Assembly: GCA_963674745.2 (NCBI GenBank)
Contig: CAXXDV010000003.1
Location: 704,001-768,000, forward strand
DNA length: 64,000 nucleotides
DNA from: Desulfosudaceae bacterium
GTDB lineage: Bacteria > Desulfobacterota > Desulfobacteria > Desulfobacterales > Desulfosudaceae
Direction of reading: 5' to 3'
Shown: positions 1 to 64,000 of the stretch, piece by piece
Layout: each line of letters starts with the position of its first letter
How positions within the stretch are numbered: the stretch's first letter is position 1
The notes under the pieces: generated by a model
Told to the model about the DNA's origin: nothing
Databases searched by the model: none
What the model saw: only the letters and a program-made list of their open reading frames with translations
Translations under genes and position numbers: made by a program

Positions 1-988
1 GCGCGCCGGGTCCTGTCCGGGCCGGATACCACACCACATAGTTGATTTGAAGAACCGGTTGTCCGTTATAAAAGGCATTGGTGAAATAATAGTACATGGT
101 CGGCCGGTCACCGGCCACGATGATATTATGCTCCTGCCATTTGATGGCACCGATACGGTCGTCATCACCACGGATATCCTGGGTCAGAACCGGCGCGAAG
201 GCTGTGGCCAGCACCTGTTGGGTGTTTTCATTGGGTCGGGGGACGGACAGGGCATTGTTTGATGCTTTGAGTATCATCCGTTTGATCTCCTCGGTCGAAA
301 GATCATAGCGCTGGTCCGGTATATAGGAAATCCAAGTCCCCCCGGGCAAAATGTTGTCAGTTTTCCTGTTGAGCCAGCGCGTCATCCGTTTATGGGCTTT
401 TTTGGTCAGAAAAGCGACCGGCAGGGCGGCCAGGGGATAGACCCCGGCCACACGCATGGTGGTTTTATATTCACTCGGGCATTGGACCGCCTCTGACAAG
501 GATTCATAAAATCCAGGCAGACTTCGATGTGCGGACAGCAGGCTGGCGGCACACGTTTCGGCATGGGTGGATAATGCCGCGATCGTGGGTGATAAACCCG
601 CCCTGTCTGCCAGTTCTTGTCGTGCCTGTTTTGGCAGGCAGGCAATCTCGGTGTATCTGGCCCTGGTGTCCCGGGCTCGCATCCAGTCGACCCATACATC
701 TTTTTCCGCCTGATTGGCAACACGGTTTTTCAGTCCGCATAAAAAACGGTCGGTTCTAAGATACGGAAAACCTTCCAGCCGGAACACGGCGGCATTGTTG
801 ACACCCGCCTCGGCCACTGCTTTATCCAGGTCCATAAGAAAAGCCGCGCTGGCGGCTGTATCATCGCCAGCCGGAAAAACAGAGGGTTTTACACCCGGCG
901 CGCAGGCACTTAAAGACAGTGCGCCTATGATGATAATGAACAGAATTTGAAACCGTTGTTTAAACTGTTTCGTGCTTAAAAATCTCAT
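1..988 (-). CDS. Putative lipoprotein of unknown function, truncated by the left window edge
   Basis: Translated by hand (absent from the ORF track because it has no stop): ATG at 988, MRFLSTKQFKQRFQILFIIIIGALSLSAC-APG (basic N-terminus, hydrophobic core, lipobox LSAC); frame stays open to base 1 (...QINYVVWYPARTGPGA). Confidence 0.75.
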   Translation of the reverse strand, partial: MRFLSTKQFKQRFQILFIIIIGALSLSACAPGVKPSVFPAGDDTAASAAFLMDLDKAVAEAGVNNAAVFRLEGFPYLRTDRFLCGLKNRVANQAEKDVWVDWMRARDTRARYTEIACLPKQARQELADRAGLSPTIAALSTHAETCAASLLSAHRSLPGFYESLSEAVQCPSEYKTTMRVAGVYPLAALPVAFLTKKAHKRMTRWLNRKTDNILPGGTWISYIPDQRYDLSTEEIKRMILKASNNALSVPRPNENTQQVLATAFAPVLTQDIRGDDDRIGAIKWQEHNIIVAGDRPTMYYYFTNAFYNGQPVLQINYVVWYPARTGPGA

Positions 989-1238
989 CTGTCTTTAGTC
1001 CTTTCGGAATTTTAGACCTTTTTAAATACCCTCCTAACTGATCATCAGATGTTTTTGACCGGTATTTTAATTTTATATAAGGTCTGTTGCCATCATTCGG
1101 ATGAAATCCGGTTTGGAGGTGTTCTCTTTCAAAGTTTTTTAGTTCTCTGAACGAGCCGTTGTTCTCGACGTAAACATATGGGTAAGGTATTTGTAGAGCC
1201 TCTTCTGGTGAAACAATTGCGCGAGAAAGTTTGTTCAT
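960..1238 (-). CDS. Small hypothetical protein (92 aa) in an AT-rich patch
   Basis: ATG with upstream AAGAG; protein-like composition (PYPYVYVENNGSFREL...DGNRPYIK); co-oriented with neighbours, 29-bp overlap with the lipoprotein start. Confidence 0.55.
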   Translation of the reverse strand: MNKLSRAIVSPEEALQIPYPYVYVENNGSFRELKNFEREHLQTGFHPNDGNRPYIKLKYRSKTSDDQLGGYLKRSKIPKGLKTDEIFKHETV

Positions 1239-1356
1239 ATCTCTTTTAATTTGTGTTGTCCGCAGTGTGTTATTTTATTATCCCCTCATAATTGATTCTG
1301 CCTGATTTTTTGCGAAATTCAAGAGATTTATCCATAATTGTTTCCGCCCGTTAGAA

Positions 1357-1382
1357 GGGCACCCACAGGGGGGTGCCCCTAC
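1357..1382 (-). repeat. GTAG-type REP element (single copy)
   Basis: Minus strand reads GTAGGGGCACCCCCCTGTGGGTGCCC: GTAG tetranucleotide plus GC-rich hairpin; one mismatch to the copy at 36365-36390. Confidence 0.8.
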
Positions 1383-1496
1383 AGTTTTACGGTTTGCGTT
1401 TTGCAGAATGAATCAAGAGCCCGGGGCATATTTTACAGGTGGCTTAAACCGCCGGCTATATGCCCACATCCCTTCGGGATAAATTTGTACCGCCAA

Positions 1497-4400
1497 TTAA
1501 ATTTTAAAATAGGGGCAATCCTTCTGGATACACTCCCTGTTCCTGCCCTGCTGGCGGCACTGAACATCTCCGTCGGCCTTTAATGGCAGGGGCAGGTAGG
1601 TCTCGGATAATTCAGCCGCCGCCTTTAAAGCCGTCCAGACCTCACGCTGACAGCAGCGGGCGGCTTCCGTCCGGTTCAATCGGCTGATAATGGCTTCGGA
1701 AACCTTTTGAATGATCTGGCGGGGGCCGGGTGCGAGCGGGTTGCTTTTTAAAATAATGCCAAAGGCGATACCCACGCCCACGGCCGCGCCGCAGGTACCC
1801 CAGAATCCGCAGGCCCCGCCGGGTACGGCGCGTCCCCGTTCAATGGCGGTAACAATATCCTTTTCGGTCAGGTCGCCCCCCAGGTTTTTGTAAGTCGCGG
1901 TAATTACCCCCGGTACCGCAAAATGGTGCTCGGGACCGTGAACGGAAAAAGCCGGGTGCCGTCTGAGTTGATTGATCAGGTCGATCATGTCCACTAAGTC
2001 GGTATGGGTACAGACATGTTTGACAATATCGACCATGTCGCTGCCATGGCAACTGTCACAGACAAAGTGACCGTCTTCGCAGGCCGCGTTGGCCATGAGT
2101 TTATTCCCGCAGAAAACGCAGGTTTCCTGCCGGTCTTCGGAAAAATAGATCAGTGGCTTACCGCACAGCATGCAATCCCGACTGTGTTTTGGATCATTGT
2201 TCATAAAAAGAGCTGTAACGGGGGCCGGTTTGTCCCCGGCCGATCGACTGTCCTCAGGCGGAACGGAACAGTCACAACTCACAGCACCTTCAGGTGGTAT
2301 GCCACAGCTGCAGGCATTGGCTGCTTCTATGTTGTCGACATTGCCCATGGCATCGAGTTTGAAAATCGCTGAATCACCCTGGGCGTCATAGGGCCAGTTA
2401 ATTTCCGATACCTGTCCCCGCAGCAATAACTCTCCATCGTCGGTTACCACGGCCGCGTAAGGACCGGGATACATGGCCGGGGATTTTTCTTCCGGCATGG
2501 GCCGAAAGGCCGTATAGGTGACCGAATAAAAGTGGTGCCCCAGGACTTCTTTGTAGAAAAAACGTTTGACGATGCGGATATGGCAGAACCCGGCCGATTC
2601 CAGGATGGCGATCAGATGGGGCTGGACCAGGGCGCCGGCAATGCATTCTCCGCGCAGTTTGGCATCATTCTGAATGGCCGGCGGGCAGGGGGTGTCGGTG
2701 ACGACGTCGGAAATGAAGATCCGTCCCCCGGGCGTAAGAACTCGGAATATCTCGGAAAATGTCCGGCGCTTATCTTCGGAAAGGTTGATCACACAGTTGG
2801 ATATGACCACGTCAACCGTTTTGTCGCTTACGGGAAGCTGCTCGAGAAAGCCCTTTTTAAATTCGACGTTCCGGTATCCCAGGTTATCGGCCACTTCATC
2901 CATGGGGCGCCGGGCCAGGGCCAGCATATTGTCCAGCATATCGATGCCTGTCACCGAACCTTTCGGTCCGACCTTGCGGGCGGCAATGTAACATTCGACC
3001 CCGGCGCCCGAACCCAGGTCAACAACTGTTTCACCGGGTTTAATGGCGGCATCCAGCACCGGGCTGCCGCATCCGTATGAGCGGATCCGGGCTGCGGGCG
3101 GGATGTGCGGCATCTCGGCATCGGGATAACAGACCGGGTTGGTGATGTCTGTGTTCTCATCTTCTGCGGCGGTGGAATAAAATTCGCCGACAACCCCGCG
3201 GGTGCCGGAGAAAGTCAGTACGCAGTTGGAATGGGTCAGGGCAACACCTTCCCCTTCCTGAATGCAGTGCAGCAGTTTTTCCCCCATTTTTCGCCGGATC
3301 TGGGGCCAGGGCCGTTCTTCGACAATTTGGGCGGATTGAACCATCAGCCACAATGCCAGACGATTATAGAGCGGTACATAAGGATCATGACCGACATAGG
3401 CACCACCGGCATAATAGCTGTGGTCAATGTCGCCACCGCCGATGATATATTTCAGGGGGTTGGCATTGTAGTTGGTATCGCTCACGATGGATAATTCCCG
3501 AAGGGACGCCAGCGCCGGACTGTTTCGCCAGACGTTTTCCAGGTTTTCGGAAATGTGACCGCAGACCGTGTCTTTGCGGCCGATCAAGGCGGGGGTGGGG
3601 TAAACACTGCCGTTCGGGCCGATGGCCAGCGACTCCCAGCCGGCATTGCCAAGATCGTATCTGGTCCCCGGCGTGGAAAACACCTGGGCTGACAGGTTGG
3701 AGATATTATCGATGGTCACATTGTTTTTTTTCGCCAGGGCATGAGATTGAACCAGGTCGGAAAACAGTGCGTCGGCCGGCACATACGACAGGCCGGATGC
3801 CCGTCCGGTGTTCAGCAGCCACATGTAGTGGACGCTGTTGATGTTGTGCCGTGCGGCCAGTGACACCATGTCCGTCATCTGGTGCCGGTTATCGGGCGTA
3901 ACCGCCATGGAAAGGGTCGTCTGGAGGCCCAGCCCGTCAAGGGCCGTCAGCCCGTTTACGATTTTTGCAAATGATCCCTTGCCTCGCAGGTCGTCGTTGA
4001 CATCTTCAAGTCCGTCCAGGCTGACCTGGAGAAAAAGCCGGTCGGATGGCAGCGACTGTAAAAAGGACCGTTGTTCCGGTAGTAAAATGCCGTTGGTCAG
4101 GATGGCCAGCATGGTATCGGGAAAATCAAACAGAACCAGACGGCATATCTGTTGAAAGTCCGGATGAACAAGGGGCTCTCCACCGGTCAGGTAAAAGACG
4201 CGGGTGCCCAGGCCGTATGCATCAGAAACAACCGTCTTGATCGATTCCAGGGAAAGCGTCGTCTGTGTCTTTGCCGAGCATGAAAACAGGCAATGACGGC
4301 AGGACAGGTTGCATTGATCGGTAATATGCAGCCAGCATTCTTTCAAGTGGTTCAGTTGCAGAGCGCCGGCACGTCCGTCATAATCTTCGATTTCCGGAGA

Positions 4401-4640
4401 CGTCAGCAGGGAAAGAAACTGGGTTACACGCATGATGTCCGCAAAATCGGTTCCGCCGGATGCTTTGGCATGATATCGGCGATCGCCGATAATCGCCATC
4501 TCACCATATTCGATTACATTCTGCAGCAAGCGGTCTCCGGTTGAACTGGGGACCATCCAGTCCGGCGTATCAGGCCGGATAAATACCGGTGTATTATCAA
4601 GTTCAAATCTTACCCAGTCCTCGAAACGGTTTTTCTTCAC
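1497..4640 (-). CDS. Radical SAM / SPASM-like / ArsM-like SAM methyltransferase / DUF5714 fusion protein
   Basis: CNLSCRHC motif, TGGEP, LTNG, VSLDG; ArsM-like motifs YGCGSP, VVDLGSGAG, ISNCVINLS, GECIAGAL; Cys-rich C-terminus CMLCG..CVFCG..GHFVCDSCH..HGPEHH..GACGFWGTCGAA..RCCQR matching DUF5714. GTG start with upstream AGAGGA. Confidence 0.85.
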   Translation of the reverse strand: MKKNRFEDWVRFELDNTPVFIRPDTPDWMVPSSTGDRLLQNVIEYGEMAIIGDRRYHAKASGGTDFADIMRVTQFLSLLTSPEIEDYDGRAGALQLNHLKECWLHITDQCNLSCRHCLFSCSAKTQTTLSLESIKTVVSDAYGLGTRVFYLTGGEPLVHPDFQQICRLVLFDFPDTMLAILTNGILLPEQRSFLQSLPSDRLFLQVSLDGLEDVNDDLRGKGSFAKIVNGLTALDGLGLQTTLSMAVTPDNRHQMTDMVSLAARHNINSVHYMWLLNTGRASGLSYVPADALFSDLVQSHALAKKNNVTIDNISNLSAQVFSTPGTRYDLGNAGWESLAIGPNGSVYPTPALIGRKDTVCGHISENLENVWRNSPALASLRELSIVSDTNYNANPLKYIIGGGDIDHSYYAGGAYVGHDPYVPLYNRLALWLMVQSAQIVEERPWPQIRRKMGEKLLHCIQEGEGVALTHSNCVLTFSGTRGVVGEFYSTAAEDENTDITNPVCYPDAEMPHIPPAARIRSYGCGSPVLDAAIKPGETVVDLGSGAGVECYIAARKVGPKGSVTGIDMLDNMLALARRPMDEVADNLGYRNVEFKKGFLEQLPVSDKTVDVVISNCVINLSEDKRRTFSEIFRVLTPGGRIFISDVVTDTPCPPAIQNDAKLRGECIAGALVQPHLIAILESAGFCHIRIVKRFFYKEVLGHHFYSVTYTAFRPMPEEKSPAMYPGPYAAVVTDDGELLLRGQVSEINWPYDAQGDSAIFKLDAMGNVDNIEAANACSCGIPPEGAVSCDCSVPPEDSRSAGDKPAPVTALFMNNDPKHSRDCMLCGKPLIYFSEDRQETCVFCGNKLMANAACEDGHFVCDSCHGSDMVDIVKHVCTHTDLVDMIDLINQLRRHPAFSVHGPEHHFAVPGVITATYKNLGGDLTEKDIVTAIERGRAVPGGACGFWGTCGAAVGVGIAFGIILKSNPLAPGPRQIIQKVSEAIISRLNRTEAARCCQREVWTALKAAAELSETYLPLPLKADGDVQCRQQGRNRECIQKDCPYFKI

Positions 4641-4664
4641 ATCAATCCTCTATAAAAATTCGGG

Positions 4665-6806
4665 TTATCCGCGTCGCCAGGCCAGGTAGCGTTGGACCAG
4701 GCCAAGGGCCTTTTCCGGCACCCGGGCTTTTTTCCACTCACCGGCCGCGAAACGGTTGGCCTCCGTCAGCGTGGGATAAATATGTATGGTGCCGAGCATT
4801 TTATTTAACCCGATATTGTGCTTCATGGCCAGGACAAATTCGGCGATCAGGTCGTCGGCCTGAGAACCGACGATGGTGACGCCAAGGATTGTATCTTTAC
4901 CCGGCCGGGTCAATACCTTGACAAACCCTCTGGCTTCCGAGTCGGTAATGGCCCGGTCAAGATCGTCAATATGATAACGGGTGATTTCATAGTCGATGTC
5001 GGCCGCTTGGGCTTCGGTTTCATTCAGGCCCACCCGGGCCACTTCCGGATCGGTAAACGTCGCCCATGGAATGACCCGGTAATCGATTTTGAATTTTTTG
5101 ATGCCGCCGAACAAGGCGTTTACAGCCGCGAACCAGGCCTGGTAAGCGGCCACGTGGGTGAACTGAAAGGGGCCGACCACGTCACCGGCGGCGTAAATAT
5201 TGGGCAGGGCGGTCTGCAACCGGTCATTGGTTTTGACGGTGCCGTTGGGATTGACCGCGACACCGATTTCTTCCAGGCCGAAGCCCCGGGTGTTGGCCCG
5301 GCGTCCCACAGCTACCAGCAGGGCGTCGAATTCAATGGTGACATCCCGGTCATCATGAAGGCAGACCAGTATTTTTTTGTCCTGTTCAACCCGGACTTCT
5401 TTGGCCTGGTGACGGGTCAGAACGGTTATGCCTTCTTCAATAAAGGTGTTTTTAATGAAATCCGCGACATCCTTGTCTTCACGGCCCATGATCTGGTGTG
5501 CCATCTCGACCTGTGTGACCCGGGAACCAAGACGCGCAAATGCCTGGCTAAGCTCGCAGCCGATGGGCCCGCCTCCCAGGACGACCAAGCGGTCGGGACG
5601 TTCCTTTAACGACCAGATCGTGTCGGATGTCAGGTAGTCGATCTGATCAAGGCCGGGAATAGGGGGTATCAATGGGCCGGCGCCGGTCGCTACCACGATG
5701 CTCCGGGTGGTGATGATCCTGTCGTTGACTTCGATTTCATAGGGGGAGGTAATCCGGGCCTGCCCGGAGATGCAGTCAACACCCAGATCGGTATACCGTT
5801 CGACGGAATCATGGGGTTCTATTTTTTTGATGATGTCTGTCACCCGCTGCATGACATCGGCAAACTCAAAATCCACCCGCGTCTGACGAAAACCGAATTC
5901 AGAGGCCCGGCGGGCGAAGTTCAGCATTCTGGCACTGCGGATCAGGGCTTTGCTGGGCACGCAACCGGTGTTCAGGCAGTCCCCGCCCATTTTGTCTTTT
6001 TCAATTAATGCCACGCCGGCCTTGACCGTGGCCGCGATATAAGCGGTCACCAGTCCGGCTGAGCCGGCCCCGATAACGACCAGGTTGTAGTCGAACCGGG
6101 ACGGTCGCCGGAAACGTGCCATCGCCCGCCTGTTCTTTACAAAATTCGTAAAGGCCCTGGCAACCCATGGAAACACGCCCAGCAGGGCAAACGAGGCGAT
6201 CAGTGCCGGTGAAAGAATGTCGCCCGGGGATTGGACCCGGGACAGCTGGGTACCGGCATTGATAAACACCAGTGTTCCGGGCAGCATGCCCACCTGGCTG
6301 ACGATATAGAACATGCCGGTCCGGATGGGGGTCAGTCCCATAACGACATTGATCACAAAAAACGGGAATATCGGCACCAGACGGAGGGTGAATAGGTAAA
6401 AGGGACCGTCTTTTTGAATGCCCTCATTGATCTTTTTCAACCGGTCGGCAAAACGGGTCTGGATATAATTTCTTAACAGAAAACGTGCCATCAGGAAGGC
6501 CAGGGTGGCACCGATGGTACTGGCAAAAGAGACAACGATCAGGCCGGTCAGCAGGCCGAACAACGCTCCTCCGGCCAGGGTCATAACAGCTGCTCCGGGA
6601 AGTGACAGGGCGGCCATGATGATGTAGGTGCCGGCATAGACGGCGATGGTCAGCAGGGTATGGTCGGTATAAAAAGCTTCCAGATCGGCCTGTCTGGCCT
6701 TGAGGTTGTCAAAGGTAATATGGTGGTGAAGCCCGGAGGCGAAAAACAGGGTAATCCCCAGGACAATCAGCACAAGCACAAGCAGTTTATAAAATCTACG
6801 GTTCAT
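4665..6806 (-). CDS. VTT/DedA (SNARE-associated) membrane domain fused to a pyridine nucleotide-disulfide oxidoreductase (LpdA/MerA-like)
   Basis: N-terminal hydrophobic domain with LRLVPIFPF..IN; GAGSAG FAD motif, GGDCLNTGCVPSK redox disulfide, GGGPIGCE, AAGDV, HIYPTLTE. No MerA C-terminal Cys-Cys. Confidence 0.9.
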   Translation of the reverse strand: MNRRFYKLLVLVLIVLGITLFFASGLHHHITFDNLKARQADLEAFYTDHTLLTIAVYAGTYIIMAALSLPGAAVMTLAGGALFGLLTGLIVVSFASTIGATLAFLMARFLLRNYIQTRFADRLKKINEGIQKDGPFYLFTLRLVPIFPFFVINVVMGLTPIRTGMFYIVSQVGMLPGTLVFINAGTQLSRVQSPGDILSPALIASFALLGVFPWVARAFTNFVKNRRAMARFRRPSRFDYNLVVIGAGSAGLVTAYIAATVKAGVALIEKDKMGGDCLNTGCVPSKALIRSARMLNFARRASEFGFRQTRVDFEFADVMQRVTDIIKKIEPHDSVERYTDLGVDCISGQARITSPYEIEVNDRIITTRSIVVATGAGPLIPPIPGLDQIDYLTSDTIWSLKERPDRLVVLGGGPIGCELSQAFARLGSRVTQVEMAHQIMGREDKDVADFIKNTFIEEGITVLTRHQAKEVRVEQDKKILVCLHDDRDVTIEFDALLVAVGRRANTRGFGLEEIGVAVNPNGTVKTNDRLQTALPNIYAAGDVVGPFQFTHVAAYQAWFAAVNALFGGIKKFKIDYRVIPWATFTDPEVARVGLNETEAQAADIDYEITRYHIDDLDRAITDSEARGFVKVLTRPGKDTILGVTIVGSQADDLIAEFVLAMKHNIGLNKMLGTIHIYPTLTEANRFAAGEWKKARVPEKALGLVQRYLAWRRG

Positions 6807-6836
6807 TTGAGGCTGATCTCCCGGGTTGTCTGATGA

Positions 6837-7172
6837 TTAGAGTTTTTCTTTATCCAGCCGTTCAAGATAGGCGTCCCATTCCACCGGTACCAGCCGGTTC
6901 TTTTCGGTGTTGCAGGTCTTGCAGGCCGGAACCACGTTGCCTTTTGTGGTTTTACCGCCCCGTGAAAGGGGCACGACATGATCCATTGTCATCTCCGCCG
7001 GCAAAAAGGACCGGCCGCAGTAATGGCAGACACCCCGGGCGATCTGCCTTTTCCACCACTGGGTCTTCCGCATTTCCCGGGCCTTGTTTTTTTCCCGCTT
7101 TATCCCGCTGTCACTGATCAGATTGTCACTGAAACGTGTTGTCCGGCGGTTTCTTTTTGGTCGATCAGCCAC
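6837..7172 (-). CDS. HNH endonuclease
   Basis: CHYC...MDHVVPLSRGG...NVVPACKTCN. True start may be further downstream. Confidence 0.85.
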   Translation of the reverse strand: MADRPKRNRRTTRFSDNLISDSGIKREKNKAREMRKTQWWKRQIARGVCHYCGRSFLPAEMTMDHVVPLSRGGKTTKGNVVPACKTCNTEKNRLVPVEWDAYLERLDKEKL

Positions 7173-7981
7173 TGTTGTACCGCTTGTGTCAGTAATTGAT
7201 AATATTGCCGGGTCCCACCCAGGCCGCGCCGTCCAAAATAATAGTTGATCTCCAGGAAGAACGGCCGTTCGTTTTTTTCTGTTGATGAAAAAATCAGGTC
7301 AAAACCGGCCAGGTTGATGCCGGTTTGATCGCAGAATTTGCTTACCGCCCGGATGCCTTTTTCCCTGAGGTCCGGCCGCGTGTTTTTATCAATGGCGGCG
7401 CCACGGGCGGCGTTGACGCGGAAGTCGTCAGGATTCCGGCTGACCCGCCAGTAAGCGATAATGGTTTTGTATATAACACATACTCTCAGCACCCGGCCAC
7501 CGGTTTCAATGTAATCCTGGACAAGAAAGCCCGGGTCTCCTGTTTTTTCGGTTTTTGCCGCCAGGTCCAGAAACGGGGGAATGCCTTCGGCGGTTTTGAC
7601 CAGAAAGACACCACGGCCTTCGTCCGTTCCGTTCAGTTTCAGTACCACCGGAAAATCAAAGCCCGGATCCCCGGGGTGATTGACGCGGTTGTAAAAATCA
7701 ACGGTGTCAGAGAATATCACGGTTTCCGGGTGGGGTGTGCCGGTTTTCCGGAACAGCCGTATCTGGCCGGTTTTTCCCGGGTAGGCGAATTTGCTGTCAA
7801 AATTCGGAAACACGCTACGGCAATGGGCGCCGGCTGCTTCATACAGTTCTTTTTTGCAGGCCTGGGGCAGAATGACGGCCGAAGCCTGACTGATGGCCGC
7901 GATGTCTTCAGTCGTCAGATTTCTGCCGCCGCAATTGATGAACCGATCACCGGAAAAGCAGGGGTGAAACGAAAGGATCAT
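7118..7981 (-). CDS. ATP-grasp fold protein, RimK-like
   Basis: FPVVLK..GRGVFL, LVQDYI..GRVLRV, FRVNAARG, GFDLIF, FLEIN. Start placed at ATG 7981, overlapping the era stop (ATGA). Confidence 0.8.
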   Translation of the reverse strand: MILSFHPCFSGDRFINCGGRNLTTEDIAAISQASAVILPQACKKELYEAAGAHCRSVFPNFDSKFAYPGKTGQIRLFRKTGTPHPETVIFSDTVDFYNRVNHPGDPGFDFPVVLKLNGTDEGRGVFLVKTAEGIPPFLDLAAKTEKTGDPGFLVQDYIETGGRVLRVCVIYKTIIAYWRVSRNPDDFRVNAARGAAIDKNTRPDLREKGIRAVSKFCDQTGINLAGFDLIFSSTEKNERPFFLEINYYFGRRGLGGTRQYYQLLTQAVQQWLIDQKETAGQHVSVTI

Positions 7982-8901
7982 GAGTAGCCGAACTCCGTCA
8001 AGTTGGCGTCGCTGGAGCGCCATTTGTCCTGGACCCGCACAAAAAGCTCCAGGTATACTCTGGCGCCGGTCATGCGCTGAATATCCAGGCGGCTTTTTTC
8101 ACCGATCTCTTTCAGCTGTTGTCCTTTTTTGCCGATGATAATGCCTTTTTGTGAGGACCTTTCCACATGAATAGTGGCCTGGATATGGATTACCGCGCCG
8201 CCCTTTTTTTCTTTGAATGAATCAATGCTGACAGCCGTTGAATATGGGATCTCCTGGTTGGTCAGGCGAAAAATCTTTTCCCTGATCATTTCCGCGGCAA
8301 TAAACCGTTCCGGCATATCGGTTACCATGTCATCCGGAAACAGGGGGGCACCGGAAGGAAGAAGCGTTTCCAGCACCCGGACCAGTTCGTCGGCCTGGTC
8401 ACCATGTTTGGCGGATACCGGAACAATATCGGAAAAGGCGTAGATGGTTCGCCATTGATCAATGTGCGCCAGAATGTCTGGCTTTTTGATCAGGTCGATT
8501 TTGTTCAGGGCCAGGACGACCGGCGTATTTATCCTTTCCAACTGGCGGACGATCAGCCTTGAATCGTTCATGCGGGGTCGGCCGGAAACGTCAATCATCA
8601 TCAGTATAAGGTCGACATCAGCCAGGGCGGATATGGCCGTATTGACGATCCGGGTATTGAGTTTGCCGGTGGCTTTGAAAATACCGGGCGTATCGATAAA
8701 GACCAGTTGCGATTTCTCCCGGCTGACAATACCCAGAATCCGGTTCCGGGTCGTCTGCGGTTTGTTTGACGTAATGGAGATTTTTTCGCCGGTCAGCCGG
8801 TTGAGCAGGGTCGATTTGCCGGCATTGGGCGGTCCGCAGATGGCGATAAATCCGGATCGGAAATCATTCTCCGGGTGGTTGTTTTGTGTCTTGCTCGTCA
8901 T
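7978..8901 (-). CDS. era: GTPase Era
   Basis: GPPNAGKSTLLN, KPQTTR, DTPG, NKID, C-terminal KH domain (EIPYS, QKGIIIGKKG). Confidence 0.97.
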   Translation of the reverse strand: MTSKTQNNHPENDFRSGFIAICGPPNAGKSTLLNRLTGEKISITSNKPQTTRNRILGIVSREKSQLVFIDTPGIFKATGKLNTRIVNTAISALADVDLILMMIDVSGRPRMNDSRLIVRQLERINTPVVLALNKIDLIKKPDILAHIDQWRTIYAFSDIVPVSAKHGDQADELVRVLETLLPSGAPLFPDDMVTDMPERFIAAEMIREKIFRLTNQEIPYSTAVSIDSFKEKKGGAVIHIQATIHVERSSQKGIIIGKKGQQLKEIGEKSRLDIQRMTGARVYLELFVRVQDKWRSSDANLTEFGYS

Positions 8902-9481
8902 ATCCCGTCATGTCCTCAATGGCGGTCAGAACCGCCTCTTTACCCAACCGGGTTTTGGTTGAAAAACGGATGAGATTACGCTCATCCAGCCCGAATGCCG
9001 CCGCAATAGCCTGGTGTTGTTTTTGTTGGGCTGTTTTTTTTAATTTATCGGCCTTGGTCAGGATAATAATAAATGGAATTCCGTGGCGTGTAAACAGGTC
9101 CAGGAGGATGAACTCATCTTCCCGGGGCTCGCGCCGCAGGTCGACCAGCAGGGCCGCGCCTTTTAATGCCGACCTGTCGGTCAGGTAGGTATCGATCATC
9201 GGCCCCCAGGCTTTCTGCTCCCGGCGGGATACCTTGGCATAACCATAACCGGGAAGGTCTACGAAAATCAACCGGTTGTTGATATCAAAAAAATTGACCA
9301 AACGGGTTTTTCCCGGCGTGGAACTGGTCTTGACCAGGTTACGGCGGTTTACCAGGCAGTTGATCAGAGAGGATTTGCCCACGTTGGAACGGCCGGCAAA
9401 GGCGATTTCCGGCAACCCTTCGTCAGGGTACTGGTCCGGTTTGACCGCGCTGGTGATAAATTCTGCGGATTTAATGATCAT
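8864..9481 (-). CDS. engB: Ribosome biogenesis GTP-binding protein EngB/YihA/YsxC
   Basis: EIAFAGRSNVGKSSLIN, TPGKT, DLPGYGYA, TKADK; start placed at MIIKSAEF. Confidence 0.96.
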   Translation of the reverse strand: MIIKSAEFITSAVKPDQYPDEGLPEIAFAGRSNVGKSSLINCLVNRRNLVKTSSTPGKTRLVNFFDINNRLIFVDLPGYGYAKVSRREQKAWGPMIDTYLTDRSALKGAALLVDLRREPREDEFILLDLFTRHGIPFIIILTKADKLKKTAQQKQHQAIAAAFGLDERNLIRFSTKTRLGKEAVLTAIEDMTGYDEQDTKQPPGE

Positions 9482-9636
9482 GATTACTGCCCCGGATATT
9501 CCATGACGTATATGGACACCCATATCTTTTAGACGATTAAGACGAACTTCAATACACCGTCGTTTATTGATTACCGGCAGGCAGATCTGCCGAAAGTCAT
9601 GAAATTATCCGATCGGGCCGGTTGCCCACGAAAAGT

Positions 9637-10512
9637 TTACAGTACCTTGTTTAACGGATATTCGATAATACCTTCGGCACCGTTGGCCATCAGTTCCGGG
9701 ATCAGGTCCCGTACGGCGTTGGCCGCTACAACGGTTTCAACGGCAAACCATTCCGACTGGTATAAAGGGGATACGGTCGGGGCGTTCAGGCTGGGCAAAA
9801 GGGCCATAATTTTTTCCAGCCGGTCACCCGGAGCGTTCATCTTCAGACCGACCATTTTTTCGGCCTGCAGGGCACCGGTCAGCAGCAGCGCGATCTGTTC
9901 CAGCTTTTTCCGTTTGAAAGAATCCTTCCAGGCCTCGTGATTGGCAATGAGCTGGGTATGGGTCTGCATCAGCTCATGGATGATTCTCAAGTTGTGAGCC
10001 CGGATGGTGCTCTCGGTTTCGGTGATTTCCACAATGGCATCGGCCAGACCGTTTACAACTTTTGCTTCGGTGGCACCCCAGGAAAACTCGATATTGACAT
10101 TGATCTTTTTTTCCGCAAAAAAGCGCCGGGTAAAGTTGACCAGCTCGGTGGAAATGGTTTTGCCTTCCAGGTCTTCCAGTGAGTTGACAGGAGAATCCTT
10201 GGCCACGGCCAGTACCCAGCGGGCGGGACGGGCGCTGACCTTGGAGTAAATCAGGTCCGTCACCACATGAACGTCGGATTTGTTCTCAGCCGTCCAGTCC
10301 AGACCGGTCAGCCCGGCATCCAGGGTGCCGTGTTCCACGTTTATGGACATTTCCTGAGCCCGGCACAGGGCACAAGATATGTCATCATCATTAATCTCCG
10401 GAAAATAACTCCGGTCATTGACGTTGATTTTCCAGCCGGACCGTTTGAAAAGGTCGAAAGTCGCGTTCTGCAGGCTTCCCTTGGGAATTCCCAGTTTCAG
10501 CACCTGTGTCAT
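9637..10512 (-). CDS. hisG: ATP phosphoribosyltransferase (long form)
   Basis: [25 protein letters not shown]-terminal regulatory domain (PTVSPL...GAEGIIE). Confidence 0.96.
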
Positions 10513-10886
10513 TTTGAATATACCTCCGCGGGGTCAAATACACGTTCTTCGGTGATGATCGCTTCCCCGTCATTTTTAATTTGCGTATAAAAACAGGTCC
10601 GATACCCTTTGTGGCAGGCGGCACCGGCCTGATCCACCCGGAACAGCACGGTATCCAGGTCACAATCGATTCGGATCTCTTTGATTTTCTGGACGTGTCC
10701 GGAGGTTTCGCCTTTGACCCAGAGGGCTTTCCGGGAGCGGCTGTAGTAGGTGGCGTTTCCCGAAGCCAGGGTGGCTTCCCAGGCGTCCTTGTTGATATAA
10801 GCCAGCATCAGGACATCACCCGTTTCGTGGTCCTGGACAATGGCGGGAATCAGCCCGCCGGTTTTGTCAAAATCAGGATTGATCAT
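10509..10886 (-). CDS. hisI: Phosphoribosyl-AMP cyclohydrolase
   Basis: [40 protein letters not shown]. Confidence 0.96.
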
Positions 10887-11249
10887 TTTTCTGCTTTTTC
10901 TTTTGTTGTTCAGCCGATGTCGTTAAAACGACGCTTCTGCCGTTATTTTTGCTTTTAAGTATCGTTAATCCACTGTGTTGTCAATATCCTTTATCGATAA
11001 ATATGGGAGAGAAGATATGGTAATGTTTGACGGAACTGCATGCAGTGGGGTATAATAACAAAAATTGTAAGTATCGGTTGAATATTATTAATCCCGTAAA
11101 ACCACATCTCCCCTCAAAGGATTTTTTCTGGATTGGAGAAAGACGTTTTTGGTTTTAAAGGCAATTCCGGCGGCGATGAATCCGGAATCCGCTGTTCTGG
11201 ATGCTTTCGGCCGGCAATGGTGTGCCGGCAACGGAGAAAATCGAAAATT

Positions 11250-14200
11250 ATGAGATCCCGAGTTTTTGCTATAAGAAACAACCCCTTGCCCTTCCTTTTT
11301 TCATGCTTTATCTGGGTTTCAATATCCCTTTTGATCGGTCAGGCATTTATTGTTCCAGATGCCGGCGCCCAATGCGTTTCGTGCGCCAGGGAACAATCCT
11401 TTGACAATCTTTTTCAAAAGCTCGAGCAGGCGGAATCAATCAGGGTCATTGTCTGGCTGGATGTGGACGGCATAAAAGATCTGACGGCCGCTTCCAATGG
11501 CTTTTCGGTGGTTGCACCGGGCAGATCATTTCCCCAATCCGGAAAAGACGCGGACCGCAGATTGAAAGCGGCCATTGATGGTGTGGCCGATGGGGTCGTC
11601 AACGCCCTGAAGGGAACGGCTTTTAGAGTAAGTTCAAGGTTTTCGACGCTTCCATTGATTGCCATGGAGGTTTCGGCCGACGCTCTGGCGACCCTGGAAA
11701 CACTGCCCCGGGTGGTTAATTGCGTGCCGGATCGACCGGTTAAACTCATCCAGCCCATCGAGGGAAGGGTACCGGCGGGCAAATCCGGCAAGACTGTATC
11801 GGGCAGGGGCGCTGCCGACTTGAGTAAACCGTTTTTAAACAATACCACCGGCATTATCGGGGCGGAAGACGCCTGGGCCATGGGGTACACCGGTTCGGGC
11901 TGGTATGTGGCCGTCCTGGATACCGGGATTCGAAGCTCGCACGCGTTTTTTGCCGGAAAAACCATCGTGGAAAAGTGCTATTCAGCAAACAATGACTGCC
12001 CGGATGGTACCGACGAGGACGAGGGTTCCGGGGCGGCCGCGCATTATGCGTCAAGTTATCAGGGCTATGATCATGGCACCCACGTGACCGGGATCGCCGT
12101 CGGCAACAACGGTACCCTGTTCGGGGTGGCCAAAGATGCCGATATCATTGCCGTTCAGGTGTTCTCCAGATTCCCGGCGACTAGGCCTGAATGCGGCGGC
12201 TCTCCCTGCGTCATGAGTTATGACAGTGATTCGCTCAAGGGGCTTGAATATGTCTACGGGTTACGGTCGACCTACAGTATTGCTTCGGTCAATATGAGCC
12301 TGGGCGGCGGTGCCTATTCAGACTTTTGTGATGATGAAGACGCCGACCGGAAAACGGCCATCGACAACCTGCGCGCGGTGGGCATTGCCACCGTCATTGC
12401 CACCGGCAATGAATACCTTTGCGGCCAGGTCAGTTCCCCGGCCTGTGTTTCAACATGTATATCCGTGGGCGCGTCGAATGATAGTGACGTCCAGGCCTCG
12501 TTCAGCAACTGGCATCCGGTCATGCAGCGGTTTTTTGCGCCCGGTGTGTCGATAAATTCTTCAACCGGCGTTTCGGACACCAGTTATGCGTCATGGGGCG
12601 GCACGTCCATGGCCACGCCCCATGTGGCCGGCGCCTGGGCCATTTTACGCCAGGCCGATCCCGCGGCCTCGGTAACGGATATTTACGATGATCTGACCGC
12701 AACCGGGACCCTGATAACCACCACCTGTGCGGGCGGCGGCAGTGTGCCCCGGATCAACATCGACCGTGCCATTTCCTGTGATCCTAATGCTTTAGCGGTT
12801 GACGCGTTCTTGCCGCAGGCATCGGCGGTCTTGATGCCCGGCAGCCAGGTGACGCTGAATGCCCGGGTGTCCGGTGATTGCGGCGGCCTGGTGGACGGCG
12901 TGACAGTATCGGCCACGTTTTCAAATGGCGATGGTGCAGTACAAATGTATGACGACGGCCTGCATGACGACGGGGCTGCTGACGACGGTCTTTATGGCAA
13001 CTGGTGGATACCGGTTAATGAACAGGACCCGACCACCATTACCTATACCGCTTCAAAAACCGGTTACACTTCAGGTTCGGACCAGGTTGATGTTACGGTG
13101 GTCATGGATTATTGTCCTGCCGGAGCAGGTGACAGTTCATATGAACATATCGCTAACGTGACCTTTGCCGGTATCGATAATGATTCGACCTATTCGGGCG
13201 GGTATGCGGATTATACCGCCGGTACACCGGCAAATGTGACAGCCGGGACAGACGTCAATCTCTCGGTAACCATCAGCCCGGACTCCGGGGATTATTTATC
13301 GGTATTTATCGACTGGAACCGGAACTTAATTTTTGATGATCCGGCTGAAAGATACGACCTGGCGGCTGCGACAGATCAATCCGGTCCGTTTACCACCCTG
13401 GTATCCGTTCCCGAGGACGCGGCCCTGGGTGATACGCGCATGCGGGTTGTGTTGAAATGGGGGGAACGTCCGGATCCGTGTGGCGGTTTTAACTATGGTG
13501 AAGTGGAAGACTATACGGTTAATATCGCCTGTTCTCCGATCATACTGGTAGTTGACGCCCTGTCACCCACGGCCGGTGCGTTTATAGTCCCGGGCGTTGC
13601 CACGCTCCTTCAGGCCGGTTTGGCCGATCAGTGCGGAGACCCGGTCAGCGGTGCGACCGTGGAGGCAACCTTTTCAAACGGCGACAGCCCGGTTCAATTG
13701 TATGACGACGGTCTTCATGATGACGGTGCCGCCGATGACGCTCTTTTCGCCGACTGGTGGACACCGGTTAACGAGCAGGACCCGACCACTATTACATTTA
13801 CGGCCTCAAAAACCGGTTACACATCGGGCACGGACCTGGTCGATGTGGCGGTTGTGTCCGATTATTGCGATGCCGGCGGGCTTGACAGCATAATGGAATA
13901 TATTACCAACGTGACCTTTGCCGGTATTGATAATGATTCTACCCAGGCGGGCGGATATGCGGATTATACGGCCGGTACCCCCGGGAATGTGACGGCCGGG
14001 ACAGACGTCAACCTGTCGGTTACCATCAATCCGGATGCTGATGATAATGTGTCGGTATTTATCGACTGGAACCGGAACCTGGTGTTTGACGATCCCGACG
14101 AGCGATATGACCTGGTGAGCGCGACGGATCAGCCCGGTCCGTTTTCTACGCTGGTGTCGGTTCCTGCGGATGCCGTTTTGGGCGACACGTGTCTGCGGGT

Positions 14201-15113
14201 GGTGTTAACCCGCGACACCACGCCGGTGCCATGCGGAACCTTTGATTATGGCGAGGTCGAAGACTACACCGTTAATGTGGCTTGCAATTCGAGTCTTTTG
14301 TCGGTTGATATAATTTCTCCGTTGCCCTTTGCGACCGTCACCCTGGGAAATCAGGTGACGATTCAGGCGCAGGTTTCAGATCAATGCGGTGTTTTTGTGG
14401 ACGACATTACCGTGGAAACGACCTTTTCCAATGGCGATAATCCGGTATTGTTGTACGACGACGGTCTTCACGGTGACGGTGCCGCCGATGACGGCCTTTA
14501 TGGCAACTGGTGGATACCGGTCAATGAACAGGATCCGACCACGATTACCTGTACGGCCTCAAAAACCGGTTTTGTGTCAGCCACGGACCAGGTCGATGTC
14601 TATTTTATAGTGGTTGCAACCCGATTCCTGCCCTTGATCGGGGGCTGGAACCTGATATCCCTGCCGCTTTCGCCGCTGGACAAGGCCATTGAAACCGTTT
14701 TGTCCTCCATTGCGGGTAAGTATATCAGCGTCTGGTCTTTTTCTTCGGGCGCCTGGAAATTTTATGACCCGGCCAGTCCCGGTTTCAATGATCTGTTCGA
14801 GATGGATGCCGGCATCGGCTACTGGGTCAACATGTCCGAAACTGCGACACTTACACTTCTGGGGACCGTGCCACAGAACAGTATCGCCATTTTAAACGGG
14901 TGGAACCTGGTGGGCTATAATTCCTTCTCGGTTCAGGATCCGGCAACGGCTTTGGCCTCAATCGCGGGCCACTATGTTCTTGTGTGGGCATATGTTAATA
15001 ATGCCTGGCTGATGTACGATCCGGCCAATCCGGGCTTAAACAATCTGCCGACCATGGAATCCGGTTTAGGGTACTGGATAAACGCAAGCGGGGATTGTAC
15101 CTGGACAATGTGA
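11250..15113 (+). CDS. Secreted S8 (subtilisin-family) serine protease with 3 choice-of-anchor-X-like and 2 GEVED domains plus a duplicated C-terminal domain
   Basis: Signal peptide ending DAGA; triad VAVLDTG / HGTHVTG / GTSMATPHVAG; YDDGLHxDGAADD x3; YGEVEDY x2; GWNL...YDP..PG...GYW x2. ORF is open from 11133; ATG 11250 preferred. Confidence 0.9.
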   Translation: MRSRVFAIRNNPLPFLFSCFIWVSISLLIGQAFIVPDAGAQCVSCAREQSFDNLFQKLEQAESIRVIVWLDVDGIKDLTAASNGFSVVAPGRSFPQSGKDADRRLKAAIDGVADGVVNALKGTAFRVSSRFSTLPLIAMEVSADALATLETLPRVVNCVPDRPVKLIQPIEGRVPAGKSGKTVSGRGAADLSKPFLNNTTGIIGAEDAWAMGYTGSGWYVAVLDTGIRSSHAFFAGKTIVEKCYSANNDCPDGTDEDEGSGAAAHYASSYQGYDHGTHVTGIAVGNNGTLFGVAKDADIIAVQVFSRFPATRPECGGSPCVMSYDSDSLKGLEYVYGLRSTYSIASVNMSLGGGAYSDFCDDEDADRKTAIDNLRAVGIATVIATGNEYLCGQVSSPACVSTCISVGASNDSDVQASFSNWHPVMQRFFAPGVSINSSTGVSDTSYASWGGTSMATPHVAGAWAILRQADPAASVTDIYDDLTATGTLITTTCAGGGSVPRINIDRAISCDPNALAVDAFLPQASAVLMPGSQVTLNARVSGDCGGLVDGVTVSATFSNGDGAVQMYDDGLHDDGAADDGLYGNWWIPVNEQDPTTITYTASKTGYTSGSDQVDVTVVMDYCPAGAGDSSYEHIANVTFAGIDNDSTYSGGYADYTAGTPANVTAGTDVNLSVTISPDSGDYLSVFIDWNRNLIFDDPAERYDLAAATDQSGPFTTLVSVPEDAALGDTRMRVVLKWGERPDPCGGFNYGEVEDYTVNIACSPIILVVDALSPTAGAFIVPGVATLLQAGLADQCGDPVSGATVEATFSNGDSPVQLYDDGLHDDGAADDALFADWWTPVNEQDPTTITFTASKTGYTSGTDLVDVAVVSDYCDAGGLDSIMEYITNVTFAGIDNDSTQAGGYADYTAGTPGNVTAGTDVNLSVTINPDADDNVSVFIDWNRNLVFDDPDERYDLVSATDQPGPFSTLVSVPADAVLGDTCLRVVLTRDTTPVPCGTFDYGEVEDYTVNVACNSSLLSVDIISPLPFATVTLGNQVTIQAQVSDQCGVFVDDITVETTFSNGDNPVLLYDDGLHGDGAADDGLYGNWWIPVNEQDPTTITCTASKTGFVSATDQVDVYFIVVATRFLPLIGGWNLISLPLSPLDKAIETVLSSIAGKYISVWSFSSGAWKFYDPASPGFNDLFEMDAGIGYWVNMSETATLTLLGTVPQNSIAILNGWNLVGYNSFSVQDPATALASIAGHYVLVWAYVNNAWLMYDPANPGLNNLPTMESGLGYWINASGDCTWTM

Positions 15114-18100
15114 TGATTAACGGTGATACCCGAAGTGCTTTTTTAATGGGCTGGTATTATATTAATATGCGCCGTTTTTATCTGACCGTTTGACTGGACG
15201 GAAAGACATCCTGTATAATATTAAATATTTTTAAATATTGGTTTTTTATTAAAAAATCACCTTCCCAGGGACAGCGCCAATAATTTAAAATGCATTTTTG
15301 ATCAGTGTTTTGTTTTTTCACTGGCCGTCTGTTTTTTAATTTATTCAGGATGGAAAAACTGATGAAAGAAAAAAACGAAAACCTGAGGCAGACGCAGCCG
15401 GCTTTATTATCGGTTGCCGTGGCCTGGCTGGTGGTCATAATTCTGGCCGGTCAGTTTGCGGCAGTCAGAATGGCAGGTGCGCAATGCACCAATTGTTCAC
15501 GCGAAGCATCTTTTGATCAACTGTTTGAGGAAGCCGCGCAAAAGGGCTCTGTGATGATCATTGTGCGGTTGAACATTGCCAGGCTGCAGGAGTTGACGGC
15601 CGCTTCCAATGCCTACTCCGTGATGCAGCCCGGCAGATCATTCCCTCAATCCGGAAAAGACGCGGATCTTGCCTTGAAAGCCGCCATAGACGGAGTGGCG
15701 GACGCCGTCGTCAACACCTTGAAAGGCACGGCTTTTACTGTGACAAGGCAATTCTCAACCCTGCCCCTGATCGCCATGAGAGTGTCGCCTGATGCCCTGG
15801 CGGTTCTGGAAACGCTGCCCCAGGTGGCCAATTGTGTGCCTGATCGACCCGTCAGGCTTGAGCCCCCGATTGAAGGGCTGTCAACAAGGAGCAAGCCTGA
15901 AGATTTTACATGGGAAAAGGGTGTTCTTGACCTGAACAAACCGCTTTTGAACGATACCACCGGCATCATCGGCGCGGAAGACGCCTGGGCCATGGGGTAT
16001 ACCGGTTCGGGCTGGTATGTGGCGGTGCTGGATTCCGGGATTTTAAACACCCACGAGTTTTTTGCCGGAAAAACCATCGTGGAAAAATGTTATTCCCTGA
16101 GAAGCAACTGCCCCAATGGTACCGACGAGGATGTCGGACCGGGGTCGGCAGCCCATTATTCCTCAATCTATCAGAGTTATGACCATGGAACGCATGTGGC
16201 CGGGATCGCCACCGGCAATAACGGCACCCTGTTCGGGGTGGCCAAAGACGCTGATATCATTGCCGTTCAGGTGTTCTCACGGTTTACGCCCACAGAATGC
16301 TGCGGTGACCCTGACGGTACTCCCTGTGTCATGAGCTATACCAGTGATCAGCTTAAAGGGCTTGAATATGTCTACGGGTTACGGTCAACCTACAGTATTG
16401 CTTCGGTCAACATGAGCCTGGGGGGCGGTGAATATTCGGACTTTTGTGACGATGCACAAGTTGAGCGGAAAGCGGCCATCGACAACCTGCGCGCGGTGGG
16501 TATTGCCACGGTCATTGCCACCGGCAATGACGGCTACTGCGGCGCGGTCAGTGCCCCGGCCTGTATTTCCTCCGCCATATCCGTGGGCGCGTCGTATGAT
16601 AATGACACCGAAGCGCCGTTTAACAACTGGCACCCGGTTCTGCAGCGGTTCTTCGCGCCCGGTGTGTCGATTTATTCTTCAACCGCTGATACCAATACCA
16701 GCTATGAGTACTGGAACGGCACGTCCATGGCCACGCCCCATGTGGCCGGTGCCTGGGCTATTTTACGCCAGGCCGATCCCGCGGCCTCGGTAACGGATAT
16801 TTACGATGACCTGGTGGCGACCGGTACCCCGGTATCAACCGCATGCACTACCGGCGGCAGTGTGCCCAGGATTAATATTGACTCGGCCATTTATTGTGAC
16901 CCCGCTGTATTGCTGATCGATGCCCTTTTACCCGAATCAGCAGCAGGTTTGAAGCCCGGTGTCCAGGCAACACTTAAGGCGCGGGCCTCTAATGATTGTA
17001 ACCGCTATGTTTACGGGGTAGCCGTGGAGGTTATTTTTTCCAATGGTGACAGCCCCATACAATTATATGACGACGGTCTCCATAGTGACGGCGCCGCCTA
17101 TGACGGCATTTTTGGCAACTGGTGGATACCGATAAACGAACAGGACCCGACCACCATTACGTATACGGCGACAAAAACCGGTTATACGTCGGGTATGGAC
17201 CAGGTTGATGTAACCGTTGTTGCCGAGTATTGCGATGCCGGAGGGACTGATGCTGCAGATGTATATATATCCAATGTCACCTTTGCGGGTATCGATAATG
17301 ATTCAATTGAAGTGAGCGGTTATTCGGATTACACCTCGGGTACGGCAGCCAGTGTGTCTCCCGGTACGGATGAAGTTCTGTCTGTTACCATCAGCACGAT
17401 GGGTTATCAATTTTTAACCGTATTTATTGACTGGAATCATAATTTCAGCTTTAACGATGCGGGCGAACGATACGATCTGGCCAGTTCAACAAGTCTACCC
17501 GGCCCCTATACCACTACAATTTCAGTGCCCGCGGACGCTGCACCGGGTGACACACGTATGCGGGTGGTACTGAATTTTATGGCCGGTGCTGAGTCGTGCG
17601 GGATTTTCAAGTTTGGTGAGGTAGAGGACTATACCGTCAGTGTTGTTTGTGATCCCAACATATTGATGGTTGACGCCCTGTCGCCCGATGACGCGGCGAA
17701 TGTTGCTTCCGGCGTCGCTACCCTCCTTCAGGCCGATGTGGCCGATCAGTGCGGTGACCCGGTCAGCGGTGTGACCGTAGAAGCGACTTTTTCCAATGGC
17801 GACAGTGCGGTACCGCTTTACGACGACGGCCTTCATGATGACGGCGTTGCCGATGACGGCCTTTTTGCCGACTGGTGGACGCCGGTCACCGAGCAGGATC
17901 CGACCACCATTACCTTTACGGCTTCAAACACCGGTTACACCTCGGGCACAGACCAGGTTGATGTGGCGGTTGTGTCCGATTATTGCGCTGCCGGCGGGCT
18001 TGATAGCGCTTCCGACTATATCACCAATCTCACGTTTGCCGGAATTGATAATAATTCGACCCAGGCGGGCGGGTATGCGGATTATACGGCGGGTATACCG

Positions 18101-19150
18101 GCAAATGTGGTCAGCGGAACAAATTTAAATCTATGGGTTACCATTTCGCCCGACACCAATGATTACCTGTCGGTTTTTATCGACTGGAACCAGGATATGG
18201 TGTTCGACGATCCGGATGAGCGATATGATCTGGCCGGTCCGACGGATCAGCCCGGTCCGTTTACTTCGTTGATATCCGTTCCCGCTGATGCGGTTTTAGG
18301 CGATACGTGTCTGCGGGTAGTGATGACGCGCGACACCGTATCTTTACCCTGCGGATCATTCGACTACGGTGAAGTGGAAGATTATACCGTCAATGTCGCC
18401 TGTAATACCGGCTTGTTGACGGTTGAGGCGCTTTCCCCGGCGCCGGCGGCCGTTCTCGCCCTGGGAAGTCAAACAATTCTGCAGGCACGGGTCTCAGGTC
18501 AATGCGGCGCGTTAACAGGTGGTGCCGCGGTGGAAACGACTTTTTCCAATGGCGATAGCCCGATTCAGTTGTATGACGACGGCCTGCATGATGACGGCGT
18601 TGCGGATGACGGTATATTCGGCAACTGGTGGATGCCGGTCAACCAGCAGGATCCCACCACCATAACTTATACGGCTTCAGCAACCGGCTATCCGCCGTCC
18701 ACGGACCGGGTCGATGTCACCGTGGGAACGGAGTATTGCAGTGCTGCCGGAGCGGAGTCCACAATTTCTTATATCTCCAATGTCACCTTTGCCGGCATCG
18801 ACAATGATTCGACCCAGGAAGGCGGTTATTCTGATTTCACCGCGGGTACGCCGGCAACTGTTACGCCCGGCACGGATGAAATCCTGTCGGTTACCATCTT
18901 CCCCCGCATATTTGAAAATGTGTCTGTGTTTATCGACTGGAATCAGAATGCGGTTTTTGACGATCCCGGCGAAAGCTATGTCATCGTGGCCGATGCTGGT
19001 GGTGTGGCCGGACCATTTACAGTATTGATCCCGGTGCCCGTGGATGCCCCTGCCGGGGATACCCGGATGCGGGTGATCATGACCCTCATTTTTTCTCCTG
19101 TCCCATGCGGTACATTTATATACGGAGAGGTGGAAGATTACACCGTCCAT
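12773..19150 (+). repeat. Intragenic 753-bp modules (X domain + GEVED) in both protease genes
   Basis: (D/E)YC codons start at 13107 and 13860 in gene 1, and at 17225, 17978 and 18731 in gene 2: exact 753-bp spacing. Confidence 0.85.
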
Positions 19151-19657
19151 GTTAATCCCCTGACCGCGTCGTTGGATCTTTTTGCCGGCTGGAACCTGAT
19201 ATCCCTGCCGCTTTCGCCGCTGGATGGGGCCATTGAAACCGTTTTAAACCCCATAGCCGGAAAATATATCAGTGTCTGGTCGTTTTCTGCGGGTGCCTGG
19301 AAACTTTATGACCCGGCCAGTCCGGGTTTCAGCGATTTGTTTGAGATGGATGCCGGCATTGGATACTGGATCAATATGACTGAAGCGGCAACCCTTGATC
19401 TTACCGGGGTGACGCCGCCGGGATTTATACCTGTATCAAATGGATGGAATTTGGTGGGGTATAATTCTTCCTCAATCCAGGATCCGGCCACGACCATGGC
19501 ATCAATTGCGGGTCAATATGTGTCTGTATGGGCATACATCAACAATGTCTGGCTGATGTACGATCCGGCCAATCCCGGTTTCAGTGATCTGCCGACCATG
19601 GAACCCGGTTTCGGCTACTGGATAAACGCCACATCGAGCTGCACCTGGACGATGTGA
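15350..19657 (+). CDS. Secreted S8 protease paralog with 3 X-like and 3 GEVED domains plus a duplicated C-terminal domain
   Basis: Signal peptide ending MAGA; VAVLDSG / HGTHVAG / GTSMATPHVAG; GEVED x3; long stretches of DNA identity to the upstream gene. Confidence 0.9.
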   Translation: MEKLMKEKNENLRQTQPALLSVAVAWLVVIILAGQFAAVRMAGAQCTNCSREASFDQLFEEAAQKGSVMIIVRLNIARLQELTAASNAYSVMQPGRSFPQSGKDADLALKAAIDGVADAVVNTLKGTAFTVTRQFSTLPLIAMRVSPDALAVLETLPQVANCVPDRPVRLEPPIEGLSTRSKPEDFTWEKGVLDLNKPLLNDTTGIIGAEDAWAMGYTGSGWYVAVLDSGILNTHEFFAGKTIVEKCYSLRSNCPNGTDEDVGPGSAAHYSSIYQSYDHGTHVAGIATGNNGTLFGVAKDADIIAVQVFSRFTPTECCGDPDGTPCVMSYTSDQLKGLEYVYGLRSTYSIASVNMSLGGGEYSDFCDDAQVERKAAIDNLRAVGIATVIATGNDGYCGAVSAPACISSAISVGASYDNDTEAPFNNWHPVLQRFFAPGVSIYSSTADTNTSYEYWNGTSMATPHVAGAWAILRQADPAASVTDIYDDLVATGTPVSTACTTGGSVPRINIDSAIYCDPAVLLIDALLPESAAGLKPGVQATLKARASNDCNRYVYGVAVEVIFSNGDSPIQLYDDGLHSDGAAYDGIFGNWWIPINEQDPTTITYTATKTGYTSGMDQVDVTVVAEYCDAGGTDAADVYISNVTFAGIDNDSIEVSGYSDYTSGTAASVSPGTDEVLSVTISTMGYQFLTVFIDWNHNFSFNDAGERYDLASSTSLPGPYTTTISVPADAAPGDTRMRVVLNFMAGAESCGIFKFGEVEDYTVSVVCDPNILMVDALSPDDAANVASGVATLLQADVADQCGDPVSGVTVEATFSNGDSAVPLYDDGLHDDGVADDGLFADWWTPVTEQDPTTITFTASNTGYTSGTDQVDVAVVSDYCAAGGLDSASDYITNLTFAGIDNNSTQAGGYADYTAGIPANVVSGTNLNLWVTISPDTNDYLSVFIDWNQDMVFDDPDERYDLAGPTDQPGPFTSLISVPADAVLGDTCLRVVMTRDTVSLPCGSFDYGEVEDYTVNVACNTGLLTVEALSPAPAAVLALGSQTILQARVSGQCGALTGGAAVETTFSNGDSPIQLYDDGLHDDGVADDGIFGNWWMPVNQQDPTTITYTASATGYPPSTDRVDVTVGTEYCSAAGAESTISYISNVTFAGIDNDSTQEGGYSDFTAGTPATVTPGTDEILSVTIFPRIFENVSVFIDWNQNAVFDDPGESYVIVADAGGVAGPFTVLIPVPVDAPAGDTRMRVIMTLIFSPVPCGTFIYGEVEDYTVHVNPLTASLDLFAGWNLISLPLSPLDGAIETVLNPIAGKYISVWSFSAGAWKLYDPASPGFSDLFEMDAGIGYWINMTEAATLDLTGVTPPGFIPVSNGWNLVGYNSSSIQDPATTMASIAGQYVSVWAYINNVWLMYDPANPGFSDLPTMEPGFGYWINATSSCTWTM

Positions 19658-19747
19658 AGCCGGTCGATATGGATTTTCCCGGTTCCGGCCGGTCAGCAGA
19701 GCGCCGTTTGCCATGCGGCTTGAGTGGTTCGGAAGCAAGGTGCGGAT

Positions 19748-20248
19748 ATGAGTAAAATGAAAATATTTTTTATAAAAGTTGTTTGTTTGTGCATCATGAC
19801 CACTGGCTGCTGCTATACGGCTGTCGGGGCGGACAACGCTGCTGCAAAATCCGGTACCTATGATTTTGACAACATAACCGAAGCGGAGGCTTTACGGACC
19901 ATCAGCCAGGATACCGGTATCGTTATTAAAGCCCCTTTTGATCTTTTGCAGAAAAAAGTCCAAAAAAATTATATGCAGGTCTCTGTCGATGAAATCGTGA
20001 CGGATTTGTTGCGAAGGCGGAATTATGCCATTGTCTGGTATTATGATGATAAACAGCTTGTTACCATTGATATCCGGATTGATGATCAGAATGGACAGGC
20101 CGGTGACCTGCCGCCCGCTCTTGCCCCCGGAAATCGCGGGCGGGCTGTTTCCGGCAACGTCTCAAGCAGGAAACGGCCATTGCCGCCGGCAATCGGCCCG
20201 GGAAGGTATCGCGGGGTTGAACGTCCGCCCATGCCGCCGGGTATCTAA
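19748..20248 (+). CDS. Exported protein with a probable STN/secretin-N0-like domain and Pro/Arg-rich tail
   Basis: Signal peptide; YDFDNITEAEALRTISQDTGIVI...SVDEIVTDLL..NYAI pattern resembles STN/N0 domains. Confidence 0.55.
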   Translation: MSKMKIFFIKVVCLCIMTTGCCYTAVGADNAAAKSGTYDFDNITEAEALRTISQDTGIVIKAPFDLLQKKVQKNYMQVSVDEIVTDLLRRRNYAIVWYYDDKQLVTIDIRIDDQNGQAGDLPPALAPGNRGRAVSGNVSSRKRPLPPAIGPGRYRGVERPPMPPGI

Positions 20249-20309
20249 TTTCAGGGAGAATATTTTTTTCAGGCTAAGTCATTAATATTTAAAATATGGA
20301 GATGGTGCA

Positions 20310-22271
20310 GTGATGGCGATTAAAAAATTAATCAGAAGCGTTTTAACGGCGGGTTTGGTTTTGTTGTTTGTACCGATAACCAGCCATGCCGTAATACCAA
20401 TGCCTTACAGGGTCGGCGGTACCGTTACCGTCAACGGGGTTCAACTTACCCAGGCCACTGCCGCCGGCTACAGCTTTATGATAACAAATGCCGGAGGAAG
20501 TCTTTTTACCGGATCGGGTGGCACCGCTTCGGTTGACAGTGACGGTTTGAACGCGTCCGACTGGTATGTGATCGATATTCCCATGTACGATGCCACCGAT
20601 CAACCCAATGGTGCGCAACCCGTAGATTCCGCTTTTATTCGTGTCTATAAGGGCGGTGTGGCCCAAACCGTCACATCACCGGCCAATGGCCAGTTTTTTG
20701 TCGGCAGCTCCGGTGGCAGCAGTACCATCAATGTTGTTGTATCCGTCAATACGGCACCGACAGCCGATGCCGGTGGCAGCCAGGTGGTGAATGAAACCGC
20801 ATCCCTTGTCACGCTGGACGGCAGCGGCTCTTCCGACCCTGAAGGCCCTGTCGCCGGTTATGCCTGGATCCAGACAGGCGGCCCGGGCGTTACACTTTTA
20901 AATGCCAGTTCCGTCAGCCCGACATTTGTGCCCCCGAATGTGGGGCCGGCCGGTGCAATATTGACCTTCAGCCTGACGGTAACCGATTCCGGCGGATTGA
21001 CGGATTCGGATGACTGTTCGGTGACGGTCAACTGGGTGGATGCGCCGCCGGTAGCCAGTGCCGGCCTGGATCAGACCGTGGGCGAGGGCGGGGTGCAGGT
21101 TACCCTGGACGGCAGCGGTTCTTATGATGACGACGGGATTGTCTCCTATTATTGGATTCAGCTCAGCGGTACCAATGTCACGCTTTCAAACAGCAGCGCC
21201 GCCAAACCGACATTTACGGCACCGGCGGTTGCCCCCGATATGATGACCTTTGAATTGACGGTTACGGATACGGCCGCTTACACGGATACGGATACCTGTA
21301 CGGTTACGGTCTCCGACGCGCCGCTGAACCCACCGGTTGCCGATGCCGGGCCTGATCAGATCATCGAGGACGGTGGTATCGAGGTCACCCTGGACGGCAG
21401 TGACTCTGCTGATTCGGACGGTACTATTGTCGCCTACCTGTGGCAACAAACCGATGGCCCTGATGTCACGCTTTCTGATGATACCGCGGTCAGCCCGACC
21501 TTTACGGCGCCGGACGAAGATGGGCCCGTCTCTTTGACTTTCGAGTTAACGGTTACGGATAACGACGGTCTGACGGATACGGACACCTGCACGGTCATTG
21601 TCGGCGAGGAAACGTTTGAAATCAGAACCAGTTTGTTTTTCCCTTATTTTGCATCCGGTTCAAGCTACTGGCGGGGTATTGCCATTTTTAATCCCGGCGC
21701 AACCAATGGTGTTTTAAACCTGATTTTACACGACATGGACGGCAGAACATCCTCCGCAACGCTGGCCCTGAATGCCAATGCCACCTTTGTTGATATGCTG
21801 GACAACATCAACTGGGTGGGTGATGCCGATATTGACGGCCGTTGTTATATTACCGGTACCATGAGTTTTTCCGGTGGGCGGGGCTTTGCCATGTTCGGGA
21901 ATAATAAAGGCGATTCCATGGGATATGTGGTGGAAAATTTTGTCGCTGCCACGACCCCTGCCGATCTGTACTTTCCTTATTTCCCGTCGAGCAGTACCTT
22001 CTGGAGGGGAATCGTTCTTGTGAATTCCAGCACGTCCAACGGCACTGTCAATCTGACCCTGCACGATACGACCGGAAGAGCGGCTACCGCCAGTATTTTT
22101 CTGAAAGCCGGAGAGGTATACGTCGACATGGTGGAAAATATTAACTGGAACGGCCCTGCTGATGTCACCGGCCGCTGTAATATTATCGCATCCATGAATT
22201 TCACCGGTGGACGGGGATTTGCCATGTTCAGTGATAATAACGGCAATTCACTGGGATACGTGGCCAGGTAA
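20310..22271 (+). CDS. Secreted PKD/Ig-like repeat protein (3 repeats) with a duplicated C-terminal domain
   Basis: Signal peptide ending SHA; P.A.AG..Q...VTLDGS.S.D..G...Y.W.Q..G..VTL...PTF...F.LTVTD x3; FPYF...WRGI...GGRGFAMF...GYV x2. Confidence 0.85.
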   Translation: MMAIKKLIRSVLTAGLVLLFVPITSHAVIPMPYRVGGTVTVNGVQLTQATAAGYSFMITNAGGSLFTGSGGTASVDSDGLNASDWYVIDIPMYDATDQPNGAQPVDSAFIRVYKGGVAQTVTSPANGQFFVGSSGGSSTINVVVSVNTAPTADAGGSQVVNETASLVTLDGSGSSDPEGPVAGYAWIQTGGPGVTLLNASSVSPTFVPPNVGPAGAILTFSLTVTDSGGLTDSDDCSVTVNWVDAPPVASAGLDQTVGEGGVQVTLDGSGSYDDDGIVSYYWIQLSGTNVTLSNSSAAKPTFTAPAVAPDMMTFELTVTDTAAYTDTDTCTVTVSDAPLNPPVADAGPDQIIEDGGIEVTLDGSDSADSDGTIVAYLWQQTDGPDVTLSDDTAVSPTFTAPDEDGPVSLTFELTVTDNDGLTDTDTCTVIVGEETFEIRTSLFFPYFASGSSYWRGIAIFNPGATNGVLNLILHDMDGRTSSATLALNANATFVDMLDNINWVGDADIDGRCYITGTMSFSGGRGFAMFGNNKGDSMGYVVENFVAATTPADLYFPYFPSSSTFWRGIVLVNSSTSNGTVNLTLHDTTGRAATASIFLKAGEVYVDMVENINWNGPADVTGRCNIIASMNFTGGRGFAMFSDNNGNSLGYVAR

Positions 22272-22300
22272 CGATGCCGTCGAGCGTGCTTACGGGTGTT

Positions 22301-22372
22301 GTAGGGGCACGGCACGCCGTGCCCTGAATAAAAAAAAGATTCCCAATCGGGCACGGCACGCCGTGCCCCTTC
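22301..22372. repeat. REP doublet (REPIN-like), second GTAG family
   Basis: GTAGGGGCACGGCACGCCGTGCCC, spacer, GGGCACGGCACGCCGTGCCCCTTC (terminal CTAC decayed to CTTC); lies between convergent genes. Confidence 0.75.
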
Positions 22373-22443
22373 GAGTGAACTTCTGAGAGATGCAGCACAA
22401 CGCCGCCGGCCGTTTTGCGGCAATTGCCCAAATTACGCTGCCG

Positions 22444-23394
22444 TCAGGCGTGGTTGCGCAGCTTAAGCTCACTGGGGTGGGGATGCAGGTAAACCTGTTT
22501 TTTTAAATAGGGCTCATCGAATTTACGGACATAATGGCGCAGCAGGATAATCGGCACGATCAGGGGGATAAGCCCCTGGTGGTACTGCGCGATGACCTCC
22601 TTTAACTCTATTTTTTCATCAGCGGTCAGTTGTTTCTTAAAATACCCCATGATGTGATCCAGGGTGTTGGTGTTTTTCCGGACCGAGGCTTTGAGCTTAA
22701 GGGCGGACATAAGCAGTTCCAGGTACTCGGCCTGAAGACGGTTCCTGTCGGCCCGGCGCCCCTGCGCCACCAGATTGCCCATGGGTTTAAGGTCCTTGGT
22801 GCTGTGTGCCATGATCAGTAGTTTATGCCGGGTGTGAAAGTCCACCAGGCCGGCCGGGCTGCCATCGGTTTCCATGTATGTCAGCCAGCGGTGCATGACG
22901 TATATGCGTTCGATAAAATTTTCTCTCAAGCCGGCGTCGTTCAACCGGCCGTCATCCTCGACCGGCAGCAGGGGGAACCTTTCCATAAAGGCTTTGGCAA
23001 ACAGTCCGGACCCCTGGCGGGACGGCATCCCCTGTTCAGTGTATATCTTGACGCCCTGCATGCCGGAACTGGGGGATTTGCTTTTGAACACAAAACCGCG
23101 TAAATTCTCTTTTTCCAGTTGAGACAGCTTTTTTTTGATCCAGTTCAGCATTTTTTCTGTATGATCTATTTTGGTGCGGGTGGTAACCAGACGGGGCGCC
23201 TCCGGTGTCCCGATCAGCCGCATGGTTTCCCGGGGAACCGGCAAACCGCATTCTACTTCCGGGCAGACCGGCACCCATTCCACGTATTGGCCGAGCTGTT
23301 CTGTAAGAAACCGGTCGAGCTGGTGCTGGCCGTTGTAACGTACCAGGTTGCCCAGCAGGCAGGATGAGATGCCCAGTTTGATTTTATCGCTCAT
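22444..23394 (-). CDS. DUF523 (TudS-like) + DUF1722 (YbgA-family) fusion protein
   Basis: GISSCLLG..VRYNG, VCPEVECG..PRE, KSPSSG, G.GLFA, ENFIER; FH.RHKLLIMAHS, HIMGYFK, YLKKQVYL.P.P.EL.LRN. Confidence 0.9.
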   Translation of the reverse strand: MSDKIKLGISSCLLGNLVRYNGQHQLDRFLTEQLGQYVEWVPVCPEVECGLPVPRETMRLIGTPEAPRLVTTRTKIDHTEKMLNWIKKKLSQLEKENLRGFVFKSKSPSSGMQGVKIYTEQGMPSRQGSGLFAKAFMERFPLLPVEDDGRLNDAGLRENFIERIYVMHRWLTYMETDGSPAGLVDFHTRHKLLIMAHSTKDLKPMGNLVAQGRRADRNRLQAEYLELLMSALKLKASVRKNTNTLDHIMGYFKKQLTADEKIELKEVIAQYHQGLIPLIVPIILLRHYVRKFDEPYLKKQVYLHPHPSELKLRNHA

Positions 23395-23504
23395 GATTTT
23401 CCCCTTTAATGTTCTGACAGTATCCCCGAATTCGAATAATGATGGTTATTATAGAACAATCGGGGGCGCGAACGATAGAAAATTTTAAAAATGAAATATA
23501 CGGG

Positions 23505-24257
23505 CTATTTGCGATACAGGATATCCAGGACATTGCGTGTGTACTGCTCGTCGGACTGTCCCTCGACGGCTTCCTGGGGAAAAACCACCAGGGTCCGGAA
23601 ATGTTCGGCAATCCGGTTAAAAAGGGAAACCCGGTCAGCCGGATTAAGTTGATTCCGTCTTAACAGCGCCTGCAGGACAACTCCGGCTTCGTCCGGTGTG
23701 GTCTGCTGGCGCAGGCGGGCCGCCAGATGAGGATAAACACGCAAAGAATTGTACTTGTCGGCCAGGACGCTGTCCAGATCGGGTTCGGGTATCGACTGCT
23801 TCCAGACGACAATGGTATTGGCCGCGAAATCGCCGATCCGTTGAGCGTTTGAAGACAGCAGGCAGGCCGCCCCTCCGACCAGGTATAACCCCGGCAGGCT
23901 GTCCAGAAAACGGAACAGGTTGCGCACCACGATCTGGCTGAACTGCAGGTTCAATCCCTGGGCATCCATCACATAGAGTTGAAAAATGCGTTTACCCACG
24001 GTCTGCCCGTCCCAGAACCATTCGAGAACGATCCGGTACGCGATGGAAATGATAAAGTAGATCAAAATGGACAATGCCACAGCAAAATCGGAGTTCAGGG
24101 CGCCGATGGCCTTGAACAGTCCTTCCAGCATGGTAAAGACCGCTATAACGGAGGCGGCATCGATTACCCAGGCCAGAAACCGGGTCACCGGGCCGGCCAG
24201 ACGCAGCGAAAAATCGATTCCTTCAGGCGTTATAATATTAAGCGTGTTGGTCCGCAT
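23505..24257 (-). CDS. RDD family membrane protein
   Basis: TPEGI..LAG..RFLAWVID, GQTVGKR, RNLFRFLD, QRIGDFAANTIVV. Confidence 0.9.
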   Translation of the reverse strand: MRTNTLNIITPEGIDFSLRLAGPVTRFLAWVIDAASVIAVFTMLEGLFKAIGALNSDFAVALSILIYFIISIAYRIVLEWFWDGQTVGKRIFQLYVMDAQGLNLQFSQIVVRNLFRFLDSLPGLYLVGGAACLLSSNAQRIGDFAANTIVVWKQSIPEPDLDSVLADKYNSLRVYPHLAARLRQQTTPDEAGVVLQALLRRNQLNPADRVSLFNRIAEHFRTLVVFPQEAVEGQSDEQYTRNVLDILYRK

Positions 24258-25245
24258 GTGTTTTCCTGCCCGACTTCCATAGGAAAAGAGTTAACAGTAA
24301 CAATTCGAATACGCCTAATGTAATTTTCAGTTCATAGCTGATAACCGGCTGGTGATATTGTGACAGATAAGACTCGACCAGACCGGCCCAGATCAGTAGC
24401 ACGGCGACACCGGCAATCAATGTTAAGATGTCCCTGGAGACGTCACGGAAACGCTGTCTCACGGACACGGGTTCACCTCGACCGACGAGTGTTCCGGCAA
24501 TCACCAGGCCGGCCTGACCGGCAATGAGAATGGCGGGGATTTCAATCGAACCGTGGGGCAGAAGCCAGCCCGCCAGAAAGCGAAGCTGGCCGTCCATTAT
24601 ATAATCAACAGCGATCGCTCCCAGGATGACGCCGTTATAAAACAGCATGATGATGGTGCCGATACCCCAGGAAATGCCCAGTACCATGATGAAAATAGAG
24701 ACCCGGGTGTTATGGGTCATCAGGTAGGAGGAAAACCGGGCCTTGTGGCCTTTCATGGTGTCCTTGTCCATGCTTTCCTCCATGGCCACACGTTCGGATG
24801 GTGTTTTCTGAAGATGCTCAAACGGTATCAAGACCGGTTTTGCCTGAGTGTCGAGGCCCACCGCCGCGCCGCCGAACACGCAACCGGTGACAGTGATCAG
24901 GGCGCTGATCAGAAATGCCTGTATATGCTTTCGGAAGGTTTGCGGAAAGGTGTTGAAAAACCAGTTCAGCAGAGCGATTTTACGCGGCCGCCGACCGGTT
25001 TCATGTATGTATCCGAATGCCCGGCCGACAAGGGACTCTAAATACTGGCGCAGATTCTTTTCCGATGAAAAGGTTTTGATCCTGGCGGTATCGGCCGAGG
25101 CCCGCTGGTAAAGATAGTGGAACCGCTTGATCTGGCCCAGATCCATGCGAAAAGACGGGTCCTTTTCCAGCTTGTCCAGAAAACCCTCCAGTTCCGTCCA
25201 ATATTCTCTTTCCTCGTTGATGAATCGGGAAATATCGATGATCAA
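24238..25245 (-). CDS. SpoIIM-family (DUF95) membrane protein
   Basis: LMTHNTRVS, NGVILG, LLPHGSIEIPAILIAG, AGLVES. Confidence 0.9.
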   Translation of the reverse strand: MIIDISRFINEEREYWTELEGFLDKLEKDPSFRMDLGQIKRFHYLYQRASADTARIKTFSSEKNLRQYLESLVGRAFGYIHETGRRPRKIALLNWFFNTFPQTFRKHIQAFLISALITVTGCVFGGAAVGLDTQAKPVLIPFEHLQKTPSERVAMEESMDKDTMKGHKARFSSYLMTHNTRVSIFIMVLGISWGIGTIIMLFYNGVILGAIAVDYIMDGQLRFLAGWLLPHGSIEIPAILIAGQAGLVIAGTLVGRGEPVSVRQRFRDVSRDILTLIAGVAVLLIWAGLVESYLSQYHQPVISYELKITLGVFELLLLTLFLWKSGRKTHADQHA

Positions 25246-26627
25246 AGCAATTGACTCCGTTTGACCGCCAGGTATTGACGGGTTAATTGCAGGGACAGCT
25301 TGTCCCCCTCAACCATTGAAAAGTCGATGCCCATCCGTTTTAAACGGTTTTTTGTTCCGATGATGTTTTCCCATTCCAGGTGACCGCTGAGCGCGGTATA
25401 AAGATCTTTCGGGGTGGTCAAGGGAGAAGATGAAAAAATCGGGGCCACCCCCTCAGGATTGATCATGTTGACCAGAATGACATGGCGGTTTGAAATCATT
25501 TGCGCGTTTTTGACAAAACCATCAGCCAGGACCGGATCGTCCAGGCTGGTCAAAAAAATGAGCATGGCGCGTTTTCTCAGGCTGTTGCCGATAAAGGAAA
25601 ACAACTCATTAAAATCCGGTGACACCCGTTTGGGATAGAGGTTGTAAAGCATATCCCGACAGGTGTCATAGTGGGCTTTCCCGTTTCTGGCTTTGACAAA
25701 ACCACGGATACGGTCATCAAACGAAAGCAGGCCGAAAAGGTCACCCTGCCGTTCGATGGCCAGGCCGGACATGAGAACGGTCGCAATAAAATGATCAAGA
25801 AACGAACGGGTCCCTTGTAGCCGGTTCGGTTTTCCATCTGCCGGGTTCACACGCCTTTCGCCATCTGGAAATGGCGTGTGAACCCGGCGGCCGCTTAATC
25901 GTGAAGCGTCAATGACCATATACACTTCCTGGGTGCGTTCGATCTGGTATGTCTTGGTTACGGGAAATCCCCGCCGGGCGGTTGCTTTCCAGTGAATATC
26001 CTCATAACTGTCTCCCGGCAGATATTCCCGGAGTTGTTCGAAATCCCGGCCTTTTCCGATCTGCCGCAGGGCGTGGACGCCGCTCTGGCGTCCGGCCAGC
26101 AGCCAGGCCAGATATTTTTTTTCCGGAGACAGGTCGGGATAAACACGCAGCTGCGTGTTTATGCTCACTTCTCTGCGTTTTGACCATAAATTCAGAAAGG
26201 ATTCAGTCTCAACCCGGCATCGGTTGATGTAAAATTCACCCCGCATGCCGGGCGTGCAGTTCCAGGAAATATTGGATTGGGATGCTTCCGGCAAAAGGGC
26301 GACTGACATGTCGCGGGCGCTGCTGATATGTTCCGGTAGCCCCAGTCCGAGACGCAGGCGTTGTGCTGACTGGCTCCGGTTTAAGGCCTGAAAGGGGATC
26401 ACGGTTTCCCGGTTTTCGATCATGCGTACGACCAACGGAAATTCCAGAAAGAAGGTGTCTTTTTGCCTGCCGGTTATAACGGCATCGATCAGCGCCGCCA
26501 GAAACAGTATCAATACCGGCAGATAGCTGATGGCAGGTGTGCCCGGAATTCCTGCCCTGATAATGGAAGCCGGCAGAAGTGTCAATGCCGTCCAGAGAAT
26601 CAGTCTGTTTGTGGGAACAATCGTCAT
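25242..26627 (-). CDS. DUF58 domain protein
   Basis: RGEF, RVYP, GRDFEQLREYLPGD...IHWKATAR, IDASR, GDLFGL. Confidence 0.92.
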   Translation of the reverse strand: MTIVPTNRLILWTALTLLPASIIRAGIPGTPAISYLPVLILFLAALIDAVITGRQKDTFFLEFPLVVRMIENRETVIPFQALNRSQSAQRLRLGLGLPEHISSARDMSVALLPEASQSNISWNCTPGMRGEFYINRCRVETESFLNLWSKRREVSINTQLRVYPDLSPEKKYLAWLLAGRQSGVHALRQIGKGRDFEQLREYLPGDSYEDIHWKATARRGFPVTKTYQIERTQEVYMVIDASRLSGRRVHTPFPDGERRVNPADGKPNRLQGTRSFLDHFIATVLMSGLAIERQGDLFGLLSFDDRIRGFVKARNGKAHYDTCRDMLYNLYPKRVSPDFNELFSFIGNSLRKRAMLIFLTSLDDPVLADGFVKNAQMISNRHVILVNMINPEGVAPIFSSSPLTTPKDLYTALSGHLEWENIIGTKNRLKRMGIDFSMVEGDKLSLQLTRQYLAVKRSQLL

Positions 26628-26636
26628 GTCAGCCTG

Positions 26637-27638
26637 TCACCGCGGCACGGCTATGCCGGCCAGAATTTCTTCAATTACTTCAGCGGTCGTCAGTCGTTCA
26701 ATCTCGTATTCCGGTCGCAGTACCAGGCGATGCTCCAGGACCGGTCGGGCCATGTATTTGATGTCATCGGGAATGACAAAATCGCGGCCTTCAACAGCCG
26801 CCAGGGCCCGGCTGGACAAAAGCAGCGCCTGTGTGGCCCGGGGGCCGGCCCCGACCAGGACACTCTGGTGAGTGCGGGTGGCCCGGACGATGGTAACGAT
26901 ATATTCAACCAGTTCATCCTTGACCATGACGTCGAGTAGGGTCTCACGGAACACGCTGAGCGTTTCGGGTTTAAGCACAGGTCGAACCGCTCCGGCAGCC
27001 AGAACGGCTTCCGGTGAATCCTTGCCACGGGTTCGATGGGCCAGTTGAACTTCTTCTTCATGGCCGGGCGGTTCCATGGTGATTTTGAGGAAAAACCGGT
27101 CCTTCTGGGCCTCCGGAAGGGGATAAGTACCTTCGTATTCAATCGGGTTCTGGGTGGCAAAGACCGTAAAGTCCGGCGACAGCAGGTGGGTCTTACGATC
27201 GATGGTGACGGTGCGTTCCTGCATGGCCTGCAGCAGGGCGGACTGGGTTTTGGCCGGCGCCCGGTTGATTTCATCGGCGAGCAAAAAGGTGGTAAACACA
27301 GGTCCCTTGACCAGGGAAAAGGCATTTTTCTGTAAATTGAAAACATGGGTGCCGGTAATGTCGGCCGGCATCAAATCCGGGGTGAATTGAATCCGTGAAA
27401 ACTCACAGCTCAGCACATGCGCCAGGGTCCTGACCAGCAGGGTCTTGGCAATGCCGGGCACCCCTTCGATGAGAACATGATGATTGGTGAAGATGGCGAT
27501 CAGGGCTTTGTTGATCACGTCCTCCTGGCCGATAATGACCTTGCCCACCTCCTGCCTGGCATCGGCCAGAATGGTTCTCAACGCCTCCGTATTGGCGCGG
27601 GATTCCGGTGCTGCTTCCTGTTGGTGTTCGTCGTTCAT
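26637..27638 (-). CDS. MoxR-family AAA+ ATPase
   Basis: EGVPGIAKT, RIQFTPDLMPADITG, LADEINRAPAKTQSALL, ATQNPIEYEGTYPLPEAQKDRF. Confidence 0.96.
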   Translation of the reverse strand: MNDEHQQEAAPESRANTEALRTILADARQEVGKVIIGQEDVINKALIAIFTNHHVLIEGVPGIAKTLLVRTLAHVLSCEFSRIQFTPDLMPADITGTHVFNLQKNAFSLVKGPVFTTFLLADEINRAPAKTQSALLQAMQERTVTIDRKTHLLSPDFTVFATQNPIEYEGTYPLPEAQKDRFFLKITMEPPGHEEEVQLAHRTRGKDSPEAVLAAGAVRPVLKPETLSVFRETLLDVMVKDELVEYIVTIVRATRTHQSVLVGAGPRATQALLLSSRALAAVEGRDFVIPDDIKYMARPVLEHRLVLRPEYEIERLTTAEVIEEILAGIAVPR

Positions 27639-27649
27639 GGTGCTCCCTC

Positions 27650-28939
27650 TTATTCGGATAATATTTTCAAGATGGTGTTATATTGCTTTATGGGATCATT
27701 TTTTCGTTTTGATTTGTTGCCGCCGGCTGTTATGACGGCCCGGGCCTGTTCGAGCTTTCGGGTGGTGGCGGGATATTTTATTTTGGCCCTGTTGGCCGGC
27801 GAGTTCTCCCATTCCACAACCGCCAGCCGGACAATGTCGGCGGGAGAATAGCGGCGTTTGAGCATGTTGGTCAGGCCGGCCAGGTTGCCCTTTCCGGTTC
27901 TTATTGTTTCCGAACCGTCTGTCCCCGTGGTTTCGTGTATCGGCACCAGAACGGCCGTCTGTTTCCAGATAAACAGCACCGCTATTATCACTAATGTGCC
28001 GAGTAATCCGAAAAGATTATATTTTCTGATCAATGAGGCGATGCCCGGCGATTTTTGAATTCCCAGGTGGGACTCGTCGAATACAATACGATCTGAATCG
28101 CCGACGAGCCAGGCCAGCAAGGCTGCCGGTGATTCTTTTTTCAGGGCCTCATTGCTGAAAAGATAACTGTCGGTCAGTAGGATGATGCTGCCTTTTCCCC
28201 ATTTTTTTTCAATGATCACCGGCCGGTCGTTTTTTGTATAGATAACCCGCCAGTCTTCGGCCGTTTGTTTGAAATAGCGCGTGGTCGGCCAGAACACCAT
28301 CGGCATGGTACTCCGGAGGGGGCTGTCAAATGCGGCTGTGGCAAACATGTCTTCCGGTTTTTCGGTTTCAGCGGCGATGGAGAACTCCCAGCGTTCAGAG
28401 ATAGATTGAAAAGTTTCTTCTTTTTCCGGCTGCTCATCCCCGGGTTCATCCTCGTCCGTTGGGCACGGGCATGGGTCATTCTTTTTTTCGGTCTCCGAAT
28501 CGGTTTTGGTTGCATTCTCCAGGGTGGTCCGGGGGAGGCAGGAAACAACCACCCGGCCGCCCACAGCAGCCGTATGTTCAAAATAAGCAAATGTTTTTTC
28601 GTCAAACAGGCTATGTTCAAAGCCAGCTGTTCCCAGATAAAAGAAAGCCCGTTTTTCATTGTCATGAGGAATACGGTTGATCTGCTTCAGGTTTCGGGTC
28701 ACCGTCAACGACGGCAGGGTCATCAGGCTTTCGTAGAACACCTTGCTGCCCAGGGGGTCGCTTCTGAACGAGGAGTAAGGCGGGTAAATATCACCGGCCT
28801 GGAAACGGAGATCGAACAATTTGAACACACCGCCCAGAAAAAGGATGATCAGGCAGACGAAAAGAATTTGTATGAGTTTATTGCCCGTAGACAAGATTGA
28901 CGATCCTTTTGTGGTTGTCTGTAAACAATTCGACATCAT
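27650..28939 (-). CDS. DUF4350-like protein
   Basis: YSSFRSDPLGSK, GKGSIILLTDSYLFSNEAL, IVFDESHLG, flanking TM helices; operon context. True start probably near 28890. Confidence 0.75.
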   Translation of the reverse strand: MMSNCLQTTTKGSSILSTGNKLIQILFVCLIILFLGGVFKLFDLRFQAGDIYPPYSSFRSDPLGSKVFYESLMTLPSLTVTRNLKQINRIPHDNEKRAFFYLGTAGFEHSLFDEKTFAYFEHTAAVGGRVVVSCLPRTTLENATKTDSETEKKNDPCPCPTDEDEPGDEQPEKEETFQSISERWEFSIAAETEKPEDMFATAAFDSPLRSTMPMVFWPTTRYFKQTAEDWRVIYTKNDRPVIIEKKWGKGSIILLTDSYLFSNEALKKESPAALLAWLVGDSDRIVFDESHLGIQKSPGIASLIRKYNLFGLLGTLVIIAVLFIWKQTAVLVPIHETTGTDGSETIRTGKGNLAGLTNMLKRRYSPADIVRLAVVEWENSPANRAKIKYPATTRKLEQARAVITAGGNKSKRKNDPIKQYNTILKILSE

Positions 28940-30554
28940 TCCGGCTTACGCCATACAGGCCGTACCAGGTCCTGTCAAACAAGGTGACGTTAGCTGAAAA
29001 CAGGTCCTGGGCGTCTTTGTTTTCATGTAGACGACGGCGCAGTTCCGTGGCGTAATCCCGATTGGATTTATGTCTGGCGATCTGAATCACCCCTATTTCC
29101 GCCAGATAGGCCAGGGTGGCCAGGTAAACGGCACGCAATCCCTGTCGCAGTTCTCCTTTGGCGACCAGATCATTGGCCAGGGAGAGCCACTGGTCGACAT
29201 TCAACTCTTTTGCGTCGACATTTTCATCATTCAGGTCCGGCACAACAGGCTCATCTTCCTCAAGGTTGTCTTGAACCCGTTTTTTCCGCGCGGCCCACAC
29301 TCTTTTGGCATAAACACCCAACATGGCGCCAAAAACGCATAAAAGAAGGAACAATAATATTTTAATCCATCCTATCCAATTGATATTGCTTGACTTTATT
29401 TTGCCTGGAGGCGCTGACCGGGCGCTTTCCCGAAACCAGTCAACCAGCTTTTTTGCCAGCGGTTTGAGTATGTCGATCACCGGAGATGCAGCTGTTTTGA
29501 GAATCGGTTTTACCCATTTGAAGAAAGCTGCCAGGGGATTGAACAGCTCCCTGCTTGCATGATCGTTTCTTTCTCTTGGCAGGCGCCATGAAAATTCCGG
29601 ACGCTCAAGTACCGTCCGGATAGCAACATTCAGGTCCGCAGCGGCGACAGACTCGGCAACCGGCTGATCAACCGTCTGTTCGGCTGCGGCATGGCCACAC
29701 AGGAAGGTTACCATCAGCAAAATCGACAGAACGACAGGGATGGTTTTTCTTACAGCGGCCAGGCGACGTAACGCTACATTGAGGTCTTCACCGGTCTGGA
29801 TCGATTCATCATAAAAAGAGCGTAATGTGTATACGGTCTTAACCAGGGGGTCGACGCAAAGGTAGCACAGGCCCATAGAAACAGCCAGGTAAGTGGTGTT
29901 GAGAAATGAGCGCCAGGTCAGTGTGAAAATTGTTTCAAACCCGAATAGTGTTTTTAAAAGGTAGGGCAGAGCGAACAGCCCGATCAGGATATTAAAGAAG
30001 ACGACCGTACCGAATGCGGACAGGATGAGGAAAAGCACATGGTTCTGTTTCGGCCACGACCGGCACTGGCGAACGGCCCGGCCGACAGCCTCGCCAAGAC
30101 TTTCCGGGTGGGTATTGTCCATCAGGGACAGATGCTGATAAAAGGCGAATATCCAGGCAAAGGGAATCGTAAAAACCATGGCCAGGGGCAGGAGAACCCA
30201 TCCCGTCGGCTGGATGACCGATTGGACAAAAGCAATCCGCGAAAGGCTTTTCAGTGTTCCGGGGCGGTGGGGCATAAGGCTCAGCAAAGATCTGACCCGA
30301 TCCATAAACAGGGATTGCCAGATTTTCATCCAGGCAAAAAGAAGCGCCAGCCCTAAAGCTGCGGCGGCACAATGCTCGGCGGCAAAGGCACTACGGCTCA
30401 TGTCTCCCCAGAAGAAGAGAAAACCCATAATAAAAGGAAGGCTGCCGATATAGTATATCGGCAGTAGTGTCAGGGCATTTCCCCGCAGGAGATGGGTTGC
30501 CTCATCGATAATTTCAAGCGCGCTTTTTTCCTGTATTTTTTTCATCTTTTTCAT
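28878..30554 (-). CDS. Multi-pass membrane protein with C-terminal DUF4129
   Basis: Several TM segments; A...GELRQGLRAVYLA.L...KSNRDY..EL...FDRTWYG. Confidence 0.8.
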   Translation of the reverse strand: MKKMKKIQEKSALEIIDEATHLLRGNALTLLPIYYIGSLPFIMGFLFFWGDMSRSAFAAEHCAAAALGLALLFAWMKIWQSLFMDRVRSLLSLMPHRPGTLKSLSRIAFVQSVIQPTGWVLLPLAMVFTIPFAWIFAFYQHLSLMDNTHPESLGEAVGRAVRQCRSWPKQNHVLFLILSAFGTVVFFNILIGLFALPYLLKTLFGFETIFTLTWRSFLNTTYLAVSMGLCYLCVDPLVKTVYTLRSFYDESIQTGEDLNVALRRLAAVRKTIPVVLSILLMVTFLCGHAAAEQTVDQPVAESVAAADLNVAIRTVLERPEFSWRLPRERNDHASRELFNPLAAFFKWVKPILKTAASPVIDILKPLAKKLVDWFRESARSAPPGKIKSSNINWIGWIKILLFLLLCVFGAMLGVYAKRVWAARKKRVQDNLEEDEPVVPDLNDENVDAKELNVDQWLSLANDLVAKGELRQGLRAVYLATLAYLAEIGVIQIARHKSNRDYATELRRRLHENKDAQDLFSANVTLFDRTWYGLYGVSRNDVELFTDNHKRIVNLVYGQ

Positions 30555-30874
30555 AAATTATGCCACCAGCCCGTCTGCCAGAGTGTGCCGTCATGAAAAG
30601 CAGTAGGCAACATGATCAGCAGCCGGCCGATATAGTAAAAAACGCACCATGACAGGAAAAATCCGGCAGCTGCCAGCAAGGCCTGGAGAATCCACGCAAA
30701 CCGTTTGGCGGATAAGGGTTTTTCTGATGATAGCGACCTGATGCAGGACGCACACAGCATCCGTCCGTCATGTTCGGTGACGCATTCCCGGCAGAAAAAC
30801 CGGCCGCAGACCGGACAACGTGCTGCGGCTTCGCGGGATTGATGATTGGCGCATCGCTTCCGGTGGATATCCAT
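30551..30874 (-). CDS. B-box-like zinc finger + TM small protein
   Basis: CANH..REAAARCPVCGRFFCREC......LCASC followed by a hydrophobic helix. Confidence 0.8.
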   Translation of the reverse strand: MDIHRKRCANHQSREAAARCPVCGRFFCRECVTEHDGRMLCASCIRSLSSEKPLSAKRFAWILQALLAAAGFFLSWCVFYYIGRLLIMLPTAFHDGTLWQTGWWHNL

Positions 30875-31878
30875 CAGGCTTGATTCAATCGTCGATGTCT
30901 GAGTATAAAAACAAAACCCGTTATGCCAAGCAACAGGTCGGCGACAATAAAAAACAGGTAGCTGCTCAGCAGGACAGGATCATTCCGGACGGATACCGCG
31001 GACAAAGCCGCCATCAAAGTCCACTGGTCCTGCATGGCTTGATTCGAAAATCCCAGATGTTTTATCATGATATAGATGATCAGAAAGTAGCTTGCCACGA
31101 AGGTGATGATCGCGTATCCGAGATTAACCCACGTCAACCGACGCAGGGGCGCAAACAGATTACTGTTCTGCTGCCGCACCAGAGAGACGATAACGGTGAT
31201 CAGAAAACAGAAAAACAGGAGCGTTCCCAGGGACATGAAAAAGCTGTTATGAAAATCAATGCTGATACTGGTAACCAGGGCGTTGATCAGAATCAGGCAG
31301 ATCATGGCGGTGTGCCAGCGCCCCCTGAGCCTTTTTTGCGGCTCTGACAGACCCACGGACGACCTCACGCCTCCGGTTCCTTTATCCGGCAGGAAGATGG
31401 CGTCGGCCTGAAGCGACTCCGCGGAGATGGCCCCCTGGGCTTCCTCGATCAGGGGCTTTAACCGACGAATCACCTTTTTCGCCGTACGCAGTCGATATAA
31501 TGACGGTAGTTTTTCCATCTGGACCGCGGTGATCAGATGGCATTCACTGCTGGTCCCGTAAAGCAGTTGCTGTATGAAGAGCCCTGTGAGCGGAACGCAC
31601 ATGACGCCGAAGAAGATGGTCCAGCCGCCGGAAAGAAGGAGCGCCAGCCCAAGAAAAAGGGCGCTGAAAAAGCCTGACACGGCGATGGTGATTTTCCAGC
31701 TTTCAACTTTTCGAAGCACGATGGCTTTGATGTCCCGAAAGTAGAAGCGCTTGTATTCTTCGACAAACACCCGGGTGGTAAGTGACAGCAGGTGATCCCT
31801 GCCCAGCAGAAGCTGCTGCCTGGTGAAAGAATACCGTTTGATGCCGGGCAGTTTTTTATATTCTTTTTTTCGGGCCAT
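30874..31878 (-). CDS. Hypothetical membrane protein
   Basis: EEYKRFYFRDIKAI then about 6 hydrophobic helices; 1-bp overlap with the downstream gene. Confidence 0.75.
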   Translation of the reverse strand: MARKKEYKKLPGIKRYSFTRQQLLLGRDHLLSLTTRVFVEEYKRFYFRDIKAIVLRKVESWKITIAVSGFFSALFLGLALLLSGGWTIFFGVMCVPLTGLFIQQLLYGTSSECHLITAVQMEKLPSLYRLRTAKKVIRRLKPLIEEAQGAISAESLQADAIFLPDKGTGGVRSSVGLSEPQKRLRGRWHTAMICLILINALVTSISIDFHNSFFMSLGTLLFFCFLITVIVSLVRQQNSNLFAPLRRLTWVNLGYAIITFVASYFLIIYIMIKHLGFSNQAMQDQWTLMAALSAVSVRNDPVLLSSYLFFIVADLLLGITGFVFILRHRRLNQA

Positions 31879-31895
31879 AATTTTTTGTCAATTTT

Positions 31896-32462
31896 TCATG
31901 TCAGCCGGATCAAGGCATAAACGCCCCAGGACCAGGCCGCGATCTGCAGGCCCGCAATCAGGAAAGCGGCCATAAACCGGATTTTTGTTCTGGGCATAAT
32001 GCTGGACTGGCTTCTCCAGTGTCGAACAACAAGATAAATGACGACCGGGGCCGTAATAAACGAAAAAAACCAGAACAGCAGGGAAACGATGGAGATGTGT
32101 AAGGCCATATTATCATACAGGGTGCGCCGGGTCTCCAGGGTTTTGATGGATTTTGTTTTTGTACCGGTTTCCAGGCAGGCGGCACACAGGTGCCGACCGT
32201 GCATTTCCAGATCACACAAAGCGCAGAGAAACCGGCCGCAGGATTCACAGGCGATAACGGCTTTTTTGTCGGGATGATAATAACACCCGGCATCATCATC
32301 AAGGATCAGTCTTTCGCCGTTTTCTCCGGGGGTGACGTTCTGCAGGAGGGCGGGGAAGGCGTCGACCCGGATCGGCACGCCGCAGTTGGGGCAGGGCGAA
32401 AGCTGATTTTTATTATAGATGTCCGCGTCAAGGGGCGAGGCGCATTTCGTGCATTTAATCAA
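31896..32462 (-). CDS. Zinc-ribbon + B-box-like + TM protein
   Basis: CTKC..CPNC; CYYHPDKKA..ACESCGRFLCALC......LCAAC; two TM helices. TTG start at 32462 with upstream AGGAG. Confidence 0.8.
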   Translation of the reverse strand: MIKCTKCASPLDADIYNKNQLSPCPNCGVPIRVDAFPALLQNVTPGENGERLILDDDAGCYYHPDKKAVIACESCGRFLCALCDLEMHGRHLCAACLETGTKTKSIKTLETRRTLYDNMALHISIVSLLFWFFSFITAPVVIYLVVRHWRSQSSIMPRTKIRFMAAFLIAGLQIAAWSWGVYALIRLT

Positions 32463-32478
32463 ATCGGCAACTCCCTTT

Positions 32479-33249
32479 TTAGTCTTTGTATACCACCCGG
32501 GTGTTGCACATGTGATCATGCAGGGCACGTTTCTGCCCGTCAAAGCCGGCCATGATAAAACCGATACCCAGGATGATAGAACTGACGAGCTTGCCGAAAT
32601 AGCGTCCGAAAGCCAGTCCGTATCCGACTTTTTCGCCGTCGGATTTAATGACTTTTATTTTGCAGGCCATTTTTCCCGGGGTGGCGGCATATTTTCCCAC
32701 GAACCATGTTTCATAGGCAATGGCGATGCCGAACTGAAGAAAAATCAAAAAAAACTGGAGGCCCATAAACAGACCTAAATTTTCAAAATTCTGATCTTCC
32801 ATTTGATTAATATCGCCCATCATACCGGAAAGGATCAAGGTAAAGGGGGTTGTCACCACGATTTGAACGACCCAGAGAATGATACCGTCTATTATCGCTG
32901 CCGCGGCACGGATCCAGAAGCCCGCGTAACGCAAGTCACCTGAAACATTTACGCCTTCTTTTAGTTTCTGCAGAAAAACCGGTTTGCACGAAGCGCATAC
33001 CCAGGCGTTTTCATACTGGATGACATCATCGGTGGAAAAATAGTTGCCGCATTCTGCGCAGGGCACACGACCGTCTGTCGCTTCTTCCCCGTCGGTCGTC
33101 TGTCTGAACTTTTCCCAGGCTTCCATGGTTTCGTTCCACACCAGCGTGTCCGGCTGAATCGTTCCGTTATCGATCAGCGCCTGAAAGTCTTCATCTGAAA
33201 CGGGCCCGATACGTTCATTGTCGACAACATAATACCAATCCATAGTCAA
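32479..33249 (-). CDS. GYF_2 (DUF4339) + zinc finger + RDD protein
   Basis: WYYV....IGPVS...TLVWNETM..W; CAECG...CASCK; YAGFWIRAAA.IID, TPGK, RALHDHMCNTRVV. Confidence 0.9.
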   Translation of the reverse strand: MTMDWYYVVDNERIGPVSDEDFQALIDNGTIQPDTLVWNETMEAWEKFRQTTDGEEATDGRVPCAECGNYFSTDDVIQYENAWVCASCKPVFLQKLKEGVNVSGDLRYAGFWIRAAAAIIDGIILWVVQIVVTTPFTLILSGMMGDINQMEDQNFENLGLFMGLQFFLIFLQFGIAIAYETWFVGKYAATPGKMACKIKVIKSDGEKVGYGLAFGRYFGKLVSSIILGIGFIMAGFDGQKRALHDHMCNTRVVYKD

Positions 33250-33529
33250 TTCTCTCCGTCAGGTGTCGTGTTGATTACGCCTGCGTGCTTCCAGTTCGCG
33301 TTTAGATACAGTGTGTTTTACGACGAATTTCAATGAAAGGTCTGGCGTCGTTTTATAATCAAAACGTTTTGTTGATTCCATTAAAAAAGACGCTGCCGGA
33401 CAGGGCTTTTTTCCTGTTATTTTTATGATGATGTTCGTATAAAAAAAGATCCGGACATCATCACAGCCTCCGGTCAAAACCTTCCCCCGATAACACAAAT
33501 TATCAACTTAATAACCTTTTAAGCGGATT

Positions 33530-36253
33530 TTGTCAACCGGCTTGAAAAGTATCCGGTCAATTACATTGACACCGATTAAGGCTTTTTATACGATGTTCAA
33601 AAGCTTCGAAAACACTTTCCGGTCCATTAAACGTCACAAAAGGCGCTTTTCACGAAACCAGCCAATCATGAAAAAATTGTTTTTCGCCATACTGATCATT
33701 GTGTCGGCACTCTTCCTGGCAGGCCTGGCTGTGGATGTGCTTCTGACCCATTATATCACCTCTGTTCTTATCCCCCGAACGGCTGACCAGTACGGTATCG
33801 ACCGGGCATCCATTGATATCCTCAAACCAGGGCTGTTTGAAACCGTAGCCGGTCAGGTCAGGCTGGGCGACCGGAAAACCGATTTTCTGGAAATTGCATC
33901 AATTAAAATCTGCTATACACCAGTGGGACTGATCAACAGACATATCGAAACGGTGATCGTCAACGGGCTTGTGGTGAATGCCGTCTGGTCGGATAACAGC
34001 CTGGTGCTGCCGGGTTTTTCGCCCCCGGCACGGGTTGAAGAAGATAAAGACGATGTGTCTGATGGTACATGGCCGGTCACAATCGGCATGGTAGCGGTCA
34101 ACAATGTCATGATCAATGTCGCTCTGGGAGAGGACATTTTTCAGCTGCCGGTATCGTTGAACATGGTTTCGGACAACAGTAATATGCAACTCATCGACGG
34201 CACCCTTCGGCTTTATCCCCGGGGACAGGAGGTAACTGTCAACTTCCGGATGGACATAACCGGTAACAGCATATCCTCGCGGCTGGAGGCGCCCCATATC
34301 CGGTTGGGCAGCCTGGCTGACTGGATCGACCGGCTGGGCGTTACCGACGCAGACGGCCTGGCCGCTTTGTCGGCCCGGGCGGATTTGAAGATTGCCCCCC
34401 CGGAACTGCTGGCGGCGGGCTTTGATCTGGATCTGACAAGGGGCGGGATCGCATTTCAGGATGTTGCCCTGGGGCCGGTTGATGACCAAACACCCATATC
34501 AATCAGTGTGGCCGGATCAACTAAAAAGGGCTGGCAGGTTACCGGTTCGGCCATGACTGTTTCCGGTCCCTTTCCATTGCGGTTGTCCGGGTTTGACGGT
34601 TTCCTGTCAGCCGCGACGGTAAATGGTAAAAGGCAGGGCAATTTTTCAGTTGCCTTTGATCGGTCGATAAGAGCAACGCCTTCCGATTTTGGTTTGATGG
34701 TACCAATAAACGTTGACGGCGCCATTGACATGGAAAATACGGACGATTCATGGCGGATTGCCCTGTCCGGTCAACAATCCGCGCCGGATTCAGCCGTCTG
34801 CCAGTTTAAATCCGGTGACGTCGTTTTCAGGGCACCGGTTCCGGGGTTTACCCTGTCGGCAGAGGGCTCAGGTCCGCAAACCCGGGTCAAAACTGCTGTC
34901 GAGCTGTCGCAAGCAGACATGGATGCGGGGGGCGAAAAGATCGCGCTGTCAAACGCCGCCATACGGGTCGAGGCCGATATCACCCGGTCAACGGACAACA
35001 ACCCGGCTGTCTCAGGCAGCCTGCGGTTATCGTCCGGAAAAATATCAGCCGTAGGCCAACAGGCGGAAATCAAAAAAATCGAAATCGATTTGCCTTTTTG
35101 TTGGCCGGGATCAAGCCCGGACCGGGGGGGGCTTGCTGTAGGCCCTTTAGTGTGGCGGGATAAGGACCTGGGCGCGCTGACCGGAACGCTGCAGCAGAAG
35201 GGCAAAAGGGTTGAAATCAGCGGAATGTATAAACCCGGTCTTGTCCCCGGATTAAAAGGAGATTTATCCGGCACCCTGGGCATGGATGAGATCGATCCGG
35301 CCGTGGATATGACATTTCACCTGCGGCATCCGGCCGACGCGGCAGGCATTGACCTGGGCCGTTTCCTTCCGCAGGCCGCGGGAACAGTTGTAACCGGGGG
35401 GCTGGACGCAATCGTTGAGATCGCAATGGCTAACGGTCTGCCTGCCGGTCGCCTGACGTCCCGGATTGACAACGGCAACGTGCGTTCCGCTGAAAAGGGA
35501 TTTGATATCAGCGGTATAAAAGCCGACCTGAAAATTCCGGATCTGTTAAGCCTGAAAAGTGATCCTGACCAGAAACTTTCTTTTAACATGGCAACTCTTG
35601 GCGACATTCAGGTGACTGACGGTGAATTCGAGTTTCAACTGGAATCGACCAGGACGGTTTTTCTGGAAAAAAGCGGATTCAAGTGGTGCCGGGGCAGTGT
35701 ATATGCTGAGGGTATGCGGATTTCACCGGACAGGGATGTGTACGATCTGACGCTTTACAGCGATCGTTTGAACCTGGCCGATGTGTTAAGCCAGATCGGC
35801 GGTATTCAGGCCGAAGGTGAAGGAACGGTCAGCGGCCGCATTCCCATTCGCTATGCCGGCGGGGGGATCAGCATCAATAACGGGTTTCTGTTTTCAGCAC
35901 CCGGTGAAGGTGGTATTATCTATCTGAGCAAAACCGATATTCTGACCGCAGGCCTGCCGAAAAACAGCCCGCAATACACCCAGATCGATCTGGCCCGGGA
36001 GGCCTTGAAAAATTATCAGTATGACTGGGCCAAGGTACTGTTGAACTCAGAAGACGAAAACCTTTTGATCCGGCTGTCTTTTGACGGTAAGCCCAGACAA
36101 TCACTGCCTTTCATCCCGGATAAGAAGAAAGGCGGATTTGTCAGGGTCGAAAATGGACGAAACGGCTCGGAATTCATGGGCCTGAGTCTGGATGTGAATT
36201 TCAGGATTCCCTTGAACGAGCTGATCGGGTATAAAAGGGTGTTAAATATGTGA
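33530..36253 (+). CDS. ydbH: YdbH-family (AsmA-like) intermembrane lipid-transfer protein
   Basis: N-terminal TM anchor, long beta-rich body, GTVSGRIPI..GG.I...ALKNYQYD; followed by ynbE and ydbL homologs. Likely start at MKKLFF (about 33668). Confidence 0.8.
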   Translation: MSTGLKSIRSITLTPIKAFYTMFKSFENTFRSIKRHKRRFSRNQPIMKKLFFAILIIVSALFLAGLAVDVLLTHYITSVLIPRTADQYGIDRASIDILKPGLFETVAGQVRLGDRKTDFLEIASIKICYTPVGLINRHIETVIVNGLVVNAVWSDNSLVLPGFSPPARVEEDKDDVSDGTWPVTIGMVAVNNVMINVALGEDIFQLPVSLNMVSDNSNMQLIDGTLRLYPRGQEVTVNFRMDITGNSISSRLEAPHIRLGSLADWIDRLGVTDADGLAALSARADLKIAPPELLAAGFDLDLTRGGIAFQDVALGPVDDQTPISISVAGSTKKGWQVTGSAMTVSGPFPLRLSGFDGFLSAATVNGKRQGNFSVAFDRSIRATPSDFGLMVPINVDGAIDMENTDDSWRIALSGQQSAPDSAVCQFKSGDVVFRAPVPGFTLSAEGSGPQTRVKTAVELSQADMDAGGEKIALSNAAIRVEADITRSTDNNPAVSGSLRLSSGKISAVGQQAEIKKIEIDLPFCWPGSSPDRGGLAVGPLVWRDKDLGALTGTLQQKGKRVEISGMYKPGLVPGLKGDLSGTLGMDEIDPAVDMTFHLRHPADAAGIDLGRFLPQAAGTVVTGGLDAIVEIAMANGLPAGRLTSRIDNGNVRSAEKGFDISGIKADLKIPDLLSLKSDPDQKLSFNMATLGDIQVTDGEFEFQLESTRTVFLEKSGFKWCRGSVYAEGMRISPDRDVYDLTLYSDRLNLADVLSQIGGIQAEGEGTVSGRIPIRYAGGGISINNGFLFSAPGEGGIIYLSKTDILTAGLPKNSPQYTQIDLAREALKNYQYDWAKVLLNSEDENLLIRLSFDGKPRQSLPFIPDKKKGGFVRVENGRNGSEFMGLSLDVNFRIPLNELIGYKRVLNM

Positions 36254-36364
36254 TCAAGGTGATTAAGTGGTCAGATGTTTAGGTGATTACGTTATTCGGC
36301 GGTTAGCATCCCTCCCGGGTGAGTCGCCTTAGACCCTTCTGTAAAACGCAGGTCACGAACTCAA

Positions 36365-36423
36365 GTAGGGGCATCCCCCTGTGGGTGCCCTTTCATCGGG
36401 CGGCCACAGGGGGCCGCCCCTAC
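36365..36423. repeat. REP doublet (REPIN-like)
   Basis: GTAGGGGCATCCCCCTGTGGGTGCCC-tttcatc-GGGCGGCCACAGGGGGCCGCCCCTAC: inverted pair with GTAG/CTAC ends. Confidence 0.85.
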
Positions 36424-36488
36424 AACTTGGAATCGTGTGTCTGGCTAATCGGGTGTGTAGCCCAATAATTAAATATAAGGAGTCGGAT

Positions 36489-36683
36489 ATGAGAAACAAA
36501 ATTATTTTTTGCGCGCTTGCCGCCGCCCTTTTGTTTCTGGTGGCTTGCACCCACCGGGTACAGGTTGACCCGATTCACATTACGGTGGATGTCAACATCA
36601 AGGTGGACAGGGCCCTGGATGATTTTTTCGGTGATATCGACCAGACCGGTGCCGCAGCCGAAACCGCGCCGGCAACGGATTGA
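36489..36683 (+). CDS. ynbE: YnbE-family lipoprotein
   Basis: AAGGAG RBS; lipobox LVAC; PIHITVDVNIKVDRALDDFF; lies between ydbH and ydbL. Confidence 0.8.
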   Translation: MRNKIIFCALAAALLFLVACTHRVQVDPIHITVDVNIKVDRALDDFFGDIDQTGAAAETAPATD

Positions 36684-36724
36684 AAACGCTTAATACTGAA
36701 CGCATATTTTTCAAGGAGACTGTC

Positions 36725-37105
36725 ATGAAACATAGATCATATCTTTTTATCCTGCTGGCAGCCGGCTTCTGCCTGCTGAGTGTTTCTTCTCTTGCCGTGG
36801 CTGAAAGCGCCGGAGACATCAAGGCGCGTATGCTCGAACGCCTGCCGGTGATCAATGATTATAAAGCCCAGGGGACTGTGGGAGAAAACAACAAGGGCTT
36901 TTTACAGGTCATGGGTATTGATGGCGAGTGGTCCAAAGTGGTGGCCGCTGAAAACAATGATCGCAAAACGGTCTACCAGGCCATTGCCGCCAAGGCCGGC
37001 GCGCCCGCCGAAACCGTCGGTGCCAGGCGAGCCCTCCAGATTCGGGAAAGCGCCGCGCCCGGCACCTGGATCCAGGGAAAAGATGGCAAATGGGTGAAGA
37101 AATAG
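36725..37105 (+). CDS. ydbL: YdbL-family (DUF1318) protein
   Basis: AAGGAG RBS; signal peptide; KAQGTVGENNKGFL, ENNDRKTVYQAIA, GTWIQ..DGKWVKK. Confidence 0.88.
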   Translation: MKHRSYLFILLAAGFCLLSVSSLAVAESAGDIKARMLERLPVINDYKAQGTVGENNKGFLQVMGIDGEWSKVVAAENNDRKTVYQAIAAKAGAPAETVGARRALQIRESAAPGTWIQGKDGKWVKK

Positions 37106-37827
37106 GACTGGAGAAACCAATGATAAAAAAAAATATGGCAAAACATGATTTTATCCGGTTTTTGCTGGTTATGGCCATGAGCTTCTGTTTTTCTGCCGTA
37201 TCCTGCGACTTGACATATGCCCAAGAGTCGACGGAAACCAGGCAGCTCCGGCAGATAGCCGTCATGCCTTTTTTTAAAGGGAAAAAACCGGAAAAAATCG
37301 AAACCATCATGATGTGCCCAGTGGGTCGTTTATGCACGGAAGACGAAGCCGTGTTGCCGGGGGCTGAAAAGACCATGACATCTGTCCTGCAGAAAGCGAT
37401 GGCCGGGCGTTATGGTGATCGCGTGGTGCCGCAGGAGAAAACGGCGACGGCTTTTGACCAGGTGACCCTCGAGCAGATGGCCGGAAAGGGGGACGGACAG
37501 ACCATGCTGGACCTGGCCATGAAACTGGGCCGTGAAGTAAAAGCCGGTTACGTGGTCACCGGCAATGTCTGGCGGTTCACACAGCGTAGCGGGACCGCAC
37601 TCGGGTCGGAGATTCCGGCATCGGTGGCGTTCGATGTTCACCTGATAGATGTCGACAGGGGCGCAAGGGTATGGAAAGGATCGTTTGATAAAACCCAGCA
37701 GCCGCTGTCCGACAATCTCTTAAAACTTGGCGATTTTATAAAACATGATGGGCAATGGCTAACGGCCGAGGAGTTGGCCCGTCTGGGTATCAAAGAAGTA
37801 CTGAAAGCGTTTCCGGTAGGCAGGTAA
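37090..37827 (+). CDS. Exported protein, CsgG/TolB-N/LpoB-like fold
   Basis: Signal-like N-terminus; IAVMPF, LGREVKAGYVVTGNV, VAFDVHLIDV..GARVW. Confidence 0.65.
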   Translation: MGEEIGLEKPMIKKNMAKHDFIRFLLVMAMSFCFSAVSCDLTYAQESTETRQLRQIAVMPFFKGKKPEKIETIMMCPVGRLCTEDEAVLPGAEKTMTSVLQKAMAGRYGDRVVPQEKTATAFDQVTLEQMAGKGDGQTMLDLAMKLGREVKAGYVVTGNVWRFTQRSGTALGSEIPASVAFDVHLIDVDRGARVWKGSFDKTQQPLSDNLLKLGDFIKHDGQWLTAEELARLGIKEVLKAFPVGR

Positions 37828-37832
37828 AGGTA

Positions 37833-39128
37833 TCAGCCGGCCCGGGCCAGCGGCAAATCCTGCCAGCGGGAGGTAAAGGCCGGTGAGGTGTGGCGGCGCT
37901 GCATTTCCCAGGCATGGTCCCGGCCGCTGGCCGCAAAGTACAGGACGTCCCGGCCGAAGCGTTCATTGATCCGGTCCAGGGTGGTCATCAACTGTTCATC
38001 GGCCCGTCTGTCGGTCACCAGATGCTCTTCGATGCAGGTCTGCCGGTGTTGTGCGTCCGTCAGCCCGGACAGCATGACCCCGGCTTTTTTGTACCCGTAG
38101 CCCGGGCGGTAAATATGGCGCAGCACTTTCAGCGCGGCCGTCAGCATGGCGGGGGTGCTGTTTGACGGCGGGCAGAGGCGGAGGAATTCGCAGGCCATGT
38201 ACTGGGGCAGGGGCCGGAAGCGGTCGGTCTGGAGAAACACGTGCAGGCAATGGGCCACCTGCCCGGATTGTCTCAGTTTCTCCGCGGCCCGGTGGGTGTG
38301 AACCGATACGGCCTGTTCAAGATCATTCCGGTCCGTCACCAGCCGGCCGAAAGATCGTGAGCGGATCAGGCTCTTGGCCGGCGCCGGCGCCGTGTTCAAT
38401 GCCAGGCAGGGCCGACCCGTAAGTTCCCGGACCATGCGTACCCCGTTGATGGTCATCCGTTTTCTTATCCATGATTCCGGCATGCGGACAAGCGCGCCGG
38501 CGGTGTGGATACCGTAGTGATGAAGCATTTTCGTGTACTGCCGGCCGATGCCCCAGATGTCGGCCACGGGGATGGTCTGCAGCAGACCGTCCAGGTCGGT
38601 GGCGTTGTCAATGCAGACGACCCCCCTGGTTTCCGGATTTTTTTTGGCGATTTTATTGGCTGCTTTGGCCAGGGTCTTGGTGGATGCCAGGCCGACGGAA
38701 ACCGGTATCCCGGTCCATTGCCGCACCACGGCCCGGATCTGGCGGGCCTGGGCTTCCAGGGCCGGCGACGATTTTCCGGTCAGGCACAAAAAAGCCTCGT
38801 CCTGGGAGTATATTTCCAGGTCCGGTGTCAGCATGCCCAGCACGGACATGACCCGGTCGGACATATCGGCGTAAAGGGTGTAGTTGGACGAAAACACCCG
38901 CACCCCGTAACGCCTGAAATCGGCTTTCATTTTAAAGGCCGGCGCGCCCATGGCAATGCCCAGGGCCTTGGCCTCGTTGGAGCGGGCGATGACACAGCCG
39001 TCATTGTTGGACAACACCACTACCGGACGGTTTTCCAGGCGGGGTTGAAAGACCCGTTCGCAGGAGACGTAAAAATTATTGCAGTCCACCAGGGCTGTCA
39101 AAGAACTGCTGTCATCCGGCCGGGGCAT
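37833..39128 (-). CDS. umuC: Y-family DNA polymerase, UmuC (Pol V) with DUF4113 tail
   Basis: [61 protein letters not shown]...SP.FTSRW. ORF is open from 39164. Confidence 0.95.
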
Positions 39129-39519
39129 TTGTGATCCGGTGCTGCCGCAGGTTGTGAAGGACATAGGTGGCCACCCCCCAGACCATCAGTTCCGTGTCGC
39201 CATGGATGGCCAGGGGCGAGACGTCGGGGTTTTCGGCCAGCAGGCGGATCTGTCCGTTCCGGGACCAGAGCCTGCGGACCATCAGCTCGCCCTCGACCAC
39301 GGCCACGACCACATCCCGGTGCCCGGCGTTAAGGGCCCGGTCCACCACCAGGATGTCTCCGGAGTGGATGCCGGCCGCCTGCATGGCGTCCCCGGACACC
39401 CGCATGAAAAAGGTGGCCAGGGGGTGAGCGATGACCAGCTGGTTCAAGTCCAGCCGGCTTTCGGCAAAATCCCGGGCTGGCGACGGAAAACCGGTGTAAT
39501 TTAAACCAGTTCCCGACAT
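39112..39519 (-). CDS. umuD: UmuD-like protein with a short N-terminal arm and degenerate catalytic dyad
   Basis: GFPSPARDF...[20 protein letters not shown]...GDILVVDR...VRRL...ENP...WGV; directly upstream of umuC. Confidence 0.9.
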
Positions 39520-40139
39520 GTCCAGACCACCCTTCCGATAATCCGTACCCGGTTGATTTCTTCGTCCTGCAGGTAAACCGGCGCGTAACCGGTGTTGGCG
39601 CTGATCAGCACCAGGCGCCGGGGATGTTTCTCAACCCGTTTGACCATGACCGTGTCGTCGATGCCCACGGCATAGATACCGCCGGCATATATCTCCGTGC
39701 GGGACTGGTCCACCAGCACCGTATCGCCTTCTTCGATGACCGGGGACATGCTGTCGCCGATGACGTCCATGAGCACCATCTGTTCCGGGTTGCCCTTGCG
39801 GCGCAGCCAGGAGCGGCTGAAGGCGTAATATGATTCGATTTCCGGGCTGGTTTCAAAGGACCCACCGCCGGCGTGCAGCCGGGCCCGGACCCGGGGCACG
39901 GCCGTGGTCGCCTCGCGCATGACCGGCGGTCCGGATCCGGTTGATGCCAGCCACCCGGGATCAACATCAAAATGCCGGCCGAGCTTGACCAGCCAGGCGT
40001 CCGGGACCGTATTTTTGCGCTTGGCCTGGGTAATGGCCGAGCGGTGTACCCCCAGTATGGCGGCCAGTTCCGACTGGGAACGGATGCCCAGGCCCTGCCT
40101 GGCTTTTTCATAAAAAACGTCAAAAGGGATGATCGTCAT
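39501..40139 (-). CDS. CI/LexA-like repressor (HTH + S24 peptidase)
   Basis: SQSELAAILGVHRSAIT HTH, ..WL..G; Ala-Gly site HAGGG; GDSMSP serine; VKRV lysine; IIGRVVW. Confidence 0.92.
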   Translation of the reverse strand: MTIIPFDVFYEKARQGLGIRSQSELAAILGVHRSAITQAKRKNTVPDAWLVKLGRHFDVDPGWLASTGSGPPVMREATTAVPRVRARLHAGGGSFETSPEIESYYAFSRSWLRRKGNPEQMVLMDVIGDSMSPVIEEGDTVLVDQSRTEIYAGGIYAVGIDDTVMVKRVEKHPRRLVLISANTGYAPVYLQDEEINRVRIIGRVVWTCRELV

Positions 40140-40170
40140 AATGATCTCTTTGTTTATCGAAAGCTATTTA

Positions 40171-40207
40171 TGTTTATTTATATAAACAATCTGTATATGG
40201 GTGTCAA
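40171..40207 (-). promoter_or_regulatory. Sigma70-like promoter overlapped by a palindromic operator
   Basis: Minus-strand TTGACA (40207-40202), 17-bp spacer, TATATA (40184-40179); TGTTTAT-N4-ATAAACA at 40171-40188; extra half-site TGTTTAT at 40151. Confidence 0.65.
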
Positions 40208-40317
40208 TTATTTTTTTGACGAAAGGGGGTTACCCGGTATATCAAGGACGAGAAGTCCGCTTCTGGAACGGGACTCCGGGCAGATTCGGAAGTTATACCG
40301 AAAGACAGGTTTACGAC

Positions 40318-41136
40318 TCAGACATCCACCCCGTGGCGGTGGGCCAGTTTGGTGAACATCTGGGCCAGGCCGGCGCCCAGGGCAAAGGCCGAACCGATGG
40401 AGAGGTTGTCTTCAACGCATTTGTCGAAGAAAAGGTTGATGGTGGATGCCATGCCTTCTTCGGGATACCAGTAGCAGATCATGACCGGCACCTTGGGCAT
40501 GGGGTAAAGCACCACCGAAATATCGGACTCGAATTCCTGCCCGACCTGTTTGCCGCTGAACATGTGCACCATGTCGTCAAACAGCTCGGGGTAGGCGTCG
40601 GCCACCCGCTTCATGGCTTCTTCGCAGCGTTTTTTGAACAGGGGGTAGCCTTCCCGTCCTTTTTTCAGTTCCCGGTAGGAGAGCCATTCGCCGGTGGGGT
40701 CGATGCCTTTGCTGAACAATACGTAGTCGAGGAAGGGACCGGCCACCCAGGGGTTGACATGGATGTCGGCGTAAAGCGTACCGTTTTTATCCACACTGAA
40801 GTCTTTTCCCATCACTTTGACGGTCAGTTTACCGTTGGCCAACCGGCCGCCGGTGCGCTGGGCCGCTTTTTCAAAATCCAGATCGGAGACGGCTTTTTTC
40901 AGCTCGTCGATCGTATTTTCCCGTTCATCGGTTGCGTTGGGCGCGGCTTTTTGAAGGCCGTAAGTCTCGGAAAATTCCCGCACGGTTTCCGGGTCCAGTC
41001 TGGGACATTCGGCAAGCGCGCGGTTGCCCTTGAATACCGCGGCGGCAAAGGCAAAACAGGTTTTTTCGCCGCATTCCCGGCAGTTGGACTGGTCCAGCAG
41101 TTTGACAATATCAAGTGTGGTGGCCTGTTTGGTCAT
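40318..41136 (-). CDS. Fe-S-binding domain (CdhE/RnfB-type) + DUF3786 protein
   Basis: NCRECGEKTCFAFA...CP; GEWLSYREL, PMPKVP...W..EEG.....LFFD. Confidence 0.85.
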   Translation of the reverse strand: MTKQATTLDIVKLLDQSNCRECGEKTCFAFAAAVFKGNRALAECPRLDPETVREFSETYGLQKAAPNATDERENTIDELKKAVSDLDFEKAAQRTGGRLANGKLTVKVMGKDFSVDKNGTLYADIHVNPWVAGPFLDYVLFSKGIDPTGEWLSYRELKKGREGYPLFKKRCEEAMKRVADAYPELFDDMVHMFSGKQVGQEFESDISVVLYPMPKVPVMICYWYPEEGMASTINLFFDKCVEDNLSIGSAFALGAGLAQMFTKLAHRHGVDV

Positions 41137-41325
41137 AAAGCGCTCCTTTTCGTGTATTGAAACTTAAAGTTAAACAGCCAGGCCGTACTTGTCAACCCGG
41201 GGTTGATGGAAGAACCCACGACTTGATTATTCTATCCATATCTGCCAAAGTTTATTCGTGAGAGTTGTAACTGGCATGTGAACGCTCATTAAATCCGTTT
41301 ATAACAAACGCATGAGGCAGGTCAT

Positions 41326-41568
41326 ATGAGCCGCTGGGAAATTCAGACCAATCCCGATTTATGCACGGGCTGCATGCGCTGCATGCTGGTCTGTTCATGG
41401 CAGTATGAAAAGCAGTTCGCTTTAGCCGCAGCCCGGATCCAGGTGTCAGTCGCCGACGCAGAAATCATTGTTTCATTTCTGGATGACTGCGTGCAATGCG
41501 GCCTGTGCGCGGATAATTGTTTTTACGGGGCACTGATTAAAAAGGAAATAACGGAGGAGGCGTCATGA
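41326..41568 (+). CDS. 2x[4Fe-4S] ferredoxin-like protein
   Basis: CTGCMRCMLVC and CVQCGLCADNC; ATGA overlap with the AOR gene. Confidence 0.88.
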   Translation: MSRWEIQTNPDLCTGCMRCMLVCSWQYEKQFALAAARIQVSVADAEIIVSFLDDCVQCGLCADNCFYGALIKKEITEEAS

Positions 41569-43421
41569 CGGTGGCCGGCGGTTTTTCCGGAACCATACTG
41601 CACGTTGACCTGGCGGCACAACAGGTCCGCCGGCAGGCACTGGATGAACGGATGGCCCGGGATTTTATCGGCGGGCTGGGCCTGACCTTCCGGCTGGCAC
41701 TTGATGCCATTACACCCGGTGTTGATCCTTTATCAGCGGACAACCCCATTGTTCTCGGTGCAGGCCCCCTGGTCGGTACGGACGTGCCTTCGTCATCCCG
41801 TATTTACGCCGTCAGCAGGGTTCCCGCCACGGGCACCATCGGCTGGAGCGGGGCCGGAGGCATGACCTTCGGCTGTAACCTGAAATATGCGGGGTATGAC
41901 AATCTCATCATTACCGGCCAAAGTGACCATCCGGTTTTTCTGGAAATAAACGATGACAGAATCCTGTTTCATGATGCCGCTGATCTGTGGGGCAAGGGCA
42001 TTGCCGAAACCACCCGGCAGGTTAACCGGGTGACAGGCGGAAGCAGCGGCGTTATCGCCATCGGTCCGGCCGGTGAAAACCGTTCGGTATTTTCCATGGC
42101 TTATGTGGACGGCGTGTCCACCCTGGGCCGGGGCGGTTTCGGTGCGGTTTTCGGGTCCAAAAACCTGAAAGCCATTGCGGTCCACGGCACCGGCGGCGTC
42201 CGGGTGGCGGATCAAAAGGCATACCGGTCGCTGAGAAACGAGCTGGTGGAAGAAATCCGCAACTACCGGTATTTAAAGGAATGGCAGCACATGGGCATGC
42301 TCAAGTCCTTTCCGGTGGCGCCCCTGGAAGTGTACGAGAAGATCAAAAAGCGCCGCCTGGCCTGTGTTTCCTGCCCGGTGGGATGTAAAGACCTGGTTGA
42401 GATCAAGGACGGGCCTTTTGCCGGTGAAACCTTTCGGTCCAGTTCGGCCATCAATCTTTTTACCCCCCTGATGTACGGTTTTACCGATTATCGCGAGGCG
42501 GCCAGGCTGATCTCGGTGCTCGATGATTTCGGGATGGACATGTTCGAGTTCTTCGGGGTCATGCGTTTTGCCGCCGCCCTGTTTGAACAAGGCATACTGC
42601 CGGCAGAAGAAAACGATCCGCCGATTGTCATTAATGACTTGTCTGCAATGACCGCCTGGGCCAAAAAAACAGCCCAAAGGCAGGGGGTCGGGGATGTGCT
42701 GGCCGACGGGTTTGCCGGCATGCTGTCCGCTTACGGCGAACAGGCCGCCGGTTGCGCACCCGCCCTGGTCAAGAACATGCACCCCTATACCGGCCCGGAA
42801 TCGGCCCTTCCCTGGGACCTGTTCGGCACCATGGAGCTGGGACAGATGATTGATCCCCGGGGACCTCATGTCGGCTCGGGTGGTTCGCCCACCTATTTTG
42901 CCCGGCGGCCCCTGGATGTCTTTCCCCGGCACATGAAACGCATGGGCGTTCCCGAACAGGCTGTCGGGCGTATCCTGCCGGAAAATGAAAACAACGAAAC
43001 CGGCCTGAACGTGGGGGCTTTGCTGGCTTACTCCCACCGCTGGTTTTCCATACTGGGTTCTCTTGGTGTCTGTGCCCGGGGCCAGGTCAACCGGTTTTAT
43101 AATGCCGAACGGTGCGCGGTGCTTTACCAGTCCGTGACCGGTATCGCGACGACGCTCGAGCAGTTGCAGCACCGGGCCGCGCGGGTCTGGACACTGTACA
43201 AGATGTTGAATGTCCGGGAAGGTGTCGGCCGCACAGCGGACGCGGTGCCGGAACGCTGGGTCACCCAACCGGGATTCAAAGACTATCTGACCGAAACCTC
43301 CCTGACACGGGAACAGATCGAAGCCATGGTCAGCGATTATTACCGGGAGCAAGGCTGGCATCCGGATACCGGGGTGCCTGAACCGGAGACATTGAAACGA
43401 CTGGCACTTGATTCGTTTTAA
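41565..43421 (+). CDS. Aldehyde:ferredoxin oxidoreductase family (tungstopterin) protein
   Basis: FIGGLG, LKYAGYD, IGPAGEN, GRGGFGAVFGSKNLKAI, CVSCPVGC, DDFGMD, SLGVC, NVREG, YY...GW...G.P..ETL..L. Confidence 0.92.
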   Translation: MTVAGGFSGTILHVDLAAQQVRRQALDERMARDFIGGLGLTFRLALDAITPGVDPLSADNPIVLGAGPLVGTDVPSSSRIYAVSRVPATGTIGWSGAGGMTFGCNLKYAGYDNLIITGQSDHPVFLEINDDRILFHDAADLWGKGIAETTRQVNRVTGGSSGVIAIGPAGENRSVFSMAYVDGVSTLGRGGFGAVFGSKNLKAIAVHGTGGVRVADQKAYRSLRNELVEEIRNYRYLKEWQHMGMLKSFPVAPLEVYEKIKKRRLACVSCPVGCKDLVEIKDGPFAGETFRSSSAINLFTPLMYGFTDYREAARLISVLDDFGMDMFEFFGVMRFAAALFEQGILPAEENDPPIVINDLSAMTAWAKKTAQRQGVGDVLADGFAGMLSAYGEQAAGCAPALVKNMHPYTGPESALPWDLFGTMELGQMIDPRGPHVGSGGSPTYFARRPLDVFPRHMKRMGVPEQAVGRILPENENNETGLNVGALLAYSHRWFSILGSLGVCARGQVNRFYNAERCAVLYQSVTGIATTLEQLQHRAARVWTLYKMLNVREGVGRTADAVPERWVTQPGFKDYLTETSLTREQIEAMVSDYYREQGWHPDTGVPEPETLKRLALDSF

Positions 43422-43468
43422 AATGGCATCGATTCTTTCAACCTGGCGAATCCGCTGATGGTGAATTA

Positions 43469-45241
43469 TTATCCGGTTTGATCCAAGGCGGTCAGCGTTT
43501 TTTCAAGGTTTGTTTTTGCTGCTTTATCTTTCGGATCAGCCTGCAAGGCTTTTTGAAAAAACGGAATGGCCTTTTCATAATTTCCCGAAGAAGCCATCAC
43601 CGCCCCCAGACCATTATACGCGGGCGCATAATCAGAATTGATGCGAAGCGCTTCTGTATAATAATGCGCGGCTTCTTGTAATTTTCTCTGCCTTAAAAAA
43701 AGATTGCCCACATTGGTCAGGGCCGTTATATTTCCGGGTTTTATTTCCAGGCTCCGGGCATAGTTTTCAGCCGCTTTTTTTATGTCTCCCTGTTCGGAAA
43801 AAAGGACGCCTAAATTGAGATACGCTGTTTCAAAATCGGGGTTGATCTGAATCGCCTTCCGGTAATGCACAATGGCTTTGTCCGGCATGCCTTTTTCTTT
43901 GTAGGCAAGTCCCAGGTTGTTCTGCGCGACAAAATTTTCCGCTGTTACATCAAGGCTGTGCTTGAATAACGTTATGCTGTCTTTCCAATAATTCACCTGG
44001 ATTCTGCTGGCAAGGAGTAAAATGCCTATCAGCGACACGACGATAGTGCCGATATAGACATTTTTCAGGCGCCATTTTGTCGCCAGGGCCGTACCGCCCC
44101 ATGCAAATATGATAAATATGCCGATAAGGGGTATATATGTATATCGATCCGCCAGTCCCTGGGTGCCGACTTGAACGATGCCGATAACAGGTACCAGCGT
44201 ACCCGCAAACCATAACCATCCAACGATGAAGTACGGGTGTGTTTTGTATGTTTTAACGGCAATTGTGGATATGAGTGCCAAAATGATGCTGCAAATGGTG
44301 GCGTTTGTTAACGAAATGGTTTCCGGGTATGGATAAGCAATGGCAAGGTTGATGGGCAGCAAGGTCTTATACAGATAAAGAATATAGGAAACCAGCGCAT
44401 TTGCCAGACGGCCGACAAATGGATATGTCTGTATATTAGCCAAGGCCCCGCCCGTTTGTTGGGCGTAAATCGTCATCAGGCAGGATCCTGCCGACAGCAG
44501 CAGAAAAGGGACCTTTTCCAACAGAAGATTGATGCCGGCTGATTTTTCTCTTTCCCCCTTCCGGGTGTTTTCCGTAACAAATCGATAACGGCGGAGCGGC
44601 CAGTAATCAAGCAGCATCAGGACAAAGGGGAGCGTAACAACCATGGGCTTTGCCATCAATCCCAGGAAAAATAGTAAGAGCGTGCCCAGGTAACGAAGCA
44701 AACTCTCTTTCTCTGCATAAACCGCATAACCGTACAGGGTCAGTATCCAAAAGAAAGTGCTCAGGATATCCTTTCTTTCGGCAACCCATGCGACTGATTC
44801 CACGTGAAGCGGATGGACGGCAAATAATGCCGCGACAAAACCGCTTTGCCATACGGCACCTGACATCCTTTTGAGAACCGTGAACAGAAGCAGCGTGTTG
44901 ATGATATGAAAAAGCAGGTTCGTCAGGTGATGCATTCCGGGATCCAGACCGAAAAATTCAACATCAACCATGTGAGACAGCCAGGTTAGCGGGTGCCAGT
45001 TTGACCGGGATGTTGAGGTAAATGCCCAAAGGACGCTGTCTGTTGATAACCCCTCCCTGACGCTGATATTTTCGACAACATATTCATAATCGTCATAATT
45101 AATAAAATGGTGGTTCCATACCCCCCAATACGCGCAGAGGGTGATGCATACCAAAAGGCCATAGATGAACAGGCTTTTCGATGAACCCGGGCCGGATGCC
45201 CTGGCGGCGTTGCCGGAAATTGTAATGCGGTTTTTTTCCAT
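43469..45241 (-). CDS. TMTC-like GT-C glycosyltransferase with C-terminal TPRs
   Basis: FINYDD..YV, NWHPLTWLSH, HPLHVESVAWVAERKD, ADRYTYIP, W.DS..LF, several TPRs. Confidence 0.9.
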   Translation of the reverse strand: MEKNRITISGNAARASGPGSSKSLFIYGLLVCITLCAYWGVWNHHFINYDDYEYVVENISVREGLSTDSVLWAFTSTSRSNWHPLTWLSHMVDVEFFGLDPGMHHLTNLLFHIINTLLLFTVLKRMSGAVWQSGFVAALFAVHPLHVESVAWVAERKDILSTFFWILTLYGYAVYAEKESLLRYLGTLLLFFLGLMAKPMVVTLPFVLMLLDYWPLRRYRFVTENTRKGEREKSAGINLLLEKVPFLLLSAGSCLMTIYAQQTGGALANIQTYPFVGRLANALVSYILYLYKTLLPINLAIAYPYPETISLTNATICSIILALISTIAVKTYKTHPYFIVGWLWFAGTLVPVIGIVQVGTQGLADRYTYIPLIGIFIIFAWGGTALATKWRLKNVYIGTIVVSLIGILLLASRIQVNYWKDSITLFKHSLDVTAENFVAQNNLGLAYKEKGMPDKAIVHYRKAIQINPDFETAYLNLGVLFSEQGDIKKAAENYARSLEIKPGNITALTNVGNLFLRQRKLQEAAHYYTEALRINSDYAPAYNGLGAVMASSGNYEKAIPFFQKALQADPKDKAAKTNLEKTLTALDQTG

Positions 45242-45429
45242 ACCTTAACCATTCATGCGTTGGGGCATGGTCTGTCTTTTGTTTTTATATAATTTGTAGC
45301 AAGACCGGTTTTTTCTGTCAATGCTTTCCCTCTTGGTAATTCAACCGCGTTTTAAAAAAATCCGTTTTTACGGAGACCTGTCGCCGTCGCATGCTTTTGG
45401 GTGATGATAAACCGCCGACAATATCATTT

Positions 45430-45467
45430 TTCATTTATTTTTCACTTTGTTTTCATAATCGTTTCAT
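45430..45467 (+). promoter_or_regulatory. Four-copy cre-tag-like direct repeat (TTCAY-N6)
   Basis: TTCAT 45430, TTCAC 45441, TTCAT 45452, TTCAT 45463: exact 11-bp period, upstream of an operon containing creBC. Confidence 0.75.
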
Positions 45468-45525
45468 TCTCTCCGTGCATCATGCAGGCAAATCACGAAA
45501 CATATTATCATAAGGAGGATGCGCC

Positions 45526-47523
45526 ATGAAACAAAACCAAACCATTTCGATCATGATCATCGTTGTTTGTCTGGCCCTGTTTGCGGGAACGGCGGCCATC
45601 GGGGCCACAGGCACGGACAAGACCCTGTCACCGTATTTTTTTGTTCAAACCGAAGAAAGCGGCACGGATCATTTCCCGTTGAAAGCCACGGATGTCAGGG
45701 CGGATATCTGTGGTGTCATCGCCGATGTGTCGGTCAAGCAGGTTTACGAAAATCAGGGCACTGAGGCGATCAACGCGCAGTATATTTTTCCGGCCTCCAC
45801 CCGGGCGGCGGTTCACGGCCTGACCATGAAGATCGGTGAACGAATCATTCATGCCAGGGTGAAGGAAAAGGAAGTCGCCAAAAAAACGTTTGAGAAAGCC
45901 AAAAAAGAGGGCAAAAGCGCTACCCTGCTGGAGCAGCAGCGTCCCAACGTGTTCAGCATGAACGTGGCCAACATCATGCCGGGCGATAACATTGAAATCG
46001 AACTTCGTTACACGGAACTGCTCGTACCAACCGACGGTGTCTATGAATTTGTTTATCCCACCGTGGTCGGTCCACGGTATTCGGATCAGACGGAAGCACT
46101 TGCCCCGGCATCGGAGCAATGGGTCAAGAATCCGTATTTGAAACAGGGCACGCCTGTTTCAACAACCTTTGATATGAACGTCAACCTGTCCACCGGTCTG
46201 CCGATTCAGGATTTACAGTGCCGGACCCATGAGACGGTCGTTGACTGGAATGGTGAGGCCCGGGCGGGTGTCCGCCTGAAGAATGCCGGTGATTTCGGCG
46301 GTGATCGGGACTATATCCTGAACTATCGCCTGAGCGGATCAAAAATCGAATCCGGACTGACGCTTTATGAAGGCGAAGATGAAAATTTTTTCCTGCTCAT
46401 GGTTCAGCCGCCTGAACGCGTCAAGCCCGAGGAAATCCCCGCCCGGGAGTATGTTTTTGTGGTGGATGTGTCCGGTTCCATGAGCGGTTTCCCACTAAAT
46501 ACGGCCAAGCGATTGATGCGCGATCTGGTGGGCGGCCTGAAGCCGACGGATACGTTTAATGTCCTTCTGTTTTCCGGCAGCTCGCGTTTGATGTCTAATA
46601 CCTCCATTCCGGCCACGGCCGACAATATCAGCCGGGCCGTCGCATTTCTGGAAAAGCAGCGGGGCGGTGGCGGAACCCGGCTGTACAGTGCGCTTGACAA
46701 GGCTTTGCAACTTCCCCGGCGAGAGGGGTGTTCGCGTACCATGGTTATTGTTACCGACGGATATATCCAGGCCGAACGAGATGTGTTTGAATTGATTCAG
46801 GATAATATGAACCGGACCAATGTGTTTGCCTTCGGGATCGGCAGCGGTGTCAACCGTTATCTTATCGAGGGCATGGCCAAAGCCGGTATGGGCGAACCCT
46901 TTGTGGTGACCGACAAGGATGAAGCGCCGAAAACCGCCAGGGCTTTCCGGGAGTATATTTCCGCGCCGGTGTTGACCGGGGCTTCGGTTCGGTTTGACGG
47001 GTTTGAAACATATGATGTCGAACCCCCGTCCATTCCGGATCTTTTCGCCAAAAGGCCGGTGATTGTTTTTGGAAAGTGGCGGGGTAAAGCCCGGGGCAAG
47101 GTCACGGTGACCGGAACCGGCGGTCAGGGAGCTTACAAGCAGGTGTTTGATGTCTCCAAAATAAAGCCGGCGGATGTGAACCGGGCGCAACGATATCTCT
47201 GGGCGCGGTCCCGCATTTCCAGGCTTTCGGATTTTCAGAAGGGCAAATCAGATCCGGACCGGAAAGCGGAAATCACCAGCCTCGGCCTGACTTATAACCT
47301 GCTGACGGCGTATACCTCATTTATAGCGGTCCTCGAGGAAGTTCGTAATCCGCAGGGCAACGCCAAAAACGTGAAACAACCGCTGCCCCTGCCCAAGGGG
47401 GTTTCCAACAATGCTGTCGGCGGATGTGCCACCGTTCCCGAACCGGGGTTGCTGTACCTGTTGGCGGGATTGGGGGGTATCGCGATACTGATAAATCGGA
47501 AAAGAATTCTAAACAGGGGATAG
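45526..47523 (+). CDS. VIT + VWA domain protein with PEP-CTERM-like sorting signal
   Basis: AAGGAGG RBS; signal peptide; VIT (Y.FP....AV.G..M.IG.R...LLEQQRPNVF...ANI.PG); MIDAS DVSGSM, GGT, VTDG; C-terminal VPEP + TM + RKR. Confidence 0.92.
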   Translation: MKQNQTISIMIIVVCLALFAGTAAIGATGTDKTLSPYFFVQTEESGTDHFPLKATDVRADICGVIADVSVKQVYENQGTEAINAQYIFPASTRAAVHGLTMKIGERIIHARVKEKEVAKKTFEKAKKEGKSATLLEQQRPNVFSMNVANIMPGDNIEIELRYTELLVPTDGVYEFVYPTVVGPRYSDQTEALAPASEQWVKNPYLKQGTPVSTTFDMNVNLSTGLPIQDLQCRTHETVVDWNGEARAGVRLKNAGDFGGDRDYILNYRLSGSKIESGLTLYEGEDENFFLLMVQPPERVKPEEIPAREYVFVVDVSGSMSGFPLNTAKRLMRDLVGGLKPTDTFNVLLFSGSSRLMSNTSIPATADNISRAVAFLEKQRGGGGTRLYSALDKALQLPRREGCSRTMVIVTDGYIQAERDVFELIQDNMNRTNVFAFGIGSGVNRYLIEGMAKAGMGEPFVVTDKDEAPKTARAFREYISAPVLTGASVRFDGFETYDVEPPSIPDLFAKRPVIVFGKWRGKARGKVTVTGTGGQGAYKQVFDVSKIKPADVNRAQRYLWARSRISRLSDFQKGKSDPDRKAEITSLGLTYNLLTAYTSFIAVLEEVRNPQGNAKNVKQPLPLPKGVSNNAVGGCATVPEPGLLYLLAGLGGIAILINRKRILNRG

Positions 47524-47525
47524 CC

Positions 47526-48341
47526 ATGAGATCCTGGCAGCAATCCATCAGGCGTGACGCGGTTTTTTATCCGGTTGCCGTTTTGATGGCCCTGGCGGTC
47601 AAGCAACACTTCAGCCAGGCCCGGCCGGAGGACCTTATTTGGATTCTCAAACCCACGGCGGGCCTGGTTTCCCTGCTCAACGGGGATGTGTTTATCTTTG
47701 AAGCCGGGGCCGGTTATGCCTGTCATGTTCGAAACGTGATCATTGCCCCGGCCTGTGCGGGTGTCAATTTCATGCTTATGGCCTTCGGGATGGCGGTTTT
47801 TTCCGGGATGCGCCACATGCGCGGGTGGCGGCATGGTGCTGCCTGGCTGCTGTCATGCCTGCTCGCGTCCTATCTGCTGACCCTGGTTGTAAACGCCCTG
47901 CGCATCATGGTTTCCATTTATACGTATAATTCGGGCGCTTTTGTCGATGGCATGATGTGGGAACGAATTCATCGCCTGGAAGGGATCGTGATATATTTCT
48001 TTTTTCAATACCTGTTTTATTCTATGATACAGAAGATTGTCCGGAGATATTCGGCCGGTCAAGTCGGTCGAATAACAAAAAATCCCGTGATGCCAGGGGG
48101 TGGAACGATGCGGCTCCGGAAAATCCTTGCAAAGGGAATGATGCCCTGTGCCTGGTATCTGGGTGTAACACTGGCCGTGCCTTTTTTTAACCGGGCGGCC
48201 GCCAGATACGGCAGCCTGTTTTTCGAGCACGCGGCCATGGTACTCAGCCTGTGCCTGATGACCTGGACCGGCATAGCCGTTGTTGAGCTCTGCGGTCAGG
48301 GAATTCGCCTGTTATTTTACCGGGGGTTATCAAAACCATGA
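47526..48341 (+). CDS. xrtK: Exosortase, XrtK-like
   Basis: KQHFS.A...L.WIL.PTA.LV; catalytic-type motifs ACAGVNF, NALRI, IHRLEG; 2 bp after the VPEP-tailed gene. Confidence 0.8.
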   Translation: MRSWQQSIRRDAVFYPVAVLMALAVKQHFSQARPEDLIWILKPTAGLVSLLNGDVFIFEAGAGYACHVRNVIIAPACAGVNFMLMAFGMAVFSGMRHMRGWRHGAAWLLSCLLASYLLTLVVNALRIMVSIYTYNSGAFVDGMMWERIHRLEGIVIYFFFQYLFYSMIQKIVRRYSAGQVGRITKNPVMPGGGTMRLRKILAKGMMPCAWYLGVTLAVPFFNRAAARYGSLFFEHAAMVLSLCLMTWTGIAVVELCGQGIRLLFYRGLSKP

Positions 48342-49021
48342 AATCCAGAGTCCTGATTGTTGAAGACGAGCCGGCCATTGCCGATACCATCCAGTACGCG
48401 CTGGAAACCGACGGATTTCATACCGCCCTGCTGACTGCCGGGCAGCCGGTGCTGCCTTATCTGGCAGCGGAAAAAGTCGATCTGATGATACTGGATATCG
48501 GCCTGCCGGACATCAACGGACTTGAATTATGCAAAAAAATTCGTGAACAGCATGACCTGCCGATTATTTTCCTGACCGCCCGTTCCGATGAAGTTGACCG
48601 GGTGGTCGGCCTTGAGATCGGGGGGGATGATTATGTGACCAAGCCCTTCAGCCCGCGGGAGTTGTCCGCCCGGGTTCGGGCGGTCCTCAGGCGCACCGGG
48701 AAAGGCCCGTCTTCCGCCCCACCGGCGTCATCCGCATTTCATATTGATGAGATGCGGCAGCGGATATCATTTTACGGTGAAGTGCTGGACCTCTCCCGTT
48801 ATGAATTTCGTCTGCTGAAGACATTTATTGATTCTCCCGGGCGGGTCTTTACGCGGGACCAGCTCATGGCAAATGCCTGGGATGAACCCGAAGCCAGCAT
48901 GGACAGGACGGTGGACGCTCATATCAAGAACCTGCGGGCCAAGCTCAGAGCCGTTGATCCGGAGATGGATCCCATTGTAACCCACCGGGGCACGGGCTAT
49001 TCATTGAAAGAGGGGATATGA
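48338..49021 (+). CDS. creB: Two-component response regulator, CreB-like (OmpR family)
   Basis: VEDEPAIADT..YAL, LDIGLPD, FLTARSDEVDR, DRTVDAHIK, THRGTGY; coupled to a CreC-like kinase. Confidence 0.88.
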   Translation: MKSRVLIVEDEPAIADTIQYALETDGFHTALLTAGQPVLPYLAAEKVDLMILDIGLPDINGLELCKKIREQHDLPIIFLTARSDEVDRVVGLEIGGDDYVTKPFSPRELSARVRAVLRRTGKGPSSAPPASSAFHIDEMRQRISFYGEVLDLSRYEFRLLKTFIDSPGRVFTRDQLMANAWDEPEASMDRTVDAHIKNLRAKLRAVDPEMDPIVTHRGTGYSLKEGI

Positions 49022-50478
49022 AACTCGGTATTCGCATCTTTTTTCTATATGTGACGATTTTCGTGATCTGTTTTTATTACCCCATCAATTGGACCTGGAC
49101 CAATCTCCGCTTCCGGTACCTGGAAGGCGTGGAGGACCCGCTGGTGGACCAGGCCAACATCCTGGCCGCCATTGTCGGCCACCAGATGCAAAGCGGCAGC
49201 TTCGATCCAAAAGCCTTTTACCGGGCATTTCAGAGTGTCTATGGCCGGCAGCTTAAAGCCCGGATTTATCAGTTTGATAAAGACCGGGTGGATATGCGGG
49301 TATATATTACGGACAAGGCCGGTCGGATTGTTTTTGATTCCGAGGACAACGGTCGTGTGGGTGAAGATTATGCCACCTGGCGGGATGTCCGCCTGACGCT
49401 GGATGGCGAATACGGGGCCCGGTCGACGCTCAAGGATCCGGAAGAGCCCACATCTTCCGTGCTGTATGTGGCGGCGCCGATCATGGTCAACGGTGAAACC
49501 GCCGGTGTCCTGACCGTGGCAAAACCGACCACGGCCGTCAACACCTTTCTGGAAAAAGCCAAACCCCGGATCGTCAGGATCGGGCTGCTTGCGGCCCTGG
49601 TCGCTATTGTTTTGAGCTTTCTCGTTTCTTATGCGGTTACCCTGCCCATCCGGCGGCTGACGCGTTACGCGAATGATATCAGCGCCGGTCGGCGATCTTC
49701 TTTTCCCCGGCTGGACACTAGCGAGATCGGTGATATGGGCAAAGCCTTTGAAAAGATGCAGGAGGCGCTGGAAGGTAAAAAATACGTGGAACAGTACGTC
49801 CAAAAGCTGACCCATGAAATCAAAAGCCCCTTGTCGGCTATCCGGGGGGCGGCCGAATTGCTCGAAGAGCAGATGGACGAGGCGCAGCGGGAGCGTTTTT
49901 TAGCCAATATTCATAATGAAGCCAATCGTATTCAGGACATTGTTGACCGCCTGCTGGAGCTGGCGTCACTGGAAAACCTGAAACAACTCAATAAGCGGGA
50001 AAGTATATCTATCGGCTCGCTGATACGGACAACCCTGGAAAGCATGCGTCCCATCATTGCCAAAAAAAAACTGACCGTTGTCAACCGGGTGCCGGAGGGT
50101 ATCATGGTCAGCGGCGATTCCTTTCTGCTGCATCGGGCCATTTCCAATCTGGTCCAGAATGCCGTGGACTTCAGTCCTGTCCATGGGCAGATCGAACTGG
50201 CGGCCACAAGAAGCAGCCAGGGCGTGGAATTGACCGTAGAGGATCACGGTCCGGGTATCCCTGATTATGCGGTCGGCAAGGTGTTTGATAAGTTCTTTTC
50301 CCTTCAACGGCCGGATACCGGCAGAAAAAGCACGGGTCTGGGATTGAATTTCGTAAAAGAAGTGGCCATGTTGCATAATGGTGACATAGGGCTACAGAAC
50401 AGGGCCGGGGGCGGCGCACGGGCCGTTTTGAGGCTGGAAAACAAGCCCCGCTCACCGGCCGTTCATCTTCCCTCCTGA
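49018..50478 (+). CDS. creC: Sensor histidine kinase, CreC-like
   Basis: VEDPLVDQANILA, DVRLTL.GEYGARST, LYVAAPI, GVLTVAKP, LEGKKYVEQYV..LTHEIKSPL, KSTGLGL. Confidence 0.92.
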   Translation: MKLGIRIFFLYVTIFVICFYYPINWTWTNLRFRYLEGVEDPLVDQANILAAIVGHQMQSGSFDPKAFYRAFQSVYGRQLKARIYQFDKDRVDMRVYITDKAGRIVFDSEDNGRVGEDYATWRDVRLTLDGEYGARSTLKDPEEPTSSVLYVAAPIMVNGETAGVLTVAKPTTAVNTFLEKAKPRIVRIGLLAALVAIVLSFLVSYAVTLPIRRLTRYANDISAGRRSSFPRLDTSEIGDMGKAFEKMQEALEGKKYVEQYVQKLTHEIKSPLSAIRGAAELLEEQMDEAQRERFLANIHNEANRIQDIVDRLLELASLENLKQLNKRESISIGSLIRTTLESMRPIIAKKKLTVVNRVPEGIMVSGDSFLLHRAISNLVQNAVDFSPVHGQIELAATRSSQGVELTVEDHGPGIPDYAVGKVFDKFFSLQRPDTGRKSTGLGLNFVKEVAMLHNGDIGLQNRAGGGARAVLRLENKPRSPAVHLPS

Positions 50479-50702
50479 TTTTAATCATCAACCGTTTCCG
50501 GCTCAAAAGGTTCACAAAAAAGCAATCAGGGCCGGGGTCGTTAATGGATCGGACTCACGGGTGTCTACATAAAGACAGGCACATGTTTGAATAAAAACAA
50601 CCGGGTTGACTTTTTTCGGGGTTTCATTTATAATATACTATATTTATTATATTTTGACGCCATTAAAAATTCCTTTTGTTTCTTTGGTTACAGGAAGGCG
50701 AT

Positions 50703-53471
50703 ATGTCCCCGACTTTACAACCCCAATCAGAAGAGTCCGCCCGACTGGAAGTGAACCTGGCGTTCGCAGCCCTTGAAAAAGGGGATCGGGAGGCGGCCCG
50801 GAGCCATTTCCACACAGCGGTGACAAGGCTTATCGACACGGGCCATTCAGAATCCAGCAGCCTGCTGATAACCGCTACGCTGGAGCTTTCCAAATTAAAT
50901 TTTATCGGCGGCAAAGGGTTCATCGAAGCCATTCCCTTTCTTCAGGCCAGCCTGAAAACCGCCCAATTTCTGGGTGACCTTCGTTCCATGGCCATGATCA
51001 AACTTCATCTGGGCCGACACTATTTTTTTGCCGGCAAACGGAAGAAAGCCACCGCTTTTTTCCAGGAGGGGAAGGATGAAGTAGAAGGCCTGGGCGATGA
51101 CGATATCCGGGACAGTGCGGCAGAGCTTATCGGCTTTTATTATTATCTTCAGGGACGGTTTGCCGAAGCCCTCGCCTATTTTGAAGTGGCCGTGGAACGA
51201 TTGGAAACGACCCGGGGCGTCCTGGTCCCCAGCCTTTCTGCTCCGGTATGGCTTGGATATTGTGCCGCTTACCTGGGGCAGTTTAATCGCGCCATCGGGA
51301 CCCTGGATTATTACCGTCGCATTCTGCGTGAGCGGGGAGATCGGACCCTGGCTGCCGTGACGCAGGCCCTGCTGGGTATCATCCTGCTGGAAATCAGAAA
51401 AAACAGTGAAGCTGTGACGCACCTTAAAGGCGCTATAGACGAGGCGGAAAAGACCGGAAATGTCATGGCGCTGTATTTCGCCACGGGCGGCATGGCCCTG
51501 TACTATTTTATCGACGGGAACATGGAGGCCTGTCGCCGTTGTGCCGCCGATACCCTTCAGATCGGTCAGGACGCCGGTATGTTCAGGCAATATATTACAC
51601 CGAATTTTCTGGAAATCGGATCCGCCTTTATCCGGGCGGGTGAATCCTTCCTGCCCGGTAAAGACGACCTTATCGAAATCGACCGTATCTTAAACGGTCC
51701 GAATGTTCATTTAAAAGGTGTTTTGCTGCGTCTGGTGGCGGAATATCGACTGTCGCTTGACGACAGCTTTGATCCGGAAAAAGATTTTCTGGCCAGCAAG
51801 CAGTACCTGAAAGAATCAGGCGATCCGATTCAACTGGCCAAAACCCGTTTTGCTTTGACGCGCAGTTATCTCAAGCAGGAAGACTTCATCAATGCCCGGG
51901 TTGAGGCCAGAAAAGCATGGAAAGAACTGGCCGGCTACGAAGAAACTTTTTTCCCCAAAGACCTTCTTTATCTGCTGGCAACGGAACCGGGCGTGGAACC
52001 GGCGCTGGAAACAAAAGAGGAGGTTCTGCTCCGGTTTATCGATATTATTACCGAGCTCATGCCGGTGCCGTCTCCTCACCGGCTGCTGACCCGGCTGGTT
52101 CAATCCACCAACCGGTTTTTCGGTGCGGAGCGGGGCGCGCTTTTCTGGTTTTCCGACACAACGAAAAAACCGCCCATGGTTCGGGCCGCCTGCAACCTGA
52201 CCGAAACAGACGCTTTTTCCGAGGGGTTCCGATCCAATCTGGCGCTGATCTTTGATGCTTACCGTGAGAACCGGCCGATATTGATACATGGCGCCCATAA
52301 GTCTCAGGAGCCTTACAAGGAAAAGGCGATACTCTGCCTTCCTTTTCAGATTCAAGACCGTACCAGGGGCGTCCTGTACCACGATAACGCCTATGTGACC
52401 GATCGTTTCAGCTCTCTTGACCAGATTCAGTTGCGCCGGTTGATCTACGCGCTCAGCAGCTATATTGAGCATGTCTGCGGTCTTTCCCGGGGGGTTGAAA
52501 AGTTTTCTTCAGAAACGACCGTGTCCAGGGGAACGGCCAGGGCCGCGGATATTATAGGTGAAAGCGATAAAATCAAGGCCATTCTGTCCAAGATTGCTCA
52601 GGTGGCCCCGGTTGACAGCAATATATTGATTCTGGGAGAAACCGGTGTCGGTAAAGAGCTGATCGCCCGTCGAATTCACGAGAAGAGCAATCGGCGTGAA
52701 GGCCCCATGGTCGTGGTGGATCCCACTGCCATTCCTGAAAGCCTGGTAGAGAGTGAACTGTTCGGTCATGAAAAAGGCGCTTTTACCGGCGCCGATTCCC
52801 GGAAAAAAGGGCTTCTGGAACTTGCCCATAAAGGCACCCTGTTCATTGATGAGGTGGGTGATATCCCCAAACAGGTTCAGGTTAAGCTGCTTCGGGTGCT
52901 CCAGGAAAAAACAACCATGCGTGTGGGCGGCATCAAATCCATTTTGACCGATTTCCGCCTGGTGTGCGCCACCAATCGCGACCTGGCCGAAGAGGTGGCG
53001 GCCGGCCGGTTTCGTGAAGACCTTTATTATCGATTGAATGTCATTCCCGTCAAGGTACCGGCTTTGCGGGAACGTAAAGAAGACATCATTCCCCTGGCCG
53101 TCTATTTTTTAAAACGCTATGCCATCCGCCACAACCGGCCTGTTCCCACCATGAGCCCCGAAGTAGAAACAAAACTGCTTACCTATCACTGGCCGGGAAA
53201 CGTTCGGGAACTGGAAAACATGATCGAACGCGGTATGCTGCTGTCCAAAGGTGAGGTGCTCGAACTGGACTTGCCCAGCAGCGACTCGCACCACACGGCC
53301 GACCCTTTTTTTGATCTGCCCACCCTGGACGAGGTGCAGCGACGCTACATTCAACATGTTCTGGAAAAGACCGGCGGCAGGGTCGGTGGGCCGGGCGGAT
53401 CGGCGGAAATTCTTGGCTTAAAACGTACTACCCTGTACAGTAAAATGAAGCGGCTTGATATCCGGTCATAA
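50703..53471 (+). CDS. Sigma54-dependent transcriptional activator with TPR-like and GAF sensor domains
   Basis: GETGVGKE, ESELFGHEKGAFTGA, GTLFIDEVG, FREDLYYRLNV, WPGNVRELEN, Fis-type HTH; long helical-repeat N-terminus; GVLYHDN GAF-like segment. Confidence 0.92.
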   Translation: MSPTLQPQSEESARLEVNLAFAALEKGDREAARSHFHTAVTRLIDTGHSESSSLLITATLELSKLNFIGGKGFIEAIPFLQASLKTAQFLGDLRSMAMIKLHLGRHYFFAGKRKKATAFFQEGKDEVEGLGDDDIRDSAAELIGFYYYLQGRFAEALAYFEVAVERLETTRGVLVPSLSAPVWLGYCAAYLGQFNRAIGTLDYYRRILRERGDRTLAAVTQALLGIILLEIRKNSEAVTHLKGAIDEAEKTGNVMALYFATGGMALYYFIDGNMEACRRCAADTLQIGQDAGMFRQYITPNFLEIGSAFIRAGESFLPGKDDLIEIDRILNGPNVHLKGVLLRLVAEYRLSLDDSFDPEKDFLASKQYLKESGDPIQLAKTRFALTRSYLKQEDFINARVEARKAWKELAGYEETFFPKDLLYLLATEPGVEPALETKEEVLLRFIDIITELMPVPSPHRLLTRLVQSTNRFFGAERGALFWFSDTTKKPPMVRAACNLTETDAFSEGFRSNLALIFDAYRENRPILIHGAHKSQEPYKEKAILCLPFQIQDRTRGVLYHDNAYVTDRFSSLDQIQLRRLIYALSSYIEHVCGLSRGVEKFSSETTVSRGTARAADIIGESDKIKAILSKIAQVAPVDSNILILGETGVGKELIARRIHEKSNRREGPMVVVDPTAIPESLVESELFGHEKGAFTGADSRKKGLLELAHKGTLFIDEVGDIPKQVQVKLLRVLQEKTTMRVGGIKSILTDFRLVCATNRDLAEEVAAGRFREDLYYRLNVIPVKVPALRERKEDIIPLAVYFLKRYAIRHNRPVPTMSPEVETKLLTYHWPGNVRELENMIERGMLLSKGEVLELDLPSSDSHHTADPFFDLPTLDEVQRRYIQHVLEKTGGRVGGPGGSAEILGLKRTTLYSKMKRLDIRS

Positions 53472-53582
53472 TTTCATAAACCGTTATGTTTTTTTGAGGC
53501 CCCGGTTTTTGTTTCTGTCAATGCCTTACGGTAACATACGTGACTCAGCTAATGGATAAAGTTGTGTCCATACAGGGGGCTG

Positions 53583-54317
53583 TCATCCCTGATGCCGGTC
53601 TCCAACTAACCACCGGGTCGCATTGCGGATGAATTCTTCCTGATGATGGACGGCCGTGATGCGATGATCGCCGCCTTCCTGGCGCAGCAGCCGTTTGGGG
53701 TGTTCGCAGGCGGCGTAAAGCCGATCCGCATTTTCATACGGTACCACCTGGTCGTTGTCACCGTGAACGATGAGAATATCTTTTAATCCTTTGACTTGTT
53801 TGCTGATATCAAAACGAAGGGAATGATCGAAAAATTCAGGGGGGATTTTTCCCAGCATCGGGTCCTGTGACTGCCGGATCGATTGTATCACCGGGCCGCT
53901 TTTCAGCGGTGCGGCCACCGTCACCAGCCGGACGGGTGGAAACTGCGCGGCTGAAGCCAGGACTACCGTACCGCCCATGCTGCTGCCGAAAAGGCCGGTC
54001 AAATGTCCTGTTTCAGGCCTGGCCTGCAATGTGGTCACGGCATCGACCAGGTCCCGGCATCTCGCCGGCAATGACGTGACCTTGACAAAATCACCGGCAC
54101 TCTCTCCGCAACCGCGATGATCAAACCGGAAATAGGCCACCCCGGCCCGGCAGCAGGCTTCGGCCAGGGCGATTTGTTTAGGGGATTCCTTGTCGGCAAA
54201 TAACCCGTGGCATCCGACCACAAACGGCACGGGCGTGGTGTCCGGCAGGTGGAGAACACCTTTTAATGTCAGGCCATCTGAGGTAAAGGCAAGGGGTATT
54301 GTTTCAAATAAGGCCAT
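53583..54317 (-). CDS. Alpha/beta hydrolase
   Basis: CHGL, RFDHRGCGES, GSSMGG, HGDNDQVVP, GDH. Confidence 0.92.
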   Translation of the reverse strand: MALFETIPLAFTSDGLTLKGVLHLPDTTPVPFVVGCHGLFADKESPKQIALAEACCRAGVAYFRFDHRGCGESAGDFVKVTSLPARCRDLVDAVTTLQARPETGHLTGLFGSSMGGTVVLASAAQFPPVRLVTVAAPLKSGPVIQSIRQSQDPMLGKIPPEFFDHSLRFDISKQVKGLKDILIVHGDNDQVVPYENADRLYAACEHPKRLLRQEGGDHRITAVHHQEEFIRNATRWLVGDRHQG

Positions 54318-54319
54318 AA

Positions 54320-56602
54320 TTAGTCTTTTTGTTTCCCCGTCATTTTAGATCTGTAATGTTTCAACCGGCTCTGAAAATAGTCTGTAGCCGTATCCTGGCC
54401 GGCATCGGTGGTGATGCGCAACCCTTTTCGGGCAAGGGCCGTGGCCCTTGGAAAGTCTCCCGCAGCCGCGTATGCATCGGCCAGCGTGCCGATATATAAA
54501 GGCTGCTGGTAGTCCGTCAGTCGGCAGGCTTTTGCGGCTGATATAATCGCTTCGGTTGCATACCGGGGGTTTTGATCCCGGGCAGTGATTAAAAGCCGGG
54601 CCAGATAGTCAAGAACCCGGGGCAATCGGGGATGGTATTCCAACAGCTGCCGCAATTCGCTGATGGCCTCTTCCTTTCTGCCACTGTCGGCCAGGGCAAC
54701 CGCCAGGTTAAAACGCGGCTGCTGTTCATAAGGACGAAGCCGGATAGCCTCATGGAAACGGTTGGTCGCCTGTTCAATATCACCCCGTTCCGCCAGGGCC
54801 ACGGCCAGGGAATTGTAAGCTTCGAAAAAATCATCATCGATTTGCACCGCGGCGTTCAAATGGTTGATGGCATCTTCCAGTTTTCCCCGGGAAAATAAAA
54901 TGTTGCCGAGGTTATAGTGCGCCTCGGGGTAACGCGGGTTCAACGCTATCGCCCTGGAATAATGTTCGAGGGCCCGGTCGGTTTCATTGATGCCGGCCAG
55001 GGCCGAGGCCAGGTTGTTGTGGACTTCGGCGGCACTGTCGTCTTGTTCCAGAGCGATATTAAAATGTTTGATCGCTTCTTGATAACGCCCCTTGCGGGTT
55101 AATGCCATCCCCAGGTTGCCGTGTGCTGAAGGGAAGTTAAATTTTAATGCCAGGGCGTAGTCCAGGTGCACGATCGCCTGATCCGTCCGACCGCGCCTTA
55201 ACGCTTCTTCTCCCGTGTCGGCGTATAATTCAGCCTCGTAGTTGATCTCTTCTTCGGGAAACGGGCCCGGCAGCGTCGAAACCAGAACCACGACGGCCAT
55301 GACGGTACCCGTGATCCAAAAAAGTCTGGGATTTGATGCACCTATCAACTCTTTTAATCTCAACAGCCCTGCGGTCGCGACAACAGACATAACCGGGATA
55401 AGGGGGATCCGATAACGGGCGGTGACAAAAATCAGTATCAACAGAAGCGGATTTAAAAATAGATATATTTTCAGCAACACGGGAATGCGTTGCCAGCAGA
55501 GGATCAACCCTGCCAGCGTCAGGGGCAGCAGCACGCCGAAAGGAAAACCGAAGCCGTTCACTTTCCAGGTCAGCTGTCCAAGCAGCCATGACCATTGGCG
55601 GAAGAGGTAGATATCCACGTTTCTCGGTATCTCTCGCGAGTTGAAAAGCCGGACGGTTTTACCGGCCAGTCCCCGCATAAAGAGGACCGGTTGTGATCGC
55701 ACAAAATCTTTAAAACGCTTGAAATAATACTCCTGCCGGGTCCACATGTCGCCGGAACCCCCGTTTTGACCGGCCAGGTTGGTTATTTTCCGCCAGTCCC
55801 GTCCGGGACGGGCGGTCAATGTTCCGGTGGCATCCGGGTTGTTGCCGATATACAGGTTGATTCCGCCGCCGGCGGATACGATTCCGTAGTGACCGGTTAT
55901 TTTTTTGTTTTTTTCAGCCACGGGCAGGGCGATCAGGCAGAAACCGGCCAGGATAAGGAACAGTTTGAGTATCGGATGATTGACCGGGTTTTCCCGTTGA
56001 AAAAAACGTATTATCAGCCAGATCGTCCCGGCCATAAAGAACGGAAGAAAAACAGGCCGGGTTAAAATGCTTAAAGCGCCGCAAACACCCAGAACCATAC
56101 ATACCCACCATTTTCCCCTGTCGGCCGCGTCCAGGAACAGCAGCATAAGAGCCAGAGACCAGAATACGGCCCAGCCGCAGGCCAGCAGTTCCTGTTCAAA
56201 AAAAATCAACGGGCCATAGGCCGCCACCATAATGCCGCTGATGATGCCGACGGCAGGCTTGAAAATATTTCTTCCCAGCCGGTATGTCAGCAGGCAGCAG
56301 AAACTGCCCAATATTGCCTGGACCAGTTTGGCCAGAAGGATTGAGTTGTTGCTGATCGCATAGACCAGGGCCAGGAAGGCCGGGTAAAAGGGGGGTTGCC
56401 AGAAGAAATTATGATAATAGTTTACGCCTTTACCGGCTGCCATCATGCGGGCGGTGATGTCATAGACACCCGCATCGACAACCGGTGTTGTAAAGGTCGG
56501 GCCGGATGTGCTCTGATAGAGGTAAATCAGACGTAACATCAGAGCCAGTAGAAAAATTCCGGCCTGAATACCCAACTCTTTCTTAAAAGACACGCCCTTC
56601 AA
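54320..56602 (-). CDS. GT-C (PMT_2/ArnT-like) glycosyltransferase with C-terminal TPRs
   Basis: DAGVY..A, PPFYP.FLA, LTRP, GGINLYIGNNP, RYRIP; many TPRs. Confidence 0.88.
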   Translation of the reverse strand: MKGVSFKKELGIQAGIFLLALMLRLIYLYQSTSGPTFTTPVVDAGVYDITARMMAAGKGVNYYHNFFWQPPFYPAFLALVYAISNNSILLAKLVQAILGSFCCLLTYRLGRNIFKPAVGIISGIMVAAYGPLIFFEQELLACGWAVFWSLALMLLFLDAADRGKWWVCMVLGVCGALSILTRPVFLPFFMAGTIWLIIRFFQRENPVNHPILKLFLILAGFCLIALPVAEKNKKITGHYGIVSAGGGINLYIGNNPDATGTLTARPGRDWRKITNLAGQNGGSGDMWTRQEYYFKRFKDFVRSQPVLFMRGLAGKTVRLFNSREIPRNVDIYLFRQWSWLLGQLTWKVNGFGFPFGVLLPLTLAGLILCWQRIPVLLKIYLFLNPLLLILIFVTARYRIPLIPVMSVVATAGLLRLKELIGASNPRLFWITGTVMAVVVLVSTLPGPFPEEEINYEAELYADTGEEALRRGRTDQAIVHLDYALALKFNFPSAHGNLGMALTRKGRYQEAIKHFNIALEQDDSAAEVHNNLASALAGINETDRALEHYSRAIALNPRYPEAHYNLGNILFSRGKLEDAINHLNAAVQIDDDFFEAYNSLAVALAERGDIEQATNRFHEAIRLRPYEQQPRFNLAVALADSGRKEEAISELRQLLEYHPRLPRVLDYLARLLITARDQNPRYATEAIISAAKACRLTDYQQPLYIGTLADAYAAAGDFPRATALARKGLRITTDAGQDTATDYFQSRLKHYRSKMTGKQKD

Positions 56603-56758
56603 CGTTGAAACATTCTCCTTTTACGGTCATATACATTATGAAAACGGGTTTATCATAGCACTTCATGTTTTGAAAACTCAATTACGGTTGCTTCACCGTC
56701 AAATATGTTTATATTATAAAAAGTATATATATAACCACTTTCAACCGGTGATTTTTTC

Positions 56759-57805
56759 ATGTACCTGGCCAGAAAGAAAATCGGGCACAGGATTCATTTT
56801 TTCCTGCGACAGAGCGTTTCAGACGGACAAACCATACGCAGCCGTGAGTTGTTTGATCTTGGCTGTCATCCCGAAGTCTATATTATTTATCCGGATAACG
56901 GTAATAACTTTTATTTTGATGACGGGTTGTGCGCGGCCATCAAAGCCAGGGGAGTGGAGCCGGATAACGACCTTCTGGAAACGGTCTTCTGGCCCTTTTT
57001 CACCCCTGAAACCCGTCGCCTGCTCGAAGGGGTCTCCCGCACACCGGCCGGGCGGGCAGGGCGTCTGGCAGAGGCGCGTAAAAGAAGCGAAGTCGAGGCG
57101 TTTCATATGTTTGACCGGCGGCGCATGCATTTTCTGCGTTTTGGTGAAATTGATCAATCCGGACTGGCCAGAGTACCCAAAAAAATCTTTCGTAAATTGC
57201 TGGATAAGTCCCGGGATGAAATCGAACAGCAGTTCATGACCATGGAACAAGTGCTGCAGCCGCACGAAAAAAAGAACTACGTCTTTGCAGTTTTCAATAT
57301 CGCCGGCCATTTTCAAAGTGAAATTGCCAGAAAGTTTCCCATGGCGCTGTCCGAGGAAAAGGTGGATGATTGTTTTATGGCGGAACTCTGCCGACTGAAC
57401 GCCGATGCCGCTTTCTGGGTGGATCTGCCCATGAGCGACTTTCTCCACGAATATCTGGTCCGCTATGCCTGCTGGTTCTATGATACGGCCTTTGCCGGGG
57501 ACGGCTACCTGGATGACCTGGTCTGGCAGTTCAAAAGCCGTCACCACGGGTTCCGGCCGCCGCCGCCCCGCAGCCATATGCCTGAAGAAGAGGCCCTGGC
57601 GGTACTGGGAATTGATCCTTCTGAACTCAACGGCATGACAATAAAAAATCTGACCCGCCATTACCGGCGCATGGCCAAACAGCATCATCCTGACCGGGGG
57701 GGCGGGCATGACGCTTTTATCCGCCTAAATCAGGCTTTTGAAGATGTGTTGCGTCGTATCAAAACAGGCAATAAGCCGCCGCGTTATCGTACCCGCCGGG
57801 GTTGA
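56759..57805 (+). CDS. Protein with C-terminal DnaJ (J) domain
   Basis: ALAVLG...YRRMAKQHHPDRGG...FIRLNQAF (HPD motif). Confidence 0.88.
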   Translation: MYLARKKIGHRIHFFLRQSVSDGQTIRSRELFDLGCHPEVYIIYPDNGNNFYFDDGLCAAIKARGVEPDNDLLETVFWPFFTPETRRLLEGVSRTPAGRAGRLAEARKRSEVEAFHMFDRRRMHFLRFGEIDQSGLARVPKKIFRKLLDKSRDEIEQQFMTMEQVLQPHEKKNYVFAVFNIAGHFQSEIARKFPMALSEEKVDDCFMAELCRLNADAAFWVDLPMSDFLHEYLVRYACWFYDTAFAGDGYLDDLVWQFKSRHHGFRPPPPRSHMPEEEALAVLGIDPSELNGMTIKNLTRHYRRMAKQHHPDRGGGHDAFIRLNQAFEDVLRRIKTGNKPPRYRTRRG

Positions 57806-57910
57806 CAGCGGAAACATCTGGACACATTAAAGCAGTAACTGTAAAATTCGATCAACCTTTGTCTTTTAAACAGAATCAGTGACGTCTGATAACGCATAGC
57901 TGATATAAAC

Positions 57911-60554
57911 GGTCCGTTCCCGGGAACCGGAAAATGAATGACAATGACCGATACAAGAAAAGCGCATTATGGTATATGTCGTTGTCCGTTGTCGTCATGA
58001 CGATGATTGCCCTGATGACCCGGATGCAAGGGCTTAATCCGCCTTCTCTTTTTATCGACGATCTCTGGCAGGGCCTTTTGTCCGGTGCCTCCCTGCCGGA
58101 TCAATTCAGGTTACGTTCTTCAGCCCCCATTGCTTTTACGGCGCTTTTGGGAACGGCTTTACGTCTTATACCTGACCCGGAATTGAGCCTGCAGCTGGTT
58201 CCTTTTCTGGCCGGTCTGGCGCTGATCCCGCTTATGGCCTGGGTCGTCTACCGGTTGACCAAAAATCCCCCGGCAGCGGTTCTGGCGGCCGCCATGATCA
58301 CCTTTGCCCCGCAGGTGGCTGAGCTTTCCATCCGCGTCAAACAGTATGCCCTTGACGCGTTGCTGGTGGCTGTCCTTCTACTGCTGGCGATCATTGTCTG
58401 TGAAGAAAAGAAATATTTTACCCTGCTGGTTGTCGCCGCGTTGACGTCCCTTCTTTTTTCATTCAGTTCCGCGGTTGTGTCCGTACTGTTGATCAGCGCC
58501 TTTGCCGTTTCCCATTGGCGGGGCCTTCTGAAGAAGGCGAAAAACCGGTGGATACTTGTCAACCTGGCTGTGTTTTTTATCTGTACCGGTCTATATTACG
58601 GTTTTGTCTTAAGCGGGCAGAAAAATCTGGGTCTGGAAGTGTTCTGGCGGGGCTGTTTTCCTGATTCGTTTCAGGGCTTTTTTTCCGGACTGACGGCCCT
58701 TTTTAAAGCGCTTGTACCGAAACCTGAAAATCTGTCTTCACAATGGGTCGAGCCTTTTCGTCAGGCGCTGTCTTTTGTTTATATCGGTCTTGCCGCTTTC
58801 GGGGCGTTAATGATTGTTCGCAAGCCTGCTTACCGGTGGCTGGGCATCTGTCTTGTGTGCCTGTACCCGGTGCTGTGCATGATGGCTTTTCTGCACTTAT
58901 ATCCGCTGGGGGGTGGGCGGACGGATCTGTTCACCTATCCGGTAACCATTTTATTAATATCGTCTGGCCTGGCCGGGCTGTTTGAGAGTCTGAAAAGAAA
59001 AATATGGCGGATGGATCGAATGCTCATCGTTTGCGCTGTTTTCGTCCTGCCATTCTGCATACCATCGATTCTGGGCCCCAAAATTTATTATCGGACCGGT
59101 GGTAAATTACCTGAGATGGTTTCTAGCGCGCAGGCTGCCATGCGCCCTGATGACGGCCTCATTGTTTATCCCCATTGCGCTTTCTGCTTTGCTTATTACA
59201 GTAACTGGCCTGTATTTCTTGAACCCTGTGACTATTACGCTGCCGGTTTTAACCCGGTGATCAAGCAGGGCAATGTGCATGTTCTTCCCGGGGAGATTGG
59301 ATATACCGATCATCCGGAAATTCTTGTCCCGGAACTACAGGCGATAATAGACCGCGGTTATCCCGGTCTGGTTTTTTTTACCATGGCTGTGCCCGCCAGT
59401 GATCATTTCAATCGTTATGTCAACAATCACTTGAAAAGTTGCGGATATTTTCCGATCGGAAAAATTCAAGACCGGGCCATTGCTGCAATAATAATTTACC
59501 GCGCTGATATGGACGGACCGTCCCGGGAACCGGAAAATGAGTGACAACGACCGGTACAAGAAAACCGCGATACGGTTTATGCTGTTGTCCGTTGCGGTAA
59601 TGACCGTGATTGCCCTGATGACCCGGATGCAAGGGCTTAATCCGCCTTCTCTTTTTATCGACGATCTCTGGCAGGGCCTTTTGTCCGGTGCCTCCCTGCC
59701 GGATCAATTCAGGTTACGTTCTTCAGCCCCCATTGCTTTTACGGCGCTTTTGGGAACGGCTTTACGTCTTATACCTGACCCGGAATTGAGCCTGCAGCTG
59801 GTTCCTTTTCTGGCCGGTCTGGCGCTGATCCCGCTTATGGCCTGGGTCGTCTACCGGTTGACCAAAAATCCCCCGGCAGCGGTTCTGGCGGCCGCCATGA
59901 TCACCTTTGCCCCGCAGGTGGCTGAGCTTTCCATCCGCGTCAAACAGTATACCCTTGACGCGTTGCTGGTGGCTGTCCTTCTACTGCTGGCGATCATTGT
60001 CTGTGAAGAAAAGAAATATTTTACCCTGCTGGTTGTCGCCGCGTTGACGTCCCTTCTTTTTTCATTCAGTTCCGCGGTTGTGTCCGTACTGTTGATCAGC
60101 GCCTTTGCCGTTTCCCATTGGCGGGGCCTTCTGAAGAAGGCGGAAAACCGGTGGATACTTGTCAACCTGGCTGTATTTTTTGTCAGTACCGGTATATATT
60201 ACGGTTTTGTCTTAAGCGGGCAGAAAAATCTGGGTCTGGAAGTGTTCTGGCGGGGCTGTTTTCCTGATTCGTTTCAGGGCTTTTTTTCCGGACTGACGGC
60301 CCTTTTTAAAGCGCTTGTACCGAAACCTGAAAATCTGTCTTCACAATGGGTCGAGCCTTTTCGTCAGGCGCTGTCTTTTGTTTATATCGGTCTTGCCGCT
60401 TTCGGGGCGTTAATGATTGTTCGCAAGCCTGCTTACCGGTGGCTGGGCATCTGTCTTGTGTGCCTGTACCCGGTGCTGTGCATGATGGCTTTTCTGCACT
60501 TATATCCGCTGGGGGGTGGGCGGACGGATCTGTTCACCTATCCGGTAACCATTT
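57911..60554 (+). repeat. Tandem gene duplication, 1603-bp offset, with a near-identical core
   Basis: About 58005-58951 matches about 59608-60554 with only a handful of substitutions; the upstream motif CCCGGGAACCGGAAAATGA is also repeated. Confidence 0.92.
57934..59544 (+). CDS. GT-C (family 39/PMT_2-like) membrane glycosyltransferase, copy 1
   Basis: SLFIDD in the first loop, many TM helices, VKQYALD, YPLGGGRTDLF. Confidence 0.75.
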   Translation: MNDNDRYKKSALWYMSLSVVVMTMIALMTRMQGLNPPSLFIDDLWQGLLSGASLPDQFRLRSSAPIAFTALLGTALRLIPDPELSLQLVPFLAGLALIPLMAWVVYRLTKNPPAAVLAAAMITFAPQVAELSIRVKQYALDALLVAVLLLLAIIVCEEKKYFTLLVVAALTSLLFSFSSAVVSVLLISAFAVSHWRGLLKKAKNRWILVNLAVFFICTGLYYGFVLSGQKNLGLEVFWRGCFPDSFQGFFSGLTALFKALVPKPENLSSQWVEPFRQALSFVYIGLAAFGALMIVRKPAYRWLGICLVCLYPVLCMMAFLHLYPLGGGRTDLFTYPVTILLISSGLAGLFESLKRKIWRMDRMLIVCAVFVLPFCIPSILGPKIYYRTGGKLPEMVSSAQAAMRPDDGLIVYPHCAFCFAYYSNWPVFLEPCDYYAAGFNPVIKQGNVHVLPGEIGYTDHPEILVPELQAIIDRGYPGLVFFTMAVPASDHFNRYVNNHLKSCGYFPIGKIQDRAIAAIIIYRADMDGPSREPENE

Positions 60555-61102
60555 TGTTGTTGTCATCCTGTCTGGTCCGGTTGTTTGAGAGTATGTCCAA
60601 AAGAAAATGGCGGTCAGACTGGACGACGCTTGTGTGCGGCTTGATTGCGCTGCCTTTTTGTCTGCCCTCGCTACTGGCACCAGGTATCTCTTATCCGACG
60701 GGCGGTAAACTGCCGGAAATGGTTTCCCGGGCCGAAGCGGCATTGCGCGCAGATGACGGTCTTATTATTATTCCCCACTGCTCTTTTTGTTTTGCCTACT
60801 ACTGCGATTGGCCTGTTTCTCTTGAGCCCAGCGACTTTTATGCTGCCGGCTTCAACCCGGTGATCAATCGGGCCAATGTGCATGTTCTGTCCGGTTTCAA
60901 GGACTATGGTGAACGTCCCGGCGTACTTTCCAGTGAAATTAAGGCCATTATAGACCGCGGTTATCGTGGCCTGGTATTTTTTACGATGGATATGCCGGCC
61001 AGTGATTATATCCAAAAATATTTGATTCGTTACGGATATTGTCCCATAGAAACAATTGAAGATCAGGCTATTGTTTCAATAATTGTTTTTCGACGAAAGT
61101 GA
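59537..61102 (+). CDS. GT-C (family 39/PMT_2-like) membrane glycosyltransferase, copy 2
   Basis: Same motifs as copy 1; diverged C-terminal third. Confidence 0.75.
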   Translation: MSDNDRYKKTAIRFMLLSVAVMTVIALMTRMQGLNPPSLFIDDLWQGLLSGASLPDQFRLRSSAPIAFTALLGTALRLIPDPELSLQLVPFLAGLALIPLMAWVVYRLTKNPPAAVLAAAMITFAPQVAELSIRVKQYTLDALLVAVLLLLAIIVCEEKKYFTLLVVAALTSLLFSFSSAVVSVLLISAFAVSHWRGLLKKAENRWILVNLAVFFVSTGIYYGFVLSGQKNLGLEVFWRGCFPDSFQGFFSGLTALFKALVPKPENLSSQWVEPFRQALSFVYIGLAAFGALMIVRKPAYRWLGICLVCLYPVLCMMAFLHLYPLGGGRTDLFTYPVTILLLSSCLVRLFESMSKRKWRSDWTTLVCGLIALPFCLPSLLAPGISYPTGGKLPEMVSRAEAALRADDGLIIIPHCSFCFAYYCDWPVSLEPSDFYAAGFNPVINRANVHVLSGFKDYGERPGVLSSEIKAIIDRGYRGLVFFTMDMPASDYIQKYLIRYGYCPIETIEDQAIVSIIVFRRK

Positions 61103-61148
61103 CGGCATTCCCGGTCGGCATGGCCATGGATGTCATACCGTGAATGGT

Positions 61149-62222
61149 TTATTTCCTGCAGAAATAATGCAGGTTGAAACTGTCTTCGGGTACGGGGGTA
61201 ACGTGGCAATCCGTGAATCCGGCCGACTGGAGCATTTCTATCGCCAGCTGTTTTCCCCACATCATACCCAGCCCCCGGCCGTTGTCGGCCAGCCCCACCG
61301 GCAGGCAGTGCATGAGGCTGACGGTATACAGGAACGGGCCCATGGGGTGTGACAGGTTCTCAGAAAGACGGGTGTCGGCCGCAATATCCACCATGGAAAA
61401 GGCACCCCCGGGTTTGAGCATGGCGTAAACGCCGAGCAGCGCCTCCTGAGGCCGGTTCTGATCATGAATGGCATCAAAGGCGGTTATGTAATCAAACGAG
61501 GCTTCATATTTTTTCCATGTCTCCGCGTCGGCGGCGTCCAGGTGGTGGAATTCAATATTTTCCAGTCCTTTTTCCGCGGCCCGCTGGCCGGCCAGTTGAA
61601 TCACTTCCCGCGACAGGTCGATGCCGACAAATGTGCTGGCGGGAAAGGCTTCGGCCATCAGTATCAGGGCCACGCCCTCGGCGCACCCCAGGTCACAGAC
61701 CCGGATACCCTCTGTCAACCGTTCCATCATGCGGCCATCATCCACCGAGGGTAGAAATACATTTACCAGAACGGCCTGGTGTTTGGCATTGGCCAGCTGG
61801 GTCATGAAGGCCTGAAACCGGGGGTAGTGCTCATAAGCGACGCCCTGTCCGGTGTGAAAGCCATCAAACACCGGCTCCATGGCACACTGGGTGAGGAGAG
61901 GGATTTCCTGGGTATATACGCCCAGGTTGGCGTTGCCCGCCCGCCGGGTCAGCAAATCGGCATGGGCCGGCGGCAGAAAGAACAGGTCCGTTCCCTCGGG
62001 GCTTTCTGACAGTTCGATAATTTCACCGGTTACCATGACACCCAGCCATTCGCGCACATAGCGCTGGTTAAGGCCGGCCTTTTGGACAATAACGCTTACC
62101 GGTTGCGGCGTTTCAAACGTATCCATGACATCAAAGAGCCGGGTGCGATAACCCAAAGCCATGGCCAGATTCAAAGAACCGTAATTTAATATGTCCGTCA
62201 TTTTTTCCGCGAATGTTTTCAT
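61149..62222 (-). CDS. Class I SAM-dependent methyltransferase with N-terminal winged helix (Rv2258c-like)
   Basis: RYVREWL, VCDLGCAEG, FVGIDLS, FDAIHDQ, LYTVSLMHCLPVGL...GLGMMWG. Confidence 0.92.
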   Translation of the reverse strand: MKTFAEKMTDILNYGSLNLAMALGYRTRLFDVMDTFETPQPVSVIVQKAGLNQRYVREWLGVMVTGEIIELSESPEGTDLFFLPPAHADLLTRRAGNANLGVYTQEIPLLTQCAMEPVFDGFHTGQGVAYEHYPRFQAFMTQLANAKHQAVLVNVFLPSVDDGRMMERLTEGIRVCDLGCAEGVALILMAEAFPASTFVGIDLSREVIQLAGQRAAEKGLENIEFHHLDAADAETWKKYEASFDYITAFDAIHDQNRPQEALLGVYAMLKPGGAFSMVDIAADTRLSENLSHPMGPFLYTVSLMHCLPVGLADNGRGLGMMWGKQLAIEMLQSAGFTDCHVTPVPEDSFNLHYFCRK

Positions 62223-62302
62223 CGAACCTCCATTCCGGTTATCCTTTTTATGCTTTTCCTTAAATGGCCTATTCTCAGGCAGCCAACCCGGGAAATTTCT
62301 GA

Positions 62303-62830
62303 TTAATCTTCTTGTGGGGAAAAGGCCTGTTTATCTTTTGTGGCAACAACGATCAACAGCAGGATATTGGCAACAATCCAGAGCAGGCTGCCCACGATCA
62401 AGCCCATTCCCATGAATGACAGGACGGCCATGAACAATATCGATTTCAGCAGGCTGAAACCAATGGAAACGCCCGCGGCCGTATAAAACAACCGGATGGC
62501 CGTGGGGCTGATCTGAAGAAGCCGTATACAGGAAAAAATATAAAATATGCATACCGCAGTCGAGGCGACACCGGTAATCAGGCAGAATGTATTGAACCAG
62601 TCGGGGATGTCCCACATCTGTTCCATCCGCTGCATCATTTCCGCTGGAGGCATCTGATCGGGATCGGTGATATCGTATTCTTCCATGGACGTCTTCGTAT
62701 CCGTCCAGAGATTTTTCTGAATGTCGATCATTTTGGGCGTCATAATTGTCAGCCCGCCCCCGAAAAATCCCAGGCACCCGATAAGGATGCCGATCACGCC
62801 AACCATCGTTGCCCATGTCGGTCGTTTCAT
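62303..62830 (-). CDS. Hypothetical 4-TM membrane protein
   Basis: Four hydrophobic segments, KRPTW N-terminus, upstream AAGGGA. Confidence 0.75.
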   Translation of the reverse strand: MKRPTWATMVGVIGILIGCLGFFGGGLTIMTPKMIDIQKNLWTDTKTSMEEYDITDPDQMPPAEMMQRMEQMWDIPDWFNTFCLITGVASTAVCIFYIFSCIRLLQISPTAIRLFYTAAGVSIGFSLLKSILFMAVLSFMGMGLIVGSLLWIVANILLLIVVATKDKQAFSPQED

Positions 62831-62860
62831 TTAAAAAGTCCCTTCTTGCCTGTTCGCCGA

Positions 62861-63739
62861 TCAATTATTGCCAAGCAGAAATTTCAGCGGTATATGCACC
62901 CGTTTCCGCCAGGCCCGTTCGGAATGCGCCGCCCCTTCGAAACAATGTGTTACCCAATCCTGATTTTGGCCATATCCCTTGGCTCGCATTATCTTATCGA
63001 CTTTTGTTTGATAGGGTTCATACAGGGCGTCCAGCGTTTTTGTGCCGTGATCAAAATAGATCCGATGCCTTCCCGGTTCCGGAAGGGCATCTTTCAAATA
63101 TTCCACCATGACGCCGTCACCGGCCGGCCAGTGCGTGGAAAGGCAGCCCGCACCACCGAACACTTCCGGGTACTCACACAGGGCGTAAAGAGAAAGGAGC
63201 GCGCCCATACTTGACCCCATGATAAAAGTATGTTCCCGTCCAATAAGGGTGGTGAATTCACCATCTATCATCGGTTTTAACTCTTCTGTCAAAAAATGCA
63301 GGTATTGATCGGAAACCGGCGGGCCGCCGTTTTCGCTAACAAAACGGGCTGTGCTCTCCTGGTCGGCCATTTCCATGGCTTTCCGGGGCATATACTCCCG
63401 GAACCGCCGGGCCGTGTCCCAGACGCCGACAACAACCGCCGGCGGGATATCACCGCTGTCCGTCAGGCGCGTCACCGCCCGATCCATGGCCCAGATTTCA
63501 CCGCCATTGGAGACGTACGGGTCAAACAGATTATGCCCGTCCTGCATGTAAATCACCGGCAATGAACGCTTTCCGTCATATTGGGGCGGAAGCCAGATGT
63601 CGACATGTCGCGAGGCAACAAACGCCGAAGAGACATGTTCGTATCGTTTTAATGTGCCGGTCATGGTTTTATGCACGATGCCCTGCCTTCCATCAATTAT
63701 CGGTTTCTGATTCTGGACGATATTTATTTCTCCTGCCAA
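62861..63739 (-). CDS. Putative esterase (alpha/beta hydrolase, Fes/IroE-like)
   Basis: IWLPPQY, PVIYMQDGHNLFD, GSSMGA, YFDHGT, HSERAWRKR. Start may be at MTGTL. Confidence 0.9.
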   Translation of the reverse strand: MAGEINIVQNQKPIIDGRQGIVHKTMTGTLKRYEHVSSAFVASRHVDIWLPPQYDGKRSLPVIYMQDGHNLFDPYVSNGGEIWAMDRAVTRLTDSGDIPPAVVVGVWDTARRFREYMPRKAMEMADQESTARFVSENGGPPVSDQYLHFLTEELKPMIDGEFTTLIGREHTFIMGSSMGALLSLYALCEYPEVFGGAGCLSTHWPAGDGVMVEYLKDALPEPGRHRIYFDHGTKTLDALYEPYQTKVDKIMRAKGYGQNQDWVTHCFEGAAHSERAWRKRVHIPLKFLLGNN

Positions 63740-63924
63740 TTACAAGCGAATTTATAAAAACAGCCTCCGGAACAGCGTATTGATAAAATGCCTGTGTCGT
63801 CAATAATATGGCTATACTTTTTGATCATGATATCGTATAATAAAAAAAATTATTCAAAAGAATCCGTCAGGGCTCATTCTAAAAAAGGCCGTTAGCAACA
63901 ACATTCAAATCCAGGCCGGGCATC

Positions 63925-64000
63925 ATGACCAGACCTATCCGCAATGAAAAAGACAGCCTGGGGGAAAAAGAAATTCCACAGGACAAGTATTACGGTATTC
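63925..64000 (+). CDS. N-terminus of an aspartate ammonia-lyase / class II fumarase (truncated by the window edge)
   Basis: Translated by hand: MTRPIRNEKDSLGEKEIPQDKYYGI, fits R.E.D.LG...P...YYG of AspA/FumC. Confidence 0.8.
   Translation, partial: MTRPIRNEKDSLGEKEIPQDKYYGI

Follow-up and report, generated by a model that had tools for sequence, protein, structure and literature searches.

Arsenosugar biosynthesis begins with two enzymes, ArsM and ArsS, and ArsS (TIGR04167) combines a radical SAM domain with a Cys/Sec-rich C-terminal domain. To our knowledge, formation of carbon-arsenic bonds has so far been assigned to two enzymes of the radical-SAM superfamily, ArsS and ArsL, which each work alongside a separate ArsM. 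ArsS adenosylates DMAs(III) to DDMAA, 5'-deoxy-5'-dimethylarsinoyl-adenosine (PMC13598754). ArsL, described as a non-canonical radical-SAM enzyme, joins carbon to arsenic by transferring the ACP group from SAM (bioRxiv 10.1101/2024.02.01.577332), and ArsM methylates the arsenical in that system, which makes arsinothricin. The Desulfosudaceae DNA analysed here (the window, 64,000 nucleotides) carries one gene that joins a radical-SAM enzyme, an ArsM-like methyltransferase and a Cys-rich domain, which raises the question whether a single polypeptide could do the work of ArsM and ArsS together.

The initial annotation had proposed a single open reading frame at this locus with all three domains, and the gene is real and runs in one frame. 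Pfam places Radical_SAM, Methyltransf_31 and DUF5714 in the one chain. Its coding strand is the minus strand, a point that the initial annotation left unmentioned. Its parts are as follows.

1497..4640, minus strand: whole fusion gene, one open reading frame of 1047 aa with a GTG start and the stop codon at 1497-1499
4401..4640, minus strand: RRE-like N-terminal domain, about residues 1-80, three strands and then helices (AlphaFold model and Foldseek)
3858..4325, minus strand: radical SAM core, Pfam PF04055, residues 106-261 (E 4e-19)
3498..3644, minus strand: SPASM-like region without auxiliary-cluster cysteines (SPASM PF13186, residues 333-381, E 8e-4, below cut-off)
2496..3188, minus strand: ArsM-like SAM methyltransferase, about residues 485-715, with C504, C524, C616 and C666 (Pfam, NCBIfam, phmmer)
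2211..2495, minus strand: ArsM-type C-terminal extension and linker with C777-x-C779 at nt 2304-2312 (residue conservation)
1500..2210, minus strand: Zn-ribbon-like sites and then a helical DUF5714 core (Pfam, residue conservation, structure model)

Because at least 120 clusters of homologues keep this same architecture over their full length (44-83% identity, 99-100% coverage), the fusion is far beyond chance. It is a conserved family, a real enzyme-type gene in a relative of the sulfate reducers, and residue conservation was scored over 115 full-length homologues. Literature searches on "DUF5714" and on "radical SAM" with ArsM and "fused" found no publication.

The fusion belongs to a co-directional operon that continues past the left edge of the window and encodes, in order, a DedA-disulfide reductase, the fusion, two ORFs without a family, TIGR04282, DUF3047 and TIGR04283. 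The neighbours are the following.

4665..6806, minus strand: DedA/VTT membrane domain joined to a class-I FAD pyridine-nucleotide disulfide oxidoreductase, upstream of the fusion
960..1238, minus strand: 92-aa ORF between the fusion and the next gene, no family match
2..988, minus strand: 507-aa lipoprotein-like ORF, N-terminal 329 aa in the window, continuing past the left edge
G000:C3:701254-703459, minus strand, outside the window (locus L083): TIGR04282 (230 aa), DUF3047 (267 aa) and TIGR04283 (228 aa)

Most of the operon is tightly packed: 24 nt separate the reductase gene from the fusion, and the transferase genes overlap or have only short gaps, whereas 258 nt follow the fusion. The reductase protein has seven hydrophobic segments and the CLNTGC redox pair; it falls below the MerA family cut-off (TIGR02053, 411.8 vs 454.45) and lacks the C-terminal Cys pair. 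The 92-aa ORF has no Pfam or NCBIfam match and no homologue in 25 related loci, and it may not be a gene. The 507-aa ORF has a signal-peptide/lipobox-like N-terminus and no Pfam match. The remaining genes are assigned above their curated cut-offs: TIGR04282 (195.3 bits vs 134), TIGR04283 (249.4 bits vs 182) and DUF3047 (272 bits). NCBI labels TIGR04282 and TIGR04283 "arsenosugar biosynthesis" transferases; a literature search for tests of this role found none, and the label is annotation by association. The two transferase genes lie beside the fusion in nine of the 25 related loci (10 counting the left flank in its own genome), and 15 of the 25 lack them inside the fetched flanks. DedA and/or the reductase, fused or as a split pair, occurs in the fetched stretch of 14 of the 25. 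This ArsS-type cassette was beyond what the earlier reader could see in the sequence.

Among 401 genomes of the phylum, TIGR04283 is present in 199, ArsS in 143 and the fusion in 29, the fusion being scored where an ORF with DUF5714 reaches 900 aa or more. The co-occurrence counts come from related rather than independent genomes: of the 29 genomes with the fusion, TIGR04283 occurs in 28 and ArsS in only three, while the 199 TIGR04283 carriers include 135 with ArsS, 28 with the fusion, three with both and 39 with neither. Fusion and ArsS thus largely exclude each other across the sample. At least eight of the 39 genomes with neither have split, truncated or DUF5714-less radical-SAM/ArsM-like forms. 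ArsS was not found in the fusion's own genome, where the best TIGR04167 match is the fusion's own radical-SAM core (50 bits vs 300). Of the 14 control genomes, the cyanobacterium Synechococcus elongatus is the only one in which TIGR04167, TIGR04282 and TIGR04283 exceed their cut-offs. Natural split forms exist, as in G200, where the genes for a 761-aa radical-SAM/methyltransferase protein and a 334-aa DUF5714 protein overlap by 4 nt, and two further radical-SAM/ArsM-like fusion types were found; such modules have therefore been coupled repeatedly.

Compared with ArsM plus ArsS, the fusion brings together the same three elements, an ArsM-type methyltransferase, a radical-SAM module and a Cys-rich domain, and the accessory genes TIGR04282, TIGR04283 and DUF3047 are common to both. 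In one example (G314), ArsS has an FAD disulfide reductase of this type nearby. Where a genome lacks ArsS, the fusion stands in its slot, and it differs in being one polypeptide. It probably takes the place of ArsS in the TIGR04282/TIGR04283/DUF3047/DedA/disulfide-reductase cassette, and probably replaces a dedicated ArsM too. Since it sits where other bacteria keep ArsS, the fusion probably makes carbon-arsenic compounds without oxygen. On balance, and with moderate confidence, we favor the reading that one chain, not homologous to ArsS, substitutes for ArsM and ArsS together and would both methylate As(III) and form a C-As bond.

The methyltransferase domain has the class-I SAM methyltransferase fold with its glycine motif for SAM binding, and it is ArsM-like in most of its cysteines. 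Pfam Methyltransf_31 covers residues 533-667 (E 3e-31), and the NCBIfam arsenite methyltransferase model NF008823 covers residues 493-694 (E 2e-69) at 234 bits, just short of its curated cut-off of 263 bits; the canonical ArsM of the same genome scores 307.7 bits. Searches with phmmer against ArsM structures matched 5evj (CrArsM, E 6.5e-38) and 4fr0 (CmArsM, E 5.6e-35). The initial annotation had read four motifs as ArsM-like cysteine positions. Three of these, C524 (YGCGSP), C616 (SNCVIN) and C666 (GECIAG), align with CmArsM C72, C174 and C224 (phmmer, 4fr0/4kw7), are 99-100% conserved in the 115 homologues, and fall in columns that are cysteine in 60-62 of 62 other ArsM-like proteins. The fourth, C504 (NPVCY), is displaced by three residues downstream of the ArsM N-terminal "CC" column, whose N-terminal cysteine we take to be the CmArsM C44 equivalent, and is present in 83% of the homologues. 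In a quick IQ-TREE phylogeny (88 rows, SH-aLRT support only, very long outgroup branches), the 24 fusion domains group with eight short rows in a single clade (SH-aLRT 95) with 33 standalone "long" ArsM-like proteins as its sister, and canonical NF008823 ArsMs, including that of the same genome, branch outside. On this tree the fusion domains appear to nest within a broad ArsM-like radiation, in a clade of their own outside the canonical NF008823 ArsMs.

Relative to ArsM/AS3MT proteins (CmArsM 4fr0/4kw7, CrArsM 5evj), the SAM-binding fold and the three equivalent cysteines are common ground, and the C-terminal extension is shared with the nearest standalone ArsM-like proteins, which are about 320 aa long and cover fusion residues 485-760. 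The fusion domain differs in lying between two other modules, in its score and clade, in its shifted N-terminal cysteine, and in being encoded outside any ars resistance operon. Within the extension and linker, C777 and C779 are an invariant pair, 99% conserved in the homologues.

The canonical arsR-arsM-acr3 operon of the same genome is about 640 kb from the fusion, and among the 25 related loci Acr3 is adjacent in none (0/25) and an ArsR-like gene in one (1/25); nothing therefore ties regulation of the fusion to arsenic. ArsM catalysis requires re-reduction of its cysteine pairs, and the fusion might be solely a detoxifying arsenite methyltransferase, its radical-SAM and DUF5714 parts being redox or Fe-S accessories, for example in anaerobic re-reduction of catalytic disulfides, and its C-As bonds limited to methyl. 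The co-transcribed disulfide reductase and a weak C_GCAxxG_C_C "redox-active protein" match in DUF5714 (E 0.0031) are in keeping with this. The genome nevertheless already has a canonical ArsM, the SAM-cleaving motif and GGEP are invariant, transferases lie downstream in the operon, and the distribution shows the fusion replacing ArsS, not ArsM, all of which makes this explanation quite improbable.

Another explanation keeps the chemistry and changes the element, so that the fusion would methylate and alkylate some other soft metalloid or chalcogen, such as Sb, Se, Te or a sulfur species, and in these anaerobes the cassette would have no specificity for arsenic. The scarcity of arsenic resistance and regulator genes beside the fusion agrees with it, as do the separate clade and below-cut-off score of the methyltransferase, the neighboring DedA and MerA-like reductase, and the frequent occurrence of selenoproteins among DUF5714 and ArsS relatives in the phylum. 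A review assigns such selenoproteins to heavy-metal/metalloid handling and gives them no defined role (PMC13188914). Yet the cysteine triad exactly matches the As(III)-binding site of solved ArsM structures, the replaced protein ArsS has a demonstrated arsenic substrate, and Sec in relatives bears on the catalyst rather than on the substrate. We consider a different element unlikely.

The radical-SAM half was modelled as residues 1-480. The CxxxCxxC radical SAM domain of the initial annotation was recovered, with C110/C114/C117 (nt 4290-4313) within the Pfam Radical_SAM match. These cysteines and the GGEP motif (residues 153-156, with GGE as G153-G154-E155) are invariant in the 115 homologues. 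The earlier impression that this domain does not look like ArsS was also correct: TIGR04167 gives 50.1 bits vs a cut-off of 300, over model positions 3-151 only, and the ArsS C-terminal domain is absent among the Pfam matches of the fusion. Homology to ArsS is thus confined to the superfamily core, the fold is of RRE-SPASM type, and the Cys-rich domain is DUF5714 in place of the ArsS C-terminal domain. No ArsL-type family appears among the best 25 of the 66 NCBIfam matches listed.

RRE-like domains in known radical-SAM maturases bind peptides. The AlphaFold model of residues 1-480 (pLDDT 90.5) has strands at 10-14, 17-21 and 28-31 and helices within 33-77, and Foldseek aligned all 480 residues with the RRE-bearing sactisynthase CteB (5why/5wgg, E 4e-17, TMq 0.63-0.65; chain 5why_B, E 1.1e-16, TMq 0.65, 465 columns), so that the RRE, radical-SAM and SPASM folds are all present. 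SkfB and SuiB were also aligned to these residues. The top NCBIfam radical-SAM matches are the peptide maturases ScmF, MftC, StsB and AlbA, and the StsB match spans residues 9-394. This likeness in fold and sequence would suit a peptide or protein maturase without arsenic, in which the RRE-like domain would bring in either a peptide or the Cys-rich tail of the same protein for cross-linking or alkylation by the radical-SAM part, and the methyltransferase would methylate a thiol. Against such a role, the SPASM auxiliary Fe-S cluster cysteines are lost although the fold of the region still resembles SPASM enzymes (Foldseek); a search of residues 330-430 found only C360, conserved in 82%. In a crude ORF-based search of 23 loci with the full-length fusion, none of the small ORFs (25-79 aa) within 3 kb was conserved, with only two pairs between close relatives, and thus no conserved precursor-peptide gene was found nearby. 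The fusion also differs from these maturases (CteB, SkfB, SuiB, AlbA/StsB) in being joined to a metalloid methyltransferase, and peptide maturation explains neither the metalloid triad kept from ArsM nor the cassette of ArsS type. We regard this role as having little probability.

The C-terminus is very rich in Cys and His, as the initial annotation had claimed, with 15 invariant Cys and several invariant His in the last 240 residues. Pfam DUF5714 (PF18978) matches residues 873-1045 over its full profile (positions 1-173 of 173, E 2e-56, 190.7 bits vs a cut-off of 26.2). Ahead of it are Zn-ribbon-like Cys4 and Cys3His sites (C823, C826, C841, C844; C854, H858, C861, C864, H865), and the invariant residues of the core are H906, C944, C950, C996, C997, C1028, C1037 and C1042. 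The same Zn-ribbon and DUF5714 module, with all cysteines kept, occurs in MbdU (NF045648), named as a double selenoprotein that binds metal, and in standalone DUF5714 proteins of 230-280 aa without enzyme domains; the fusion scores 133 bits on NF045648 vs a cut-off of 600. Some standalone forms are selenoproteins with Sec at the C-terminus and in an N-terminal "CU" (Cys-Sec) arm ahead of the Zn ribbon, equivalent to the C777-x-C779 arm, whereas the fusion has no Sec. The "CU" motif is also listed in a review (PMC13188914). In G269, a TIGR04282-TIGR04283 gene has a standalone DUF5714 copy directly upstream. DUF5714 is most likely a metal-binding domain, with either an additional Fe-S or Zn site or a site for the metalloid, and may stand in for the cysteines lost from the SPASM-like part.

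The model of the C-terminal part is confident (pLDDT 92.2), and the search for a solved structural relative of DUF5714 gave none that is convincing. Its best neighbors, the Fe-S proteins CyuA (Z 5.9) and split-Soret cytochrome c (Z 5.4), are sub-threshold and within the tool's stated noise range. They bring to mind a metallocofactor or Fe-S cluster maturase with NifB-like logic, in which methyl would go to a cluster-bound atom for later radical processing, and NifB is among the weaker Foldseek matches of the radical-SAM half. Related loci have no cofactor-dependent enzyme as a conserved neighbor, and the ArsM triad and the complementarity with ArsS would go unexplained; a cofactor maturase is very improbable.

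For the substitute of ArsM plus ArsS that we favor, we infer an arsenic substrate, a C-As bond in the product and the following order of steps. The ArsM-like domain would bind As(III) on C524, C616 and C666, with C504 assisting, and convert it by SAM-dependent methylation to MAs(III)/DMAs(III). The methylated arsenical would then pass on thiols to the radical-SAM module, possibly via the C777-x-C779 arm or the DUF5714 cysteines. There a [4Fe-4S] cluster on C110/C114/C117 would cleave a second SAM, and a carbon radical would add to arsenic, as in ArsS. The CofC-like (TIGR04282) and GT2 (TIGR04283) transferases and DUF3047 may process the product, and the membrane-anchored DedA-disulfide reductase may re-reduce cysteine pairs of the fusion and/or aid export. 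A bolder and rather doubtful version is that a former peptide-maturase scaffold of RRE-SPASM type, without auxiliary clusters, acts on arsenic held by its own swinging Cys-x-Cys arm or DUF5714 metal site and yields a product other than DDMAA, which would be new radical-SAM metalloid chemistry.

If such new chemistry is real, the cassette would be the signature of an anaerobic pathway to arsenic-lipids or arsenic-sugars that is widespread in sediments, as TIGR04283 is found in 199 of 401 genomes, about half of the phylum sample. The fusion family would be a third route to C-As bonds, non-homologous to ArsS, set apart from ArsL by the latter's description, with its methyltransferase in the same chain and mostly confined to anaerobic Desulfobacterota. 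It would re-use a peptide-maturase scaffold for metalloid chemistry. The family could give a first function to DUF5714, DUF3047, the widespread TIGR04282/04283 cassette and DedA-reductase fusions, and would offer a testable way into how anoxic sediments make complex organo-arsenicals.

The gene at window 1497..4640 is a single minus-strand ORF that starts with GTG and encodes a protein of 1047 aa (the fusion). The initial annotation had proposed a chain of radical SAM, ArsM-like methyltransferase and DUF5714, and this layout was recovered with Pfam; two points needed correction, namely the strand and where one cysteine (in NPVCY) lies.

Pfam domains of the fusion
Residues 106-261: Radical_SAM
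Residues 333-381: SPASM, sub-threshold
Residues 533-667: Methyltransf_31
Residues 873-1045: DUF5714

The top NCBIfam match is arsenite methyltransferase NF008823 (E 2e-69, 234 bits vs. a cut-off of 263). The NCBIfam model 'metal-binding double selenoprotein MbdU' matches the C-terminus far under the model's cut-off, and the fusion has no Sec, its ORF being open under table 11. The whole architecture is common to at least 120 protein clusters (44-83% identity), and the named organisms among these are all Desulfobacterota (Desulfobacter, Desulfoluna, Desulfosarcina, Dissulfurirhabdus, and Desulfurivibrio). In databases, the homologues carry no annotation beyond 'DUF5714 domain-containing' or 'methyltransferase domain-containing'. 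Literature searches found no publication on a radical SAM enzyme fused to ArsM, nothing on the fusion protein under TIGR/DUF accessions, and no publication on DUF5714, with most subscription journals outside the reach of the search. The fusion protein is real, conserved, and uncharacterised.

The window starts inside the fusion operon, and genes of the left flank were read from the whole genome, in which the window spans G000:C3:704001-768000.

Genes of the fusion operon
Gene 1, minus strand: DedA/VTT fused to FAD disulfide reductase, 713 aa
Gene 2, minus strand: the fusion
Gene 3, minus strand: 92-aa ORF
Gene 4, window 2-988 continuing leftward (9465-10988 of stretch L083), minus strand: 507-aa lipoprotein-like ORF
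Gene 5, minus strand: TIGR04282, 195 bits vs. 134
Gene 6, minus strand: DUF3047
Gene 7, minus strand: TIGR04283, 249 bits vs. 182

NCBIfam labels both TIGR04282 and TIGR04283 'arsenosugar biosynthesis glycosyltransferase'; a literature search joining arsenosugar, ArsS, and glycosyltransferase found no publication. The 507-aa ORF, placed between the fusion and TIGR04282, has a signal peptide with a lipobox-like motif and no Pfam family. The 92-aa ORF has no family, and neither ORF has a homologue in 25 related loci. The DedA-reductase neighbor carries a CLNTGC redox pair and is predicted from sequence to be a membrane-tethered disulfide reductase; MerA was rejected on the missing C-terminal Cys pair and a score under the MerA cut-off. 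A search of the 18-kb operon region against Rfam returned no match at an E of 0.1 or below, hence no riboswitch was found there. Promoter and terminator scans were uninformative (16 promoter-like sites vs. 8.8 expected; 19 terminator-like sites vs. 13.5 expected).

Other genes of the window
11133-15113, plus strand: very large secreted-type protein, 1326 aa, with subtilase S8 and GEVED domains and choice-of-anchor X repeats
15305-19657, plus strand: very large secreted-type protein in tandem with the preceding one, 1450 aa, with subtilase S8 and GEVED domains
23505-33249, minus strand: gene run around a MoxR-type AAA_3 ATPase (26637-27638), including SpoIIM-like and RDD-family proteins and several 250-560-aa ORFs without a Pfam match at the 1e-20 threshold
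61149-62222, minus strand: 357-aa protein with Methyltransf_31, matching NF008823 weakly (37 bits), by score no ArsM

When the fusion was searched against all PDB sequences with phmmer, the top matches were ArsM structures (CrArsM 5evj, 6.5e-38; CmArsM 4fr0/4kw7, about 5e-35). The alignments set C524, C616, and C666 on CmArsM C72, C174, and C224, so the ArsM-like positions first assigned by eye hold for these three; C504 (NPVCY) does not, lying three residues past the 'CC' motif column at the ArsM N-terminus. In a quick IQ-TREE phylogeny of 88 methyltransferase rows (SH-aLRT support only, very long outgroup), a single clade (support 95) unites 24 fusion domains with 8 rows that are short or fragmentary. 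The sister group consists of 33 standalone proteins about 320 aa long, which also score slightly below the NF008823 cut-off, and the best model for the clade next out is arsinothricin ArsM. Canonical short ArsMs, including the source genome's own, branch outside these clades. By sequence, the domain thus appears to belong within a broad ArsM-like radiation and outside the canonical equivalog.

ArsS, the radical-SAM arsenosugar enzyme (TIGR04167), was not found in the source genome; the top match to its model is the radical-SAM core of the fusion, at 50 bits vs. a cut-off of 300. An ArsS fusion was rejected on this score, which agrees with the early impression that the domain does not resemble ArsS. 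The model of residues 1-480 (pLDDT 90.5) has three strands and a helical bundle before the radical-SAM barrel, and in Foldseek all of it aligns to RRE-bearing RiPP maturases (SkfB 6efn, E 2.7e-17; CteB 5why/5wgg, TMq 0.63-0.65 over 465-479 columns; SuiB also matched). Because of this alignment, the module is predicted to be a former peptide-maturase scaffold, not ArsS.

Across 115 aligned full-length members, the following are invariant or nearly so: C110/C114/C117 and GGEP 153-156 of the radical-SAM domain; C459 and C473 of the linker; C524, C550, C616, and C666 of the methyltransferase; and a C777-x-C779 pair. Two Zn-ribbon-type sites (C823/C826/C841/C844 and C854/H858/C861/C864/H865) and H906, C944, C950, C996, C997, C1028, C1037, and C1042 are also kept toward the C-terminus. 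The sole cysteine of the SPASM-like stretch, C360, is poorly conserved, and therefore the usual SPASM auxiliary clusters cannot bind there. The RRE-like N-terminal domain of the model raises the possibility that the fusion still matures a peptide, but this is improbable: the SPASM cysteines are lost, the metalloid cysteine triad is kept, and a crude test at 23 loci found no conserved small ORF (25-79 aa) within 3 kb of the fusion gene.

The model of the last 238 residues (pLDDT 92.2) shows a zinc-ribbon region built as a β-hairpin, then a helical bundle. Foldseek against the PDB gave no convincing solved relative (best E 0.5), and the best wide VIA-align scores, Z 5.9 (CyuA 9fsl) and 5.4 (split-Soret cytochrome c 1h21), fall within the stated noise range for helical proteins. 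The ESM Atlas without PF18978 clusters gave no usable match. In a relaxed-E Pfam search, DUF5714 weakly matches C_GCAxxG_C_C (E 0.0031, 18 bits vs. 27), with zinc-ribbon hints; these matches are a lead only, not membership. Exhaustive phmmer found the module in 1025 representative clusters, 630 of them at E up to 1e-10, and standalone proteins about 230-260 aa long make up many of the 150 clusters listed. Certain standalone relatives are selenoproteins whose Sec sits in an N-terminal Cys-Sec arm directly ahead of the Zn ribbon; the equivalent position in the fusion is occupied by its invariant C-x-C pair. Two stretches (L085 1501-2283, plus strand; L086 1501-2292, minus strand) encode standalone DUF5714 proteins with an in-frame TGA. 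If read as Sec, it would give a Cys-Sec pair in the N-terminal arm, and in one a C-terminal Sec too, which would fit the MbdU motif, listed as 'CU' in a review table (PMC13188914).

Among the 25 related loci, examined with crude ORF calling that did not recover the fusion ORF in two, DedA and/or the reductase was present in 14, TIGR04282/04283 in nine (10 with the source genome's left flank counted), and DUF3047 in four. Near the fusion in these loci there was no Acr3 and only one ArsR-like gene. Across 401 sampled genomes of the phylum, with the fusion defined by DUF5714 within an ORF of 900 aa or more, and with E limits of 1e-40 for TIGR04283 and 1e-60 for ArsS, DUF5714 was present in 43, the fusion in 29, TIGR04283 in 199, and ArsS in 143. 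TIGR04283 occurred in 28 of the 29 fusion genomes, and ArsS in three. The 199 TIGR04283 genomes included 135 with ArsS, 28 with the fusion, three with both, and 39 with neither; Fisher's test within these carriers gave p = 1.6e-11, which is overstated because related genomes are not independent. At least eight of the 39 have related forms. A contig end truncates the frame in G377 and G325, and the frame in G387 is interrupted. In G200 and G305 the fusion is split into a radical-SAM/methyltransferase gene and a DUF5714 gene after it, and G060, G280, and G018, with TIGR04283 and without ArsS, have radical-SAM/ArsM-like fusions of 615-828 aa lacking DUF5714, whose radical-SAM parts are also not ArsS (67 bits vs. 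300).

Related forms and neighboring loci
L093 1681-4967, minus strand (G200): 761-aa radical-SAM/methyltransferase protein, then 334-aa DUF5714 protein, 4-nt overlap, downstream of DedA, DUF2064, and GT2 genes
L092 5045-8142, minus strand (G305): split ORFs overlapping by 157 nt (frameshift or real split), adjoined by a heavy-metal P-type ATPase
L096 5899-7746, minus strand: DUF5714-less fusion, 615 aa
L098 4676-6571, plus strand: DUF5714-less fusion, 631 aa
L097 6456-8942, minus strand: DUF5714-less fusion, 828 aa
L094 5081-7212, minus strand (G269, which has ArsS): standalone 259-aa DUF5714 gene directly upstream of a fused TIGR04282-TIGR04283 gene
L095 10593-17209, minus strand (G314): ArsS co-directional with zwf, gnd, fused transaldolase/phosphoglucose isomerase, and a PRK06370-type FAD disulfide reductase

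The G269 arrangement suggests that DUF5714 may be an accessory of the cassette (TIGR04282, TIGR04283, DUF3047, DedA, and disulfide reductase) whichever radical-SAM enzyme is present. The reductase near ArsS in G314 is of the same type as the fusion's neighbor, and the run possibly links to pentose-phosphate/NADPH supply. Based on the co-occurrence counts, the related forms, and these two loci, it seems that the cassette's radical-SAM component can be either ArsS or the fusion.

The source genome also has, at a distance of about 640 kb, a canonical ars operon (L084, G000:C3:55001-70000) with ArsR, ArsM (307.7 bits), a 172-aa unknown, DsbD_2, and an SBF/Acr3-type carrier; therefore, the fusion is not the organism's routine arsenic methylase. 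In ArsS and ArsL systems the methyl groups come from ArsM, whose cysteine pairs act in a disulfide cascade. ArsS is described as catalyzing redox-neutral adenosylation of DMAs(III) by the 5'-deoxyadenosyl radical (PMC13598754), and ArsL as joining the ACP group of SAM to As(III) (bioRxiv 10.1101/2024.02.01.577332). By analogy with these three enzymes, we lean slightly toward the following mechanism for the fusion. As(III) on the cysteine triad would be methylated by the ArsM-like domain, and thiols (those of the CxC arm or of DUF5714) would carry the product to the radical-SAM site, where a SAM-derived carbon radical would add to arsenic. Acting downstream, or holding thiols reduced, would fall to the transferases, DUF3047, and the DedA-reductase. 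The preferred reading is that the fusion, non-homologous to ArsS, takes the place of ArsS (plus ArsM) as one fused protein in an organo-arsenical cassette.

Follow-up and report, generated by a model that had tools for sequence, protein, structure and literature searches.

In E. coli, UmuD uses Ser60 and Lys97 to cut its own Cys24-Gly25 bond, and the removal of 24 residues gives active UmuD'. This cleavage is the textbook case of a mutagenic polymerase being licensed after translation. It has also been proposed as a target in efforts to slow the evolution of resistance (PMC9926225, accessible text). That a UmuD' can be genetically encoded is known from HumD of phage P1, a precedent for the protein described here. 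HumD is UmuD'-sized, starts exactly at M-GFPSPA and keeps Ser and Lys (ADSH, RIKR), and its database record states that it complements UmuD'. It is phage-borne, has a LexA site according to the record and lacks a cognate umuC; N15 gp26, of the HumD family, has Thr at the Ser position. On the regulatory side, streptococcal HdiR, Acinetobacter UmuDAb and the CI-like non-canonical LexA of Bacteroidetes are self-cleaving S24 regulators of error-prone polymerase genes, whose UmuD partners are not described as dyad-less in the accessible text of the source (PMC8565304). The LexA of Synechocystis PCC6803 is a conserved S24 protein without the nucleophile and the cleavage bond (PMC2921402, accessible text); it is a transcription factor, whereas the protein considered here is a predicted polymerase subunit. 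A literature search outside the subscription journals found no description of a natural dyad-less UmuD or of a cassette of repressor, dead umuD and umuC.

Here, we have analysed a 64,000-nucleotide stretch of DNA from a sulfate-reducer-type bacterium of the Desulfosudaceae (the window), which is best explained as holding a self-contained, damage-inducible Pol V module made of a repressor, a UmuD-like protein and UmuC (Table 1). We consider it reasonably probable that the UmuD-like protein is a born-active, uncleavable UmuD'-like subunit and that RecA* control has moved to transcription.

Table 1. Positions of the cassette features in the window
Feature	Position	Strand	Basis
UmuC gene, 443 aa	37833..39164	-	Pfam, NCBIfam, alignment A4
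Overlap of UmuD-like 3' end and UmuC start, 53 nt	39112..39164	-	UmuC start conservation, alignment A4
UmuD-like gene, 135 aa	39112..39519	-	ORF list, profile matches, alignment to E. coli UmuD
Overlap of repressor stop region (..WTCRELV*) and UmuD-like start (MSGTGL..), 19 nt	39501..39519	-	Bases, ORF coordinates
CI-type HTH and S24 repressor gene, 212 aa	39501..40139	-	Pfam, LexA alignment
Extra half-site TTGTTTAT on the + strand, between operator and repressor start	40150..40162	.	Inverted-repeat pair
Palindrome TGTTTAT-N4-ATAAACA, presumed operator	40171..40188	.	7-nt arms, 100% complementary, 4 nt apart
Candidate -35 hexamer TTGACA of the cassette promoter	40202..40207	-	Read by eye

The UmuD-like protein has in common with E. 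coli UmuD its fold and S24 family, the GFPSPA..RLDLN arm and a umuC gene directly downstream. In phmmer searches of PDB chains, its residues 8-124 align to residues 23-138 of E. coli UmuD (8gmt_B, E 1.4e-29) and its residues 10-121 match the UmuD' structure 1umu_A (E 2.3e-29). It scores 82.1 bits on Pfam Peptidase_S24 (PF00717; cut-off 23.3) and 144.6 bits on the UmuD subfamily model of NCBIfam (PRK10276, NF007621), above the cut-off of 110. On the HumD family model (NCBIfam NF051876) its 74.2 bits fall below the cut-off of 120, and its identity to HumD is 37%.

What is missing is the equipment for cleavage. The reverse complement reads GGG GAC GCC ATG for GDAM and GTC CGC AGG for VRR, and the phmmer alignment places Ala45 on Ser60, Arg82 on Lys97 and Thr9-Gly10 on Cys24-Gly25; the Thr95 position is occupied by Met80, and 9 residues precede GFPSPA as compared with an arm of 24 in E. 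coli. The bases and the alignment thus bear out the preliminary description, which had reported GDAM for GDSM, VRR for VK(K/R), a T-G scissile position and only 9 residues before GFPSPA. That description had also raised the possibility of a start further upstream. A scan of the 46 open codons before Gly10 for ATG, GTG and TTG gave no second canonical start; since the sole such codon in the open frame lies 9 codons before Gly10, a canonical start further upstream is impossible. In place of the Cys/Ala-Gly bond that UmuD carries after an arm of about 24 residues, the protein has Thr9-Gly10 after its short arm, and the Ser nucleophile and Lys general base of an active MEROPS family S24 peptidase are both replaced. 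Judged from its sequence, self-cleavage, the activation step that defines UmuD, would not be expected to occur, as nucleophile, base and scissile bond are all absent. The protein is no UmuD' in the strict sense, since Gly10 has nine residues ahead of it, and it departs from HumD, which has Met directly before the Gly of GFPSPA, also in adjoining umuC. It differs further from E. coli UmuD in a C-terminal tail that is ∼12 residues longer and overlaps umuC, and its gene follows a dedicated S24 repressor gene instead of a LexA box.

These features are conserved. Ala, Arg, Thr/Ser-Gly and the nine-residue arm occur in 11 of 11 close homologs (P0001-P0011, 59-100% identity), one of the arms having 11 residues. 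Decay confined to one strain, which the preliminary description had envisaged and which would have left Ser and Lys in close homologs, is at odds with this. The alignment of the 11 proteins has 58 invariant columns, and the UmuD' arm (GFPSPAxDFxExRLDLN) and the core are intact in the window protein. The dN/dS test proposed earlier gave 0.27-0.79 for the UmuD-like gene, below 1 in all 15 pairs; these NG86 estimates are crude at this divergence, and values up to 0.79 are high. At the same loci the repressor gave 0.18-0.52 (15 pairs) and UmuC 0.21-0.47 (6 pairs), ranges near enough to suggest that the UmuD-like gene is under constraint similar to its partners. Conservation of the arm itself is not independent evidence, because about six of its nine residues share bases with the conserved C-terminus of the repressor; the residues just before Gly10 vary by genus (GLNYT, GIIYT, GITHT, QNASI, GAVFT). 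The best metagenome match has only 58% identity, so that no close relatives were recovered from that source and no cassette loci were added. Across the sequences compared, neither chance nor a lesion in a single strain accounts for the pattern.

The Ala/Arg type extends further into the UmuD family. UmuD homologs with E below 1e-10 comprise 3427 representatives, of which 150 are among the matches listed. Of 41 unique Ala/Arg proteins, 33 have Thr on the N-terminal side of the scissile bond (P1) and one has Ala; of 335 Ser/Lys proteins, 331 have Ala or Cys there. The Thr95 position likewise holds Leu, Met or Val in 40 of the 41 and Thr or Ser in 314 of the 335, and the annotated arms have a median of 9.5 residues (n=24) in the former and 34 (n=203) in the latter. 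Ser/Lys relatives within the order have 28-residue arms ending in Ala-Gly. Dyad-less UmuDs are present in several other lineages; those of Chitinophagaceae keep full 28-residue arms, so that the dyad can be lost while the arm is kept. Where two UmuDs are fused in tandem, Ala/Cys-Gly is retained in the first domain, often without the dyad, and Ser/Lys in the second. A tree of 62 rows and 113 columns, with Ala/Arg rows thinned from 41 to 22 and Ser/Lys rows from 335 to 40, requires five changes when left free, and a single Ala/Arg clade is not rejected (AU test, p 0.525); the type would thus have arisen between one and five times. In view of the HumD precedent and of the dyad-less UmuDs in several lineages, the sense of uniqueness conveyed by the preliminary description was overstated. 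It is possible, though we hold it doubtful, that the Ala/Arg UmuDs, marked by Thr-Gly, Ala60, Leu/Met/Val95 and Arg97, form an old, cross-phylum, non-proteolytic UmuD branch whose S24 cleft now serves as a permanent groove in which the UmuC tail docks; cleavage on RecA* would then be one of two natural licences for Pol V, and the Desulfobacterales cassette would be the other in its purest form, with the entire RecA* checkpoint on an operon-encoded self-cleaving repressor.

The cassette begins with a candidate promoter. By eye, TTGACA, TTGACT or TTGATT followed after 17 nt by TATATA or TATATT recurs at five loci (L171, L173, L174, L177 and L182). A consensus scan of the intergenic region called no promoter, because the -10 candidate TATATA breaks its rule of T at position 6. 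The presumed operator overlaps this -10 candidate, and the palindrome stands at the same place in L173, L174, L177 and L182, being kept in all five loci with upstream sequence; half-sites resembling TTGTTTAT are present as a third element in L173 and L174 as well. The sole exact copy of the palindrome in the 5.55-Mb genome is at the cassette's own promoter. Four further sites in that genome differ by one mismatch, none of them adjoining recA, the paralog or the other Y-family polymerase, and sites with up to two mismatches number 78 versus 27 for the reversed control.

The first gene product scores 81.6 bits on Peptidase_S24 (PF00717) and 23.9 on Phage_CI_repr (PF07022; cut-off 22). Aligned with E. 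coli LexA, it has RLHA-GG under VAA-GE, GDSM under GMSM and VKR under VKR, and it thus combines the N-terminal HTH and the S24 domain with Ala-Gly, Ser and Lys of a CI/LexA-type repressor. Its architecture is that of HdiR, UmuDAb and the Bacteroidetes LexA; what sets it apart from these is that it is encoded within the operon and overlaps a dead umuD. An overlap of the same kind is found in all six cassette loci. A programmed frameshift that fuses the repressor to the UmuD-like protein was considered and dropped; its sole support is that the UmuD frame is open for 37-104 codons upstream of the ATG in cassette loci, and G+C-rich DNA is expected to hold long open stretches in alternative frames. 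UmuC carries IMS (121.6 bits), IMS_C (75 bits) and DUF4113 (68 bits) in Pfam, and its 415.7 bits on NCBIfam PRK03609 UmuC (NF002955) are narrowly under the cut-off of 431, with Pol IV next best at 170.3. Alignment A4 gives it a clade-specific N-terminal extension of ∼20 residues. L173 offers no plausible UmuC start other than the ATG that lies 26-27 codons ahead of DCNNFY, and L177 and L182 keep this ATG.

The overlapping cassette of HTH-S24 repressor, dead UmuD and UmuC was found in six genomes of one family and three genera. The 30 best loci in a search of 401 genomes from the order include six of the Ala/Arg type, all with the upstream S24 overlap and with umuC directly downstream and overlapping; a same-strand upstream S24 gene accompanies one of the 24 Ser/Lys loci. 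Among 161 loci of other collections plus the window, the arrangement was found only in the window, L011 and L027, and in the phylum sample 3 of 28 Ser/Lys loci have an adjacent upstream S24 gene. The dyad-less UmuDs of Chitinophagaceae and Melainabacteria have umuC and no adjacent S24 gene. The co-occurrence with the upstream repressor, which the preliminary description had proposed to test, holds in six of six cassette loci and fails for the dyad-less UmuDs of Chitinophagaceae and Melainabacteria, and a dead dyad neither requires a local S24 gene nor follows from one. We would like to point out that, with all six genomes in one family, the dead dyad and the local repressor have in effect become linked just once in evolution. 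None of seven flanking window proteins lies beside the cassette in three other genomes; with flanks not shared and sites non-syntenic, the three genes appear to move as a unit. A LexA DNA-binding domain is absent from the cassette's own genome and from two genus mates, and a canonical one is present in two cassette genomes (G210, G271); a tie between the cassette and absence of LexA was accordingly rejected as a rule.

We suggest the following mode of action. The overlapping genes would be expressed from one transcript as repressor, UmuD-like protein and UmuC. As long as the DNA is undamaged, we infer, the cassette is silenced by its CI-type HTH-S24 repressor, which would occupy the palindrome across the -10 region. 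It is probably this repressor, encoded by the module itself, that receives the damage signal: RecA filaments formed upon DNA damage would stimulate its self-cleavage at the Ala-Gly bond, and transcription of the cassette would follow. The UmuD-like protein would be made directly in a UmuD'-like form and escape processing, with Ala45, Arg82 and Met80 for nucleophile, general base and Thr95, no cleavable bond at Thr9-Gly10, the whole UmuD' arm kept, and the ∼24-residue arm that keeps E. coli UmuD inactive missing. Its dimer would join UmuC to give an active polymerase. The RecA* checkpoint would then act only at transcription, whereas in E. coli it is post-translational, through UmuD cleavage.

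How the UmuD-like protein could join UmuC is suggested by a predicted complex of UmuC with two UmuD-like copies. Its score, which is the model's own confidence and was obtained from small alignments of 15 and 11 rows that lie outside the calibration, was 0.82 in three runs, and the best of three controls reached 0.03. Of 157 solved complexes, 116 reach the mark used for such scores, as do 2 of 215 mismatched pairs. Partner pLDDT was 75-76, and at least 90% of contacts agree between runs; no UmuC chain was found among the PDB chains searched. In the model, the C-terminal tail of UmuC is held in the former active-site cleft of one UmuD-like copy, and the second copy lays residues 6-23 over the UmuC palm. 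Our modelled contacts fit the UmuD' placement of a published Pol V model, which has the UmuD' N-terminus near the UmuC active site (PMC12926913, accessible text). The nine residues ahead of Gly10 give the window protein a different N-terminus, which speaks against the proposed reading.

The preliminary description had offered two readings, a pre-activated subunit or one cut in trans. The former gains from a loss kept across genera, the linkage to UmuC and an intact repressor, and the complex model. Under the latter, Thr9-Gly10 would be cut on the RecA filament by the neighbouring repressor through its S24 domain, or by a different S24 protein, to leave an exact UmuD' N-terminus. E. coli UmuD is indeed cut intermolecularly within its dimer on RecA filaments, and the reported RecA contacts Y52, residue 54, F94, D91 and E93 are conservatively kept as F37, M39, L79, E76 and E78 (PMC9926225, accessible text); the tandem fusions would also agree with one domain cutting the other. 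However, the dead domains of those fusions, which plausibly are cut, retain Ala/Cys-Gly, whereas P1 is mostly Thr in the Ala/Arg proteins and the residues before Gly10 differ among genera. In addition, F18, an arm residue that aids RecA binding in E. coli, is absent, and the repressor S24 domain is distant (27 bits on a UmuD profile versus 213 for the UmuD-like protein). We consider cutting in trans quite improbable. The kept RecA contacts could also serve a brake, in which the uncleavable protein slows replication or restrains UmuC as uncleaved UmuD2C does, or fills the groove of the RecA filament and modulates RecA*. Dyad-less UmuDs with full arms do exist in Chitinophagaceae, and an engineered uncleavable UmuD leaves E. 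coli non-mutable. What the window protein lacks, however, is exactly the inhibitory arm, with the UmuD' arm and core intact, and the model shows a UmuD'-type arrangement on UmuC; it is also hard to see why a cassette would encode a polymerase along with a permanent inhibitor of that polymerase, and we regard a brake as unlikely.

S24 domains mediate dimerisation in LexA-type repressors. A dead S24 protein, which would be made together with the repressor from an overlapping gene, might pair with the repressor's S24 domain and tune its DNA binding or cleavage as feedback without serving UmuC. We think this very improbable, as the protein is closely homologous to UmuD, exceeding the NCBIfam UmuD cut-off, and is no copy of the repressor domain, and dyad-less UmuDs elsewhere accompany UmuC without a local repressor. 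That the gene is a decaying, functionless remnant is hardly credible at all. The lost catalytic residues and the relatively high dN/dS could be taken that way, yet the ORFs are intact in six genomes of three genera down to 52% identity, free of frameshifts and stops, and the overlaps are kept at both gene ends; together with the invariant columns and a dN/dS near that of the neighbours, these observations already contradict decay.

If the UmuD-like protein is indeed a born-active subunit, the cassette would be a conserved natural Pol V module without the cleavage step, and a cell could do without the cleavage checkpoint as long as transcription is tightly coupled to RecA*. The three genes offer a simple system for asking how much of the control of Pol V needs the UmuD arm, and the recurring four-position signature is a practical means of telling cleavable UmuDs from uncleavable ones in genomes. 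The names listed for homologs include "autoproteolytic subunit", a label that annotation pipelines would then be giving wrongly to dyad-less UmuDs.

Judged by sequence, the UmuD-like protein is a clear UmuD homolog. It scores 82.1 bits with Peptidase_S24 of Pfam and 144.6 bits (cut-off 110) with PRK10276, the NCBIfam model of the UmuD subfamily, and matches E. coli UmuD (8gmt_B, E 1.4e-29) and UmuD' (1umu_A, E 2.3e-29). These alignments place Ala45 at Ser60, Arg82 at Lys97 and Thr9-Gly10 at the Cys24-Gly25 cleavage site, which confirms the residues read in the preliminary description, whose codons are present in the window. That description had also proposed an arm (the residues preceding the Gly of GFPSPA) of nine residues, with an upstream start as the alternative. 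The reading frame is open for 46 codons 5' of Gly10, and the sole ATG, GTG or TTG there is the ATG nine codons before Gly10, so that a longer arm would require a non-canonical start. Aligned with close homologs, the protein lacks the portion corresponding to residues 1-24, which E. coli removes, and has the UmuD' arm and core intact.

Features of the cassette in the window, and loci of a UmuD clade of Chitinophagaceae and related Bacteroidota
Feature	Position	Strand	Basis or remark
UmuD-like gene, 135 aa	39112..39519	-	ORF, profile and PDB-chain matches
HTH-S24 repressor gene, 212 aa	39501..40139	-	Pfam profiles and LexA alignment
Perfect palindrome TGTTTAT-N4-ATAAACA, presumed operator	40171-40188		upstream of repressor gene
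UmuC gene, 443 aa	37833..39164	-	ORF
Bacteroidota-clade loci	L033, L036, L039, L045, L048, L049, L055, L057, L059, L060, L084-L088		~3900-4360 each

Three overlapping minus-strand ORFs span 37833-40139, with overlaps of 19 nt (repressor/UmuD-like) and 53 nt (UmuD-like/UmuC). Matches were found in 66 of 401 genomes sampled from the order, and the best 30 loci of these were classified: 24 have Ser/Lys at the dyad positions, with 28-residue arms ending in Ala-Gly, and six have Ala/Arg. The six come from three genera of one family (the window's own genome, G399, G129, G210, G271 and G317); a seventh family member, G338, gave a partial match and is outside this count, and L011 and L027 of the genome collection appear to be contigs identical to G399 and G271. 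All six Ala/Arg loci have a same-strand HTH-S24 gene upstream, its final codons overlapping the UmuD-like start, and umuC downstream. The suggested co-occurrence of dyad and arm loss with the upstream repressor holds in 6/6 Ala/Arg loci among the best 30 of the order. None of seven flanking window proteins adjoins the cassette in G129, G210 or G271; the three genes act as a single portable module.

Pfam identifies a CI-type HTH (PF07022, 23.9 bits, cut-off 22) in the repressor, together with an S24 domain (81.6 bits), and the repressor's Ala-Gly, Ser and Lys align with their E. coli LexA counterparts. A third half-site accompanies the palindrome, which is preceded by a TTGACA hexamer and overlies an AT-rich -10 candidate; this layout is found in 5/5 loci with upstream sequence. 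As a consensus promoter scan upstream of the repressor called none, the cassette promoter is our own reading. The one exact copy of the palindrome in the genome is that upstream of the cassette repressor. In this genome (99.96% complete) RecA is present and no LexA DNA-binding domain was found; a LexA domain occurs in 261/401 genomes of the order sample. A second CI-type HTH-S24 protein (L003 1234-1884, 51% identity to the cassette repressor), preceded by a different palindrome, ATATAC-N7-GTATAT (by eye), may serve as regulator of the general SOS response.

In the cassette clade, UmuC carries an N-terminal extension of ~20 residues, MxFTxCG.. (window 39090-39164, minus strand; columns 1-25 of the UmuC alignment). 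The 10 UmuCs adjoining Ser/Lys UmuDs lack it, and its codons fall within the 53 nt shared with the end of the UmuD-like gene, whose product has an extended C-terminus. Thus, the UmuD-like subunit lost an N-terminal arm and UmuC gained an N-terminal tail near the catalytic Asp. At alignment columns 385-392, presumably where E. coli UmuC has its beta-clamp motif, 9/10 UmuCs adjoining Ser/Lys UmuDs have Q-x-x-[LIF]-F. The window UmuC has QTCIEEH there (residues ~375-381), and the five cassette UmuCs (QTCIE, QTFIE, QVWLH, QTCFP and QTCFP) have lost the final Phe.

A complex of UmuC with two UmuD-like copies was predicted in three runs with three controls. It scored 0.82 in the three runs (best control 0.03), with small custom alignments that lie outside the calibration, in which the score mark is attained by 116/157 solved complexes and 2/215 mismatched pairs. 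Partner pLDDT was 75-76, and at least 90% of contacts were common to the runs. In copy 1, UmuC residues 429-443 are predicted to occupy what was once the active-site cleft (residues 37-46 and 77-81 of that copy), and residues 6-23 of copy 2 to lie on the UmuC palm. As the PDB copy searched contains no UmuC chain, the model does not repeat a complex already solved. The arrangement matches the Pol V model described in PMC12926913.

Word-indexed searching turned up 1458 relatives, and the best 120 of these were examined. Among the matches listed, the ten nearest have 132-137 aa and 59-84% identity; every one has Ala, Arg and Thr/Ser-Gly, with arms of nine residues (11 in one), and 58 columns of their alignment are invariant. 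The NG86 method, a crude one for sequences this diverged, gave dN/dS values of 0.27-0.79 (UmuD-like gene, 15 pairs), 0.18-0.52 (repressor, 15 pairs) and 0.21-0.47 (UmuC, 6 pairs). On these values the UmuD-like gene is under about as much constraint as its partners. The N-terminal MSGTG (MPGTG in relatives) shares bases with the conserved repressor C-terminus, ..CRELV*, and its conservation is therefore not independent functional evidence. From these comparisons the feature is real and conserved, not a local lesion; strain-specific decay was not seen in the ten relatives, and that the gene is decaying is hardly credible.

We argue that the UmuD-like protein is probably born uncleavable and in a UmuD'-like state, and that the RecA* signal would act solely via self-cleavage of the operon's repressor. 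The pre-activated subunit of the preliminary description is thus our best reading. Its other proposal, cleavage in trans by the repressor, fares worse and is improbable, as P1 (the residue before the scissile Gly) is Thr and the P-side residues are not conserved. A role as a brake or RecA modulator is slightly less unlikely, and pairing of the UmuD-like protein with the repressor is very doubtful.

A genetically encoded UmuD' is not new, since HumD of phage P1, like gp26 of N15, begins exactly at M-GFPSPA, and a database record has HumD complementing UmuD'. The UmuD-like protein, with 37% identity to HumD and 74.2 bits on the HumD family profile (cut-off 120), is by these scores not a member of that family. 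Non-LexA S24 regulators of error-prone polymerases are described in PMC8565304 (HdiR, UmuDAb and the CI-like LexA of Bacteroidetes), and Synechocystis has a LexA that cannot be cleaved (PMC2921402). In the literature searched, whose coverage is incomplete, no description of dyad-less UmuDs or of the present repressor-umuD-umuC cassette was found.

The word-indexed search and a second one together gave, among the matches listed and in a sample biased to the query, 268 proteins: 225 Ser/Lys, 28 Ala/Arg and 15 other. Pooled from proteins and loci, the unique single-domain sequences have Ala or Cys at P1 in 331/335 Ser/Lys proteins, and Thr in 33/41 and Ala in 1/41 Ala/Arg proteins; the Thr95 position is Thr/Ser in 314/335 and Leu/Met/Val in 40/41, respectively. 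The annotated arm has a median of 34 residues in Ser/Lys (n=203) and 9.5 in Ala/Arg proteins (n=24), gene-caller starts being uncertain. Relatives are not independent of one another, and the Ala/Arg set consists mostly of a Desulfobacterales group and a Chitinophagaceae group of 17 loci with 28-residue arms ending ..ANAT-G. The free tree requires five switches between Ser/Lys and Ala/Arg, and the AU test does not reject one Ala/Arg clade (p 0.525).

In dyad-less UmuDs of Chitinophagaceae and Melainabacteria, umuC follows and no adjacent S24 gene was found, and in a phylum sample 3/28 Ser/Lys loci have an adjacent upstream S24 gene; the local repressor therefore characterises the cassette clade, not dead UmuDs in general. 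In those three loci (L212, L216 and L225, family f104) the S24 gene is same-strand and directly upstream, so the repressor-umuD-umuC order exists with an intact dyad too. UmuDs of Chitinophagaceae and related Bacteroidota form a well-supported clade with Ala/Arg, some Ser/Arg or Asn/Arg, a full 28-residue arm (..TANAT-GFPSPA), umuC next and no adjacent S24 gene.

Tandem UmuD-UmuD fusions of 220-285 aa occur among relatives P0121-P0244. The 23 two-domain proteins usually retain the Ala/Cys-Gly site in the first domain, from which the dyad is often gone (AR, SR, DK, AQ, DR, HR, FQ, GR); the second domain keeps Ser/Lys and has no cleavage site of its own. The two domains seem to divide the work of intermolecular cleavage within one chain. 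The source annotation calls dyad-less proteins such as P0020 'translesion error-prone DNA polymerase V autoproteolytic subunit'; going by the residues present, the label 'autoproteolytic subunit' is wrong for any protein with Ala/Arg.
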